A stretch of 63,715 nt of DNA, counting the filler, from Candidatus Tectimicrobiota bacterium (lineage in GTDB: Bacteria > JACPSX01): assembly GCA_016193065.1 (NCBI GenBank). It is 7 parts of 7 records of this genome, joined end to end, with 100 filler letters (N's around TTAATTAATTAA, not from the genome) between each part and the next. Parts side by side here need not be neighbours in the genome. Positions count along the whole stretch, not along the records: positions 39,804 to 45,668 come from JACPSX010000153.1; 6 more parts are not named here. One strand, given 5' to 3'. This document shows, one piece after another, positions 1 to 63,715 of the stretch; position 1 is the first letter of the stretch, and each line of letters starts with the position of its first letter. Under the pieces are notes generated by a model. That model was not told the DNA's origin. It made no database searches and was given only the letters and a program-made list of their open reading frames with translations. The position numbers were made by a program, and so were the translations under genes.

Positions 1-1625
<1,625 letters not shown>

Positions 1626-1644
<19 letters not shown>

Positions 1645-2399
1645 CCCTGGAATACGAAGGGACCCAGTATCACGGCTGGCAAGTGCAGCCGGGCCTGGTG
1701 ACGATCCAGCAGGCGATCCAGGAGAGGCTGGCTCGGATCCTTCAGGAACAAGTGGTGCTCGTGGCGGCCGGGCGGACCGATGCCGGAGTTCACGCTCTTG
1801 AGCAGGTGGCGAACTTTCATTGTTCCTCCTCCATTCCTGCGGACAGCCTCCAGAAAGCTTTGAACAGCCTCCTGCCCAGGGACATTGCAGTGACGGGGGT
1901 GGAAGAGGTTCCGGAGGATTTCAGCGCCCGCTACTGGGCCCGCAGCAAGGTCTACCTTTACCGCATCTTGAACCGCACCTATCCCTCTTCCTTCTGGAGG
2001 CGCTATAGCTGGTTTCTGCCCAGGCGCCTCGACGTGCCGGCCATGGAGAGGGCGCTTCCAAGTCTTCTCGGCAGGCATGACTTCAGCGCCTTTCGTGCTT
2101 CGGGCTGTACGGCGAGATCCGTGATCCGCACGCTGCACCGGGCTGATCTCACCCGGCAGGGTGACATGATCGAGATGCGCTTTGAGGCGAACGCTTTCCT
2201 GCGCTACATGGTGCGGAACATCGTGGGGACGCTCGTGCAGATCGGCTTGGGGAAGAGACCCGCGGAGAACCTGGGCGAAGTCCTGGCCGGACGGGACCGG
2301 CGGCAGGCCGGGCCCACGGCGCCCGCCTGCGGCCTCACCATGGAAAAAGTGTTCCTCGGTTCATCGGACCCTTTGCTTCCTTGGGATGACCGGGTTTGA
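1626..2399 (+). CDS. truA: tRNA pseudouridine(38-40) synthase
   Basis: [20 protein letters not shown] catalytic motif, [11 protein letters not shown] and GPTAPACGL. Confidence 0.97.
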
Positions 2400-2444
2400 G
2401 TTAGAAGAGCCGAGGGTCTCGGGGGTGCGGCGCCTGCCAAACTT

Positions 2445-2472
2445 TGTAGGGGCACCCCTACGTGGGTGCCCT
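2445..2472. repeat. GTAG-type REP-like palindrome
   Basis: GTAGGGGCACCCCTACGTGGGTGCCCT: GTAG followed by a GGGCACCC..GGGTGCCC stem, just downstream of truA. Confidence 0.55.
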
Positions 2473-2792
2473 CCGTCGCCCGTGCGGGGCACACCCGGTC
2501 TCTTCTTTGGAATCGCCTTTGCCTGCGGGGACTACCCCCTCGGAGGGGACTGACCTTCCCGCCCTGAGCACATCTGCCGGGGGCGCACTCGTGATGCGGC
2601 TATCCCGATGAAAAATCAGGTGATCATGTTTGTAGATCCATTATAATAGACCAATTTGGGAACGCCCGGGGGAGATCTAATCCGGTTGTGAAAGCATCCA
2701 CCCCATGATCAAACGTGCGAGAGAAAAGGGCAGTGGAATATCGATGAGTTTCCTGGTTATTCGCAAATCCCGTGTTGCGATATCCGAGGTGC

Positions 2793-4037
2793 ATGATGAT
2801 TTATTTCAGCGAGCTTGAGAAACTGGCTGCCTACGATGCCAAGGGTGAATATCTGGGCCGCTTGGTCGATCTCGGCATTGATCCGAACCAGAATCCGCTT
2901 CGGGTCGCACTCTACCTGGTTCGAATGCCGAAGAAGAGACTATTGTGCATAACCCACGAGCAAATTCAATCTATCTCGGTGCGCGCTGTTCAGGCCAATG
3001 TCCCGGGAGAGGAGATTCGCTCATACACTCCGGATGAGGGGGTAATCCGGATCCGGAAAGACGTGCTGGATCAGCAGATCATCGACGTGAACAACCAAAA
3101 GGTCGTGCGCGTAAACGATGTGGATTTTGACATCCAGCCCAGCGAAAGGCACACGCACCTGCGCATTGTGGCCGTCAATGTGGGGTGGGCGGCGGCCGTC
3201 CGGCGCCTGCTGCAAGGATTGTTCGCCAAGCATACGATTCGCCTGCTTTCCAACCTCTTTCCATCCAAGACGATTCCCTGGGAGTTCGTCAATCTGATTG
3301 AACCGGATCCGGCCCGTCGCCTCAAGCTGCGCATCACCTATCACCGGCTTGCCGAACTTCATCCGGCGGACCTGGCCGACATTCTCGAGGAATTGAGTCG
3401 AGACGAGCAGAAGTCGGTGATCGAGTCCCTGGACAACGAAACGGCGGCCCAGGCCGTCTCGGAAATTCCAACCCGGATGCAGGTGGCTTTGCTGGAGAGC
3501 ATCCCCGCGGGTCGAGCTGCCGACATCGTGGAAGAAATGCCGCCCGATGAAGCCGCCGATGTCCTGCAAGAACTTCCTCCCAAGACTTCCGCAGAACTGC
3601 TGGCCAACATGGAAGAAGAGGAGGCAGAAGAAGTTCGCGACCTGCTGGGTTTTGAGGAGAATACGGCCGGGGGCCTCATGACCACGGACTTCATCGCGCT
3701 GGAGGACTCCGGTACCGTGGGGAGCGCCATTGCCGCCTTCAAAACCTTTGAAGGTCCCATCGAGTCCGTCCATGCTGTTTACCTGGTAAACGGCGAATTC
3801 GTGCTGACGGGCGTCGTTCCCCTGGCCCACCTGCTGCTAGCCGAACCCAGCATCCCTCTGAAAGAAATTTCCACGGACCCGGTCATCTCCGTCCGCTCTC
3901 ATAAAGACGGGAAAACGGTTGTGAATCTATTCCACAAATACAACCTCCTCTCTCTCGCCGTCGTGGACGACGATGGGCGACTGCTGGGAGTCGTTACGGC
4001 GGACGACGTTCTCGAACTGGTGGTCACGCGCAAGTAA
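2793..4037 (+). CDS. Soluble MgtE-like protein (PRC-barrel-like N-terminus, MgtE_N, CBS pair) with no transmembrane domain
   Basis: LHPADLADILEEL, EMPPDEAADVL, TAGGLMTTDF, YNLLSLAVVD and GVVTADDVL; ends directly after the CBS pair. Alternative start 2772. Confidence 0.88.
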   Translation: MMIYFSELEKLAAYDAKGEYLGRLVDLGIDPNQNPLRVALYLVRMPKKRLLCITHEQIQSISVRAVQANVPGEEIRSYTPDEGVIRIRKDVLDQQIIDVNNQKVVRVNDVDFDIQPSERHTHLRIVAVNVGWAAAVRRLLQGLFAKHTIRLLSNLFPSKTIPWEFVNLIEPDPARRLKLRITYHRLAELHPADLADILEELSRDEQKSVIESLDNETAAQAVSEIPTRMQVALLESIPAGRAADIVEEMPPDEAADVLQELPPKTSAELLANMEEEEAEEVRDLLGFEENTAGGLMTTDFIALEDSGTVGSAIAAFKTFEGPIESVHAVYLVNGEFVLTGVVPLAHLLLAEPSIPLKEISTDPVISVRSHKDGKTVVNLFHKYNLLSLAVVDDDGRLLGVVTADDVLELVVTRK

Positions 4038-4061
4038 TCCTTGCATCACCTGTGAGCATTC

Positions 4062-5327
4062 ATGAATCCGACCCGTTTTCAGCGCTTTCGCACCAATTTC
4101 CTGATTTTCCTGAGCGTGCTCGGGCCCGGCATTATCACGGCCAATGTGAATAACGACGCCGGTGGGATTTACACCTACTCGGTGGCTGGAGCGCAGTTTG
4201 GCTATACGCTGCTGTGGACGCTTGTTCCAATTACAGTGGCTCTGGTGGTGGTCCAGGAAATGGTGGCCCGCATGGGCGTGGTCACCGGAAAAGGGTTGGC
4301 CGATCTGATCCGGGAAGAATACGGCTTTCGGACGACTTTTTTCCTGATGGCGTTGTTGCTGATCACCAACCTGGGAAACACGATCGCCGAGTTTGCCGGA
4401 TTGGCCTCGGGGATGTCCATTTTTGGTGTCAGCCGCTACATCGCGGTGCCCCTGGGAGCGCTGCTGGTCTGGGCGCTGGTCATCAAAGGGACGTACCGGA
4501 TGGTGGAGAAGGTCTTTCTTGTGGCCTGCGTCTTTTATGGCGCTTATTTGATCTCAGGATTTCTGGCGCACCCGGATTGGAAAACGGCCATGAGCAGCGC
4601 CGCAGTACCTTCTCTGCGCTTTGATTCCGCCTATCTTTACATGATCATCGGCCTGGTGGGCGCAACCGTGGCTCCCTGGATGCAGTTTTACCTGCAGTCC
4701 GGGGTGGTGGAAAAAGGCGTTAAACTGGAACATTACAGGCAATCCCGCTGGGACGTCATCATCGGTTGCATCATCGCGGACGTGGTGGTTTTTTTTGTCA
4801 TCGTGGCTTGCGCCGCCACCATTTATGTAAGCGGCCAACGTCAGATCGCCGATGCCGGAGACGCGGCCCTGGCCTTGGCCCCGCTGGCGGGTCCATTCGC
4901 CAGCACGCTGTTCGCCTTTGGCCTGATCAACGCTTCCCTGTTTGCCGCCTGTATTTTGCCGCTGGCAACCGCCTACTCTGTCTGCGAGGGTTTAGGTTTG
5001 GAGTCGGGGATCAACAAACGAGTGCACGAGGCCCCCGGGTTCTACTCGCTTTATACCGGGCTGATCTTTTTGGGGGCGGTGGCGGTGGTGCTTCTGAGCG
5101 AAAGCAGGCAAATATCCATCATCCTGCTTTCCCAGGTGGCCAACGGCATCGTCCTGCCCTTCGTTTTGATCTTCATGCTGCGGCTGGCCAACCGCGAGGA
5201 CTTGATGGGCGAATATCGCAACACCCGGCTCTTCAATGTGATTGCCTGGATCACCTGCGTGGTCATGATTGCTCTGACGCTGCTCCTGGTCATCAGTGCT
5301 TTCTTCCCTCAATACACGCCAAAGTAA
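4062..5327 (+). CDS. NRAMP/SLC11-family divalent metal transporter, NRMT (Mg2+)-like
   Basis: GPGIITANVNNDAGGIYTYS (DAGG in place of DPGN), QEMVARMGVVTGKG, GATVAPWMQFYLQS; about 11 TM segments. Confidence 0.9.
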   Translation: MNPTRFQRFRTNFLIFLSVLGPGIITANVNNDAGGIYTYSVAGAQFGYTLLWTLVPITVALVVVQEMVARMGVVTGKGLADLIREEYGFRTTFFLMALLLITNLGNTIAEFAGLASGMSIFGVSRYIAVPLGALLVWALVIKGTYRMVEKVFLVACVFYGAYLISGFLAHPDWKTAMSSAAVPSLRFDSAYLYMIIGLVGATVAPWMQFYLQSGVVEKGVKLEHYRQSRWDVIIGCIIADVVVFFVIVACAATIYVSGQRQIADAGDAALALAPLAGPFASTLFAFGLINASLFAACILPLATAYSVCEGLGLESGINKRVHEAPGFYSLYTGLIFLGAVAVVLLSESRQISIILLSQVANGIVLPFVLIFMLRLANREDLMGEYRNTRLFNVIAWITCVVMIALTLLLVISAFFPQYTPK

Positions 5328-5404
5328 ACCGCTTCCCTTGCCTTCGCCCGTCCGGCGTGTTATCGTACCTGCGCTGTTCTAGGAATGTCCCGGCAGGAGG
5401 AGTT

Positions 5405-6589
5405 ATGGAGACGCAGGTTCAGGATCGCGTGATCCGGCGGATTGGGTTTACGGCCTCGCAATGGCAGATGATCATCGCCATGAGCGCTGCAATCGGCCTG
5501 CGTATGCTCGGGCTTTTCCTGGTGTTGCCCGTCTTTACACTCTACGGGCAGCAGTTTACGGATTCCAACTTCCTCATCGGCCTTGCCTTTGGCGGCTACG
5601 GTCTTACCATGGCCATCGTCCAGTACCCTTTCGGCCGCCTATCGGACCGCTACGGCCGCAAAAGAATCCTGATTATCGGCATGTTGTTGTTCAGCGCCGG
5701 GGCCATCCTCGCCGCGATGCCTCCCAGCATCGAGTGGCTCATTGCAGCCCGCTTCCTGCAAGGACTGGGGGGGATCACCTCGGTTTCCTTTGCTCTAATC
5801 GCCGACGTGGTGCAGGAGGAGAGGCGAAGCATGGCGATGGCTTTCCTGGGCATCCCGATCGGTCTTTCCTTCGCGATCGGGGTCCTCCTGGGACCGATTT
5901 TCGCCAGTCTCTGGGGGTATGCTTCCCTGTTCTGGATCACCGGTGTGGCCGGTTTGCTGAGCACGCTGCATATCATCCTCGTGGTCCGGGAGCCGGAGCG
6001 CCACATCCGATCTGCAGCAGCGCCCTGGACTCCAAACGGGGAAATTCTGAAGCTGAACGCCTGCGGTTTTCTTATGAATTTCTTCATGACCTCGTTTTTC
6101 TTCTACTTTCCCCTCATGGTCGGCCGGTATCTTTCCCTGAGGGAGTACTATATGGCCCTGGGACCGATGGTGATCATGGCCGGGGTCTCCATGTTTGCCG
6201 CCTCGCGGATCGCCGACCGGGGAGCCAGCAAAGCAGTGAGCTTCGCTTCCTTTTCCATCCTCCTGTTCAGTGCGCTCGTTCTTTTCCAGCATGACCAGGG
6301 GGTTCTGTCGTCCCATCCCCTGGCGTGGATGATCGTCGGCGGGATCCTGTTCTTCATGGGATTTTCCGGATTGGAGCCGGTCCTACCTGCTTTGGTGAGC
6401 AGACTCGCCCGGCGGGAAACGTATGGCGCCAGTCTCGGGAGCTTCAACACGATTCAGTTTCTCGGAAACTTCGCCGGAGGGGCGATAGCCGGCTACCTGG
6501 GGCACTTCAGCCGCGGTTACGCCATGGGCGTTCTGGTTCTTGCGGCGGCTCTGGGAATGCTGATGATCTCTCGCCTGCAAGCCCAGTAG
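5405..6589 (+). CDS. MFS transporter (YajR-like)
   Basis: GGAGGAG RBS before ATG 5405; LRMLGLFLVLPV; motif A GRLSDRYGRK; about 12 TM segments. Confidence 0.9.
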   Translation: METQVQDRVIRRIGFTASQWQMIIAMSAAIGLRMLGLFLVLPVFTLYGQQFTDSNFLIGLAFGGYGLTMAIVQYPFGRLSDRYGRKRILIIGMLLFSAGAILAAMPPSIEWLIAARFLQGLGGITSVSFALIADVVQEERRSMAMAFLGIPIGLSFAIGVLLGPIFASLWGYASLFWITGVAGLLSTLHIILVVREPERHIRSAAAPWTPNGEILKLNACGFLMNFFMTSFFFYFPLMVGRYLSLREYYMALGPMVIMAGVSMFAASRIADRGASKAVSFASFSILLFSALVLFQHDQGVLSSHPLAWMIVGGILFFMGFSGLEPVLPALVSRLARRETYGASLGSFNTIQFLGNFAGGAIAGYLGHFSRGYAMGVLVLAAALGMLMISRLQAQ

Positions 6590-6653
6590 GCGCTTTTCCC
6601 CCGACGACCAGCTAATGCCGTTCCAGCTATTTTGCCCTAAGACAGCAGGCAAC

Positions 6654-6792
6654 GTGCCGGGCCAAGGAACGAGCATAACGAGGCGCGAGCCCCGAGCTGA
6701 CCGAGGCGTACTGAGGGAGTACGCCGCAGGGAGAGCGAGGGATCGCGCCCAGAGGGCACCCGGAAGTTAGGCGAAGTTAATTGGACCGGCAC
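6654..6792. mobile_element. MITE-like element with imperfect terminal inverted repeats
   Basis: Left end GTGCCGGGCCAAGGAAC vs right end GTTAATTGGACCGGCAC (14/17 complementary); internal GGCGTACT..AGTACGCC hairpin; non-coding. Confidence 0.55.
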
Positions 6793-7262
6793 TAATTCAT
6801 CATCCCTTGCAATCTAGCAAGGTGAATAGCGGCCAACTTGTAGCCGGGCTCGATTTCCAGCGCTTTGCGGAATTCCGCGGTCGCTTCTAGATATTTGTGC
6901 TGGAGGAGGTAGATGCGCCCCAGGTTGCAATGGGGGTAATGATAGGCCTCGTAGTTCTTGGCCGTCATGGCCTGCTTGAGATATGGGATGGCTTCCTCCA
7001 GGCGTCCTTGCTGGATGTAGTAAGCCCCGATGTCGTTCCACGGGTTGCCGAATTCAGGGTCCAGTTCGATGGCCTGAAAGCACCGCTTGATGGCTTCTTC
7101 CAGATTGCCCTGGTGGCTGTAGGCCCACCCCAGGAAGGTGTAGGCCTGGGCGCTGGGCTCGATTTCGAGCGACTTCTTGTAAAGATCAATCGCCTCCTCG
7201 ATCTCACCCCTTATGTGGAACTCGTAAGCGTCCTCCAGATATTCTCTGGCCAGCGGATTCAT
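6792..7262 (-). CDS. TPR-repeat protein
   Basis: Repeated A-Y-x-x-L-G / A..AIELDP TPR pattern. Start moved to MNPLARE, which has a GAGAGGGG RBS. Confidence 0.88.
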   Translation of the reverse strand: MNPLAREYLEDAYEFHIRGEIEEAIDLYKKSLEIEPSAQAYTFLGWAYSHQGNLEEAIKRCFQAIELDPEFGNPWNDIGAYYIQQGRLEEAIPYLKQAMTAKNYEAYHYPHCNLGRIYLLQHKYLEATAEFRKALEIEPGYKLAAIHLARLQGMMN

Positions 7263-7431
7263 ATGGATCCCCCTCTCCACGTTCCCTCGATTGTTTATAG
7301 CGGTTCGGCCGCCCGAAGACAAGGGTCGCTGCGGAACACCCGCGGGGCGGGTACCCGGAAGCGAAAGGCGGGGGGCAGTCCCCTTGCTATAGATTCCCAA
7401 AGAGAGGGGGATGGGCAAGGGGAGTCGGGGA

Positions 7432-8067
7432 TTAGCGGATGGGAGCAACGAGGAGGATCAGGAGGTCCCACAGGCTGTGGGAAATAATCCCGGGAATGAC
7501 TGAGCCGTATCGTAGGTAAACGAGTCCCCAGAAAAGCCCCGCCAGCAGGGCCGCCATGGCGAGCATGAAATTGCCCGAGAGAGCGTGCAGCGCTCCGTAA
7601 ATGACTGTGGCGGAGAGCCACCCCTGCCAGGGACCCAGGCGCTGAGCCAGCGTTCTCTGCACAAAGCCCTTCCAGAAGATCTCTTCGGCGGGACCGATGA
7701 CGGCGGCCAGCAGCAGGCCGACAATCAGGGGTGAGCCGCCCCCCAAGGTTTCATAGATCGTTCCGACCTGCCCCGTGGCGAACGGAAGAATCCAGCCCGA
7801 GACCAGGTGCCCGGTCCAAAAAATTCCGTACAGGACCAGGGCCGAAAGGATTCCGATGGGGACAAACGAGGTCTTCCAGTGGAAGATCTCTGCCAAGTTC
7901 TTGCGGTTCCAGACCAGGGAACAAACGGCCAGAGTGCTGCTGGCCACGCTCATTTCGAGCCAGAAGTTCAGGGGCTTCCAGCGGAAAATGATCCACCAGA
8001 AGACCAGGGCCAGGCTCAGCGCGGCGACCACCCTGGGGTCGAGTTTGGTGGCAACCTTTGTCTCCAT
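7432..8067 (-). CDS. CPBP/CAAX-Abi family intramembrane metalloprotease
   Basis: EEIFWKG, YGALH and SHSLWD motifs; hydrophobic. Confidence 0.88.
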   Translation of the reverse strand: METKVATKLDPRVVAALSLALVFWWIIFRWKPLNFWLEMSVASSTLAVCSLVWNRKNLAEIFHWKTSFVPIGILSALVLYGIFWTGHLVSGWILPFATGQVGTIYETLGGGSPLIVGLLLAAVIGPAEEIFWKGFVQRTLAQRLGPWQGWLSATVIYGALHALSGNFMLAMAALLAGLFWGLVYLRYGSVIPGIISHSLWDLLILLVAPIR

Positions 8068-8353
8068 CTTTGCCCTTTCCTTGGCAACGGCGGGTCATTC
8101 TAAACAAGGCGCCTGGTGGGGTCAACGATAATGGTGCATCTTGCACCCACCCCCATCTTGTGAATCCATAGCGAGGGGACTGCCTCCTGCCCTTCGCTTC
8201 ACGCCTCCCGCAGCGACCCTTTTCGGGGCGCCGGGTACCCATTCTATGGGTGCGGGACCCCTCCGCTACCGCCACGTTAAGTGCTCAGCTATCTGCAAGC
8301 ATATGCTCCGCAGGGCGACTTGGCCCTAGCCCGAAATTCTCCGCTGGCGTCGT

Positions 8354-8538
8354 CCCGCACGGGCCTGCGGGTGGCGCCGGGGAAGCCTCCGCAGAGCCGC
8401 GCGAAAGTGGGACCCTCGTCAGGGTGACGGAGCGCGGATCGAGGAGGCAACCCGGGTACCCGCCGGGCGGGTGTCAGGACCCGCGGGCCAACAGTACCGG
8501 GTACCCGCAGAGCGGGTGCCCAAGGGCGCCCCGGTCCC
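8354..8538 (+). repeat. Dispersed non-coding repeat family B, copy 1
   Basis: Near-identical to the reverse complement of 21948-22102 (e.g. GTGGGACCCTCGTCAGGGTGACGGAGCGCGGATCGAGGAGGC); partial copy at 29517-29559. Confidence 0.9.
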
Positions 8539-8575
8539 TCTTTTCTCTGAAGCTGCAAAAACTGATGGACGCGGG

Positions 8576-8995
8576 CTAGTAGTGGTGCAGCAGCCAATAG
8601 ACGACCCAGCCGGTGCCCGCCACGTAAAGCCAGATGGGCAGCGCCACGCGGGCGATGCGCTTGTGACGGGCAAAGTCCGAACGCAGAGCCCGGAATAGAG
8701 CCAGCAGGACCAGGGGAACCAGCGTGATCGCCAGCACGCTGTGGGATCCCAGGATCGCCAGGTAAAGAAGGCGGACTGCCCCCTGGCCACGGAAGGGAGT
8801 GGTGGCGGCCAGGGCCCAACGGGTGAGGTAAACGATCAGGAATGAGGCGGCCAGGGTCGCGGCGCCCATCATGCAGAGCTTGTGGCGGGGCACGTTGTGG
8901 CGGCGGATGAAGGCAAAGCCGAGAAGGGCGAGAAGGCCGCTGCCCAGGATCAGCACGGCGCCCAGGGCCGGGAGAGTTTCGATGAGCGCGGTCAT
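8576..8995 (-). CDS. DUF420 membrane protein (oxidase assembly-associated)
   Basis: HKLCM..A, YLAILGSH, HKRIARVALPIWLYVAGTG; downstream of ctaB. Confidence 0.9.
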   Translation of the reverse strand: MTALIETLPALGAVLILGSGLLALLGFAFIRRHNVPRHKLCMMGAATLAASFLIVYLTRWALAATTPFRGQGAVRLLYLAILGSHSVLAITLVPLVLLALFRALRSDFARHKRIARVALPIWLYVAGTGWVVYWLLHHY

Positions 8996-9005
8996 GGCCT
9001 CTTGT

Positions 9006-9872
9006 TCAGGGGTTGGAGTCCAGAATCATGGCCAGGAAAAGCAGTCCCATGTAAGGAATCGAATACGCGAAGAGACGGCGGGCGGGGAGGCCGCTTTCTG
9101 TTTTCCGTAGCACCGCGATGGACAACCCGAGGAAGATCAGGCCCAGCACGGCCGCGCTGACCAGATAAAGAAGGCCCGCCGCCCGCAAAGGGTAGAGCAG
9201 CAGCGTGGCCAAGATCAGAGTGGAGGTGTATATGAGGATCTGGCGCTTGGTTCGGGTTTCCCCCCAGGCTACGCTGGCGATGGGAATGCCGGCCCGGGCG
9301 TAGTCCGCCTTCCGGTACAGCGTGAGCGCCCAGAAGTGAGGGGGCTGCCAGAGAAACAGGATCGCGAACAGAACGACCGCCACGACGCCCACATCTCCGG
9401 TGACCGCAGCCCAGCCGATGACCGGAGGCACGGCCCCCGGAACCCCCCCGATCACCGTGCACAACGGCGTGGAGCGTTTAAGCCAGGCGGTGTAGACCCC
9501 CACGTAAAATAAGATGGCCCCCAGGGCGAGCACGGCGCTGAGCAGGTTCACCCGCCAGGCCAGCAGCACAAAGGAAAGCACGCCCAGGCCGATGCCGAAC
9601 AGGAGGGCGTGATCGGGGCGTATGCGCCCGGTTGGCAGGGGGCGGCGGTTGGTGCGGCTCATCAACGCATCGATGTCACGGTCCACGTAGCCGTTGAGCA
9701 CGGCGGCCGAAGCGGAAGCCAGTGCCGTTCCCAGGAGCGTGGCCAGCACCAGTCCCGCCGGGCCAGGTCCGGAACTGGCCATCCAGATCCCCCCGAGCGT
9801 GGTCAAGATGACCAGGGCGTTGATCTCGGGCTTGGTCATCGCGTAGTAGTCTTTTAGAATTTGCGCTTTCAA
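9006..9872 (-). CDS. ctaB: Protoheme IX farnesyltransferase (heme O synthase)
   Basis: TKP, DRDIDALMSRTNRRPLP, YTAWLKR and WQPPHFWAL. Confidence 0.96.
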   Translation of the reverse strand: MKAQILKDYYAMTKPEINALVILTTLGGIWMASSGPGPAGLVLATLLGTALASASAAVLNGYVDRDIDALMSRTNRRPLPTGRIRPDHALLFGIGLGVLSFVLLAWRVNLLSAVLALGAILFYVGVYTAWLKRSTPLCTVIGGVPGAVPPVIGWAAVTGDVGVVAVVLFAILFLWQPPHFWALTLYRKADYARAGIPIASVAWGETRTKRQILIYTSTLILATLLLYPLRAAGLLYLVSAAVLGLIFLGLSIAVLRKTESGLPARRLFAYSIPYMGLLFLAMILDSNP

Positions 9873-9900
9873 TGCCGGGTCTCTCAGGGGAGTGCCCTCC

Positions 9901-10854
9901 TCAGATTGATTGCTGTTCTAAAACCAGCACTGGCGGTTTTAAGACGGCAGGCCTCAAGCATGCCGCGGAAAGGAAGACCATGGTGGCCAGGAGCGCCTCC
10001 GCATTGGCCAGATGAAGGACGGTCAAGAGCGGAGCAAGTCGGGAAGAGACCGCCAGTGCGCCCAGAAGGATCTGCACTCCGACCAGAACGGTGGCCACTG
10101 TGGGCAGCACGCTCAAAAACGGCTGCTCTCTGAGCGCGTCTCGCGCGCGCACCGCGGCCAGAAAAATCAACACTGCGACCAGGATGGCTCCGACACGGTG
10201 GCTGAAGTGGAAGACGGTCAGACCCTGCAGTGGAGGGATCACCTCGCCTTGACAGAGAGGGAGATCCGGGCAGGCCAAGCCGGCGCCGCTGTGGCGGACA
10301 TAGGCGCCCAGGATCATCTCCAGGTAAAGTACCCCCGTGGCCGCCAGGGGCCAGAACGGCGGGGGCCGCCCCGGGTCGACTTCCAGCGCGCTGAAATCGC
10401 GGGCTGGCACCCCGGGTACCCTCTGGGTGACGGGTACCCGGCTCAGAATCAGCATAAGGGCCAGAATGACCAGGAGAGCGCTGCCCAGAGCCAGGTGCGC
10501 CGTGACGATTTCGACGGGGAGTTCCCCCAGCACGGTGACGGCTCCCAGGAGAACCTGGGCCAGCAACAGAAACAAAGCAACTCCCGCCGCAGCCCCGACT
10601 CCTGGGATCCGGCGGCGTCTGCGCCAGGCTGTCACGGCGGTGCTGAGAACCAGCAGACCCACCAGGGCTGCCAGGACCCTGTGGCCGTATTCAATGAGGA
10701 CGGGGCCTTCGAGAGGCGGAATCAGTTGTCCTCGACAGAGAGGCCAGTCCGGGCAAGCCAGACCGGAGCCCGTGGCGCTCACGATGCCCCCCACCACCAG
10801 CAGGAGATAGGTCGACGCCAGGCTGATCCAGGAAAGCCGTTCCAGTGTCTTCAT
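9901..10854 (-). CDS. ctaA: Heme A synthase (COX15/CtaA)
   Basis: Duplicated GLACPDWPLC / GLACPDLPLC motifs, IEYGHR, HFSHR and conserved His ligands. Confidence 0.95.
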   Translation of the reverse strand: MKTLERLSWISLASTYLLLVVGGIVSATGSGLACPDWPLCRGQLIPPLEGPVLIEYGHRVLAALVGLLVLSTAVTAWRRRRRIPGVGAAAGVALFLLLAQVLLGAVTVLGELPVEIVTAHLALGSALLVILALMLILSRVPVTQRVPGVPARDFSALEVDPGRPPPFWPLAATGVLYLEMILGAYVRHSGAGLACPDLPLCQGEVIPPLQGLTVFHFSHRVGAILVAVLIFLAAVRARDALREQPFLSVLPTVATVLVGVQILLGALAVSSRLAPLLTVLHLANAEALLATMVFLSAACLRPAVLKPPVLVLEQQSI

Positions 10855-11145
10855 GAGCTTTACTGGCGCGGGTCTCCTCGCCTGTTCAAAAAAAGACAGG
10901 GTGAAACCCGGCCGCTCTCTCCCGCCCCGCCTGCGTACGTGCGGGATGGGACTGTTTCACTGCTTTATCTGCGCAGACCGCATAAAAAATTGAGGAGGTG
11001 GTGAACGATGCTGCAACTGCCACTTGCATTCCCCCTCGCGCAGATTATAATAGGTCACGTTTGCGTGTCCGTCCACCCGTATTTGCACATTTTTGGGCAA
11101 ACCAATTAGGGACCATAGCTCGGGAGGTACTGTGACGAGGCTTCC

Positions 11146-12858
11146 GTGGTGACCCGGCAGAGGGATGCTCGGTTCCATTTCTTCCTCTTTGCCGCGGCGA
11201 TTCTCGCCCTCTTGTCCGCCGCTCCCGCCCTGGCCCAGGAGGCCGGCAAGGAGGTCGCCTACCGGGCCTTCCCCCTCATAGGCTCCCGCCTAGCAGTCTG
11301 GGCGGTAGCTCAAATTCATCTCAATTTTGCCGCTTTTATCCTCGGTGTCCCCGTCTTTGCCGTCATCATCGAAATCATGGGCTGGCGCACCAGTACTGCC
11401 CTGTTGGGCGGCCTGTTCCTCTTTATCCTGGTCGGTTTTTACCCCAAGTTCTGGTCGTACATGAGCGGCATTTTTTACTCAACCTTCTGGGTGTACGGGA
11501 TCCTTTTTTTCCTGGAGACCTTCACGGTTTACCTCTGGTACTACGGGTGGGAGTGGCTCAGCGGAGCGAAGAAGTGGATCCACGTTTGCCTCGGGGTCCT
11601 TTCGAACCTCTTTGGTACCGCGATCCTCTTCGTGGCCAATGCCTGGGTTACTTTTATGGTTTCTCCCGGAGGGATTGACGAGGCGGGAAATTTAAAAAGT
11701 CTCTGGGGGGCCATTAACAACTTCACCTGGATGCCCATCAACATTCATAGAATCATCGCCAATATTGTTTTTGGAGGCACCATTGCGGCCGCTTACGCGG
11801 CTTTCCGTTTCCTGTCGGCCAGCTCCGATGAGGAGCGGGCCCGTTACGACTGGATGGGGTACATCGGCAACTTCGTGGCGATCTCCGCCTTCATCGTGCT
11901 CCCCTTCGCCGGCTACTGGCTGGGACGCGAAATCTACGCATTTAATCAGACCATGGGCATCACCATGATGGGCGGGTTCCTTTCCTGGCTCTGGATCATC
12001 CAGGCGATCCTGATCGGCGTGCTCTTCATCGGCTCCAACTACTACCTCTGGCTGGGAATGGAGCGGATCCCCGGATCTGAGCGCTACCGCAAGTACATCC
12101 CGTACCTCCTCATGGTGATCGCCGCGGGGTTCATCGTGTGGGCGACTCCCAGAAGCATGGTCATTACCCTTCAGGAAGCGCGCGCTATGGGGGGAACCCA
12201 CCATCCGCTGCTCGGCCTCCTGGGCGTCATGTCCGCCAAGAACACCGCGGTGAACCTCATGATCCTCACCACGTTCCTGTCGTTCCTGCTCTACCGCCGC
12301 GCCAACCGGATCTCCACCAAGCCCTGGGTCGGCACTGGCATGGCCGCCCAGTGGGCGACTTTCGGGCTGGCGGCGGCCGTCGTCACCTTTTTCGGAGTCT
12401 ACGGATACTTCGTGGAATCCATCGTGCGCATCGGCTTCTCGGTTTACCAGGTACTGTCCGTGCTGGGGGCTATCGTGCTCGTCATGGCTATCGATATCCC
12501 CATGTTTCGGGGTGCCAGGTCCACCGGGACCATCCGCTGGGGCCAGATTGCCCCGCGCTCCCAATATATATTGATCCTGCTGGCCGTGACCTTTACATGG
12601 CTTATGGGTCTCATGGGCTTTGCCCGCTCCGCGATTCGACAGCACTGGCATGTTTACGGCGTGATCCGCGACACTTCCCCTGATGCGGTAACCCCCGCCT
12701 TGGGATACGCAGCAAACGTGATCACGTTGGTTACTATTGTCTTCCTTTTACTCGTGATGTTCATCTTTTGGCTGGGCGGCCTTGGTGAGAAGGGGAAGGA
12801 GAAAACCCACGGAGCGGTTGCCCCGGCTGTCGCCGCTGGTTCCGGGGATCGGAAATAG
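11146..12858 (+). CDS. Cytochrome bd-like oxidase subunit I (CydA-like, Nitrospira OR-N-like)
   Basis: QIHLNFAAF, FFLET, ANAWVTFMVSP, NIHRIIAN and RSAIRQHWHVY parallel the CydA motifs; many TM segments; no cydB follows. About 20 aa appear missing near 11391. Confidence 0.82.
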   Translation: MVTRQRDARFHFFLFAAAILALLSAAPALAQEAGKEVAYRAFPLIGSRLAVWAVAQIHLNFAAFILGVPVFAVIIEIMGWRTSTALLGGLFLFILVGFYPKFWSYMSGIFYSTFWVYGILFFLETFTVYLWYYGWEWLSGAKKWIHVCLGVLSNLFGTAILFVANAWVTFMVSPGGIDEAGNLKSLWGAINNFTWMPINIHRIIANIVFGGTIAAAYAAFRFLSASSDEERARYDWMGYIGNFVAISAFIVLPFAGYWLGREIYAFNQTMGITMMGGFLSWLWIIQAILIGVLFIGSNYYLWLGMERIPGSERYRKYIPYLLMVIAAGFIVWATPRSMVITLQEARAMGGTHHPLLGLLGVMSAKNTAVNLMILTTFLSFLLYRRANRISTKPWVGTGMAAQWATFGLAAAVVTFFGVYGYFVESIVRIGFSVYQVLSVLGAIVLVMAIDIPMFRGARSTGTIRWGQIAPRSQYILILLAVTFTWLMGLMGFARSAIRQHWHVYGVIRDTSPDAVTPALGYAANVITLVTIVFLLLVMFIFWLGGLGEKGKEKTHGAVAPAVAAGSGDRK

Positions 12859-13698
12859 ATGCGCCTGCCAATCGTTGTAAAAATCAGTGTGTTTGCCCTG
12901 GCTGTAATGGGGGTGTACACATACTATGCGAACTCCATCCCCCAGATTCAGTCCAAGCCCCCCGAGGAGCTCTCCCTGGAAGGAGGGAACGTGACTCAGG
13001 AGCAGCTCATCAAGGCGGGTGAGGAGATCTTCAAAGGGAAAGGTACCTGCGAGGTCTGCCATCGGATCGGCCAGGCAGGGGCGCGGGCTCCGGATCTGGC
13101 CGGCATGGGAGCGCGGGCGGTCAAACGGAAGCCCGGTCTTAGCGCGAAAGCCTACCTGATTGAGTCTCTCCTGGACCCCGGGGTTTACCTGGTGGAAGGG
13201 TATCCCAACATCATGCCCAAGGTAGACAAGCCCCCCATTGCTCTAAACCGCTCCGAACTGTGGGCCGTCACGGCCTTCCTGGAGTCCCTGGGTGGCACGG
13301 TGGACGTGGCGCTGGACGACATCCCGAAATCTGCAGGGGCCGGCGCCGCGGGTGGGGGAGCTCAGGTGGCGGAGCTGAAGCTGCCGGGCGACCCCAAGGC
13401 CGGGCAAGCAGTCTTTACTGGCAAGGGGGCTTGCGTGGCCTGCCATAAGGCTGGTTCCATAGGTGCTTCTCCCGTGGGGCCTGACCTCTCACAGATCGCT
13501 AGGATCCAGACACCTGATTACATTATGGCGAAGATTCTCGACCCGGCCGCAATGGGGACTGTGGCTGGATTTCCTCCCAAGGTAATGCCCCAGACGATTG
13601 GCCAGACCCTCACCGCGAAAGAGTACGTGGATCTCGTGTCGTTTCTCCTGACCCTCAAGGGCAGCAGCGCTACTCCGGCCCCGCAGGGCAAAAAGTAA
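12859..13698 (+). CDS. Membrane-anchored diheme cytochrome c
   Basis: N-terminal TM; CEVCH and CVACH, each with a downstream axial Met (NIMP, KVMP). Confidence 0.92.
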   Translation: MRLPIVVKISVFALAVMGVYTYYANSIPQIQSKPPEELSLEGGNVTQEQLIKAGEEIFKGKGTCEVCHRIGQAGARAPDLAGMGARAVKRKPGLSAKAYLIESLLDPGVYLVEGYPNIMPKVDKPPIALNRSELWAVTAFLESLGGTVDVALDDIPKSAGAGAAGGGAQVAELKLPGDPKAGQAVFTGKGACVACHKAGSIGASPVGPDLSQIARIQTPDYIMAKILDPAAMGTVAGFPPKVMPQTIGQTLTAKEYVDLVSFLLTLKGSSATPAPQGKK

Positions 13699-13701
13699 TT
13701 T

Positions 13702-15891
13702 ATGATTCGATCGAAGTTTTTCCAAGCAATTCTCGTTCTGGTTTTGGCTTTTGCGTTTTTCCGCTATGGGATCCGCCCGCCGGCCCCTTGGAGCGTGGTC
13801 TACCTGTACATGGGCATCGTGCTTCTGGCAGTCTTGGTCTACATCTCCTCGGACTCGGATTCCTGGCGGGCCTTCCTGCGACCCATCCATTTGGTTCTGG
13901 TCGATGACGAGAAGCGTCCCATCCGGCTGCTGCTCATGGTTCTCTTGCCTCTCTTTCTAGGGTACTACGCATACTCCCAGGCTGCCGCCAAGGTGGAGGC
14001 TCCTCCCGAGCTGCGGGCGGTTCACCCTGCACCCGCTTCGTCCATTTCTTTCCGCGGGAAGACAATTGACGTCCAGGGGTTCGAGAATCCCCTCCGGAAG
14101 GACGCTGCCAACCTCCGGAAGTACGTGGACGAAGGAGGGGAGATTTACGTTAAGAACTGCATGTTCTGTCACGGCGACAACTTGGACGGCGAGGGGCCAT
14201 TTGCCCACGCTTTTAGCCCTCCCCCGGCCATTTTTACCGACCCAGGCACCATTGCCATGCTCCAGGAGGCATACCTGTTCTGGCGGATCGCGAAAGGGGG
14301 ACCGGGCTGGCCAAAAGAGTCCACCCCATGGAATTCGGTCATGCCGGCCTGGGAGGATCGCCTGACGGAGGAGGATATCTGGAAGGTCATCATGTACCTT
14401 TATGACGCCACTGGATTCCAACCCCGTCGCTGGGAGGCAAATGCTGCACTGATTCCCTTTCCCTCCCAGGGGGAGAGTGCGGGGAAAGCTGTGGCCGCTC
14501 GGGTACCCTCGTCTTCCCTCCGTTCCCGGCGAGCGGAAAGGGGGCTGTGGAGTCCCGCCCTGGCAGAAGCGCAGCAGAGGGGGGACATGAATGCAGGCAA
14601 GGCAGTCTACGGAAAGAAGTGCGCCATTTGTCACGGGGAAAAGGGAGATGGGAACGGACCTGGAGCGTCCGACTTAGTCATCACAGCGCGGATGCCAGGA
14701 ACCTCCATGCCTCCCTGGAAGGGGCTTCCGGAAAAAGACCGCTGGAATCTGGTGGCGTACATAAAGACTTTTACCCCGGACTTGTTTAAGGGGACGCCGA
14801 AGGTGTTGGATCTCCCGAAGGAAGTCCCGCCTTCCAAAGAGTCTATCGTTCGTGGGAAAGAAATGTACGAGGCCATCGAGTGCAACAAGTGCCACGGCCG
14901 TGCGGGCCGGGCAGATGGACCCTCGGCTCCGGAACTCAAGGATGATTGGGAGCAGCCGATCCGTCCGGCCGATCTGACCAAACCCTGGAACTTCCGCGGC
15001 GGTGAAAGTAAGAAAGAAATCGCTACCCGTCTGGCCACTGGTCTCGCGGGCACTCCGATGCCAAGCTTCCTGGACAGCGTGGAGAAGCCCGAGGACATCT
15101 GGCACCTGGCAAATTACGTCAAGTCTCTGGCGCCGGACAAACCCAACTATGCCACCTTCCTAAGGGTGAAAAAAGTGGAGGGGGAAATTCCCGCTGATCC
15201 CGGTGCGCCGTTCTGGAGTCAGCAGGCCCCGTCCAATTTTCCCTTGGCGGGGCAGGTGATCGTGGACATGAGGAATTTCAACCCGTCCATTGACATGATC
15301 ACAGTGAAGGCGGTTTATTCTAGCCGGGAAATTGCAATTCATCTGACCTGGAATGATCCCACAGGCTCCCGACCGGACCCGGCCGCAAAGACCTTTGCCG
15401 ATCAGGTGGTCCTCCAGTTTCCGGTCAAGCTTTCCGAGGGCAACGAGCGTCCCTATGTCCTCATGGGCGATGGCTCGAACCCGGTCTACCTTCTGCGCTG
15501 GAGTAGCGATGGCGGAGTGGGGGAGGCCAACGCCACAGCAATCAGCAATCTCACCCCGCAGCCCGCTCAGGCAGTGGAGGCGAAAGGGACGGGGGTTTTT
15601 GCGGACGGCCAATATCGCCTCGTGATCAAGCGCCCCTTGCAGACGCCCGATCCTAACGATCTGCAGTTTCCGGTGGGTAAATTCTTTCCAGTTGCCTTCA
15701 TGGCCTGGGACGGCGGGGCCGGGGAGACCGGAAGTGACATGTCCTTTTCTTCGTGGTATTATTCCGTACTTGAAGAGCCAAGCTCGAAACGACCGTATGT
15801 GATTCCGCCCGTGGTGGTCCTTGTGTCCGTGGCAGCGGAGCTCTTGATCGTTCGCCGCGCGCAACGGAAGGCCCGGGGGAGCGTGAATTAA
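13702..15891 (+). CDS. Membrane-bound triheme cytochrome c fused to an EB_dh/DOMON-like heme b domain (NxrC/EbdC-like)
   Basis: Three N-terminal TMs; CMFCH, CAICH, CNKCH; C-terminal LTWND, DQVVLQFP, PYVLMGD, VAFMAWDG and SSWY; C-terminal TM. Confidence 0.85.
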   Translation: MIRSKFFQAILVLVLAFAFFRYGIRPPAPWSVVYLYMGIVLLAVLVYISSDSDSWRAFLRPIHLVLVDDEKRPIRLLLMVLLPLFLGYYAYSQAAAKVEAPPELRAVHPAPASSISFRGKTIDVQGFENPLRKDAANLRKYVDEGGEIYVKNCMFCHGDNLDGEGPFAHAFSPPPAIFTDPGTIAMLQEAYLFWRIAKGGPGWPKESTPWNSVMPAWEDRLTEEDIWKVIMYLYDATGFQPRRWEANAALIPFPSQGESAGKAVAARVPSSSLRSRRAERGLWSPALAEAQQRGDMNAGKAVYGKKCAICHGEKGDGNGPGASDLVITARMPGTSMPPWKGLPEKDRWNLVAYIKTFTPDLFKGTPKVLDLPKEVPPSKESIVRGKEMYEAIECNKCHGRAGRADGPSAPELKDDWEQPIRPADLTKPWNFRGGESKKEIATRLATGLAGTPMPSFLDSVEKPEDIWHLANYVKSLAPDKPNYATFLRVKKVEGEIPADPGAPFWSQQAPSNFPLAGQVIVDMRNFNPSIDMITVKAVYSSREIAIHLTWNDPTGSRPDPAAKTFADQVVLQFPVKLSEGNERPYVLMGDGSNPVYLLRWSSDGGVGEANATAISNLTPQPAQAVEAKGTGVFADGQYRLVIKRPLQTPDPNDLQFPVGKFFPVAFMAWDGGAGETGSDMSFSSWYYSVLEEPSSKRPYVIPPVVVLVSVAAELLIVRRAQRKARGSVN

Positions 15892-15905
15892 GGAGGAACA
15901 GGTCA

Positions 15906-16622
15906 ATGCAACGAGTGCTCAGGTGGTTTTTCATTGCTGGTGTTCTGGCATTGTCGCTTCCTTTCTTGGCGGGAATCTCCCCGGAAGTGAACGCGCAGAG
16001 CAGTGGAAGCATTGTTGGGGAAGTGAAGTACAACGGAACCCCACCCGCCCCGAAGGTGATCAAGGTGAACAAGGACAACCAGGCTTGCGGGAATGAGAAG
16101 ACCTCTGAGGAACTGGTGGTCGGGGCGAACAAGGGGATCCAGTGGGCCGTGGTGTCCGTAGTAGGGGCCAAGGGTCCGGCGCCGAAGCCTGCTCAGAAGC
16201 CGACTCTGGATCAGAAAGGATGTCACTTCCAGCCCCACGTCCTGCTGGCGCCGGTCGGGGTCGGGATCGATATCCTGAACTCCGACGGGATCCTCCACAA
16301 TATCCACACGTTCTCGAAGGCCAACCCTTCCTTTAACAAGGCCCAGCCGAAATTCAAGAAGGTAATTACCGAGAAGTTTGACAAACCCGAGGTCGTCAAG
16401 ATCCGGTGCGACGCCCATAGCTGGATGTCCGGATGGGTCGTGGTCCAGGAGCACCCCTTCTATGCGGTAAGCGATGCGAATGGGTCGTTCAAAATCGACA
16501 ACGTCCCGCCCGGAAAGCACAAGCTCGAGTTGTGGCACGAGACTCTGGGCAAAGTCGCGAAGGACGTCGAGGTCAAGGCGGGCGCTCCAACCAAAGTTAC
16601 CTTTGAGCTGACCAAGAAATAA
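15906..16622 (+). CDS. Secreted cupredoxin-like protein within a carboxypeptidase-regulatory-like scaffold
   Basis: Signal peptide; ILHNIH plus CDAHSWM (type-1 Cu His/Cys/His/Met set); C-terminal GSFKIDNVPPG..WHE. Confidence 0.8.
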   Translation: MQRVLRWFFIAGVLALSLPFLAGISPEVNAQSSGSIVGEVKYNGTPPAPKVIKVNKDNQACGNEKTSEELVVGANKGIQWAVVSVVGAKGPAPKPAQKPTLDQKGCHFQPHVLLAPVGVGIDILNSDGILHNIHTFSKANPSFNKAQPKFKKVITEKFDKPEVVKIRCDAHSWMSGWVVVQEHPFYAVSDANGSFKIDNVPPGKHKLELWHETLGKVAKDVEVKAGAPTKVTFELTKK

Positions 16623-16665
16623 TTCGGAAGAACCCGACGGGCCGTAGAATCTTGAGGGGGTTGCC

Positions 16666-16863
16666 ATGCGTCTGGTGATATTCCATAAGATCCTGATCGG
16701 GACGGCCGTCCTTTTTGGGCTGGGCTTCTCCGGATGGGAATTCTTAAGCTACAGGCGCACGGGCCATGTGGAGGACCTGGTTATCTCCGTGTCTGCCGTG
16801 ATGATTTCCGCGGCCTTGGGGTACTATCTGAGGAACCTGAAACGGTTTTTGGCGTTGCCTTAA
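16666..16863 (+). CDS. Small two-TM membrane protein
   Basis: GAGGGGG RBS; 65 aa with two hydrophobic helices; last gene of the bd-like operon. Confidence 0.65.
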   Translation: MRLVIFHKILIGTAVLFGLGFSGWEFLSYRRTGHVEDLVISVSAVMISAALGYYLRNLKRFLALP

Positions 16864-16911
16864 GAAGCGCGGGTCTCCCGGCAGGACGGTCCGGCAAACC
16901 CCTGAATTAAA

Positions 16912-16940
16912 TTGACAGGGTGGGATCGCAACGCTACCAT
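16912..16940 (+). promoter_or_regulatory. Sigma70-type promoter of the cox operon
   Basis: TTGACA-17bp-TACCAT. Confidence 0.6.
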
Positions 16941-17105
16941 TGCCATTTTGATGGGCTGAGCAGACCCAGAAAGGGACAGCGAAGCCGGCATTTGGGATAC
17001 GGCCGGCCTAGCCGTCTGCACGGTATGATCCGGAGCGCGAGGTTCCGGATCGGATTTTCCTCGAAAGAAAAGCAGTCATAGAGGTCTTAAGAGGGGGATA
17101 CCTCG

Positions 17106-17765
17106 ATGATGAGCTGGCTTCCGGAAAACGTCTCGTCCTACGGCGGGGCGGTCGATTCTCTATTTTACCTCGTCTACTACATCACCGGTGCAGTGTTTTT
17201 CCTGGTCATGGGGTTAATGATCTTCTTCCTGGTGAAGTACCGCCACCGGGAAGGCCGGCGGGCCAGGTACAGCCACGGGAACAACACGCTGGAGATCCTC
17301 TGGACTGTCGTTCCGGCTCTGATCCTGGTGGTGCTGACGGCATTGAGCGTGCCTACCTGGGCGAAAATCAAGAGTCACATCCCGCCGACCGACCTCACGA
17401 TCCAGGTCATTGGGAAGCAATTTAACTGGGAGGTCACGTACGCCGGTCCGGACGGCAAGTTCGGCACCGAGGACGACAGGACCTTCGACAACGAGATGCA
17501 TGTCCCTGTAAACGCGCCCGTAAAAGTCGTCCTTCTTTCCAAGGACGTGATCCACAGTCTCTTCCTGCCGAACCTCCGTTTCAAGCAGGACGCGGTGCCT
17601 GGACGGGAAATCCCCCAGTGGTTCCAGGCCACCAAGACGGGGAAGTACGTGATCCCGTGCGCGGAGCTCTGCGGGTTCGGGCACTCCGGGATGCAGGGGT
17701 ACCTCTACGTCCACACTGCGCAGGAGTACGAGCAGTGGGTGAAGGAACAGTGGCCCTCATCATGA
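17106..17765 (+). CDS. coxB: Cytochrome c oxidase subunit II
   Basis: LEILWTVVP, DVIHS and CuA motif CAELCGFGHSGM; no fused cytochrome c. Confidence 0.97.
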   Translation: MMSWLPENVSSYGGAVDSLFYLVYYITGAVFFLVMGLMIFFLVKYRHREGRRARYSHGNNTLEILWTVVPALILVVLTALSVPTWAKIKSHIPPTDLTIQVIGKQFNWEVTYAGPDGKFGTEDDRTFDNEMHVPVNAPVKVVLLSKDVIHSLFLPNLRFKQDAVPGREIPQWFQATKTGKYVIPCAELCGFGHSGMQGYLYVHTAQEYEQWVKEQWPSS

Positions 17766-17798
17766 ATCAATCGGATTCCAGAAGGAGAACGGTGAGCG

Positions 17799-19571
17799 AT
17801 GAGTGACTCGGTAGGGGCAGCAGTGGCTGTGCACGATACCCACACCGGCTATGAGCGTCTGGGCTTCGTGAGGACCTACATCTTTTCCACCGATCACAAG
17901 ATGATCGGACGTCAATTCCTGTTCCTGGGCCTTTTTATGCTGGTCGTCGGCGGCTTTCTGGCCATGTTGATCCGTTGGGAGCTGGGCTGGCCGCAAACGC
18001 CCGTGCCGGGCTTCGGTTGGTTGTTCAAAGATACCGAAGGAGTCATTCCCCCCGAAGCCTACAACATGCTGTTCACCATGCACGCGACTCTTATGATCTT
18101 CTTCGTCGTGATGCCGATCATGGTGGGCTGCTTCGGGAACTTCCTGATCCCACTCATGATCGGAGCCCGCGACATGGCGTTTCCGAAGCTCAATATGCTG
18201 TCGTTCTGGACGGGGGCGGTGGGGGGCGTGATCATGCTGGCGGCCTTCTTCGTCCCCGGCGGCGCCGCGGCGTCCGGCTGGACGGCTTACGCGCCGCTGT
18301 CGGCGGTGACCGAGTACACGGGGGTCGACTGGGGGCAGAACCTGTGGTGCATCAGTCTGTTCGTTCTCGGCATCTCGTCCCTGATGGGAGCCATCAACTA
18401 CATCACGACCGTCATCAACATGCGGGCTCCGGGGATGACGTTGTTCCGGTTGCCGCTGGTGATCTGGTCGCTTTTCATTACGGCCATCCTCTTGCTTTTC
18501 GCCCTGCCCGTGCTCACGTCCGCCGTGGTGATGCTTCTCTTCGACCGCCTGCTGGGGACCCACTGGTTCCTCCCGAAGGGCGGAGGGGAACCACTCCTCT
18601 GGCAGCACCTCTTCTGGTTCTTCGGCCATCCGGAGGTCTACATCCTGGTTCTTCCGGCCATGGGCGTCACTTCCGAGGTTCTGTCCACCTTTTCCCGGAA
18701 GCCGATCTTCGGGTACCGCGCCATGGCCTACTCCATGATCGCCATCGCCTTCCTTTCCTGGATTGTCTGGGGACATCACATGTTCGTGAGCGGGATGAAC
18801 CCGATGATCGGCATGTCCTTCATGCTCTCCACCATGGTGATTGCCGTTCCGTCGGCCATCAAGACGTTTAACTGGCTGGGGACTCTGTGGGGGGGATCGA
18901 TCCGCTTCAAGACGCCGATGCTCCACGCCCTGGGGTTCGTATCGACCTTCGTCATCGGCGGACTCTCGGGCATCTGGATGGCCAACACGCCGGTGGATAT
19001 CTTCATCCACGACACGTACTTCATCGTGGCCCATTTCCATTATGTGGTGGCGGGGATTATTTTTGCCATGTTTGCGTCCGTTACCTACTGGTTCCCGAAG
19101 ATGTTCGGCCGCGTAATGAACGAAATGCTGGGCAAAATACACTTCGTCCTCACTTTCATCTTCTTCAACCTGACCTTCTTCCCCATGCACATCCTGGGCT
19201 TGGGCGGGATGATGAGAAGGATCTACGATCCGACCCAGTACGAGTTCTTGCAGGCGCTGCAGCCGATCAACCATTTCATGTCCATAAGCGCGCTTCTCCT
19301 GGGAGCCTCGCAGATTTTCTTCATCGCCAACTTCTTCTGGAGCCTCTTTGCCGGGAAGAAGGCCGAGGACAACCCCTGGAAGGCGAACACCCTGGAATGG
19401 TCCGCCCCGTCCCCTCCGCCCCACGGCAACTGGGCCGGCTCCCCCCCGACGGTCCATCGGGGTCCTTATGAGTACAGCTCCCCCGAGGTGGAGGAGGACT
19501 ACTTCCCCCAGAATCGTCCCCACCCGGCGTTGACGGGTGCTGGATCTTCAGCGAGAGTGGGAGGTCACTAA
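17799..19571 (+). CDS. coxA: Cytochrome c oxidase subunit I, A1 type
   Basis: STDHK, GARDMAFP (D-channel), WFFGHPEVY, WGHHM, PSAIK (K-channel), VAHFHY and MMRR. Confidence 0.98.
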   Translation: MSDSVGAAVAVHDTHTGYERLGFVRTYIFSTDHKMIGRQFLFLGLFMLVVGGFLAMLIRWELGWPQTPVPGFGWLFKDTEGVIPPEAYNMLFTMHATLMIFFVVMPIMVGCFGNFLIPLMIGARDMAFPKLNMLSFWTGAVGGVIMLAAFFVPGGAAASGWTAYAPLSAVTEYTGVDWGQNLWCISLFVLGISSLMGAINYITTVINMRAPGMTLFRLPLVIWSLFITAILLLFALPVLTSAVVMLLFDRLLGTHWFLPKGGGEPLLWQHLFWFFGHPEVYILVLPAMGVTSEVLSTFSRKPIFGYRAMAYSMIAIAFLSWIVWGHHMFVSGMNPMIGMSFMLSTMVIAVPSAIKTFNWLGTLWGGSIRFKTPMLHALGFVSTFVIGGLSGIWMANTPVDIFIHDTYFIVAHFHYVVAGIIFAMFASVTYWFPKMFGRVMNEMLGKIHFVLTFIFFNLTFFPMHILGLGGMMRRIYDPTQYEFLQALQPINHFMSISALLLGASQIFFIANFFWSLFAGKKAEDNPWKANTLEWSAPSPPPHGNWAGSPPTVHRGPYEYSSPEVEEDYFPQNRPHPALTGAGSSARVGGH

Positions 19572-19604
19572 TACGAACGGATTCAATCCTGATCTGTTCC
19601 GCAT

Positions 19605-19653
19605 CCCTCACCCCGACCCTCTCCCCTTAGGGGAGAGGGCAAGGGAGAGGGGG
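19605..19653. repeat. CCCTCACCC-type REP palindrome
   Basis: CCCTCACCCCGACCCTCTCCCCTTAGGGAGAGGG; similar copies at 62632-62666 and a degenerate one at 58561-58612. Confidence 0.65.
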
Positions 19654-19680
19654 AATTGAAATGAGGAGGGAGTCAGCGGG

Positions 19681-19803
19681 ATGAGTGAAGAGAAGGACGG
19701 AAACTTCCTCGGGCAGCGGAACCGGCGAACCGCGACGATCCTGATTGGGTGGATCGCGCTGCTGGCCTTTGCCTCGATTCTTGTGATCGTGATGAGGCAC
19801 TAA
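19681..19803 (+). CDS. 40-aa single-TM protein inside the cox operon (absent from the ORF track)
   Basis: GAGGAGG RBS; MSEEKDGNFLGQRNRRTATILIGWIALLAFASILVIVMRH*; stop abuts the next ATG. Confidence 0.7.
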   Translation: MSEEKDGNFLGQRNRRTATILIGWIALLAFASILVIVMRH

Positions 19804-19804
19804 G

Positions 19805-20488
19805 ATGGCTACCGAGACTCGAATTCTGGAAGAGTTGGGAGAAACCAAGGACCTCCTGGACGACGTAGGCGGGGTGCCGCCGCGCTGGCCCCGGGGGGAA
19901 GAAGACGATCGATCCCCTTTTCGGGACTCCGAGCGGGGTTACCCCTCCCGCAATGCCAAACTCGGGATGGCCATGTTCCTGGGGGTGGAGACCATGTTCT
20001 TTGCCGGACTCATTGCCGCCTTCCTTTACTTGCGCCTGAACGCCTCGGAATGGCCTCCGGCCTCTCAGCCCCGTCTTCCAGTATTCGTCACCGGGATCAA
20101 TACGCTGTTGCTCCTGGCCTCGGGCTTCACGATGTGGAGGGTCCAGGGCCCGGCCGCGCGCCAGGACTCGGGGAGGCCGGCCCGAGGGCTGGGGATGACG
20201 TTCCTCCTAGGAACCGTTTTCCTCGTTGTGCAGGGCTACGAGTGGGCGCGACTCGTCCGCTTCGGTCTTACCTTTTCTTCAGGAAGTTACGGGGCGACGT
20301 TTTACACGTTGATCGGGCTCCACGGCCTTCATGTCCTGGGTGCACTCACATGGCTTGCGGCGCTGCAACTGGCCGCAAAGAAGAAGCGCCTTGCTCCGCA
20401 TCACCCGCGCGTGTTTCTGTGCGCGATGTACTGGTACTTCGTGGTGGCCCTATGGCCGGTCCTCTACGGGCTTGTGTATCTGGTGTGA
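19805..20488 (+). CDS. coxC: Heme-copper oxidase subunit III, paralog 1
   Basis: FLGVETMFFAGL, NTLLLLASG, QGYEW, FYTLIGLHGLHV and YWYFV. Confidence 0.92.
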   Translation: MATETRILEELGETKDLLDDVGGVPPRWPRGEEDDRSPFRDSERGYPSRNAKLGMAMFLGVETMFFAGLIAAFLYLRLNASEWPPASQPRLPVFVTGINTLLLLASGFTMWRVQGPAARQDSGRPARGLGMTFLLGTVFLVVQGYEWARLVRFGLTFSSGSYGATFYTLIGLHGLHVLGALTWLAALQLAAKKKRLAPHHPRVFLCAMYWYFVVALWPVLYGLVYLV

Positions 20489-20518
20489 GGAACAGAGTGT
20501 TTGTGAGGAGAACCTATC

Positions 20519-21142
20519 GTGAGTGACGTGATAACCATTGAGCCGCCCAAGACCATGGAGCAGGCGGAGTCCCCCCTTACCCCGGAGAGCTGGGGGAAGC
20601 TGGGGATGTGGGTCTTCCTGGCAGGGGACGCCATGGGCTTCGGCGTGCTGCTGGCCGGATACGGCGCCATGCGGGCGGCCAGTGCCGACTGGCCCAACCC
20701 TGCCAACCACCTGGGGATTCAGCTCACGGCCTTTATGACCTTCCTGTTGATCTGCAGTTCCGTCACCATGGTGAAGTCCCTGGAATCGATCAAGAAGGGA
20801 TCGCGGAGCCGGATGAAGCTCTTCCTGTTCCTGACCATCCTGGGGGGGGCGACATTCCTGGGGCTGCAGGCTTACGAGTGGACTCATCTGATCGATCGCG
20901 GTCTCAATCTCTACGGGAATCCCTGGGGAGCCTCCCTGTTCGGGACCACCTTTTTCATCATCACGGGATTCCACGGCCTCCACGTGACGGCCGGGGTCAT
21001 TTACCTCTCCTGCATTTTGGCCTATGCGTCGCGCCGCCAGGACCCGGCGCGCAACTACATGCTGGCGGAGATTGCGGGGCTCTACTGGCACTTTGTGGAC
21101 CTGGTGTGGATCATGGTCTTTACATTCGTCTACCTGCTGTGA
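20519..21142 (+). CDS. coxC: Heme-copper oxidase subunit III, paralog 2
   Basis: KLGMWVFLAGD, SSVTM, QAYEW, TGFHGLHV and LYWHFVDLVW. Confidence 0.93.
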   Translation: MSDVITIEPPKTMEQAESPLTPESWGKLGMWVFLAGDAMGFGVLLAGYGAMRAASADWPNPANHLGIQLTAFMTFLLICSSVTMVKSLESIKKGSRSRMKLFLFLTILGGATFLGLQAYEWTHLIDRGLNLYGNPWGASLFGTTFFIITGFHGLHVTAGVIYLSCILAYASRRQDPARNYMLAEIAGLYWHFVDLVWIMVFTFVYLL

Positions 21143-21161
21143 GGAAAAGACGGGGGAAACG

Positions 21162-21479
21162 ATGGCGGAGCACAAAGACCCAAACTACATGGCGATCTTC
21201 TGGTGGCTGCTGGCCCTGACGATCACTGAACTGGGGGTGATTTTTCTCCCGGCGGCGAGGTGGGTGATTGTCGTCCTGCTCGTGGCGCTGGCGCTCTCCA
21301 AGGCCTCCCTCGTGGCCATGTATTTCATGCACCTGCGGTTCGAGCGCCGCACCCTGAGCTTGATTGCGGTGACCCCGCTTCTGTTGAGCGTCATTGTCTT
21401 GTCCCTTGTCAGTCTGGATCGCTCTCCAGTCCCGCGTCGAACCGTGGACGTGGTGGGGCCTGCACCCTCTGGGCAATGA
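21162..21479 (+). CDS. coxD: Cytochrome c oxidase subunit IV family
   Basis: LLALTITE and KASLVAMYFMHLRFE; three TMs. Confidence 0.9.
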   Translation: MAEHKDPNYMAIFWWLLALTITELGVIFLPAARWVIVVLLVALALSKASLVAMYFMHLRFERRTLSLIAVTPLLLSVIVLSLVSLDRSPVPRRTVDVVGPAPSGQ

Positions 21480-21487
21480 GTTTTTAA

Positions 21488-21754
21488 TCAGGAGACTTTG
21501 ACACAGTCCTGCTGGCACCCCTCTTTCTCCGGCCACAGGGAGCAGTCCTGCACTTGGGTCTTCTCAGGGCCGAAGGCGGAGGTGAGAGCGGCCTTCCGGG
21601 CATCCAGTTGCACTTCCGCATCCGTTCCCGTTTGAGGGCACCGGAGCATCCGGCGGGCACGAAACCGCAGGAAGACTTCGATGACCACGGGAACCAGAAC
21701 GTACAGAACCCCGAGGGCCACGATGGCGGCTGCGACCAGCAATGGAGCTTTCAT
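21488..21754 (-). CDS. Small membrane-anchored protein with four Cys
   Basis: AAGGAGG RBS; N-terminal TM; CPQTG..CSLWP..CQQDC. Confidence 0.7.
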   Translation of the reverse strand: MKAPLLVAAAIVALGVLYVLVPVVIEVFLRFRARRMLRCPQTGTDAEVQLDARKAALTSAFGPEKTQVQDCSLWPEKEGCQQDCVKVS

Positions 21755-21947
21755 GTTTTTCCTCCTTACCGGGGAGGGTTCCCGGGCTTCCTCCCCGGGG
21801 CCTATTGTGGGCGGAATGTTCCGGGAAACCATAGTCTAAATCCCTCAAAATGATGGATTATTTTCTCCAAAAATCGGGGGCCCACGCCCAGGATGGGGGT
21901 ACCCGTCCTATGAGTGCGACTCCCGAACGCCTTGCGGCGAGGCAAGG

Positions 21948-22102
21948 GGGACCGGGGTGCCCCTTGGGGTTCCAGTACTGTTGGCCTGCGGGTCCTGTCG
22001 CCGGGTCGCCTCCTCGATCCGCGCTCCGTCACCCTGACGAGGGTCCCACTTTTGCGCGGCTCTGCGGAGGCTTTCCCGGCGCCACCCGCAGGCCCGTGCG
22101 GG
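21948..22102 (-). repeat. Dispersed non-coding repeat family B, copy 2
   Basis: Reverse complement of 8354-8538, without the GGGTACCC hairpin inserts. Confidence 0.9.
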
Positions 22103-22138
22103 GCGAACCCGGTCTTTATCGGCAGGAGGCTGCCCGTC

Positions 22139-22335
22139 CCGCCCTGAGCGCAACTGCCGGGAGCAGCGGGGGAACCCCCCGAGGCCCGCGCCGGATGAAA
22201 GCCGGAACTGACCGCAGGGAATTCCGGAAGGTTCATCCAGGCGCGGGCCCGTAAGGGTCCGCTGCGTGAGGCGTGAAGCGAAGGGTGGCAGGGCAGCCTC
22301 ACCACTATACTCTCGCAAAAGTGGGGGTGGGCAAG
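22139..22335 (+). repeat. MITE family A, partial copy
   Basis: Shares GCCCTGAGCGCAACTGCCGGGAGCAGCGGGGGAACCC and the TGGGGGTGGGCAAG end with 29915-30215. Confidence 0.8.
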
Positions 22336-22350
22336 GAGGTGGTTTCTGCG

Positions 22351-22379
22351 TTGACAACCTACCGGTGGGGCAGTATACA
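22351..22379 (+). promoter_or_regulatory. Sigma70-type promoter upstream of the USP gene
   Basis: TTGACA-17bp-TATACA. Confidence 0.5.
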
Positions 22380-22466
22380 GAGAGTGTTTTGCGGCCCATA
22401 GGAAGTTTACGAAGGGCATTCACTTCAGCAGGTTAGAGTGAGGACTCGAGTTTACAGGAGGAGGGG

Positions 22467-22889
22467 GTGCGGGTGTACAAGCATATCTATGTGCCGGTAG
22501 ATAACTCGGAATATTCCAACCGCGCCATGGAGATGGCCCTGGCGCTGGGTGAGGCCTTTGGCGCGAAATTGACCGGGTGTCACGTTTATGCGGCCCGGCT
22601 TCACGACTACCGCTTCAAGCAGATGGAGTATACCCTCCCGGAGGAGTATAAGGACGAGCAGGAACTGGAGCGCCAGAGAAAGATCCATGACTCCCTGATC
22701 ACCATGGGACTCCAGCTCATCTCCGAGAGCTATTTGGACGTCATGGCCCGCAAGGCGGCGGCCAAGGGGCTATTCTTCGAACCAAAGCTGATCGACGGCA
22801 AGCACTACAAGGTGCTGGTTGAGGACGTCCGGAACTCGAATTACGACCTGGTGGTCATGGGGGCCGTCGGCATGGGGGCGGTTCGTGAC
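22467..22889 (+). CDS. Universal stress protein, 3'-truncated by the contig end
   Basis: YKHIYVPVDNSEYS and DLVVMGAVGMG USP motifs. Confidence 0.9.
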
Positions 22890-22989
22890 NNNNNNNNNNN
22901 NNNNNNNNNNNNNNNNNNNNNNNNNNNNNNNNNTTAATTAATTAANNNNNNNNNNNNNNNNNNNNNNNNNNNNNNNNNNNNNNNNNNNN
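22890..22989. other. Artificial contig linker; identical linkers at 29805-29904, 39704-39803, 45669-45768, 56857-56956 and 61062-61161
   Basis: 100 bp of N44-TTAATTAATTAA-N44 (stops in all six frames); genes are truncated at most of these linkers. Confidence 0.98.
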
Positions 22990-23191
22990 CAATGGCATGA
23001 GCCTCCGCGACCTGAAGGTCGGCGACACCATCAGGCTTGAATACACCCGGGAAGGTAACCGTCTTATCGGCGTCTCCGTTTCCAAGGAACCGGTTCCCGC
23101 CAAGACCAAACCAAAAGAAAACAAGAAGGAACTCCCGAAGAAGGCCGAAAGTCCCGCAAAGCCCGCAGCGAAAGAATCCCCGGCGAAATAG
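22990..23191 (+). CDS. C-terminal fragment of a small OB-fold-like protein with a Lys/Pro-rich tail
   Basis: LRDLKVGDTIRLEY..; begins at the contig edge. Confidence 0.5.
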
Positions 23192-23235
23192 CGTCTTCAT
23201 CATCGTGGAGGTTCGGCCTGGGAGGGGGGAGTGCC

Positions 23236-23442
23236 ATGCCGTCGGGAACCATCAAATGGTTTAGTGAGCGCCGCCACTACGGGTTTATTGTTTCCGAAAA
23301 CGGTCAGGAAGTCTTTTTTCACCAATCCGAAGTAAGCGCCGAGGACTTGCCGGTCCAGGAAGGAGACCGGGTGATTTTTAAGGTTGTCGAGACCCTCAGG
23401 GGGGTTCAGGGCAAAGAAATTTTCAAACTCCCCCTTATGTAA
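23236..23442 (+). CDS. Cold-shock domain protein
   Basis: GTIKWF, YGFI (RNP1) and VFFHQS (RNP2). Confidence 0.93.
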   Translation: MPSGTIKWFSERRHYGFIVSENGQEVFFHQSEVSAEDLPVQEGDRVIFKVVETLRGVQGKEIFKLPLM

Positions 23443-23523
23443 TTGCGCGATTCTTCTGTCCCATCAACCCGCTGGCCATCCATTTCAAAAGAGACTGCCT
23501 GGCATTATGGAAGGCCGTATCCC

Positions 23524-23655
23524 CCTGCCCAGCCCCAGTTTGTCAGCGAGGAATTGCTACACTCATCAACTCCTCAGGGGAGCCCAAGGGCCTGCCCTGA
23601 GCTTGCCGCAGGGGGCACTCCCGAGGCCCCGAATGAAAAACAGGAGGTGGGCTAA
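23524..23655 (+). repeat. MITE family A, short copy
   Basis: Left end CTGCCCAGCCCCAGTTTGTCAGCGAGGAATTGCTAC matches the left end of 29915; right end AAACAGGAGGTGGGC is an imperfect inverted repeat. Confidence 0.75.
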
Positions 23656-23727
23656 TCCGGTATCCTCTGTTGACATCTTTCGCCGCACATGGAGTACAAT
23701 AAGAAAAAACGGGAAACAAGATCCGCC

Positions 23728-24507
23728 ATGGGATTTAAAGACCTGCTCTATTATCTTTACGGCCGCAGACTTCTAGCCTCCGTGGGCAAGGGGCCTCTGC
23801 CCCAGCATATCGGGCTCATCCTGGATGGGAACCGCCGCTACGCCCGGGCCAAGAATCTTCCCGCCCTCATCGACGGCCACAAGAGAGGGGCGGAAAAGCT
23901 CGACGAGGTCCTCAAGTGGTGTGAGGATCTCGACATTCGCACGGTGACCATCTGGGTTTTCTCGACGGAAAACCAGCAGCGTGCTCCGGATGAGGTGGAC
24001 GAGCTGATGGAGGTCATTGAGGCCAAGATTGACCAGATGGCCCGCAACCCCTTGACCCGAGAGCGCCGCATGAGGATCCGGGCCGTGGGGCAGATCGCGA
24101 ACCTCCCCCCCAGGCTGCAGGAAACCATCCGGAAAGCCGAAGAAGCAACCCGAAAACACGACCGCTTCTTTCTCAACATTGCCGTCGCCTACGGCGGGCG
24201 CCAGGAGATTGCCGACGCCTTCAAGAAGCTCCTGGCGGAGAAGCAGAGGCTGAACGTCCCCCTGGAGACGATCGCCGCCTCCATTTCCCCCGAGGAGATC
24301 AGCCGCCACATGTACACCTATGACGTTCCCGACCCGGACCTGATCATCCGCACCAGCGGAGAGGTGCGCTTGAGCGGGTTTCTTCTCTGGCAGAGCGCCT
24401 ACAGCGAATTTTACTTCTGCGATGTGAACTGGCCGGCCTTCCGGAAAATCGACTTCCTGCGGGCAATCCGCAGCTACCAGCAAAGGGATCGCCGCTTCGG
24501 TCAATAA
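23728..24507 (+). CDS. uppS: Cis-isoprenyl (polyprenyl) diphosphate synthase
   Basis: HIGLILDGNRR, FSTEN and PDLIIRTSGEVRLSGFLLWQ. Confidence 0.92.
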   Translation: MGFKDLLYYLYGRRLLASVGKGPLPQHIGLILDGNRRYARAKNLPALIDGHKRGAEKLDEVLKWCEDLDIRTVTIWVFSTENQQRAPDEVDELMEVIEAKIDQMARNPLTRERRMRIRAVGQIANLPPRLQETIRKAEEATRKHDRFFLNIAVAYGGRQEIADAFKKLLAEKQRLNVPLETIAASISPEEISRHMYTYDVPDPDLIIRTSGEVRLSGFLLWQSAYSEFYFCDVNWPAFRKIDFLRAIRSYQQRDRRFGQ

Positions 24508-24564
24508 CAACCGGCTGGAAAACGCGGCTACCCGATAGCGAGTGCCACGCTCTGGAGAAGCCTT

Positions 24565-25548
24565 CTAGAACATCAGCTTGAGAAGCAATGCGATCAGAAA
24601 CGCAATCGTCCCGCAAATTGGAAAGGTCAGGACCCAGGCCATGACAATTTCCTGCGAGACATTCCAACGCACGGCCGAAAACCGCCGTGCAGCTCCCACC
24701 CCCATAATCGCCGTCCCGATGGAATGAGTTGTACTCAAGGGAATCCCAAAGTGCGAGGCCCCGAGAATCGTCAGGGAAGCGGCCGTCTCGGCGGAAAACC
24801 CCTGCCAGGACTCAAGATGCACCATCTTGATCCCCATCTTGTGGATGATTTTCCGCCCTCCAAAGGAGGTACCGATTCCCATCGTAAGGGCACAAATGAG
24901 GATCACCCATACCGGGATATGAAAGCCCGGGAAGATCCCCGCCAAAGTCAGAGCCAGAGCAAAGACTCCGATGAACTTCTGGCCATCATTCAATCCGTGG
25001 TTAAAGGCCATAAAGGCCGCCGACAGAATTTGCAGGCGGGCAAACAGGCGCCGGGATTTAATGGGAGAGCTGTTGGCAAGAAATATCTGCACCGCTTTCG
25101 CGATGATCAACGCGCTCCCAAACCCGAGGAAAGAGGACAAGACGAGCCCGATGAGGACTTTTTGCCAGCCGCTCCAAAGCAGAACGTGGGGTCCTGCTGT
25201 AGCCAACCCGGCTCCCGCCAGCCCGGCCACCAGAGCGTGCGATTCGCTGGTGGGAATACCATAGTGGGCCGCCAGGCTGCTCCAGATAACAATGGCGAAC
25301 ATAGCCGCTGCCACAGTCTGCAAGTTGATCACGGAAGCCTCGACAATCCCCGTCCCGATGGTCTCGGCAACCGCCGTTCCAGCCAGGGCTCCGACGATAT
25401 TCAGCAAGGTCGCCATAAGAATGGCGTTCCTCGGAGACAGAACACGGGTTGACACCACCGTGGCAATGGCATTCGGGGCGTCGGTCCAGCCGTTGACGAA
25501 CTCCGCGGCAAGCACAAGCAGGAGAACGATTATGAGCATTATGCTCAT
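24565..25548 (-). CDS. pit: Inorganic phosphate transporter, PiT family
   Basis: NGWTDAPNAIAT, HGLNDGQK and PLSTTH. Confidence 0.95.
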   Translation of the reverse strand: MSIMLIIVLLLVLAAEFVNGWTDAPNAIATVVSTRVLSPRNAILMATLLNIVGALAGTAVAETIGTGIVEASVINLQTVAAAMFAIVIWSSLAAHYGIPTSESHALVAGLAGAGLATAGPHVLLWSGWQKVLIGLVLSSFLGFGSALIIAKAVQIFLANSSPIKSRRLFARLQILSAAFMAFNHGLNDGQKFIGVFALALTLAGIFPGFHIPVWVILICALTMGIGTSFGGRKIIHKMGIKMVHLESWQGFSAETAASLTILGASHFGIPLSTTHSIGTAIMGVGAARRFSAVRWNVSQEIVMAWVLTFPICGTIAFLIALLLKLMF

Positions 25549-25560
25549 GAGTACTCCCCT

Positions 25561-26181
25561 TTACCTGGCTTCTTTGCGGGAAATTGAAGAAATCGCATCG
25601 GCCACGTTTTCGCAGTGATCCGTAATGATTTCAAGATTCTCGAATATATCTTTCCATTGAATCACCGTTTTTGCATCCGGCTCGCCCTGGAAGAGATGTT
25701 CCAGGCCCCGATACAACAACAAGTCGGCTTCCTCTTCGAGCTCCTTGATTTGCACTACCTGTTTCTGGACCGTTTCAAGCTTAGGATTTAATATTTCAGG
25801 CATAAGAGTCTGCAGATTCTTGGTCATTTGCGTGATGATGTTCGTAAAACTGGCCGCCTCGCTGCGCGCTGCCGTAATATGATAAATTTGCACTCGGATC
25901 GCGACCGCCCTCATGAAGTCAATCACGTGATCCAGTTCGTTGATCAGCGCGACAATGTCGTCCTTATCGATCTTCGTAATGAACGTGCGGTCGAGTAGCT
26001 GATGAGCTTGGCGCGTCAGATCGTCTCCTTTGTGCTCCCGTTCAATGATGCTCTGGATCCGTTCCCGGGCGGTGGACAGGTCTGCGAAGAGCTTGCCGAG
26101 CTCTTCGGCGCAGCCGACCGTGTTGGCGATATGGTTTTTAAAGATGTCCTCAAATTGTTTGTCGTTCGTCTTTCCCCACAC
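25561..26181 (-). CDS. DUF47 (PhoU-like) phosphate transport regulator
   Basis: EHKGD, FITKIDKDDI, LEEEAD and WKDIFENLE; upstream of pit. Confidence 0.92.
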   Translation of the reverse strand: MWGKTNDKQFEDIFKNHIANTVGCAEELGKLFADLSTARERIQSIIEREHKGDDLTRQAHQLLDRTFITKIDKDDIVALINELDHVIDFMRAVAIRVQIYHITAARSEAASFTNIITQMTKNLQTLMPEILNPKLETVQKQVVQIKELEEEADLLLYRGLEHLFQGEPDAKTVIQWKDIFENLEIITDHCENVADAISSISRKEAR

Positions 26182-26428
26182 CGGCTCTTTCCTCCTTCTT
26201 GTTTTTCACTTCGCGACAAGCCTGCATCCAGAACCCGATCTACGGAACCTCCATCCTCCTCCCACACGCGGACAATCATAACCTCCATAACCATGTCTAC
26301 CCCGCTACCGAGAACAAGCCCCCGCGGCAGGGGGGCTTGCTCTGAGGCGCCCGATCTTGGAATCCGCAGGCCCGCTGTGACGGGAGGAAGGCCGGTCATT
26401 CGTCCTGAGGTCCGCAACGCCCCTTGGA

Positions 26429-28792
26429 TCAGGAGCTTGGTTTTCCGTCCGAAATCAAGGCGTGATCAAGAACTTCGTCCATGTGCTTCACGAACAGGAT
26501 CCGGAGCTCCTCGCGCACCTGGGGAGGAATCTCCTGCAGATCCTTCTCGTTGTCCTGGGGGAGAAGGACGGTTTTAATACCCGCCCGGTGGGCGGCCAGG
26601 ATTTTCTCCTTCACCCCGCCGATGGGAAGCACCTTTCCCCTCAAAGTAATCTCCCCGGTCATGGCCAACTGCTTCCGAACCGGCCGGCGGCACAGGGCGG
26701 AGACCACAGCCGTGGCGATCGTGATTCCAGCCGAGGGCCCGTCCTTGGGAATGGCCCCGGCAGGGACGTGGATGTGCAGCGCCGTCTTTTCGTGGAAGGC
26801 AGGGTCGATCCCCAGCCTCTCGGCCCGGGAGCGTGTATAAGTTAATGCGGCTCGAGCGGATTCCTGCATGACGTCCCCCAGCTTTCCCGTCAGCGTCAAC
26901 TCGCCGTGGCCCGGTACCAGGCTTGCTTCTACGAACAGGACCTCTCCACCGGTGGGGGTCCAAGCCAGTCCTGTCGCCACGCCGATCTCGTCTTCCTCAC
27001 CCGCCATTTCGTAACGGAAACGTGCGGGTCCCAGGTATTCCTTAAGATCCGCCGGGCTCACCTCAACCCGGTCCACCAGACCTTCAGCTTTCTTTCGCGC
27101 AACTTTTCGGCAGATGTTTGCAATCTCGCGCTCCAGATTCCTCACCCCGGCCTCCCGGGTGTAATGACGAATGATGTCGAGAATCGCCTCGTCCCCCAAG
27201 GAAACGTCCTCTGCCGTCAAGCCATTCTCCTGGTGCTGCCGGGGCAGCAGATAACGACGGGCAATCCCCAGCTTCTCCGACTCCGTGTATCCCGGAAGTT
27301 CAAGAATTTCCATGCGGTCCCTCAACGGAGGCGGGATCGTGTCCAGAATGTTGGCCGTAGTGATGAACATGACCCTGGAGAGATCAAAAGACACGTCCAA
27401 ATAGTGGTCAACAAAGGTATTATTCTGCGCCGGATCGAGCACTTCCAGGAGGGCGGAAGCCGGATCTCCTCGGAAATCCGCGCCGATCTTGTCGACTTCA
27501 TCCAGCATGAAGACGGGGTTGTTCGATTCGGCCCTGCGCAGCTCCCGGATGATGCGGCCCGGAAGCGCCCCGACGTAGGTGCGCCGGTGGCCCCGGATTT
27601 CAGCCTCGTCCCGAACCCCGCCCAGGGACAGGCGCACAAAGCGCCGCCCCATGGCCCGGGCGATGGACTGGCCCAGGGAAGTTTTGCCCACCCCGGGAGG
27701 TCCCACGAAGCAAAGGATCGGCCCCTTGGCGTCGGCGCGCAGTTTTCGCACGGCCAGGTATTCGAGGATCCGTTCTTTGGGCTTCTCCAGATCGTAGTGA
27801 TCCTCATTGAGAACCTGGCTGGCCAGGGCCACGTCCAACGAATCTGACGTGGACTTCTGCCAGGGGAGGCCCAGGAGCCAGTCCAGGTAGTTGCGGGACA
27901 CGGCGTATTCAGCGGAAGCCGGATTGATCCGGGCCAGGTGCTCCATCTCCTCATCCACGGCCTTGCGGGCTTCGGGCGTAAGACCCGTGCTCTCGATTCT
28001 CTCCCGCAGCTTGGTCAGTTCTCCCTCTTTTTCATCCAGTTCCCCCAGCTCCTTCTGAATCGCGCGCAACTGCTCCCGGAGGTAATACTCCCGCTGGCTC
28101 TTATCCCTCTTCTCCATGATCTCGTTTTGAATCCGCTTGCCCAGCTCCATCATCTCCATCTCACGCTGCAAGTAGGCCGTGATCTTGCGCAGCCGGGCGC
28201 TGACGCTGGTTTCCTCCAGGAATTGCTGGCGCTCCTCCAGGGAGAGGCCCAGGTGAATGGCCACAAGATAGGAGAGTTGGGCCGGGTCGGGAATGTTCAA
28301 GGCAGCCACAGCCAGTTCCGGGGGGAGGTTGGGGGATTCCGAGACAAGCTTCTGGAATTGAGAGCGGACGTTTCGGGCCAAAGCCTCAAACTCCGGAGTC
28401 TGCTCAAGTTGGTCCGGGACAACTTCCACCCGGGCCTTCCAGTACGGCTCCTCCAGCGTGAACTCCGTAATCCGCACGCGCTCAATTCCCTGCAGGAGGA
28501 CATGGACCTTCCCGTCGGGCATCCGCAGGAACCGGGCCACCACGGCAGCCGTGCCCACGACCGCCAGATTCTCCCGAGCGATCGGCTCTGGAGGATGCTT
28601 GAGCGCAAAAAGACCGACGATTTTACTCCCCACCAGGGCTTCATCCACCAGTTTGATCCATTTCTCCCCTTGCAGCTCAAAGGGGAGCACCATCGAGGGG
28701 AAAAGAACCGCATCACCGCCCGGAAGGATGGCAAGCTCTTCGGGAATCCGAGGAGCCCCGGTCTCTCTCGCTGTTTTTTCCGCGACGTCCAT
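26429..28792 (-). CDS. lon: ATP-dependent Lon protease
   Basis: Lon_N domain, [25 protein letters not shown] (catalytic Ser) and IGGVKEK. Start placed at MDVAEKT. Confidence 0.98.
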
Positions 28793-28892
28793 AAGTTCTT
28801 GGCCTTTATCTAGCGTGGTTCGACAAGCCTGTCCTGCACCCGGAAGCCGGGTACCCGGTCGAAGGGCAAACGGAAGGTTTTTCAGCAATCTC

Positions 28893-29339
28893 CTAGAACT
28901 CGAGGATAAGCACGCGCCCTTGGCGTCCCGGAGAGGCCTTGGGCAGGATGACATCGAGAAACCCGTTTTTGTAGACGGCTTTGGCTTCTTCCGGCGAGAC
29001 GGGGGCCGGAAGATTCACGACCCGTTCAAAAGGACCGAAGGGGATTTCCATCAGGTGGCAGATCACGGAGGAACCGGGGACGGGCGTCTCCCGTTTCCCT
29101 CGCAGTATCAGAATCTGCCCGTCCACGGCCAGATCCAGATCCCGGGCTTCCACCCCCGGCAGCTCGGCCCGAACCAGCACTTCCTCGTTGGTCTCGAACA
29201 CGTCCACGGCAGGCCTCCAGGCCCGGTCGGCGAAATAGGTAGCCGGACGTTTGCTCTTGTTAAGGTGGTTGAAAAAGCGGTCCAGCCAGTCCCGCAAATC
29301 CTCCTGTCCCGCCAGGAAATTCTTGTAGGGATTGTCCAT
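28893..29339 (-). CDS. Hsp20/alpha-crystallin small heat-shock protein
   Basis: [24 protein letters not shown] and [10 protein letters not shown]. Confidence 0.93.
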
Positions 29340-29914
29340 CAGCCGTCCCCCCGCACAGTCACCGCCCCGCCGGGTACCCGCCCCGCCGGGTACCCGCCCC
29401 GCGGGTGCTGCACTTTGGAATCCGCAAGTCCACTACCATACCCATGCTCTTTATCACTATAATGCAATTCCCCCATTTTTCATAGCCCGCGATGGCAGCC
29501 CCGAGGACCTGACCGGAGACCGGGGTGCCCCTTGGGCACCCGCTCTTGCGGGTACCCGGTAAACTTTTGCTCGCGAGGGCGATTTAGGGTTCATCCTTTC
29601 TCGCATGCGAGGAGATTCAAACCTTGCGCCGGCGACGCCTGCAAAACTTTAAGTCGCCCTACGGGGCACACCCGGTCTCCTTGCGCTTATCCTCCCCTCG
29701 CTACGCTCAAGCGATCAATCATCATCCTTCATTTCCGAGAGGGTTGCCCCCGTAGGCGATCTAAGGGGTTGCGAGGAAGAGGACCCTCGATTCCGCCAAC
29801 ACAANNNNNNNNNNNNNNNNNNNNNNNNNNNNNNNNNNNNNNNNNNNNTTAATTAATTAANNNNNNNNNNNNNNNNNNNNNNNNNNNNNNNNNNNNNNNN
29901 NNNNGATGCAAATG

Positions 29915-30215
29915 CTTGCCCACCCCCAGTTTGCCTGCGAGGAATTGCTACCCCCTCGGAGGAGAGAGCACCGAGGGGACTGTCCTTCCTGCCCTGAGCG
30001 CAACTGCCGGGAGCAGCGGGGGAACCCACCGGGAGCGGCCAGGGATGGGAAACCGCGCAGCCTAGACTTGCTTGCAGATAGCCGAACCTTTATCGTGGCG
30101 GTAGCGGAGGGGTCCCACCCTGGGCGCCCCGTAAGGGTCCGTTGCGGGAGGCGTGTAGCGAAGGGCAGAAGACAGTCCCTTTGCTATGGATTCGCAAAAA
30201 CTGGGGGTGGGCAAG
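29915..30215. mobile_element. MITE family A, complete 301-bp copy with TIRs and a probable 10-bp target-site duplication
   Basis: Perfect 18-bp TIR CTTGCCCACCCCCAGTTT / AAACTGGGGGTGGGCAAG; flanks GATGCAAATG and GAAGCAAATG (9/10 identical). Confidence 0.82.
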
Positions 30216-30368
30216 GAAGCAAATGCCATCCCCAAGCCGGGTCACCATCCGTCACCTCGGTCTTCCTACTGTTTTTCCGTGACAGCCAGACAAGTTTTTG
30301 TTATACAAGAGGTTTGAAAAGAGACGATGGGAGAATTTGTGAAGGGAGCGGCGGGAAGGGCCAGGAGC

Positions 30369-31130
30369 ATGAGGGCTCGTTTCCTTAAAAAAGTGTTGCT
30401 GGCAGGCTCCCTGGGGGTCGGGCTTCTCCAGGGATGCGCCTCGCTGGATCCTTCCAGTTCCGAAACAGCCCGGGCCAAGTACAATTTGGGGATCGTTTAC
30501 CTGGAGGCACGAGCCGTGGAGCAGGCTCAAAGAGAGTTGCTGGAGGCAGCAGCCCTCACCCCCAACGACCCGGAGATCGCTGTTGGACTCGGGCGCGTCT
30601 ACTTCCTGCAGCGCCGTTTCCCTTTGGCCTTGCAGGAATACAAAAAGGCCCTGTCCTTGAACCCTCAGATGGGTGAGGCCCACTACTACCTGGGCAACCT
30701 GCACATCGAGCAGAGGCAGTGGGACGAAGCTATCAAGGAGTTTCAGGCGGCCTTGAATTCCCCCCGCTTCGCAGCCCCTCAATTTGCCTATAATAACATG
30801 GCCCTGGCCCATCTTGAAAAAGGGCAGTACGATAAAGCAGTCGAGGGGTTCCTTCTGGCTCTGCGCCTGGATTCGGGACTCTACGAAGCCCGTAACAACC
30901 TGGGAAAATCCTATTACTTTTCAGGGAAGAACGAAGAAGCCATTCGCGAGTTCCGGGAAGCTTTAAGGATCTTTCCCGACTACAGTCAGGCCCAGTTGAA
31001 CATGGGGATGGCATTAGTGAAAAAAGGGGACCGGGAAGGAGCCATCAAATCCTTCCGGCAGGTCCTCGAACTGAGTCCGGAAACCGAGCTGGCCCGAGAG
31101 GCCCAGCGCTACCTCCAGCTCTTACGGTAA
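30369..31130 (+). CDS. TPR lipoprotein, PilF/PilW/Tgl-like
   Basis: Lipobox LQGC; about six TPRs; upstream of rodZ, as pilF usually is. Confidence 0.8.
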   Translation: MRARFLKKVLLAGSLGVGLLQGCASLDPSSSETARAKYNLGIVYLEARAVEQAQRELLEAAALTPNDPEIAVGLGRVYFLQRRFPLALQEYKKALSLNPQMGEAHYYLGNLHIEQRQWDEAIKEFQAALNSPRFAAPQFAYNNMALAHLEKGQYDKAVEGFLLALRLDSGLYEARNNLGKSYYFSGKNEEAIREFREALRIFPDYSQAQLNMGMALVKKGDREGAIKSFRQVLELSPETELAREAQRYLQLLR

Positions 31131-31172
31131 AGTGAGACAGAACCCCTCTTTCCCATTGGGACAAAGACCAAG

Positions 31173-32090
31173 ATGGATTCTTTAGGGGAGTATCTCAAGC
31201 GCGAGCGTGAACTCAGAGGGATCACGTTGCGTCACATCTCGGATGTGACCAAGATCCACATCAAATACCTGGAGGCCCTGGAGGAAAATCATTTTGAAGT
31301 TCTCCCGGCAGAGGCTTTCACCAGAGGTTTCCTGCGTTCCTACGCCAGGTGCGTCGGCATCGACCCGGACGAAGCGGTTCTAGTCTACAAGCAATGTCTG
31401 GACAGGCTCAAAGGCAGCAGCACTCCTTCTATCCCTCCGGTTGCTTTCGAGACTTATCCCCCTCCTCCGGTCCAAGCCCCTGCTACGCCGCAGGAGAAGG
31501 CGCCCTCTACGGGCTCTCCCAAACTTCTCATCACTCTTCTCTCTCTTTTCCTGGTGCTGGCCGTCGCCTTCTTTGCTTTTGTCAGCTCCCGGGCCAAGCG
31601 CGGACCGGAGACTTCCGCCGGGCGAATTGCCCGGGAGCCGGTGGGATCCGTCCCTGAGCCCCGGACTCCGGGATCCGAGGTCAACGTCCCGACGCTGTCT
31701 CAAAAAGCCCCCGCTGACAAAGCGCCGAAGCCGGAGCCAACACAGAAATCCCCCACCGCTTCGACCTCCAAGGAGCAGGGGACCACTGCCCCCATAGCTC
31801 GGCCCCCCGGGACGGAAACCGCGGAAAGCCAAGCGCCGAAAAATCTCGCTTTGACGATCAATGCGAAAGAAGACACCTGGATCCAGGCGGTCATTGACGG
31901 AACAGAGCGCCGGGAGGCTCTGATCCCGGCGGGTTCCCAGGTGACCTGGAGGGCGGCGAACAAATTCGTGCTGGTGATCGGCAACGTCAAGGGAACCGAG
32001 ATGACCCTGAACGGCACCGAAATTCAAGTTCCCGAGGGACAACAGAACGTGCTGCGGGATTTCGTCGTTACCCGTGAGCTCATCCGGTAA
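31173..32090 (+). CDS. rodZ: RodZ (HTH, TM, DUF4115)
   Basis: LGEYLKRERELRGI..RGFLRSYA, a single TM, and a C-terminal DTWIQAVIDG..IGN. Confidence 0.9.
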   Translation: MDSLGEYLKRERELRGITLRHISDVTKIHIKYLEALEENHFEVLPAEAFTRGFLRSYARCVGIDPDEAVLVYKQCLDRLKGSSTPSIPPVAFETYPPPPVQAPATPQEKAPSTGSPKLLITLLSLFLVLAVAFFAFVSSRAKRGPETSAGRIAREPVGSVPEPRTPGSEVNVPTLSQKAPADKAPKPEPTQKSPTASTSKEQGTTAPIARPPGTETAESQAPKNLALTINAKEDTWIQAVIDGTERREALIPAGSQVTWRAANKFVLVIGNVKGTEMTLNGTEIQVPEGQQNVLRDFVVTRELIR

Positions 32091-32097
32091 CCTCCAT

Positions 32098-32967
32098 ATG
32101 GCTCCGCCGCCAAAGATCCTCGGCATTATTGGCCATCCCGTGAGCCACTCCCTGTCGCCGGTCATGCAGAATGCGGCAATCCAATACAAGTCACTGAATT
32201 ACGTTTACGTGGCCTTTGAAGTCTTGCCCCACCTCCTGGGGCGAGCCATCCGGGGAATTCCCGGTTTGGGTATTTCAGGGGTGAACGTCACTGTCCCCCA
32301 CAAGGAAGCCGTACTCCCGTTCTTAGACCGGATCAGCCCCGAGGCCCGATTTATTGGCGCGGTGAACACCATCGTGCGCGAAAAGGAAGAGCTGATCGGG
32401 TACAACACGGACGGGATCGGATTTTCCAGAGCCCTGGCCCAGGAAGGAAATTCCTCCCTGGCAGGAAAAGCCCTCCTCCTTCTTGGTGCCGGAGGGGCCG
32501 CCCGGGCTGTGGCTGCTCAGGCAGCTACGGAAGGGGCCAGAGAGTTGATCATTGCCAACCGGTCTCTCCCCAGGGCGCAACGACTCGAAACGGACCTGCT
32601 CGGGAAATTCCCCGACCTGCAATGTCGCAGTTTGCCATTGGATAGTACTGCAATCGAACCCCTTCTTCCCACCGTCGACCTGCTGGTCAATGCGACTACC
32701 CGGGGAATGAGACCGGGGGACCCCCCTCCCGTTTCTCTGGCCGGCCTTCCCAGACATACCATGGTCTACGATCTCATCTATAATCCACCCGTTACCGAAC
32801 TGATCCGGATCTCCCGTCAGCGCGGGAACCCGGCCCTCAACGGCCTGGGGATGCTGATCTACCAAGGGGCCGCTTCATTCGAACTCTGGACGGGATCGGC
32901 GGCCCCAATTGACGTGATGAAGAAGGCCCTGGAAATAGCTCTGGGCAGCCCCAATGCAGGAGACTGA
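32098..32967 (+). CDS. aroE: Shikimate dehydrogenase
   Basis: HSLSP, NVTVPHK, GAVNT, NTDG, GAGGAA and GLGMLIYQG. Confidence 0.96.
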   Translation: MAPPPKILGIIGHPVSHSLSPVMQNAAIQYKSLNYVYVAFEVLPHLLGRAIRGIPGLGISGVNVTVPHKEAVLPFLDRISPEARFIGAVNTIVREKEELIGYNTDGIGFSRALAQEGNSSLAGKALLLLGAGGAARAVAAQAATEGARELIIANRSLPRAQRLETDLLGKFPDLQCRSLPLDSTAIEPLLPTVDLLVNATTRGMRPGDPPPVSLAGLPRHTMVYDLIYNPPVTELIRISRQRGNPALNGLGMLIYQGAASFELWTGSAAPIDVMKKALEIALGSPNAGD

Positions 32968-33028
32968 GAGCTCCCGCCCTATCCTCACGCCTGTGAGCAA
33001 GATCACCCTCCTTCCGAGGGAGACCAGC

Positions 33029-33057
33029 TTGACATTTAGTTTCCCGGCCGATAAGAT
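33029..33057 (+). promoter_or_regulatory. Sigma70-type promoter upstream of pilT
   Basis: TTGACA-17bp-TAAGAT. Confidence 0.6.
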
Positions 33058-33148
33058 GCCCCCATCCTATCGGATATGAAGGGGTTAGAATCGATTCACC
33101 ATCTCGCAACTGGACCTAGATCTTCCCTAGGGGGAGGAAGAGACCCAC

Positions 33149-34231
33149 ATGGCAAAAATCGACGCTTTCTTTAAGCTGATGCACGACCAGGGCGCATCCG
33201 ATCTCCACCTGGCTTCCGGAAGCCAGCCCATTCTCAGAATCCGCGGGGAAATGGAGCGGGTGAAATACCAGGAGCTCAACAACGACGATCTCAAAGCCAT
33301 GCTTTATGAGATTGCCCCGGAGGACAAGATCAAGGTCTTTGAAGAGACCGGAGATGTGGACTTTGCTTACGAGATTCCGGGAATGGCCCGCTATCGAGCG
33401 AACTTCTTCATGCAGAAGTATGGAGTGGGGGCCGTCTTTCGGGAAATTCCAAGCAATGTTCTGACCGCCGAGCAATTGGGGCTCCCACCCATTCTCCCCC
33501 GGCTTGCGTTGCTCCCCCGGGGACTGGTCCTGGTCACAGGACCAACAGGGAGCGGCAAATCGACAACCCTGGCCGCCATCATCGACTACGGCAACAAGAA
33601 CCGGAAAGACCACATCATCACCGTCGAGGACCCTATTGAATTTGTCCACAAGAGTCAGGGGTGCCTGGTAAATCACCGGGAAGTGGGGGTCCACACGCGC
33701 TCCTTTGCCGCAGCTCTGCGCGGTGCACTGCGCGAGGATCCAGACATCATTCTGGTGGGCGAGATGCGCGATCTGGAAACCATATCCCTGGCCGTGGAAG
33801 CGGCGGCAACCGGGCACCTGGTCTTCGGCACACTGCACACCCAGAGTGCTGCCAAGACCGTTGACCGGGTGATTGAAGTCTTCCCTGCCAACCAGCAGGC
33901 CCAGATCCGCTCCACACTGGCCGAAGGATTGCGGGCCGTGGTCTGCCAGGCCCTCTTCAAGAGGATCGACGTCAAGGGGAGATGTGCAGCCATGGAGATC
34001 ATGATTGCGACTCCCGCTATTCGCAATCTGATCCGGGAGGGGAAAACCTACCAGATCCCCTCCTCCATCCAGACCGGGCGAAAATACGGCATGCAGACCC
34101 TCGACGACGCGATCTTCTCCTTCCTGCAGGCCAAGAAGATCAACCCTGAGGAGGCCTACAGCAAATGCGTCGACAAGGCGAAGTTTCAACCGTACCTCAC
34201 CAAGCCACCCGAAGACTTCACGGAGGCATAG
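33149..34231 (+). CDS. pilT: Type IV pilus retraction ATPase
   Basis: ASDLHL, GPTGSGKS, EDPIE, GEMRD, TLH, AIRNLIRE and GMQT. Confidence 0.97.
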   Translation: MAKIDAFFKLMHDQGASDLHLASGSQPILRIRGEMERVKYQELNNDDLKAMLYEIAPEDKIKVFEETGDVDFAYEIPGMARYRANFFMQKYGVGAVFREIPSNVLTAEQLGLPPILPRLALLPRGLVLVTGPTGSGKSTTLAAIIDYGNKNRKDHIITVEDPIEFVHKSQGCLVNHREVGVHTRSFAAALRGALREDPDIILVGEMRDLETISLAVEAAATGHLVFGTLHTQSAAKTVDRVIEVFPANQQAQIRSTLAEGLRAVVCQALFKRIDVKGRCAAMEIMIATPAIRNLIREGKTYQIPSSIQTGRKYGMQTLDDAIFSFLQAKKINPEEAYSKCVDKAKFQPYLTKPPEDFTEA

Positions 34232-34243
34232 GGAGGAAAGGCA

Positions 34244-35419
34244 ATGCGCCAGCCAGAGATTGACTACATATTGAACCGCATGCTGGAGTCTCACGGTAAC
34301 GTCTCCGACTTGAACCTGACGGTGGGCAAGCCTCCCCAGGTGGAATCCTCGGGACAACTGGTCCCCGTCCCCCTGGAGCCGACCATCGAAAAACTGACTC
34401 CGTTTCAGACCGAGGTTTTTGCCCTGAACCTGATTAACTCGGACCGGCGGCTCACGGAAATCCTGCTCCGGGAAGGCTCCTGCGACTGTTCTTATTCCCT
34501 ACCCGGGATTTCCCAGCGCGGGGACTACTCCATCGTGCAAAGAAAACTCGAGACCCGCATCCCCACACTGCAGGATCTGAACCTGCCCCCGGCTTTCCTC
34601 AAGATGGCTCAAGAAAAGAACGGCCTGATCCTGGTCACGGGGGCCACCGGCAGCGGCAAATCCACCTCGCTGGCCGGGCTCCTCAACGAGATGAACGAGA
34701 CGAAATCAATCCACATCATCACCCTCGAGGACCCCGTGGAGTTCTCGCACCCCCACAAGAAGGCCACCTTCAACCAGCGCGAGCTGGGGGGGGACTTCGA
34801 CGCCTTTTCCACGGGCTTGAGGGCGGCCCTGCGTCAGGCTCCCAAGGTCATCCTGGTGGGGGAGATGCGGGACCGGGAAACGGTGGAAATCGGCCTGAGC
34901 GCCGCGGAAACCGGCCATCTGGTCCTCAGCACACTGCACACGGTGGACGCAGGGCAGACCATCAACCGCATCCTGGGCATGTTCGAACAAGAAGAAGAGC
35001 GGCAGATCCGCATCCGGCTGGCGGACACGATTCGCTGGATCGTCTGCCAGCGCCTGTTGCCCAAGGTGGGCGGAGGCCGGGTGGCGGCCTTCGAGATCAT
35101 GGGGAGCAACCTGCGGGTCAAGGACACCATTCTCAACGGGGAATCGGAAGGGAAAACCTTTTACGAGATTATCGACGCCGGGGAGGCCTTCGGGATGATG
35201 ACGTTCGACAAGTGCATCATCGAGCATTACAAGAACGGCTTGATCACCGAGGAAACCGCCCTGGCTTACGCTTCGCGCAAGGCCGTTGTGGGCCGGGGCA
35301 TGGACCGGATCAAGAGCTCCCGGGGCGAGAAGACCTCTGATATCGATGAACTGGCCGTCGATGCGGAGTACGGAAAATCCGAGTTTAAGGATCTGCAGAC
35401 CAAAGGGAAAAAACGGTAA
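34244..35419 (+). CDS. PilT/PilU-family ATPase paralog with an apparent ~8-aa deletion near 34508
   Basis: GATGSGKS, EDPVE and GEMRD; lacks the RxRxN segment present in the neighbouring PilT. Confidence 0.92.
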   Translation: MRQPEIDYILNRMLESHGNVSDLNLTVGKPPQVESSGQLVPVPLEPTIEKLTPFQTEVFALNLINSDRRLTEILLREGSCDCSYSLPGISQRGDYSIVQRKLETRIPTLQDLNLPPAFLKMAQEKNGLILVTGATGSGKSTSLAGLLNEMNETKSIHIITLEDPVEFSHPHKKATFNQRELGGDFDAFSTGLRAALRQAPKVILVGEMRDRETVEIGLSAAETGHLVLSTLHTVDAGQTINRILGMFEQEEERQIRIRLADTIRWIVCQRLLPKVGGGRVAAFEIMGSNLRVKDTILNGESEGKTFYEIIDAGEAFGMMTFDKCIIEHYKNGLITEETALAYASRKAVVGRGMDRIKSSRGEKTSDIDELAVDAEYGKSEFKDLQTKGKKR

Positions 35420-35437
35420 CTCCGGAAGGTAAACCAA

Positions 35438-36133
35438 GTGGAAATCACCTGTTCTTCCTGTGCGGCCAAATACAACGTCCCGGACGAGAAAATCCCCAAA
35501 GATAAGGCATTCCGAATCACCTGCCCGCAGTGCAAGGAGAAAATCACCGTCGAGCCCCCGGGCCAGGGAGCGGCGGCCGCGGCCAGCGAGGCTCCTGCGC
35601 CAGCAACCCGGGATCTGGAGGGCCTTCCGGAAAACGGCCAACACCAACCCGCGGCTGAAGCCCCCCTCTACGACACCGCCACTTCAGAATACTTCGAGGA
35701 AGGGGTAAAGACGGCTCTGCTCTGCGAGAGCGACGAAAAGCGGGCCGATTTCCTGACCGGGATCCTGAAGGAGCTGGATTACATCGTGACCTGCCCCAGT
35801 TCCCACGAGGACGCCCTGCTCCGGCTCAAGTTCAACAAATACGACCTGATCGTAGTGGACGAGGAGTTCGCCGGAGCCACCCCGGGCAACAATGCGGTGC
35901 TCTCCCATCTCCAGAAGCTGCCCATGGCCGCCCGCCGCTACATCTACCTGGTTCTCCTGGGGCAGAAGCTCAACACCTCCGACAACATGATGGCTTTTGT
36001 GAAAAGCGTCAACATGGTGGTGAATCACAAAGATCTTGAAAATTTCAAGAACATCCTAAAGCGAAACCAGACAGAGCACGAAACGTTCTACAAGGTCTTC
36101 ATGGACGTCCTTAGGGAGTTGGGGAAGCGGTAA
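35438..36133 (+). CDS. MJ0042-type zinc-ribbon protein with a degenerate receiver-like C-terminal domain
   Basis: CSSC..CPQC; C-terminal YDLIVVDEEF. Confidence 0.8.
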   Translation: MEITCSSCAAKYNVPDEKIPKDKAFRITCPQCKEKITVEPPGQGAAAAASEAPAPATRDLEGLPENGQHQPAAEAPLYDTATSEYFEEGVKTALLCESDEKRADFLTGILKELDYIVTCPSSHEDALLRLKFNKYDLIVVDEEFAGATPGNNAVLSHLQKLPMAARRYIYLVLLGQKLNTSDNMMAFVKSVNMVVNHKDLENFKNILKRNQTEHETFYKVFMDVLRELGKR

Positions 36134-36154
36134 TTGCCGGGAGAAGCTTGAGCC

Positions 36155-37363
36155 ATGCCCGTCTTTCGCTACGCCGGGAACGCCCCATCGGGAGCCATCA
36201 AGGGAGAAATCGAGGCTGCTGACCTGGAAGCAGCCAGGGTGCTCTTGCAGCGCCAAAAGATCAAGATCGCCACGCTCAAGGCCAAGCCCAAAGACATCCA
36301 ACTGAAGATCCCCGGATTCGGGGGAGGAGGGGTGGGGGAGAAGGACCTGGTGGTTTTTACCCGGCAATTTTCCACCATGATCAACGCCGGGCTCCCCATC
36401 GTCCAGGCCCTGGACGTCCTTGCCCAGCAGACCCAGAACAAAACCCTGGCAAACATCATCAGGAAAATCCGCTCCGACGTGGAAGGCGGAGATACTCTTA
36501 CGGATGCCATGCGCCGGCACACGAAGGTCTTTGATAACCTCTACGTGAACATGGTCCAGGCAGGGGAGATCGGCGGGATCGTCGACACGATCCTGAACCG
36601 CCTGTGCGCCTACATGGAAAAGGCCATGGGGCTCAAGAAAAAAGTCAAGTCCGCCATGGTCTACCCGATCGCCATTATCACCATCGCCGTAATGGTCGTC
36701 GTCTTCCTGATGATCTTCGTCATCCCCACCTTTTCCAAGATGTTCGCCGAATTTGGCCAGACCCTGCCCGCTCCGACCCAGATTGTCATTAACCTCAGCG
36801 ACTTCACCAAGAAGTACGTGTTTTACTTCGTGCCGGCCTTTATCGGCGCCATCATCGCCTTCAAACAGTACTACAAGACTCCCCCGGGGAAGCTGAGCGT
36901 GGACAAGTTCATGCTCAAGGCCCCCGTCTTCGGTCCCTTGATCCAGAAAGTCTCTGTGTCCCGATTCACCCGCACGCTGGGAACATTGATCACCAGCGGC
37001 GTCCCCATTATTGACGCTCTCAACATCACGGCCCGCACGGCCGGCAACAAAATCGTGGAGCTGGCCGTGCTGTCCATCGTGGAAAAGATCAAGGAAGGCC
37101 AGACCATCGCCGCACCCCTTTCCGAAAAGAAGGTGTTTCCCCCCATGGTCGTGCAGATGATTTCCATTGGAGAGTCGACGGGCGCTCTGGATGCTATGTT
37201 GAGCAAGATCGCTGATTTTTACGATGAGGAAGTCGATGCGGCCGTAGGGGCACTCACCTCCCTCATGGAACCCTTGCTCATGGTATTCCTGGGCGGGGTC
37301 ATCGGATTTATCGTGGTGGCTATGTACCTGCCGATCTTCAAGATGGCTTCCGCGATCGGATAG
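36155..37363 (+). CDS. pilC: Type IV pilus platform protein
   Basis: FTRQFSTMINAG, AGEIGG, IGESTG, EPLLMVFLG and MYLPIF. Confidence 0.96.
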   Translation: MPVFRYAGNAPSGAIKGEIEAADLEAARVLLQRQKIKIATLKAKPKDIQLKIPGFGGGGVGEKDLVVFTRQFSTMINAGLPIVQALDVLAQQTQNKTLANIIRKIRSDVEGGDTLTDAMRRHTKVFDNLYVNMVQAGEIGGIVDTILNRLCAYMEKAMGLKKKVKSAMVYPIAIITIAVMVVVFLMIFVIPTFSKMFAEFGQTLPAPTQIVINLSDFTKKYVFYFVPAFIGAIIAFKQYYKTPPGKLSVDKFMLKAPVFGPLIQKVSVSRFTRTLGTLITSGVPIIDALNITARTAGNKIVELAVLSIVEKIKEGQTIAAPLSEKKVFPPMVVQMISIGESTGALDAMLSKIADFYDEEVDAAVGALTSLMEPLLMVFLGGVIGFIVVAMYLPIFKMASAIG

Positions 37364-37372
37364 CTTCAGTCC

Positions 37373-39127
37373 ATGTCACCTCCACAGACACCGCTTCAGG
37401 ATCGCGACTTCCTCTTTAAAGTCAAGGTCCTCATGGCCCTGAGGGTGCTGGTGCTGACCCTGTTTCTGGGGGCCGTCATTGTTTTCCAGATCAAGACCCG
37501 GCAATCGGCCTCCCTGTTGCCCATCAGCATGCTCATTGCGGTCACCTACTTCCTCACCCTCCTGTATGCCCTCATGCTCGGGCGGGTGAAGAGCCTCAAG
37601 CTCTTTTGCTACCTTCAGATCGCTGGAGATATCCTGATCGAAACCGGGATCGTTCACATCACGGGGGGGGTGGAGAGCGTGTTCTCCTTCCTCTACATTT
37701 TCTCTATCATCTCGGCAGCCATCATTCTTTACCGGCCCGGCAGCTATACGATCGCCTCTTTGGCCAGCATCCTCTACGGCCTCCTGACCAACCTGGAGCT
37801 TCGCCAGCTTCTGCCCTCGGTTTACTTCCATTCCCAGGTGGACACCTTCGTGGAAGGAGAATACGCGCTATACAAAGTCTCCCTCAACATCGTCGCCTTC
37901 TTTCTCGTGGCCTTCCTGAGCGGCTACCTGGCCGAGAAGGTCAGATCCACGAGAGAGGAACTGGAAAAAAAGAGCGAGAATCTGCTCGAACTCCAGGAAT
38001 TCCACGAAAACATCGTGAAAAGCATGAACAGCGGGCTGATGACCCTCAACGGATCGGGGCAGATCGTGACCTGCAACCATGAGGCGGAACAGATCTGCGG
38101 CTACCCGATCGAGAAGATTCGCGGCATGCTTTGCCCCGATCTTTTCCCCGATTTCCCCTGGCACCGGATCCTGCTGCGGGAGCCGATCGGAGTGACCATC
38201 AACCGCCACGAAGGTTGGTTCAACCGCCGGGACGGGCAGCGAATCTACCTGGAAATGCGCCTCTCCCCCCTCAAGGATGAAAAGGGAATCGTCAAAGGAA
38301 CCATTCTCCTGTTTCAGGATGCCACGGAGCTCAAGGCCCTGGAACTCCAGGTCAAGCGCTCGGAAAAGCTGGCGGCTGTGGGCCGTCTGGCGGCAGGAAT
38401 CGCCCACGAGATCCGCAACCCACTGGGTTCCCTGAGCGGCTCCGTCCAGGTTCTGCAATCGGAGTTGGAGCTTGACGAGACCAACCGCCGCCTCATGGAG
38501 ATCGTCGTCAAGGAAACAAACCGACTTGATTCCATCGTGACCCAGTTCCTAAGCTATGCCCGGCCTCAACCCCTTCAAATTGCCAACTACGAGATCAACC
38601 GCTTGATCAGAGACTCCCTGACGCTGCTGCAAAATCACGAGCACTACAAGGACACCGTTCTCATCGAAACCCGCTTCGAAGAGCCCGGGCTCATGGCCGC
38701 CGTAGACCCCCAATCCTTCCAGCAGGTGCTATGGAACTTATTCCTGAACGCTCTCCAGGCGATGCCCTCCGGCGGGACTTTGCGGGTCGAGACGGCCACG
38801 TTGTCCCCGAAAGCCTCCGGCTTCCGCTCGCCCAACCCGGAAGACGGCCGCAGCGCCGGGCTGTGCCAGATCACGGTAGAGGACAGCGGGGAAGGGATTC
38901 CACCGGAGGCTCTGGACAAGGTCTTCGATCCCTTCTTCACCACGAAGGATCAAGGGACGGGCCTCGGATTGGCTCTGGTTCACAAGATCATTGAAGAACA
39001 CCAAGGAGAAATTACGGTAGAAAGCATGGGGGGAAAGGGGACCACCTTCCGCATCGTGCTGCCCGCAGCAAAGCAATTGGCACTCAGCGCTCAGCAATCA
39101 GCGCTGCAAGAAGGGTCTGCGGCCTAG
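37373..39127 (+). CDS. pilS: PilS-like membrane PAS sensor histidine kinase
   Basis: Six TMs with TGG..S.F; PAS domain; AHEIRNPL; N, D, F and G boxes; follows pilC. Confidence 0.88.
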   Translation: MSPPQTPLQDRDFLFKVKVLMALRVLVLTLFLGAVIVFQIKTRQSASLLPISMLIAVTYFLTLLYALMLGRVKSLKLFCYLQIAGDILIETGIVHITGGVESVFSFLYIFSIISAAIILYRPGSYTIASLASILYGLLTNLELRQLLPSVYFHSQVDTFVEGEYALYKVSLNIVAFFLVAFLSGYLAEKVRSTREELEKKSENLLELQEFHENIVKSMNSGLMTLNGSGQIVTCNHEAEQICGYPIEKIRGMLCPDLFPDFPWHRILLREPIGVTINRHEGWFNRRDGQRIYLEMRLSPLKDEKGIVKGTILLFQDATELKALELQVKRSEKLAAVGRLAAGIAHEIRNPLGSLSGSVQVLQSELELDETNRRLMEIVVKETNRLDSIVTQFLSYARPQPLQIANYEINRLIRDSLTLLQNHEHYKDTVLIETRFEEPGLMAAVDPQSFQQVLWNLFLNALQAMPSGGTLRVETATLSPKASGFRSPNPEDGRSAGLCQITVEDSGEGIPPEALDKVFDPFFTTKDQGTGLGLALVHKIIEEHQGEITVESMGGKGTTFRIVLPAAKQLALSAQQSALQEGSAA

Positions 39128-39172
39128 GGGCTCCGGCAGGCGGTGACACGACCAAGGATTGTCGGATCAGGA

Positions 39173-39703
39173 CTAAAACACGCTAACTGCCGCAGAGCGA
39201 GCCACGTAGGCCCCTCCGTCAGTCACGCCATAGGTCTGCTTTACAGCGTTCCCATCCAGATCCCCTTGCGCGGTGGCTTTGAAACCAACCTCTGCGGAGC
39301 CGGTTACCCTTACCCTTCTTCTCCTGGACGTGCCGGCCGTCCAGGTACCCGTTGCGGCCGCAAACCCGCTGCCGTCCACCAGCACGCCTTGGGAAGTCGC
39401 GAAAGTATCCACCGCATAGTTGAAATAGACGTTGCCGGAGGCGACAAACCCAATCTCGTCGAAATCGGCGTTTCCTACCCAGGGCCGCTTGGCCGAACCC
39501 ACGGCTCCACCCGGAGCTTCAGCAGCATTCACGTATTCGTCCTCTTCAGCTTTGTAGGCCTCCTCCATACTGCGAATATGCCCGAGGTTGTTCCTGGCCT
39601 CGGTGGTCTTGGCCTTGAGCTGGTAGCGGTTGAAGGTTGGGATGGCGATGGCCGCGAGAATCCCGATGATCGCCAATGCGATCATGAGCTCGATCAGGGT
39701 AAA
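39173..39703 (-). CDS. Type IV pilin, 5'-truncated
   Basis: Contig end reads FTLIELMIALAIIGILAAIAIP, followed by KAKTTEA. Confidence 0.9.
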   Translation of the reverse strand, partial: FTLIELMIALAIIGILAAIAIPTFNRYQLKAKTTEARNNLGHIRSMEEAYKAEEDEYVNAAEAPGGAVGSAKRPWVGNADFDEIGFVASGNVYFNYAVDTFATSQGVLVDGSGFAAATGTWTAGTSRRRRVRVTGSAEVGFKATAQGDLDGNAVKQTYGVTDGGAYVARSAAVSVF

Positions 39704-39803
39704 NNNNNNNNNNNNNNNNNNNNNNNNNNNNNNNNNNNNNNNNNNNNTTAATTAATTAANNNNNNNNNNNNNNNNNNNNNNNNNNNNNNNNNNNNNNNNN
39801 NNN

Positions 39804-41159
39804 CTCGCATCGAAGAAGCTCAACCTGGAGATGTTGATCGAGCGCCGCGCTCGGGCGCAGGAGCGCCGCCTGGTCCCGGAAACGATCGCGCGGTTCATCC
39901 GCGAGGCCGCTGAGTACGTCCCGTTTAGCCTGAAAACCGTCTCTCAACTGCCCCACGCATTTGAGCCGGGCCGAACGCCCTCCGTCCTGCGGCGCTACGA
40001 GAGAGACCCGGACTGGAAACTTCCAGCGCTTGCAACCAAGTACCCCCGTTGTTCCACGGATCGCGAAACCGCTGAGAAAAACAACCTGGAATGGGTCACC
40101 CCGGGTCATCCCCTCTTCGAGGCAGTCCGGCGGCATACCTACCTGCAGGGCCTAGACCCATTCGGGAAGGGAGGGTGCTTCTATTCATTGCAGCACGATA
40201 AGCCAGTCCGTATCGACTTCTATAAGGCTCGGGTGGTAGATGGACTTGGGCATGTGACCCACGAGAGGCTGTTTGCCGTGGAAACCTCGGAAGACGGAGA
40301 GCCCCGATTACAGGAACCTAGCATGCTCGGGAACTTCACCCCGACCGAACCTCCGGATGCGATTCCCTCTGTTGCGACGGTTCCGGATGTGGGTGCATGG
40401 CTGAACGAGCACGCTCTCACACCATTTCTGGAAGAGACCCGCGCTGAGCGCATCGTTGAGGTCGATCGGATTGCATCTCATGTGGAACTATCGCTGACGG
40501 AGCTGCTCCAGCGGGCGGACGAGGAAATCGGAAGAGCGGCCGGTGAGGTCGAGCAGAAAGTCTCCGGTGCAGAAGGCCGCCTCGCCTTAGCCGAGACGCG
40601 GCACGCCGACCTTCTGAGCCGCCGGGATCGGCGAAGAAAGGAACTAGAGCAGCAAAGGTCTCTCTCTCTGCAGGCCGTGGAGCTCATTACAAGTGGCCTG
40701 ATTCTGCCCCATCCGGAGCGCGATACGCCGGAAGTCCAGCGTCTTCGCCCCAACCTGGAAACTGAAGCGATCGCAATGGATATGGTCATGGAATACGAGC
40801 GGAATCAGGGCCGCCAGGTATATGATGTCCACGAGAAGAACCTAGGCTATGACATCACCAGTCTGGACTTGAATTCCGGCGAGCTCCGACTTATCGAGGT
40901 CAAGGGCCTGGGGGCGGCAAGCGGCACGATTCTTCTAACACCCAACGAATGCCGCGTGGCCGAGGACCGCCGCGATTGTTATTGGCTCTACGTTGTCACC
41001 CACTGCGGTACGCAACCTCAACTACAGGAACCGATCAAAGACCCAGCCCGCTTCGAGTGGCACGAGGTCACGAAGGTGGCTCACTACTACTTGTCGGTGG
41101 ACGCCTTGACGAAACCGATGCAGGTGCGAGAAGATACGCCAAGATACGGGGGACAATAA
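39804..41159 (+). CDS. C-terminal part of an SNF2-type helicase with a DUF3883 (NOV-C-like) nuclease domain
   Basis: EERRLVPE-like segment (QERRLVPE), PGHPLFE, and EAIAM..YER..GYDI..IEVKG..LTPNE..YWLYVV. Frame is open from the contig start. Confidence 0.85.
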   Translation, partial: LASKKLNLEMLIERRARAQERRLVPETIARFIREAAEYVPFSLKTVSQLPHAFEPGRTPSVLRRYERDPDWKLPALATKYPRCSTDRETAEKNNLEWVTPGHPLFEAVRRHTYLQGLDPFGKGGCFYSLQHDKPVRIDFYKARVVDGLGHVTHERLFAVETSEDGEPRLQEPSMLGNFTPTEPPDAIPSVATVPDVGAWLNEHALTPFLEETRAERIVEVDRIASHVELSLTELLQRADEEIGRAAGEVEQKVSGAEGRLALAETRHADLLSRRDRRRKELEQQRSLSLQAVELITSGLILPHPERDTPEVQRLRPNLETEAIAMDMVMEYERNQGRQVYDVHEKNLGYDITSLDLNSGELRLIEVKGLGAASGTILLTPNECRVAEDRRDCYWLYVVTHCGTQPQLQEPIKDPARFEWHEVTKVAHYYLSVDALTKPMQVREDTPRYGGQ

Positions 41160-41160
41160 T

Positions 41161-41802
<642 letters not shown>

Positions 41803-41833
41803 TCCCCAACAACGCAGACCGGAGGTGGTTAGA

Positions 41834-41980
41834 GACCCCGCCCGCTTCGAATGGCACGAGGTTATCAAGGTCGCTCACTACTACCTGTCGGTGGACGCGC
41901 TGAGCGGGCCGATGCAAGTGCGGGAGGACTCTACCCTTTATGGCAAAGGCCTCGAGTCTGGTGAAGGAGAGGATAAATGA
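41834..41980 (+). repeat. Relic second copy of the helicase 3' end
   Basis: 41834-41944 aligns without gaps to 41040-41150 (31/37 aa identical); its stop overlaps the TIR start (ATGA). Confidence 0.9.
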
Positions 41981-42110
41981 TCAAGCGAAGGATATTTATA
42001 AGCTTCGACCATGCCGATACTGACAAAGTAAACGGATTTCTTGGCTTACGGAACATAATGGATGGTTTTGAGTTTTACAACCACAAGCTGGATCATCGAA
42101 TCAAGAGCAG
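41977..42110 (+). pseudogene. Truncated TIR-like (ThsB/DUF1863-type) gene
   Basis: GAGGA RBS; MIKRRIFISFDHAD..; similarity stops after about 45 aa, where it joins an antisense ORF. Confidence 0.65.
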
Positions 42111-42712
42111 CAGAGAGGGACCCGATGGATGGTTGATCCAGATGTGCCACTTGCCGTCAATGATCTGTACGTATTGGTGCCAACGCATTCGCAACGGCGA
42201 GAAATGTGCACAGGGCTGAACAGAACGTGCTAGGCTCGCCCAAAATGAATCCCACGACTCACCCCACAACCCTGTAATGGACACCTGCGGCCATACCTTT
42301 GCCTCAAGATGCTTTCTGAGTTCACCAGCGCTTAGTCGTTCTTCGTTCCACTGATTCAACAGACGGACTTTATCGAGATCGTGGGAGATCCCAAGGGCCA
42401 CAAGAGACAGCGCCTCAACGGCATCGCGCAGAAGACCCACGGCAACTGCGTGAGCACCGCCCTCATTAAGCCAGACGAGAGAGCCGGACGCTCTCAAGAC
42501 AGTGCTTGCCAGTATAGTGCGGGATAAACTGCAACTGCAAATCGGACACAGGCGGTTGGTCGGCCCAAGTACCGCGTATAGTGCGGGATAAACTGCAACT
42601 GCAAATCGGACACAGGCGGTTGGTCGGCCCAAGTACCGCGTACGACGGATTGGAGCTCAACGTTTAGAGGCTCGTGCGTCTTCTTCCAATAATCCGGGTC
42701 TCCCTTTGGCAT
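42093..42712 (-). pseudogene. Integron cassette ORF of unknown function, frameshifted and truncated
   Basis: Starts 23 bp after the attC core GTTGGGC with a GAGGA RBS; exact 64-bp tandem duplication at 42512-42639 plus a further frameshift near 42468. Confidence 0.7.
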
Positions 42713-42734
42713 GATGTCCTCACATGATCCTGCG

Positions 42735-42836
42735 GCCCAACGCCGGCCGTAACCCGCGGCGGGCGCGAAACGTGCGCCATGAGCACAGCCGCCGCATGTG
42801 GGAACGCACGCCGTCGGGTTCACGGCCTTGTTAGCT
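42735..42836 (-). mobile_element. attC site (102 bp)
   Basis: Minus strand: AGCTAAC-5bp-CGTGAACC...GGTTACG-6bp-GTTGGGC; L''/L' pair perfectly apart from the single extrahelical base. Confidence 0.88.
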
Positions 42837-42879
42837 TGCCTGATGTGCACCTTCAGTTTCTGTGACTGCATCGTTCACT

Positions 42880-45366
42880 TCACGATTCTGACCGTCCGCG
42901 TCTCTTCTCGTAGGTGATCAAGACCCGCGTAGCGCAAGCACCTGGATGATGCTTGACCTCGGCTCCTGTGAAGACACTGAAGATCCAACCGAGTTCGGTC
43001 AGCTTGTTGCGCTGCCGCCAGTCCTTCTGCCAGCGATCGGGGCGGAGATGCCATTCGGCTCCATCGCAGTACACGGCGTACCGCAGCTCCGGAAAGGCGA
43101 AATCAGCTCGGGTCACCAGGTGTCCCCCTTCGTCGCGGATCTCGTACTGGGTTACAACCTCCGCTAAGGCCTCGTGCTCGCGCATCGCAGCGAGGAGGGC
43201 TTCTTCGACCGGCGATTCGCACTCCCAGATCCGGGCCGGGGCGGGTATCGGCGCAGCCACCGTGACTTGCCGGCTAGGCTGCGTCCGAACCACCAGGTCC
43301 CACAGCAACGGGTTGTGTTCGGGGCGAGCAACGCGTTGAAACCATGCTCGATCCGCGATGATGACAACCTTCCCGCGGGCGCGCGTGATTGCCACGTTCA
43401 CAAGCCTGAGCCCTACATCTCCACGGAGTAAAGCCCCGAGCTCCGTCCTGCCCACGCCGTCTACGACGTCGAAAACCACGCAGTCCGCGTCGCTTCCCTG
43501 AAACTGATGAACCGTACCCGCTTCAATTCGTCTGTAGGCGGGGTTCTCGGACCGCGCTTCGTGGCGAAGCCACTTTCTGAGAAGTCTGACCTGTGCTCGG
43601 TAGGGTGCAATGATCGCAATGGAAAGGTCCTGCTGCGCCTCGCCGACAGCGGCACAGGCAACTTCCATTGCAAGTTCGGCGGAAACAACGTTCCGCCAAC
43701 TTTCGTGCGCCCTCTCACAGCGCGCGGCCAAGGCCGAAGTTTCGAGGAGCACTACGGACTCCCCCCGGCGAGGGGGAAGGTCCCTCAGCCACTCAAGGTC
43801 CGTTTCGTTGACGCCGCTGGAGACGTGAGGGTAGAGCGTCTGAACGCGCGCCCAGATTCCGGCGCAGCATCGTCGCTGCGCGTCGATGCGGGTTAGTCGA
43901 TTGTCCGACAAGCGAATCGTCCTTGCCTCACCCTCGCCCTGTGAAATACCGGCCTTCTCGAAGATGTCCCGCCCCATCCACTCGATGGTTGGTGGCGAGC
44001 CCCCGTGTGACTCGAAGACCGGGCCAAGCTGACGCGGGTCTCCCGCTAGCAAGAACCGAGAGCGCGCGAGAGAGCCGAGAAATGCGCACTGGGCCGGGGG
44101 CACCATGGTGACTTCATCAACCAACACGCTGGACCATGCTATGTCACTGATGGGGTTTGCTTCAGAGCTGAGATAGGCCAGCGTGCTCGTCGTGAAGACG
44201 ACGGCACTTTGACGGATGTGTGCCTGAATGGCACCGCGAAGCTCCTCTTGGACGGTAAGAAGCTCGGCACGAAGGGTGGCGAGCTTCTCCTCCGGTTCCT
44301 GCCTTCGTTCTGCCTCGTGGATTCGCCGAGAAAGCTCCTTCACGGCGGTCGTCAACTCATTGAGATTCTCCGGGCCTAGCAATTCGGGCCGATCCATTAC
44401 CTCTGGCTTCCGTGGGTAACCGAAGCGAAGGATTCGTCGATCGGCAAGGTAAGCCTGGAGAGTGCTTGCGCCGTCACAGTGCAGCAGAAACTGCAGGACA
44501 GCGACGTCCACGGCGCGGTTGGAGGGAGCGACAACTAAGTGTTGTTCGTTTGGCGCGTGTTGAAGGAGCCCGGCCACAAGGCGGCCTATGGCGTAGGTCT
44601 TACCGGCTCCCGGCGGCCCCCACAGGAATCTCGCCCACGGCGTAGGGAGACCGGCGAGCCGGTCAGCTAGCGCGATGGCATCATAGTCACACAGCGAGTC
44701 TCCGGGGGGCTGAACCGCGCCGTTCAGGAGCCTCCGGGCCAGCGGAGGCATCTCAGGAAGCCCAGCGAGCCGCGTCGCGAGCGAATGCAACAGGAAGGCG
44801 CGGTCGACCTGAAGAACACCTGGCACGCAATCTGGAAAGATTTCGTTCTGCAACGCGAGATAGACTGCGGCGCCGTCAGGCTCCTGCCCAACCACCTTGC
44901 CACTGGTTCGCCAGCCACTTGGGGAGCGGAAGGTGACCGGGGTGTCGGTGGCGAAGGTCTCCTCTGAATCCACGAACAGCGCCTGGACAACTCGAGGGCC
45001 TACATGCGCACCTCGACTGACAGACTGGACGTGGAATGTGAGGGGTCTCAGAGTCGAGGCATACTCCTTGACAGCGTTGGCGATCTGGATGGTCACCTTC
45101 TCCGGGGGGACGGGAATTGTCGCAAGCCGATGGTAAACCTCCCACCCATGCGGGCTGAGTCTCACAACTCGCTCGTTCTTGCTGAAGAGCTGTGTCGCGT
45201 CCGGCAAGTCAGCCAACGCCTTGACGAGCTGTGTGAACTCCTCCGAACCCTCGAGCCTCCTGGCAACGCGCGCCCAGGGAACCCATCCATCCCTCGTAGT
45301 GGCCCCAAGCTCGGCGACGGCCCGAAGAAGGCGGAGAACGTCTTCTGTGATGGGGGTAGACATCAC
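42880..45366 (-). CDS. SF1 (UPF1/DNA2-like) helicase fused to a C-terminal Vsr/DUF559-like endonuclease
   Basis: GPPGAGKT, APSNRAVD, VDE, GDPRQLGP, APYRAQV, TVHQFQGSD and NVAITRAR; C-terminal ESPVE..ADFAF..YCDGAEWH..LGW. Confidence 0.9.
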   Translation of the reverse strand: MMSTPITEDVLRLLRAVAELGATTRDGWVPWARVARRLEGSEEFTQLVKALADLPDATQLFSKNERVVRLSPHGWEVYHRLATIPVPPEKVTIQIANAVKEYASTLRPLTFHVQSVSRGAHVGPRVVQALFVDSEETFATDTPVTFRSPSGWRTSGKVVGQEPDGAAVYLALQNEIFPDCVPGVLQVDRAFLLHSLATRLAGLPEMPPLARRLLNGAVQPPGDSLCDYDAIALADRLAGLPTPWARFLWGPPGAGKTYAIGRLVAGLLQHAPNEQHLVVAPSNRAVDVAVLQFLLHCDGASTLQAYLADRRILRFGYPRKPEVMDRPELLGPENLNELTTAVKELSRRIHEAERRQEPEEKLATLRAELLTVQEELRGAIQAHIRQSAVVFTTSTLAYLSSEANPISDIAWSSVLVDEVTMVPPAQCAFLGSLARSRFLLAGDPRQLGPVFESHGGSPPTIEWMGRDIFEKAGISQGEGEARTIRLSDNRLTRIDAQRRCCAGIWARVQTLYPHVSSGVNETDLEWLRDLPPRRGESVVLLETSALAARCERAHESWRNVVSAELAMEVACAAVGEAQQDLSIAIIAPYRAQVRLLRKWLRHEARSENPAYRRIEAGTVHQFQGSDADCVVFDVVDGVGRTELGALLRGDVGLRLVNVAITRARGKVVIIADRAWFQRVARPEHNPLLWDLVVRTQPSRQVTVAAPIPAPARIWECESPVEEALLAAMREHEALAEVVTQYEIRDEGGHLVTRADFAFPELRYAVYCDGAEWHLRPDRWQKDWRQRNKLTELGWIFSVFTGAEVKHHPGACATRVLITYEKRRGRSES

Positions 45367-45437
45367 ATCCTACTCAATCTCAATCATGAGGCGGCGTCCC
45401 CGGAGATGGCGCGTAATCGCCACGTGCGTCGTGGGCA

Positions 45438-45509
45438 AGCTAACGCGCACGTTGACCGGCCGCGGCGAGCGAAGGCGAGCCAGCGGTCCAGTCGAACGTG
45501 TTGTTCAAG
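45438..45509 (-). mobile_element. attC site (72 bp)
   Basis: Minus strand: CTTGAAC-5bp-GTTCGACT...GGTCAAC-6bp-GTTAGCT with an internal palindrome. Confidence 0.85.
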
Positions 45510-45768
45510 TAAGCCGCTTCGCGGCAGCGTGATCTTCCCATTGTAACAAACTTCCTTCCTCCTGCCGCCAAAAAACTCTGTAAAGGGCTTCCCGTACCCG
45601 CCGGTGATCTGCTTTCCTTCTCCTAGTCCACCCCGTCAACGGACCCCTCAAACCCCCAGAGAAGGAGANNNNNNNNNNNNNNNNNNNNNNNNNNNNNNNN
45701 NNNNNNNNNNNNTTAATTAATTAANNNNNNNNNNNNNNNNNNNNNNNNNNNNNNNNNNNNNNNNNNNN

Positions 45769-46115
45769 AGAAGAAACAAAGGTGCGATCATGATGAGAAG
45801 CAAGTGTTGAACCATATGCATGCTGAGGAGGTCTTCCGCAAGGGCATCGATGGGGGAGATCAAGGCCAGAAAAATGGCCGCGAGCCCGGCCCAGTAAAGT
45901 CCCAGTTGCCACCAGGGGGCGATGCGGGGAGAGCGGATTTTCAGCCGCAGCCAGCCGGCCGTGTACGTAGTCCCGAAGAGGACTAGGACCGTCAGAACAT
46001 CCCCCCGCCAGTTCCAATGAGCCTCTGATGCACTCCCGGCCGGGCTATGGGCCCAGCCAACCGTTGGAAGCAGGAAGAGAAAGACACTGATGAATAGGGT
46101 GAGAGGGACCTTCAC
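45769..46115 (-). CDS. ctaG: Cytochrome c oxidase assembly protein (caa3-CtaG type), 3'-truncated
   Basis: ALISPIDALAEDLLSMHMVQHLLLIMIAP. Confidence 0.88.
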
Positions 46116-46528
46116 AGGATTTTTCCCGTTCTTTTCTAGCCCGCCGCTTCGCCGGAAGGTCCTAGGCCCCGGGCCGTCGGAGCAGCGCAGCACAATACAG
46201 TCCTCAGAAAAAATGCCGCTATCCATGTAGCTCAACATTTAAGCCAAAACCGCGGACAATTGCCAGTCTCAACCTGCCTTGCTCATCCCCTTTGTGTCAT
46301 GGTGGGATTGGTCCCCATCCGCGCTCTCGGGGGCGCCCTCTTCGGCAAGGTCCTCGATGACAAACTGGGGGTGAGCAAGAGACCCCGGTCCCTTGACACT
46401 TCCAACGCATATGTTACCTTTGGTTTCATTTGGAAGGAATGGAGCGTTGCACCCGCTCTCAAGCTTTGCCGTCTGACGTCCGAAAAGAGAGGTGAAGAAC
46501 TGGGAATCTGCTACAGGAAAGGGTATCA

Positions 46529-47155
46529 ATGGTCGCTCCTGATTCTCATTCTCCCCGCATCAGCTCAGCTCAAGACATGGTGGAGTATTTCCAGGACCTC
46601 GTACGGGAGGCTCTCAAGAACCAGGAAATCGAAGCCAACGATCTGATCGAGTTTTACATCGTCCATCTCCTCTCCCAGTACACTCGGACCGACCAAATCA
46701 CCCCCACCTCGGGAGGCTCCCTCTGGAAGGAACCTCTGGCGATTCAATTCCTCACGGCCTTGCAGGAGGAATTGGGCGAGAGCATCCGGCGGTTCAAAGA
46801 GCTGGGCGATTTTTCCCTGTTCATCTCGGGCTTCTACCCCGAGAGCTTGCAGCGCAAAGCGGTTGACCCAAACTACTACATCTCCCTGGGGTGCAGGGCC
46901 TACCGCAATGTGGCCCTGTTAACCAGGAACCGGGCCCTGTACGCTGATCTCTACAGCGACCTGAGCACACACTTCGAGAACTACGTCGACGTACTCTCGG
47001 AAGTCAGCGAGAAAAGCCACATCAGCAGCAACCTGGACGCGGTGCGGATCTACGAACGCTGGCTCAAGACCCGCAGCCAGCGGGATGCCAGGCTGCTCCA
47101 GAAACTTGGAATCGCCCCGGCTGGCCCCGGCCGCGAAAGCCAATTTGTCCAGTGA
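46529..47155 (+). CDS. Conserved hypothetical helical protein
   Basis: 208 aa; FYIVHLL, KELGDFSLFISGFY, YYISLG..AY, YERWLKT; codon usage typical of the genome. Confidence 0.8.
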   Translation: MVAPDSHSPRISSAQDMVEYFQDLVREALKNQEIEANDLIEFYIVHLLSQYTRTDQITPTSGGSLWKEPLAIQFLTALQEELGESIRRFKELGDFSLFISGFYPESLQRKAVDPNYYISLGCRAYRNVALLTRNRALYADLYSDLSTHFENYVDVLSEVSEKSHISSNLDAVRIYERWLKTRSQRDARLLQKLGIAPAGPGRESQFVQ

Positions 47156-47165
47156 GTCTTCCCCA

Positions 47166-49348
<2,183 letters not shown>

Positions 49349-49401
49349 TTACCTCCTCAAGAACTTCATTGCTCTGTTAAAAGTTGTAGGAGACTTGCTG
49401 C

Positions 49402-49692
49402 TTATTCAATCACCCCGAGAACATCCTCTTCTCTTAAAATGAGGTACTCATCCCCTTCAATCTTCACCTCAGTGCCGGCGTACTTCCCAAACAGAATCCG
49501 ATCACCTTTTTTAAGATCAATGGGGCGGTTCTTGCCATTTTCCAGGAGCTTACCGTTTCCGACGGCCACGATCTCTCCCTCCTGGGGCTTTTCCTTAGCG
49601 GTATCGGGGATGATGATTCCCCCCTTCTTTTCCTCTTTTTCTCCTTCAATTCTCTTGACCAGGATGCGGTCATACAGGGGACGCACTTTCAT
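49402..49692 (-). CDS. groS: Co-chaperonin GroES
   Basis: [21 protein letters not shown] and KYAGTEV. Confidence 0.98.
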
Positions 49693-49764
49693 GGGGCTAA
49701 CCCCTCCTTTCTGCGCCGTAGGGTTTCTCTATTGGTAGTTCAACCAGGACTTCAGATAATCTTG

Positions 49765-49791
49765 TTAGCACTCAGCTTAGGCGAGTGCTAA
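49765..49791. promoter_or_regulatory. CIRCE element (HrcA operator)
   Basis: Perfect TTAGCACTC-N9-GAGTGCTAA upstream of groES. Confidence 0.97.
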
Positions 49792-50067
49792 CGGCGCATA
49801 ATATAAATTCCCTGGGAACCTCTTGCAAATGCAGAAAACAGGAAACTTCACCTTGATTTTGCAGAATACCAGAATTAACGATGTTAATCTATGTATTTTC
49901 CTTGAATTTTACCTATAATCTTTAAATCTCTTTAATTTTCATAATCTAAAACCAGTTCGATTCAATGGGGCTGGTATTCGCGAAAAAACTTCTGTATAAA
50001 GTAAACGATTTTTAGATATCCATGTAATGCCCCGCTTCAGTGCGGCATTTCTACAGGAGGAAAGAGG

Positions 50068-50826
50068 ATGGATCTTACTGGAAAGGTTGCGATTGTAACA
50101 GGTGGGGGGAAAGGAATTGGGGCGGCCATTTGCCGCAAGCTGGCCAAGTACGGAGCGAACGTTGTCCCTCTCGATATTGATGAGCCAGCCGCTCGGAGCG
50201 TGGCCTCAGAAGTCGAATCCATGGGACGCAAAGCTTTGGCCCTCAAAACGGACATCACGGACAAAAGCCAAGTCGATGCCATGGTCAAACAAGTAATCGG
50301 CTCCATGGGCTCGGTCGATATTCTGGTTAATAACGCCGGTTGGGACAAACTGGCCCCCTTCATTGAAACGACTCCGGACTTCTGGGACAAACTCATCGCG
50401 ATTAATCTGAAAGGGGTGCTGAACTGTTGCCAGGCTGCTCTTCAACCGATGATCGAGCGGAAATCCGGAAAGATCATCAACATCGGCTCCGATGCAGGAC
50501 GCGCTGGCAGCAGCTTTGAGGCGGTTTATTCCGCTTGCAAAGGCGGTGTGATTGCCTTTACCAAGACCCTGGCCCGGGAAGTGGCGCGCTACAACATCAA
50601 CGTGAATTGCGTCTGCCCGGGACTCACGGATACACCCCTCTTGGGTCAGATCAAGGCCGATCCCCGAGGAGCCAAGATCACTGAGGCAGTCCAGGCGGCG
50701 ACACCCTTTCGCCGTCTGGCCAAGCCCGAAGAGGTTGCAGGGGCTGTTCTCTTTTTTGCCTCACCGGAGTCGGATTTCATCACCGGCCAGACCCTCAGCG
50801 TCAGTGGCGGCTTGACCATGATGTAG
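50068..50826 (+). CDS. SDR oxidoreductase, BadH (2-hydroxycyclohexanecarboxyl-CoA dehydrogenase)-like
   Basis: TGGGKGIG, NNAGWD, SDAGRAGS..YSACK, GLTDT and VSGGLTM. Confidence 0.85.
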   Translation: MDLTGKVAIVTGGGKGIGAAICRKLAKYGANVVPLDIDEPAARSVASEVESMGRKALALKTDITDKSQVDAMVKQVIGSMGSVDILVNNAGWDKLAPFIETTPDFWDKLIAINLKGVLNCCQAALQPMIERKSGKIINIGSDAGRAGSSFEAVYSACKGGVIAFTKTLAREVARYNINVNCVCPGLTDTPLLGQIKADPRGAKITEAVQAATPFRRLAKPEEVAGAVLFFASPESDFITGQTLSVSGGLTMM

Positions 50827-50896
50827 CAGATCCTGGCTTCCGGTCCCATCCATCCGCGGGGGAGAGCGCCGCTCTCCCCCGAGAACTCAGGAAGCC

Positions 50897-51610
50897 GTGG
50901 AAGTCCAGAACATACTCCAGCAGATCGATCGCTTCCGAAGTTCCGCCTACCGGATCCTGGGCGTGCTGGCTGGCTTTTCTCTCCTGAGCTACTTTTTTTC
51001 CGGGCAAATCCTCCACTTCCTGCTGCGTCCCCTGGGCCGGCCGCTAGCTTTTTTCAGCCCCGGGGAAGCTTTTCTAGCCCACGTCAAAATCGCCGTTTTC
51101 TCCGGAATCTTCCTGTCCGCTCCCTATCTGCTACACCAGAGCTGGATCGCCTTCGCCACGCTGGCGTTTGAAACCGGCAAGCGCTACACATGGCTGCTCG
51201 TATTGGCGGCAAGCATTCTGTTCCTGGCCGGAACCGCTTTGGGCTATACTTTGGTTCTCCCTTTCGGTCTCAAGTTTCTGCTGGGCTACGGAACTGCCCA
51301 GATCCAGCCCATGATCTCCGTGGACAGGTACGTCAGTTTTGTGTCCACCATGATCCTGGTCTTCGGTTTTTGCTTCCAGCTCCCCCTCATCCTCTTGGCC
51401 TTGGGTCAGGTAGGTGTCGTCGACAGCCGCAAGCTTTCCCGCTTCCGCAAGTACGCTTTCTTACTCATTGCCGTGTTTTCCGCCATCATCACCCCCACAC
51501 CGGATGCTTACACGATGATGCTCCTCATGGTTCCCCTGGTCTTTCTCTACGAAATCAGTATCATTCTTCTCTGGTTCCTCGGCCGCAAGAAGGCCCACCC
51601 TCCCCGCTGA
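50897..51610 (+). CDS. tatC: Twin-arginine translocase subunit TatC
   Basis: SPGEAF, FQLP, RKYA, AIITPTPD and PLVFLYEISI. Confidence 0.92.
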   Translation: MEVQNILQQIDRFRSSAYRILGVLAGFSLLSYFFSGQILHFLLRPLGRPLAFFSPGEAFLAHVKIAVFSGIFLSAPYLLHQSWIAFATLAFETGKRYTWLLVLAASILFLAGTALGYTLVLPFGLKFLLGYGTAQIQPMISVDRYVSFVSTMILVFGFCFQLPLILLALGQVGVVDSRKLSRFRKYAFLLIAVFSAIITPTPDAYTMMLLMVPLVFLYEISIILLWFLGRKKAHPPR

Positions 51611-51742
51611 AGTCCGCCGGACCGATCGGGATCGTCCGCAGAAGATCACTGCTGTACCAGGGGCTGCGCGGGAAGCTGGATTCCAAGGACAATCGCCAGG
51701 GAGGTTTTTTCATTTGCCCGGGACAACAAGAAGGAGTGGACC

Positions 51743-52774
51743 ATGAAAGCCGTGATCTTTGAGCAGCACGGGGATCTGGACGTTCTAAAGTATACAGACA
51801 TCCCGGAACCGGTTCCCGGACCCGGAGAAGCCCTGGTGCGCGTGAAAGCCTGCGCCTTAAACCATCTGGATATCTGGGTGCGCCAGGGGCTTCCCGGGGC
51901 CCAAATCCCCATGCCTCATATTCTGGGCTGCGAGTCGAGCGGGGAAGTGGTCCGCACTGTGGGAGAAGCGGGCAGGATCAAACCAGGCGACCAGGTTCTG
52001 GTACCTCCCGGACTTTCCTGCGGGCACTGTGAGTATTGCCGTACGGGCTATGACAGCCTGTGCCCTGAATACCGCATGATGGGCTACCATCTTCAGGGGG
52101 GGTACGCGGAATACCTCAAAGCCGCCTCCGCAAACCTGATCCCGATTTCCCCCGATCTCTCCTTTGAGGAGTGGGCCGCCGTCCCCCTCGTTTTTCTCAC
52201 CGCCTGGCATATGCTCGTGACCCGGGCCGGTGTGCAGCCCGGAGAGGAGGTCCTGGTCCAGGCCGCCGGCAGTGGTGTGGGCAGCGCCGCCATTCAGATC
52301 GCCCGGCTGTGCGGGGCCAGAGTCATCGCCACGGCCGGCACCGAGGAAAAGCTCAAGAAGGCGCGCGATCTGGGAGCCCACGACACCATCAACTATGCGG
52401 AGAAGAACTTCGTCGAAGAGATCAGCCGCCTCACGGATCAGCGCGGGGTCGATCTGGTCTTTGAGCACGTGGGTTCCAAGACCTTTGAGAAAAGCCTGGC
52501 GTGCTTGGCCAAGCGGGGCCGGGTCATCACCTGCGGAGCAACCGCAGGGGCGCAGGTCACCTTGGACCTGCGCTTCCTCTTTGTGCGCCAGCACGCGATC
52601 ATGGGAAGCTACATGGGAGGGCACAAGGAGCTGCTGGACATCATCAAGCTGGTCAAGCGCGGCGCCCTGCGCCCCGTGGTCGACAAGGTTTACCCGTTAG
52701 AGCTGGCCTGCGAGGCTCAAAGGCGGATGATCGAGCGGCAGCAGTTCGGCAAGATCGTCCTGCGCTGCTCCTAG
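51743..52774 (+). CDS. Zinc-binding MDR dehydrogenase
   Basis: LNHLD, PHILGCE, CGHCEYC..C and AAGSGVG. Confidence 0.92.
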   Translation: MKAVIFEQHGDLDVLKYTDIPEPVPGPGEALVRVKACALNHLDIWVRQGLPGAQIPMPHILGCESSGEVVRTVGEAGRIKPGDQVLVPPGLSCGHCEYCRTGYDSLCPEYRMMGYHLQGGYAEYLKAASANLIPISPDLSFEEWAAVPLVFLTAWHMLVTRAGVQPGEEVLVQAAGSGVGSAAIQIARLCGARVIATAGTEEKLKKARDLGAHDTINYAEKNFVEEISRLTDQRGVDLVFEHVGSKTFEKSLACLAKRGRVITCGATAGAQVTLDLRFLFVRQHAIMGSYMGGHKELLDIIKLVKRGALRPVVDKVYPLELACEAQRRMIERQQFGKIVLRCS

Positions 52775-52782
52775 GAGAACCC

Positions 52783-52917
52783 ATGGGTCACTACGTCGTT
52801 TTCTCCACCTGCAAGACCTCGCCGGAAAAGATTGAACCCTACCGGGCGGAACACAAGGAGTTCCTGGAAATCGGACTGTTCTCGTTCGAGATCCGGGAGT
52901 GGCGGCAAGAATACTAA
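52783..52917 (+). pseudogene. YciI-like protein, internally deleted
   Basis: RBS, then ..YRAEHKEFLE joined directly to GLFSFEIREW; the central GP..DP region is absent. Confidence 0.55.
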
Positions 52918-52936
52918 AGCGGAAAGGAGGTCAGGG

Positions 52937-53341
52937 ATGTACCGGGTCACCAAAGAGATCCACTTCTGCTACGGGCACCGGCTTCTGGATTACAATGGTA
53001 AGTGCATGCACCCCCACGGCCACAATGCCCGGGTCGAGATCGAGCTCTCGGCCGGGAGCCTGGACTCCCGGGGAATGGTCGTGGACTTTGGCGATATCCA
53101 ATCGGCCATAAAAACCTGGATCGATCGGGAGCTCGACCACAAGATGATCCTGTGCCGCAGGGACCCTCTAGCCAAAGCCCTCTCGGAGCTCGGGGAGCCT
53201 TACTATCCGATCGACGAGAATCCGACGGCCGAGAACCTGGCCCGCCTCATCTACGAATACGCGGTCTCCCAGGGGTTCCCCGTGTCCGCCGTGCGGCTCT
53301 GGGAGACACCAACCTCGTTTGCCACCTACGGACAGGCATAG
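52937..53341 (+). CDS. queD: 6-carboxytetrahydropterin synthase
   Basis: FCYGHRL..C.HPHGHN, DFG, LDH, NPTAENLA and WET. Confidence 0.93.
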   Translation: MYRVTKEIHFCYGHRLLDYNGKCMHPHGHNARVEIELSAGSLDSRGMVVDFGDIQSAIKTWIDRELDHKMILCRRDPLAKALSELGEPYYPIDENPTAENLARLIYEYAVSQGFPVSAVRLWETPTSFATYGQA

Positions 53342-53991
53342 GTGGTTCTGTCCTCCACTCCCGCGAGCCGGAAGGCGCTGCGCCTCTCCTCGCACTTGGC
53401 GCAGGTTCCGCAGTGAAGATCCCCCTGGGGTTTCATGCAGGAAAACGTCAAGTGGAGGGGAAGATCCCGCCCCTTTTTTATGACCTGGACTTTTGTGAGC
53501 CCTCGGAAGGGGGTGAAGACCTCCAGAGGGTGAGCGAGGGCAGCTCCGGCTACAGCTCCAAAGGCGCGGAAAAACTCGGGCGTGGCATCCGGGAAAGGGT
53601 TAGCCTCCAGGGGGGCCAGGGCAATCCGATGGATGCCGTTCAGGCTGCAAAAGACCACGGCTTTGGCCAGGAGCAGGAGATTTCGTCCCGGCAGGTAGAC
53701 AGCATCGTCTGGGGTGCCCGCCTCCGGCACCCCTTTCCCGCTCACACTCCAGTGTTCCCTGTACACATCGGAGATGGGGAGGTCAAAAACCCTCAAGGGC
53801 TGGATCTGGGGCTTGCGCACTGCCGCCAGAAACCTCTTCAGCCAGTGCAGTTCTGCTTCCTCCCAGTGCAGTCCCTGGCGGATGTAGAGGGGAAAAACCC
53901 TCTCGTGCCCTGCGCACAATTCCGAGACCAAAACACAACTATCCAGCCCCCCACTGATCAATACGGCAATGTTGCCGGTTTCATTCGCCAC
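53326..53991 (-). CDS. queC: 7-cyano-7-deazaguanine synthase
   Basis: SGGLDS, PGRN, FPD, and SC..HCGTCAKC zinc site. Confidence 0.9.
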   Translation of the reverse strand: MANETGNIAVLISGGLDSCVLVSELCAGHERVFPLYIRQGLHWEEAELHWLKRFLAAVRKPQIQPLRVFDLPISDVYREHWSVSGKGVPEAGTPDDAVYLPGRNLLLLAKAVVFCSLNGIHRIALAPLEANPFPDATPEFFRAFGAVAGAALAHPLEVFTPFRGLTKVQVIKKGRDLPLHLTFSCMKPQGDLHCGTCAKCEERRSAFRLAGVEDRTTYACP

Positions 53992-54306
53992 AGGCGCTCC
54001 GATCTTTCTCTATTTTTCCCCTGACCGCTGGAAAATTCTAACTCCGATCCGAAAAAAGATCGAGGGAAGAATCCTCGGAAGCTGCCCTCCATCCGAGTCG
54101 CGAAAATCGGAGTTGACCCATGACAAAAGTCGCGTAAACTCCCTCTTAGAATCTCAAAGAACAACAGACCCGGAAACTTTCTGAATTCCTTGTGAGCCCG
54201 GACTCCGGACCCGTCTCCGGGGAGCGACGCTTCGGAAGGGGAAGGATGGGAGGGGGCCATCTCCGGAGTCGGACCACGGAAATCGTCGCATGATCTGGAG
54301 GGCATC

Positions 54307-54954
54307 ATGATCCAAGCAGTCAGAACCCTGAAGCTGTTGTCCCTGCTGGTATTCTTCTTTATCGGGTTGGGAACCATCAGCACGCCTCCACTCCTTGCCC
54401 AGGAAAGAAAGGCCCCGCTTGTCGTCTGCTATTCCGCCCTGGTGGCCTCTCAGTCGATCCCATGGATCGCCAAAGAAGCGGGGTTCTTCGACCGCCAGGG
54501 GCTGGCCGTGCGGCTGGTCTACATTGCCTCCAGCTCCAAGAGCACGGCGGCGCTCCTGTCGGGAGACGTGGACGCCTGCATCACCGGCGGCATCGGGATC
54601 ATGAGAGCGAAGCTGGCCGGGGCGGAGGTCTACCAAGTCCCCGCTCATCCAGCGCGTCGTCCAGGCCAGGGCAGACGGGGTTCACCGGTTCCAGACCGAT
54701 AAAGCCTACGCTTCGAAAGTCATCAGAAGTACACACGGTCCTCGAGCGCAGAGGATTTGGAAGCGACTTACCGGGCAGAGGGGAGCATCATGGACCGGGG
54801 ACTCAACGTGCACCGGGATGCCCTCCAGGCTACACTGGAGGAGATTCGCAAGGACACCCCGCAGGCCGCCCAGGCCAAGCCAGAGGACTTCGTCGATTTG
54901 CGCTTTGTAAACGACCTCAGGCAAGCCGGTTACCTGGAGCGCCTGTGGAAATAG
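54307..54954 (+). pseudogene. NMT1/THI5-like ABC substrate-binding protein with a large internal deletion and frameshifts
   Basis: N-part: signal peptide, WIAKEAGFF..G, ALLSGDVD. C-part: PEDFVDLRFV..L..GY..LW. Junction near 54630. Confidence 0.75.
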
Positions 54955-54959
54955 CCGAG

Positions 54960-56856
54960 TCAGACTCGCCAGTCTAGGATCTTCTGGATATATCCTTCTT
55001 GCTGGCGCAGCAGCGGATACTCACGCTCCAAGATTTGCCAGCTTCTAGTGCCAGCGTCGGGTATGTTTTGGAGAGCCGTATCCGTAAGAAATTCGCTTCT
55101 CCGCGAAGGGGGTCTCCCGGCTTAATCTGCTCAGTTCCCTCAAGACATCGAACTTCTCGCGATTGCCTTCGAGCCCCCCATGGTGGAGGCCATGGGGATC
55201 GAGAAATCGCACATGCGTCCTTTGTTCGGCGCGATTTCTAATCCACAGGATAAAGTCCGGGTAAAAACCGCTGCGGCGGAAGAATCCGACGCCCACTTTG
55301 GGAAGGTTACGAAGGAGGAAGAGTTCGAGGTGACAATATGGCTCGGCTTCGTGGTTGTTCCTCCAGAAGTCCCGCAGATCCTCTGCAAATTTAGCCTCCG
55401 CCTTCCCCAGCCCCGGAGGACTCACGGACATGTCTTTCGCCCAGTCCCCTTCGGAACTCAGAAGAAGCGGGCTAAAAAGGTGCTGGTCAACGTGGAGACG
55501 AGGCAGTGGTTTCCCACCATCACTGAATAGCTCCGTCGGGTTACGGAGCAATGCCTCCAACTCCTGGAGCAACTCCTCAGAAGTGACCCGANNNNNNNNN
55601 NNNNNNNNNNNNNGAGACGACGCTGTCATGGACAGCCGGCAGTGAGCCCAGTTCCAAATGCCGGCCCTCCGCTTCCCTCTCCATGCAAGCGACGAATCTG
55701 TCCAAATAAGTCTTCAATACCCTTAATGCCCCTTCCTGCACCAAATGCGGATTGAAGAGGTCATCCGCGGGTATGGAGAGGGTGCTATTTTGCAGAATGG
55801 ATGAAAGATGGCTGCGCGGAACATAAAGATTTCCACAGTCCCGAGCAGCCTTGTACTCAACCAGATCCGCGTGCAGTGTATCCAGATCCAACAGTCCCAC
55901 GTTCGTTGCATCCGAAAAATCTACTCGTTTCCGCTTCCCCATCCACTGAGTGGGAACATCTCGGCCCGATACGGCCGTCACTTGCGGAGTTAAATCCACC
56001 GAGACATGGAGAGGTTCCACGCTGAGAGTCCAGGTCTCGGATTCCACCTTGTAACCGGACTGGGGTTTTGGGATAGGCAGCTCCGGCCATGGATCGAAGG
56101 ACTTCCGGACCGGAATACGGAGTTCCTGGCCCAGATCCTCTTGCCCCAGCATCTCCCGGAAGGACTGGATGTAGTCCGCGTTCCAACCGAAAATGAAAAG
56201 GGTTTCGAGTCCGTCCAAACCTTCGGGGTGGGGAGCCTCCTCGGGAAGTGCCGCGCTCCGCTTTAGAGTCCATTTCTTGCCTTTCAACCTCACACCGCGT
56301 CCAAAGAGTTGGATCACCTGAGGTCCTTCCCCCTTCCCGATATTGAGGAGCCCCATCGCGGAAACCCGCCAACTCGACCACCCCTCAATGAACTTCTTCG
56401 CTCCAATCAGCAAGTTTACCCGCGAATCCGGCGCATTGACCGCTGCAAAGAGCGAGGGCGTAAACCGGTCTTCCCGGACCTCGATTCCAAGGTTCTCCAT
56501 CAGGTGCTTCTTGAAAGCCGACACGTCGCCGATGTTGATGACCCCAAAGTAGTGGTTCTCCTTTCCTTCCGGTGCCGAGACCCGCAGGGCCAACTCGCCT
56601 TCCGCGCCTTTGATCTCCCACACTTCCAGGCCGCCTTGCCCGTGAAGCATCTCTGCGGCAATCTGCTTGTAAAGGCCGTCGGCATCTTTTTTCTTGAGAT
56701 AGTTAAGACGCGAAGCGAAGAGGTCCTCCCTTGAATCCTGGTCGGTAAAGCCGCTCTCTCCTCTCAGGATTCGCCGCATGCTTTTCACGGCCCAATCCCG
56801 ATCTTCCAGAAAATGTCTAAGGAAAGCGACGACCGTAGCCACATCGCTCCGCTTCT
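54960..56856 (-). CDS. Type III restriction enzyme Res-like helicase/nuclease, 5'-truncated, with a gap at 55592-55613 and a frameshift near 55088
   Basis: IGAKKFIEGWSSWRVSAMGLLN, IQLFGRGVRL and FYPDFILW..FLDPHG; the C-terminus continues in another frame to TGA at 54960. Confidence 0.8.
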
Positions 56857-56956
56857 NNNNNNNNNNNNNNNNNNNNNNNNNNNNNNNNNNNNNNNNNNNN
56901 TTAATTAATTAANNNNNNNNNNNNNNNNNNNNNNNNNNNNNNNNNNNNNNNNNNNN

Positions 56957-58303
56957 CCGGGCCGGAATGCGAAACTCCAGGCGCACGCGGCCCGTGCCGT
57001 GATTCACCATGCGGGTTATCTGCCCCTTGCGGCCTCCCACCTTCTGGGTGACAACCCCGATGAATTCCTCGGGACAGTCAATGACGAGATGCTCCATGGG
57101 TTCCAAAGTCCGGCTGTCGACTTGCTTGGTGAGTACCACGGGCTTGCCCGCCTCCAGTTCGTACCCCTCGCGGCGCATCATCTCAATGAGGATGGCCAAC
57201 TGCAACTCGCCTCGGCCCACCACCCGCAGCGAATCCGGCAATTCCGTCTCCTCAACATGGATCCCCACGTTGATATCCGCTTCTTTCAAGAGTCGCTCCC
57301 GCAGGTGACGGGAGGTTACATATTTGCCTTCGCGACCGGCAAACGGAGAGGAATTAGCCGAGAAGATCATGGCCACTGTGGGCTCATCAATTCGGATCGG
57401 AGGCAGAGCCAGCGGGTTTTCCACCTCCCCGATCGTATCCCCGATATCGACCCCCGGAAGGCCCGCCAACGCCACCAGATCTCCCGCCTCAGCTTCTTCC
57501 ACCTGGATGCTCCGGAGTCCCTGATAGGTATAAAGTACGGTGACCTTGTTCGTCTCCACGGCTCCGCTGGGCTTGAGGACCGACACCCGCTGCTGAGTCC
57601 GGACGCGTCCATTCACGATGCGGCCGATGGCGATTCGTCCCACGTAATCATCCCAGTCCAGGCTGGCGATGCGGATCTGGAGCCCAATGTCCGGATCGAA
57701 ACGCGGCGACGGCACCGTAGCCAGCAAGCTCTCAAACAAAGGCTCGAGTGTCCGGCCCGGGACTTCCAGATCTTTCGTTGCCGTGCCCCGCTTCGCATCC
57801 GTGTAGAGCACGGGAAAGTCGAGCTGATCCTCGCTGGCCTCCAGGTCGATGAACAGGTCGTAGATCTCGTCCAGCACCTCGGCGGGCCGGGCATCCTTGC
57901 GGTCGATCTTGTTGATGACCACGACGGGAGGAAGGCCTGCCTCCAGGGCTTTCTTGAGAACAAACCGGGTCTGGGGGAGCGGTCCCTCGGCCGCATCCAC
58001 CAGGAGGAGGACTCCGTCCACCAGGGTCAGCGTGCGTTCCACTTCGCTGCCGAAGTCGGCGTGGCCCGGCGTGTCCACAATGTTGATCTTGATCCCACGG
58101 TAAAGGATGGCCACATTTTTCGCCATGATCGTGATCCCCTTTTCCCGCTCCAGGTCAATGGAGTCCATGATGCGCTCGGGGACCGACTCGTTCTCGCGGA
58201 AGATTCCGGACTGCCAGAGCATCCCGTCCACCAGCGTGGTCTTGCCGTGGTCCACGTGGGCAATAATCGCCACATTGCGAATCTCACTTCTTTCTTGCAC
58301 CAT
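56957..58303 (-). CDS. typA: Translational GTPase TypA/BipA, 3'-truncated
   Basis: [30 protein letters not shown] and GRGELQL. Confidence 0.97.
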
Positions 58304-58642
58304 ACCTCCTCTTCCTGAACCTCCTCTTCCCGGGAAAACCTGCCATTCCGGCTCCTAGCCACAGCCCGGGTGCTCCAAGAAACGGTTATGTTACCAGCTT
58401 TCTCCCCCTTCTCCCCCTCTTTTCTTGGGTTGCCGGAACTCCCGGTAACTTTCGTTAGACCTAACTTTCCCTTGCCCGATGAGACAGGCGTCATCTAATA
58501 TAGAAAGCATTGAGGACTGCAGAACTAAAGTCCTATACACCTTGCCGTGCTCAATCAGACCCCCTTACCTTTATCCTCCTCCCCCTTCCGGAGGGAGAGG
58601 ATGGGGTGAGGCGGGAGGTTTCTCTTGAGAGGAGGGGATTTT

Positions 58643-59737
58643 ATGGCTCTCAAAGAGGCAGCAACCGTAGATGCCTTGCAAGTATTCTACACCGACTTGG
58701 AGCGCAAGCACCTGGCTCCCTTATGGACCGCCACCGCCGACCTTCTCCCCCGGGAGCCCAAAACCAAGGTATTGCCGTTTCTCTGGCGCTGGTCCGACCT
58801 CTGGTCTCTGGCCCAGCGCTCCGGGGAACTGATTCCCATCGAGCGCGGCGGCGAGCGCCGGGTTCTGGCCCTGATCAACCCGGGTCTGACGGGCAGGTAC
58901 CGCACCAGCCATACGCTGTGGGCCGCGGTTCAGTACCTGCAGCCCGGCGAGCGGGCTCCCGCCCACCGTCACACCCCCGCGGCCATTCGCTGGATCATCC
59001 AGGGGGAAGGCTCCTACACGGCCGTGGATGGGGAAAAGTGCGTCATGGGCCGGGGAGACCTGGTTCTGACCCCCGCCTGGAGCTGGCACGATCACGGCAA
59101 CGACACCCAGGAGCCCATGATCTGGATGGACGGACTTGACCTGCCGCTGGTCAACGATCTGGACGGGACGTTTTTCGAGCCCTATCCCGACTTTTCCCAG
59201 CCCCTGACCAAGCCGGAGAACGACTCCGAGCGCCGCTACGGCCTGGGGCAGCTCAAGCCCACCTGGGAAAAACAGTTGGGGCCGGCCTCGCCGCTGCTGA
59301 ACTACAAATGGAACCAGACCTCCGAGGCCCTTGGGCGCCTGGCAGGATCCGGTGCAAGCCCCTTCGATGATGTGGCCATGGAGTTCATCAACCCGCACAC
59401 GGGAGGTCCGGTGCTGCCCACCATGGCCTGCTGGATTCAGCTTATCCGCCCGGGCATCCGCACCCGGGCTCACCGGCAGACCAACAGCGCGGTCTATCAG
59501 GTCTTCGAGGGGAGCGGCGCCACGATCATCAACGGGAAGCGGTTTGATTGGAAGAAAGGGGACATGTTCGTGGTTCCCCCCTGGTCCTGGCACGAACACG
59601 CCAACCCCACGGATGCCGAGGCGATCCTGTTCTCCATTCAGGATACCCCGGTCATGGCGGCTCTTGGCCTCTACCGGGAACAAGCCTATGAGGAGAACGG
59701 CGGCCATCAGGAGGTGGTGAGCACCTTCCAGGGGTAG
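58643..59737 (+). CDS. gtdA: Gentisate 1,2-dioxygenase-like bicupin
   Basis: ERRVLALINPG, AHRHT, WHDH, DGLDLP, AHRQT and WHEH. Confidence 0.88.
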   Translation: MALKEAATVDALQVFYTDLERKHLAPLWTATADLLPREPKTKVLPFLWRWSDLWSLAQRSGELIPIERGGERRVLALINPGLTGRYRTSHTLWAAVQYLQPGERAPAHRHTPAAIRWIIQGEGSYTAVDGEKCVMGRGDLVLTPAWSWHDHGNDTQEPMIWMDGLDLPLVNDLDGTFFEPYPDFSQPLTKPENDSERRYGLGQLKPTWEKQLGPASPLLNYKWNQTSEALGRLAGSGASPFDDVAMEFINPHTGGPVLPTMACWIQLIRPGIRTRAHRQTNSAVYQVFEGSGATIINGKRFDWKKGDMFVVPPWSWHEHANPTDAEAILFSIQDTPVMAALGLYREQAYEENGGHQEVVSTFQG

Positions 59738-59886
59738 TTCATCCCCTTACCTCAAAGGGATCAGCCGGGACAAAGAAGATTGTTTTGTTGCCGGAATTCT
59801 GTGCCCTTAACAACCCCGGGGTAGGGTCGGGGAAGGGCACACCAGCATCCTGTTATACCGGCCAAGAAGTGCAGACGCGGAGGGCC

Positions 59887-60573
59887 TTACAGTTGGAAGA
59901 ACCTATTCATACTCTCCTTACCCATTACAGCCACGATCCTCTCGGCGTTTTGGACGAGGACGTGTTCGAGGCGTCTTTTCAGGGCCAGGACATCCTCCGG
60001 AATGGCTCCCTCAATCACGAGATAGCTAACCGGACGCTGGGACACTATCGTGCGCGTTTGTAAACCAAGGAACAGGCTCTTCACGCGCTTGCGGGTTTCT
60101 ACAGTGCGGACGGCCTGTCGGCCGGCAACCGACACGAACGCCAGGCTCTGATTCGAAAGCCTCTCGGCGCGATAAACGGAACCGTCGATCAGTTTGATTC
60201 TCCAGTAATCCGGTCCACGAAAGGACCTGCAGCTTTCAATAAGATTCACGAGGTGGAGCGACACCTCGAAGCGCTGCTCCTCGCACGTGAAGATGAGGAT
60301 TTGGTCCTGACATATGCCGAGAAAGGAGCGGCCGCGGGACCTCACCTCTGCAAACGTGGCAACGGACGTGCGTTTGTCCCGTTTCGCGTGCTGCTCTTCG
60401 CAGACTGCGGTGACGACAGTGACCGCAAGAGCAAGTTCACCTCCAACAGCAAGGCTCCTTGCCAAGCCGGATGCTGCGGCCAGGATGAGGCCCACGTCAG
60501 CGGTCTCAAAAGAGACAGCGCTGCCGTTAACGGGAAGTCCGATAAGATTTCCACCCATAGCTACAACATTCAT
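59887..60573 (-). CDS. Hypothetical protein, probable first integron cassette
   Basis: ATG preceded by GTTGGGC-CAAGGAGG; atypical codon usage; no recognisable motif. Confidence 0.6.
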   Translation of the reverse strand: MNVVAMGGNLIGLPVNGSAVSFETADVGLILAAASGLARSLAVGGELALAVTVVTAVCEEQHAKRDKRTSVATFAEVRSRGRSFLGICQDQILIFTCEEQRFEVSLHLVNLIESCRSFRGPDYWRIKLIDGSVYRAERLSNQSLAFVSVAGRQAVRTVETRKRVKSLFLGLQTRTIVSQRPVSYLVIEGAIPEDVLALKRRLEHVLVQNAERIVAVMGKESMNRFFQL

Positions 60574-60586
60574 CTTGTCCTCCTTG

Positions 60587-60760
60587 GCCCAACGCCAGGG
60601 CGATATAAATACGGAGTATATGATTGCCGCGCTAAAACCTTTGTCTGTCTCAGCGTCGGCATACGACACCCCCTGGTATTCCAATTAACATCCTGAGTTG
60701 CCAAGGTGTTACATGCGGTTCTTCGCTTCCTCGTGGTCTTACATGATTGCCGCGCAAAAC
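60587..60760 (-). mobile_element. attI-like region
   Basis: GTTGGGC core at 60593-60587; direct repeats ATGATTGCCGCGC(T)AAAAC at 60620-60638 and 60743-60760; lies between the intI stop and the cassette-like ORF. Confidence 0.5.
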
Positions 60761-60769
60761 TCTTTTCCT

Positions 60770-60970
60770 TCAAAGCGCGTCCGCCGGTCTCCCGGCGCCT
60801 TCGCCCACCGTTCGAGAGCGTGTATAGATCGGGGTGGTTTTGATATCCCGGCAGCCCAGGAGTTCCTGGACGTGCAAATGTCCTACGCGGCCTCCAACAG
60901 GTGCGTGGCAGGGTGAGAGCGAAAACTGCCCAAGGCCGCCATGGCCCTGCCTTCCTCTTTGTCAGGCAGG
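60770..60970 (-). pseudogene. intI: Integron integrase C-terminal relic
   Basis: Across frameshifts: ATHLLEAA*DICT / VQELLGCRDIKTTPIYT / ..RPADAL*, matching the IntI consensus ATHLLExGYDIRTVQELLGHxDVxTTMIYTHVLNxGxxGVxSPxD. Confidence 0.82.
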
Positions 60971-61161
60971 GAGTGTTTCGGAGCAGAAAGCCAATGGGTG
61001 TGCCATCACATAAATAAAAATTTAAGCCTGCCTCAGAAGCTGTCAAGGGAAATGGGGAAAGNNNNNNNNNNNNNNNNNNNNNNNNNNNNNNNNNNNNNNN
61101 NNNNNTTAATTAATTAANNNNNNNNNNNNNNNNNNNNNNNNNNNNNNNNNNNNNNNNNNNN

Positions 61162-62579
61162 CGACGGACCTCAAGAAAAACCGCGAGGATCTGCAGGCCA
61201 ATGGCGTGCTTCTGGAGCGGAAGCTCCGGGACTTCGGCATTGAGGGTAGGGTGATTCAAGTTCTCCCCGGTCCGGTGGTCACCATGTACGAGTTTGAACC
61301 GGCCTCGGGTGTGAAGGTCGCCCGCATCGTGAGCCTGGCGGACGACTTGGCCCTCGGCATGAAGGCGACCGGGGTTCGGATCGTGGCTCCGGTGCCGGGC
61401 AAAGCCGTGGTGGGCATTGAGATCCCCAATCCGCAGCGCGAGCCGGTCTGCCTGCGCGAGATTCTCTCTTCCCCCGAGTTTCAGAAATCTCCGTCGAAGC
61501 TGACCCTGGGACTCGGTAAAGATATTCTGGGGCGTCCGGTGGTGACGGACCTGGCCCAGATCCCCCATCTGCTCATTGCCGGAGCGACGGGCTCGGGGAA
61601 GAGCGTGGGGATCAACAGCATGATCTGCAGCATCCTGTTCAATGTCACCCCGGACGAAGTCAAGTTCATCATGATCGATCCCAAGATGCTGGAGCTCTCC
61701 TCCTACGACGGGATTCCCCACCTGATTTCTCCTGTGGTCACCCACCCGAAGAAGGCCGCGGTGGCCCTGAGATGGGCCGTGATGGAAATGGAGAGACGCT
61801 ACCAGCTCATGGCCGAGTGGGGAGGTCGCAACGTGGATTCATTTAATGAGGTGATCCGGGAGCATCGAGAGGGGAGAGGGGAGAGAAGGCGCGAGGGGCC
61901 TGCCGGGGACGATTCTTCCCAACCCTCCGAGCTTCCATTGCTGGTGATCGTCATCGATGAGCTGGCGGACCTGATGATGGTCTCTTCCCGGGAGGTGGAA
62001 GACTGCCTGACCCGGCTGGCCCAGATGGCACGCGCGTCCGGGATTCATCTTCTGGTGGCAACCCAAAGACCCTCAGTCGATGTCCTCACGGGGATCATCA
62101 AGGCCAACTTCCCGGCCCGCATTTCTTTTCAAGTCTCCTCCAAAACCGATTCCCGCACGATCCTCGACTCCAGTGGGGGCGAGCGCCTGTTGGGGAAAGG
62201 GGACATGCTCTTCCTACCGCCGGGTACCTCCAAGCTCTTGCGGATCCACGGCGCCTTTGTGTCCGATGTGGAAATCCGCCGCCTGGTTTCTTTCCTGAAA
62301 AAATCCGGCAGGCCCACCTACGACGATTCGGTGACCCGCCCTCAGGTCTTCGAAGACGCCGTCCCTGAGGATGGGGAACGGGATGACAAGTACGATGAGG
62401 CCGTTGCCCTGGTGGCCCAAACCGGGCAGGCTTCCATTTCCATGATTCAGCGCCGCCTGCGCATCGGCTTCAATCGGGCGGCTCGGCTCATCGAGATCAT
62501 GGAGCAGGAGGGGCTGGTGGGTCCCGCGGAAGCGGGCAAGCCTCGTGAAGTTTACGTCAAGCCGAAAACTACCAGCTAA
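61162..62579 (+). CDS. ftsK: DNA translocase FtsK (motor and gamma domains), 5'-truncated
   Basis: GPVVTMYE, AGATGSGKS, IDELADLMM, ATQRPSVDV and SMIQRRLRIGFNRAAR. Confidence 0.97.
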
Positions 62580-62782
62580 CCATCCACTTCTGGATTGTCC
62601 TGACAGCCCTCATCAACAACCAGTTGGATCACCCTCACCCGTGCCCTCTCCCTGAAGGGAGAGGGGATTGGGGTCTTTGCTTTTCCCCCGCAGAGCATAG
62701 GGTCTCAAGATGATACGCCCGGGTCCGCAGTCTGCACCTAAAGACTACCGTCCCTAAAGCCGTAAAGATATTGAGGAAACGG

Positions 62783-63715
62783 ATGGGCTTTGCCTACTCT
62801 AACCCAAGGGTCCAGATGATGGAAACAGAGGGGAAACGATTGCGCGCCGTGAACAACCTTTCCGGCCCCGCCCAAGCCGGCACTCCCATTGATCGTATTC
62901 CCCGCCGGCTCCTCGAGCTGATGGCCCTCGAGGAAATCGGCCAGGTGGTCGTCTCCATCTATGATCTCAATGTGGTTCTTCCTCTGGTCCTCTCGGCTGC
63001 CCTGGTGGAGCTCCAGGCGGAGACCGGATCCATTATGCTTCTGGACCCGGAGACCCATCAACTGCGGCTTGCAGCCGCCGTCGGTCTCGAGGAGTACGTT
63101 GGGAAAACGGAAGAAAAGGGATCCGGAGGAGGGATATCCCGCTACGTTTTGGAGAAAGGTGAACCTCTTCTGATCGAGGATATTGACCGCTCCGTTTTCC
63201 GGAAGGTGAACAATCAGAAGCGCTACACGACCCGCTCCCTCATTTCGATGCCGATCAAAGTCCACGAGGAACCGCTGGGGGTCATAAACGTCACCAACAA
63301 GAAAAACCGGGGGACTTTCACTCCGGAGGATCTGAAGATCCTGCAGATCGTGGCCTACCAGGCAGCCCTGGCCATCAAAAATTCGCGGCTCTCCTGCCAA
63401 GTGGAGATCATTGAGAAGAAATTTGCCGCGGCGGAGAAGCTCTCACTGGCCGGTCAGTTTGCGGCCGGAATTGCCCACGAGATCGGAACTCCTCTCAACG
63501 TGATCCGGGGCCGGGCCCAGTTCCTGCTCATGCGGCTCCCCCCCGATGTTCCCTACCGGCAGGACCTTGATCTCATCGTTGAGGAATCAGACCGTATATC
63601 CCGTCTCGTCTACCAGTTCCTCGATCTATGCAGGCCGGCCCCCTGCGAGAAGCGCTTGGTGTCCATCAATGAAATCCTGGAGCACGTCTTTGTTCTGCTC
63701 CGTCACAAGATTCCC
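62783..63715 (+). CDS. GAF-domain sensor histidine kinase, 3'-truncated (absent from the ORF track)
   Basis: Manual translation: GSIMLLD..SLISMPIK..LGVINVTNK..FTPEDL..QAALAIKNSRL..AAGIAHEIGTPLN. Confidence 0.9.
   Translation, partial: MGFAYSNPRVQMMETEGKRLRAVNNLSGPAQAGTPIDRIPRRLLELMALEEIGQVVVSIYDLNVVLPLVLSAALVELQAETGSIMLLDPETHQLRLAAAVGLEEYVGKTEEKGSGGGISRYVLEKGEPLLIEDIDRSVFRKVNNQKRYTTRSLISMPIKVHEEPLGVINVTNKKNRGTFTPEDLKILQIVAYQAALAIKNSRLSCQVEIIEKKFAAAEKLSLAGQFAAGIAHEIGTPLNVIRGRAQFLLMRLPPDVPYRQDLDLIVEESDRISRLVYQFLDLCRPAPCEKRLVSINEILEHVFVLLRHKIP

Follow-up and report, generated by a model that had tools for sequence, protein, structure and literature searches.

A 2.7-kb integron gene cassette encoding a UPF1-like helicase with a Vsr-type nuclease tail, a likely anti-phage protein of uncultured bacteria

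On a short contig from an uncultured groundwater bacterium, a long open reading frame with helicase and nuclease motifs lies between two hairpins. Are these hairpins attC sites, so that the gene would form an excisable integron cassette as an earlier note on this DNA proposed, and is the encoded protein likely to defend against phages? We analyzed the window that contains the locus, which consists of seven contigs of assembly GCA_016193065.1 concatenated with N-linkers (63,715 bases in all). The contig in question, JACPSX010000153.1 (5,865 bp, positions 39804–45668), is the sole part of the window physically linked to the cassette, and it may be mis-binned relative to the other parts. Features of the locus are listed in Table 1.

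Table 1. Features of the cassette and its flanks, in window positions
Feature	Position	Strand	Remarks
attC of preceding cassette	45437..45507	-	R'' GAACAAC 45506–45500; R' GTTAGCT 45444–45438
Gene cassette, 2,703 bp	42741..45443	-	From TT of upstream R' box to G of own attC R' box
Single ORF, 827 aa from ATG (45363)	42880..45363	-	Stop codon 42882–42880; 828 codons from GTG at 45366
Winged-helix domain, residues 1–87	45106..45366	-	VIA-align Z 9–11.4
Stalk helices and beta-barrel (domain 1B), residues ~88–240	44647..45105	-	Z 8.3–8.7 to 1B of SETX, IGHMBP2 and Dna2
SF1B helicase core, residues ~241–690	43297..44646	-	Pfam AAA_11 and AAA_12; Foldseek
Vsr/MTES_1575-type endonuclease domain, residues ~715–815	42922..43224	-	ESPVE, RADFAFP, VYCDGAEWH
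Cassette's own attC	42735..42840	-	R'' AGCTAAC 42836–42830; R' GTTGGGC 42741–42735
Start of next cassette, 179-aa ORF of no assigned family	42093..42740	-	No further attC found on contig

The flanking hairpins as attC sites

The inverse core sites of attC have the consensus RYYYAAC for R'' and GTTRRRY for R'. The contig carries two candidate sites, both on the same strand. GTTGGGC, the R' box of the cassette's own attC, fits the consensus at seven of seven positions, and GTTAGCT, that of the upstream attC, at six of seven. Both sites fold as bulged hairpins with AAC...GTT at their edges, and the own attC has an extrahelical G and an extrahelical A in its L''/L' stems, six base pairs apart. Crossover is predicted to occur between G45444 and T45443 (G/TT). 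The first 10 bases of the cassette and the preceding G45444 make up 11 bases complementary to the cassette's own R'' end. As the earlier note had read it, this complementarity is exact: GTTAGCTTGCC (45444–45434) is the reverse complement of GGCAAGCTAAC (42840–42830), and the R'' box of the own attC falls inside the latter.

A hand-written scanner for AAC/GTT hairpins found the true sites, but its wrong-strand matches were as frequent (4 versus 5), and in the flanks of 33 loci it picked AT-rich chance hairpins. Covariance models were used instead. Model R1, built from nine seeds that include both window sites, scored these two seeds at 85.6 bits (42734–42837, minus strand) and 41 bits (45437–45507, minus strand), versus only 14.8 bits on the opposite strand of the own attC. 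Its background amounted to two weak matches (21 and 16 bits) in 1,049,562 bases from 94 unrelated loci. Model R2 was built from 25 attC sites, all from other records, in an alignment guided by R1; this alignment took the place of a MAFFT alignment of the seven non-window seeds, in which the 3' arms were misaligned. R2 gave 65.4 bits (E ~1e-13) for the own attC and 27.4 bits (E ~2e-4) for the upstream attC, and had no match beyond these two on either strand of the whole window. Both models are lineage-specific and distinct from the generic model of IntegronFinder, and R2, with the window sites left out of it, still scores both sites.

Across the 25 sites, 92% of cells are paired versus 67% in shuffles, in 14 of the 19 pairs both partners vary, and pairing falls to 23–50% when the pairing partner is slid. 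In the RNAalifold consensus, a 4-bp R box is followed by a spacer and 5 bp, then by a 2-nt bulge, 6 bp and another bulge. These scores and folds bear out the two canonical attC sites that had been claimed.

The hairpins might be palindromic repeats of another kind, such as REP-like elements or terminators, with an ordinary chromosomal gene between them. Several observations point that way: neither the contig nor the rest of the window yielded an integrase, the fold z-scores of single sites are modest (–0.55 to –2.05, the upstream attC having –2.05), and the first, heuristic scanner lacked strand specificity. The covariance scores, however, are strand-specific, the model built without the window sites still recognizes both of them, and their R'' and R' boxes fit the attC consensus. 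The homology break and the integron arrays described below also speak against such repeats. This explanation is largely refuted, and we give it very little credence. A scan of 42600–45668 for promoters and terminators found none, and no sigma-70-like promoter was found within the cassette. The contig ends 160 nt past the upstream attC, and an integrase may lie beyond this end.

The cassette in other genomes

The cassette gene has a close relative in an Acidobacteria MAG (G001), where locus L081 is 94% identical at the nucleotide level over 2,285 bases. Homology starts at 45445, at the predicted G/TT crossover (45444/45443); upstream of it, the two flanks have no relation to each other. For COX1, a housekeeping gene of the window, identity to G001 is only 70%. 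In loci L003 and L004 (92% nucleotide identity), the sequence runs on into an attC, with compensating changes in its arms, and in L001 and L002 (73% amino acid identity), an attC ending in GTTAGCT lies upstream of the gene. Many groundwater metagenome contigs share the attC and then diverge into different sequences at 45440–45442. These divergence points and the L081 break coincide with the limits proposed for the cassette, 42741–45443. Because the same cassette occupies different contexts in other genomes, it has evidently moved before.

Some further observations concern these records. L001 has a hairpin 3' of the gene (4222–4332, GGCCAAC...GTTGGGC, z –2.1 and –3.5) that is attC-like only and has no R1 score. 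In four metagenome runs, the depth bin of the upstream attC reached 359–17,135 versus ~5–30 elsewhere, these being summed depths and not copy numbers. In metagenome run X4, bins 42056–42750 and 45114–45391 were without cover, which is not evidence of absence.

The G001 copy of the gene is frameshifted and has lost its own attC. G001 has an integron-integrase gene, which scores 305.5 bits against TIGR02249, versus a cut-off of 265, with the match split over two reading frames, and attC sites lie downstream of it on the same strand. Among 14 control genomes, TIGR02249 had matches in all 14 and above the cut-off in none. At least 23 R1 attC matches (E ≤ 0.01), four of them seeds, are present in the 3.3 Mb of G001, a lower bound because 150 of 1,782 first-look candidates were scored. 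One contig has six same-strand attC sites spaced 0.6–1.7 kb apart, and the G001 array contents, with toxin–antitoxin (TA) pairs and a GNAT gene, are typical of integrons. These arrays, together with an integrase above its curated cut-off, are not what palindromic repeats around a chromosomal gene would lead one to expect. We conclude that 45443–42741 (minus strand) is a genuine integron gene cassette in an Acidobacteria-type array fragment of an uncultured groundwater bacterium.

A cluster of attC sites without an integrase is classed by IntegronFinder as a CALIN. Our contig is reminiscent of a CALIN in having two same-strand attC sites and no integrase, but it is only 5.9 kb long, ends 160 nt past the first attC, and the relative genome G001 does have an integrase.

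Adjacent genes on the contig matched the earlier description in part. That description placed the cassette beside DUF3883-helicase, HEPN and TIR genes; a DUF3883 (NOV_C) fragment and an MNT-HEPN pair are indeed present, whereas no TIR match was found by Pfam (E ≤ 10). The MNT-HEPN pair also looks intact, and so the cassette gene is not the one intact effector-like gene on the contig, as had been stated. Since the DUF3883, MNT and HEPN genes lie on the opposite strand to the cassette and are without attC, they are outside the cassette array. For the 179-aa ORF of the next cassette, Pfam gave nothing even at E ≤ 10 and the closest Atlas clusters resemble DUF6988/DUF5677 (0.94); nor is this ORF similar to the 178-aa one downstream of the gene in L081. 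When the neighbouring cassette was reduced to one copy of a 64-nt repeat, there was still no long frame from the first ATG.

Domain architecture of the helicase–nuclease

As described earlier, the frame has 828 codons from the GTG at 45366 (42880–45366, minus strand), and it is intact and alone in the cassette. Homologues begin at the ATG at 45363, which corresponds to 827 aa. The AF2 model of the protein (P0001) has a mean pLDDT of 89 and a pTM of 0.87. The N-terminal winged helix, previously put forward as possible, is well supported, with an rmsd of 2.3–2.8 Å over 75–80 residues to the Rio2 winged helix and to MarR-family domains (VIA-align). In the helicase core, Pfam matches were obtained for AAA_11 (8.4e-17, 62 bits) and AAA_12 (2.2e-22, 80 bits), with cut-offs of 27. 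Motifs I, II, III, V and VI are all present and invariant across 32 relatives; the sequences here include Walker A GPPGAGKT (250–257), DEVTM, GDPRQLGP, HQFQGSDAD and VAITRAR. Foldseek placed IGHMBP2 first (8.9e-27), followed by UPF1, DNA2, SETX and ZNFX1. With UPF1, IGHMBP2, SETX and DNA2 (Foldseek 8.9e-27 to 1e-23), the protein shares two RecA domains and a 1B barrel with stalk, yet sequence identity is 17–20% and the accessory domains differ. The nuclease of Dna2, moreover, lies at the N-terminus and belongs to a different type. These results confirm the UPF1/DNA2-type SF1 core that had been read from the motifs.

For the C-terminal nuclease, the MTES_1575 profile gave 30.4–34.3 bits, below the cut-off of 38.2, with a best E of 2.6e-8 for the C-terminal 129 aa; the Vsr profile gave 0.0078 for the same segment. 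Most relatives carry a precomputed PF18741 annotation. Conservation reaches 90% or more at E721, D755, D768 and W772, and H773 is found in most rows (<90%). The residues in the E721/D755/D768/H773 region are putative equivalents of Vsr D51, T63-H64 and H69. A Y precedes CDG here, versus an E in MTES_1575 proteins. A PDB sequence search with the nuclease tail returned nothing meaningful, the best match being the IS621 transposase (E = 1). The Vsr-like tail of the earlier note is supported by these profile matches and conserved residues, with a Pfam score below the cut-off. In order, the protein has a winged helix, then a UPF1-like SF1B helicase that includes a 1B barrel, and at its end a Vsr/MTES_1575-type nuclease.

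Relatives, known systems and the likely role

The family is small (~70 clusters at 50% identity) and patchy, with members in WOR-3, Chloroflexota, Planctomycetota, Nitrospira, Acidobacteria and Salinibacter. Its N-terminal 244 aa are found in only 70 of 1.84 billion representatives (E ≤ 1e-3), nearly all of the same architecture. The C-terminal module of relatives varies: it can be a Vsr-type nuclease, an FGE-sulfatase domain (5 of the 120 relatives listed), pentapeptide repeats (1) or absent. By tblastn, no match was found in the phage collection, and six records of the plasmid collection matched at ≤28% identity in the helicase core only.

Nine of 16 loci have a PADLOC defence match within 5 kb of the relative, a raw count and not an enrichment, and the 16 are not all independent (L024/L028; L083/L086). 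The neighbours include type I or IIG restriction, AbiEi, pPIWI-RE, PDC-S11, PDC-S09, LmuB-like, PDC-S37/Hhe-like and MTase_III genes. Two further loci have conflict or TA domains by Pfam only. In the other five (L083, L086, L087, L091 and L093), PADLOC and Pfam found no defence genes, and two of these, L083 and L086, share a housekeeping-looking synteny with GlmS-like, LysM and peptidase M3 genes.

Could the helicase–nuclease serve host DNA metabolism, in repair, recombination or end processing as Dna2 or a Vsr-type nicking enzyme does, and have been merely captured by a real cassette, with no anti-phage role? Its fold is closest to IGHMBP2, UPF1 and Dna2, the last a repair nuclease-helicase, and Vsr is, by its Pfam name, a repair nuclease. 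The conserved neighbourhood of L083 and L086, the five loci without defence neighbours and the want of a full-length match to any defence model fit this reading as well. But the family has few members, scattered patchily over several phyla, and the gene moves horizontally (94% nucleotide identity versus 70% for COX1), is dispensable, being frameshifted in G001, often adjoins restriction, Abi and pPIWI-RE genes, and has a swappable C-terminal module. Such traits are those of conflict systems, not of core repair, and we consider a role in host metabolism unlikely. An anti-phage defence role is likely, judging from the architecture of the protein and the neighbourhoods of its relatives.

As for a named system to which the protein might belong, no PADLOC v2 model matched P0001 over its full length. 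Mokosh came nearest: MkoA is the best PADLOC match, at 7.8e-41 for P0001, and all 32 relatives match it, P0001 and the Mokosh helicases both having UPF1/MOV10-like SF1 cores. The match is limited, however, to residues 248–689 versus MkoA positions 636–1090 of 1,112. P0001 lacks the N-terminal part of MkoA, there is no PLD partner and no PLD domain by Pfam, and the effector is a Vsr-type nuclease. PDC-S37, a PADLOC candidate comprising a large helicase-nuclease, has the same helicase plus MTES_1575 plan and weak matches in 22 of 32 relatives (best 4e-10), but its model has 1,550 positions and P0001 does not match it at E ≤ 0.1.

Hhe is reportedly a single-gene system, a helicase with a Vsr endonuclease, described by Gao et al. 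in 2020. It contains DUF4011 and DUF3320 parts, neither of which has a Pfam match in P0001. Like our protein, it combines an SF1 (AAA_11/AAA_12) helicase and a C-terminal Vsr/MTES_1575-type nuclease in one polypeptide. An Hhe/PDC-S37-like protein aligns with P0001 in the nuclease domain and motifs V/VI (26% over 213 aa). The PADLOC model of Hhe, however, has 1,911 positions versus 828 aa here, less than half; P0001 does not match it at E ≤ 0.1, and 7 of 32 relatives do so weakly (best 3.9e-9). The N-terminus with winged helix and 1B barrel is unique to the present helicase–nuclease family. Hhe protects E. coli, and mutation of the nuclease site abolishes activity (10.1101/2022.06.16.496414).

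Some distant relatives are encoded with partners. L024, L028, L092 and, in part, L029 share a co-directional operon of MTase_III, a UvrD-like helicase and the helicase–nuclease, with 7–85 nt between the latter two genes. This conserved arrangement raises the question of whether the cassette protein is an orphaned restriction or translocase subunit, which alone would be inactive, or would be a gene of toxic, selfish or addictive action instead of a discriminating defence. But the operon members are only 36–43% identical to P0001, whereas closer relatives (50–91%) stand without MTase_III and UvrD-like partners. Several records (P0002–P0008) retain an intact cassette form in which every motif is present, and Hhe works as a single gene. 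An orphaned subunit is accordingly rather improbable.

Our preferred interpretation is that a genuine cassette carries a stand-alone helicase–nuclease, which as a single gene probably protects against phages or other invading DNA in an Hhe-like manner. It builds on what was observed of cassette anatomy, mobility, domain architecture, motif conservation and the defence-type neighbourhoods of relatives. The integron integrase would excise the cassette as a 2.7-kb circle, the folded bottom strands of the flanking attC sites recombining at G/TT, and would reinsert the circle elsewhere. The winged helix and 1B barrel would engage nucleic acid, and the UPF1-like SF1B motor would translocate with ATP, presumably 5'→3'. 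The C-terminal Vsr-type endonuclease may then nick or cut the tracked DNA, its putative substrate. Defence by this single gene would resemble that by Hhe-type helicase-Vsr proteins, both trigger and phenotype being presumed. Recombination of large cassettes is less efficient, according to a recent preprint (10.64898/2026.03.17.712381).

More tentatively, the protein may be a compact, unrecognised single-gene immune protein that soil and groundwater integrons recruited from defence islands and passed between lineages; its distant relatives could then do the cutting in a restriction-like system, so far undescribed, whose other two components would be a type III-like methyltransferase and a UvrD-like helicase. 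Published work reports that integron cassettes carry defence systems whose homologues lie, without attC, in defence islands (10.1101/2024.07.02.601719), and describes bacteriophage-resistance integron cassettes (BRiCs) as well as defence cassettes of sedentary chromosomal integrons (10.1101/2024.07.02.601719; PMC12614218). As in these published cassettes, a defence-type gene here sits in an attC-bounded cassette and has homologues elsewhere, without attC, in defence islands. Those cassettes, however, come from mobile integrons and Vibrio superintegrons and were phage-tested, whereas ours is a candidate in an uncultured Acidobacteria-type integron, known from sequence. The word 'helicase' was not found in the accessible text of two preprints (10.1101/2024.07.02.601719 and 10.64898/2026.03.17.712381).

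Defence cassettes in integrons and helicase-Vsr systems such as Hhe are already known, so the general type is familiar; the family is small and unnamed. None of these findings overturns current views. They provide a clean, verifiable example of a single-gene cassette of unusually large size (2.7 kb) that moves among uncultured bacteria of the environment, and extend the view that integrons store defence genes past Vibrio and clinical integrons. The operon of methyltransferase, UvrD-like helicase and helicase–nuclease in relatives is a second lead. The family, whose ~830 aa are under half of the 1,911 positions of the Hhe model, is a tractable candidate for phage defence, and would be useful for studies of the coupling between a UPF1-like motor and a Vsr-type nuclease.

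Flanking hairpins as attC sites

The ORF claimed for this 2.7-kb integron cassette was present, with the ATG at 45363 as its likely start because relatives begin at the second codon. The cassette-end sequences GTTAGCTTGCC and GGCAAGCTAAC are exact reverse complements, as the earlier note had stated, and each flanking site folds into a bulged hairpin with AAC...GTT at its ends. Nine candidate sites, some in the window and some in related records, were aligned, and a consensus was derived with RNAalifold. It opens with a 4-bp R''/R' helix and an unpaired spacer, after which come stems of 5 bp and 6 bp with a 2-nt bulge between them and another bulge beyond the second stem. This is the plan of a classic attC site, and both sides change in 13 of 19 pairs across the nine sites. 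The L'' arm carries an extrahelical G and A six base pairs apart, which is also the spacing in the aadA7 attC.

A lineage-specific covariance model seeded with the nine sites (R1) matched the two flanking sites, both of them seeds, and no others in the window. Two weak matches (21 and 16 bits) were seen in 94 unrelated loci (1.05 Mb). By the same model, G001, an Acidobacteria MAG (3.3 Mb) that also carries the cassette, gave at least 23 matches at E ≤ 0.01, four of which were seeds (150 of 1,782 candidates scored). These were clustered within contigs on the same strand, with six sites spaced 0.6–1.7 kb apart on one contig. Because the window sites had seeded R1, a second model (R2) was built from 25 sites outside the window. 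R2 upheld the flanking sites as attC, with scores of 65.4 bits (E ~1e-13) and 27.4 bits (E ~2e-4) that involve some circularity, since its alignment was guided by R1; the remainder of the window gave no match. Pairing held in 92% of cells in R2's 25 sites, versus 67% after shuffling and 23–50% when the partner was slid. The R1 score of the cassette's own attC was strand-specific (85.6 versus 14.8 bits), the top strand being the coding strand.

Coordinates of features in the window and in related loci
Feature	Location	Strand	Remark
Linkers	22890-22989, 29805-29904, 39704-39803, 45669-45768, 56857-56956, 61062-61161		adjacency across each artificial
22-N run	55592-55613		separate from linkers
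Fourth contig	39804-45668		5,865 bp; carries cassette
442-aa ORF	39831-41159	+	
111-nt direct repeat	41024-41134 and 41818-41928		78% identity
64-nt tandem duplication	42512-42639		exact
Cassette	42741-45443	-	
Own attC	42735-42840	-	
Upstream attC	45437-45507	-	
Helicase-nuclease ORF	42880-45366	-	
Cassette start sequence	45444-45434		
R'' end sequence	42840-42830		
L001 hairpin	4222-4332		attC-like
L024 operon	1-7298		
L028 operon	716-8508		
L092 operon	14-10421		
L029 operon	16-2774		partial
L081 fused cassette	1841-4940		
L081 intron fragment	6-644		
L155 integrase match	685-2593		

Mobility of the cassette

The cassette is very probably real and mobile. Homology between the window and L081 (G001 contig C201) starts at 45445, one base ahead of the R' box GTTAGCT, with unrelated sequences upstream, and the gene copy in L081 is 94% identical over 2,285 bases. 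COX1, a housekeeping gene of the window, is just 70% identical to G001. This gap reflects either a cassette much younger than the genomes or wrong binning of the contig, and each of these implies two different contexts for the cassette. Two related loci (92% nucleotide identity) extend beyond R'' into an attC with compensating arm changes, ending GTTATGT, and two others (73% amino acid identity) have an attC ending GTTAGCT, 65 nt upstream of the gene. In L001, a hairpin bracketed by GGCCAAC...GTTGGGC follows the 73%-identical gene at a distance of about 200 nt; it received no score from the lineage-specific attC models.

Logan contigs from four groundwater runs of one study (X1–X4), one run possibly being the source of the window, were aligned to the contig. 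Summed depth was 359–17,135 in the upstream-attC bin versus ~5–30 elsewhere. Many Logan contigs share a common attC core and then pass into unlike sequence from 45440–45442, the point between G and TT. One X4 contig departs at 42831, the same place as L081.

The L081 copy has lost its own attC. Similarity ends at R'', which reads GCTAAT versus GCTAAC (AAC to AAT), and the cassette is fused to a downstream 178-aa ORF with no attC between. The copy also has a ~98-nt deletion and a frameshift inside the winged-helix region, and the same deletion occurs in X3 contigs. Also in the array, each with an attC behind it, are genes for a MazF-type toxin, a GNAT protein and a PIN/Phd pair, and the array ends at housekeeping genes. 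At the array edge lies a fragment of a group II intron reverse transcriptase/maturase; group II introns of this kind are known to target attC sites.

An integron-integrase match in G001 scored 305.5 bits against a curated cut-off of 265; the family was matched in 14 of 14 control genomes, above the cut-off in none. This match (L155, on contig C134) is split across two reading frames, so the integrase is frameshifted or mis-assembled. Directly downstream are two attC sites on the same strand, an arrangement known as the 'inverted' orientation in some environmental integrons.

Phage-protective cassettes are already reported in the text of 10.1101/2024.07.02.601719, and that of 10.64898/2026.03.17.712381 states that larger cassettes recombine less. 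The word 'helicase' is absent from the main text of both.

Architecture and family of the helicase-nuclease

Sequence and modelling bear out the predicted architecture of the earlier note, with a winged helix, an SF1 helicase and a Vsr-like tail. Pfam matches to P0001, the cassette-encoded protein, were AAA_11 and AAA_12, with MTES_1575 below threshold. An AF2 model made with 32 relatives had a pLDDT of 89 and a pTM of 0.87, and Foldseek neighbors of its core were IGHMBP2, UPF1, DNA2, SETX and ZNFX1. Residues 1–87 form a winged helix (Z 9–11.4 to Rio2 and MarR domains), and residues 88–204 resemble the 1B barrel of SETX, IGHMBP2 and Dna2 (Z 8.3–8.7); residues 1–244 were modelled separately (pLDDT 84) for these comparisons. 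For the tail, matches were MTES_1575 (2.6e-8) and Vsr (0.0078), and its alignment to the nuclease of a Hhe/PDC-S37-like protein (1,529 aa) runs through ESPxE, a conserved D and then CDG..H. Across the 32 relatives the helicase motifs do not vary, and conservation of E721, D755 and D768 is 90% or more. Hhe is described as a validated helicase-Vsr system in the text of 10.1101/2022.06.16.496414.

A word-index search (8,000 candidates scored) gave 158 proteins at E ≤ 1e-3, of which 120 were listed. Most matches listed are 800–850 aa with the same domains, and many are ~700-aa forms with neither the nuclease nor any other C-terminal module. Five of the 120 have a C-terminal FGE-sulfatase domain and one has pentapeptide repeats, replacing or besides the nuclease (P0026, P0041, P0049, P0054, P0083 and P0070). 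Named sources include WOR-3, Chloroflexota, Nitrospira, Acidobacteria, Salinibacter and Planctomycetes. The N-terminal 244 residues matched just 70 of 1.84 billion representatives, essentially P0001's own family. There was no match in a phage collection, and just distant helicase-core matches in a plasmid collection.

Neighboring genes and the defence reading

The window is not one molecule, being seven contigs joined by six 100-base linkers (N44-TTAATTAATTAA-N44), so only genes of the fourth contig are neighbors of the cassette. The TIR neighbor and wider 'island' of the earlier note are not supported as stated. On the remaining window contigs the genes are housekeeping ones, and no integrase was found there. 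Matches of the 442-aa ORF are limited to Pfam NOV_C and to the C-terminal portions of two PADLOC models, HmaA and TmtA. As it begins 27 nt from the contig end, the ORF is probably the last part of a longer helicase-DUF3883 gene that the assembly truncated. The 3' end of this DUF3883 (NOV_C) ORF recurs, as the 111-nt repeat, just past an MNT-HEPN pair, as if the pair had been inserted into a DUF3883 gene or had replaced part of one. In the next cassette, a 64-nt unit is duplicated in tandem, and Logan contigs of X1–X3 hold a single copy. The duplication could be an assembly artefact in the window, or the repeat could be collapsed in the Logan contigs; with one or two copies, there is no long frame from the first ATG.

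With PADLOC v2, matches of P0001 are confined to helicase cores (MkoA 7.8e-41), which places it outside every named system there. Its 32 relatives matched MkoA in all cases, PDC-S37 weakly in 22 and Hhe weakly in 7, whereas P0001 itself had no match to Hhe or PDC-S37 at E ≤ 0.1 and so belongs to neither family. Neighborhoods were analyzed for 16 relatives' loci (36–55% identity) picked for several-kb flanks, other full-length loci being too short; generic kinase, HTH and methyltransferase matches were left out of the defence count. A PADLOC defence match lay within 5 kb in 9 of the 16, a raw count in which some loci are interrelated: L024, L028 and L092, plus L005 (IIG fragment), L012 (type I), L026 (AbiEi), L082 (PDC-S11), L084 (PDC-S09) and L090 (pPIWI-RE and type I). 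By Pfam only, conflict domains EAD5 and VMAP-C were seen in L089, and toxin–antitoxin/conflict domains (ParE/Phd, integrase) in L015. No defence, conflict or toxin–antitoxin neighbors were found in the other five (L083, L086, L087, L091 and L093).

In L024, L028, L092 and, partially, L029, the relative lies in a conserved co-directional operon with a UvrD-like helicase of ~700 aa and a methyltransferase that is type III-like, matching PADLOC MTase_III at up to 1,372 bits. The L092 operon has an additional SMC/AAA_21 ATPase (1,030 aa), and in L028 a Hhe/PDC-S37-like gene (1,529 aa) adjoins the operon. The operon may encode a restriction-like system that is so far undescribed.

No attC-like flanks were found among more distant relatives, in agreement with the island-to-integron recruitment of defence genes described in the text of 10.1101/2024.07.02.601719. 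Defence is the best reading of P0001, and a reasonably probable one; as a sound if unexceptional candidate, the protein merits testing at the bench.
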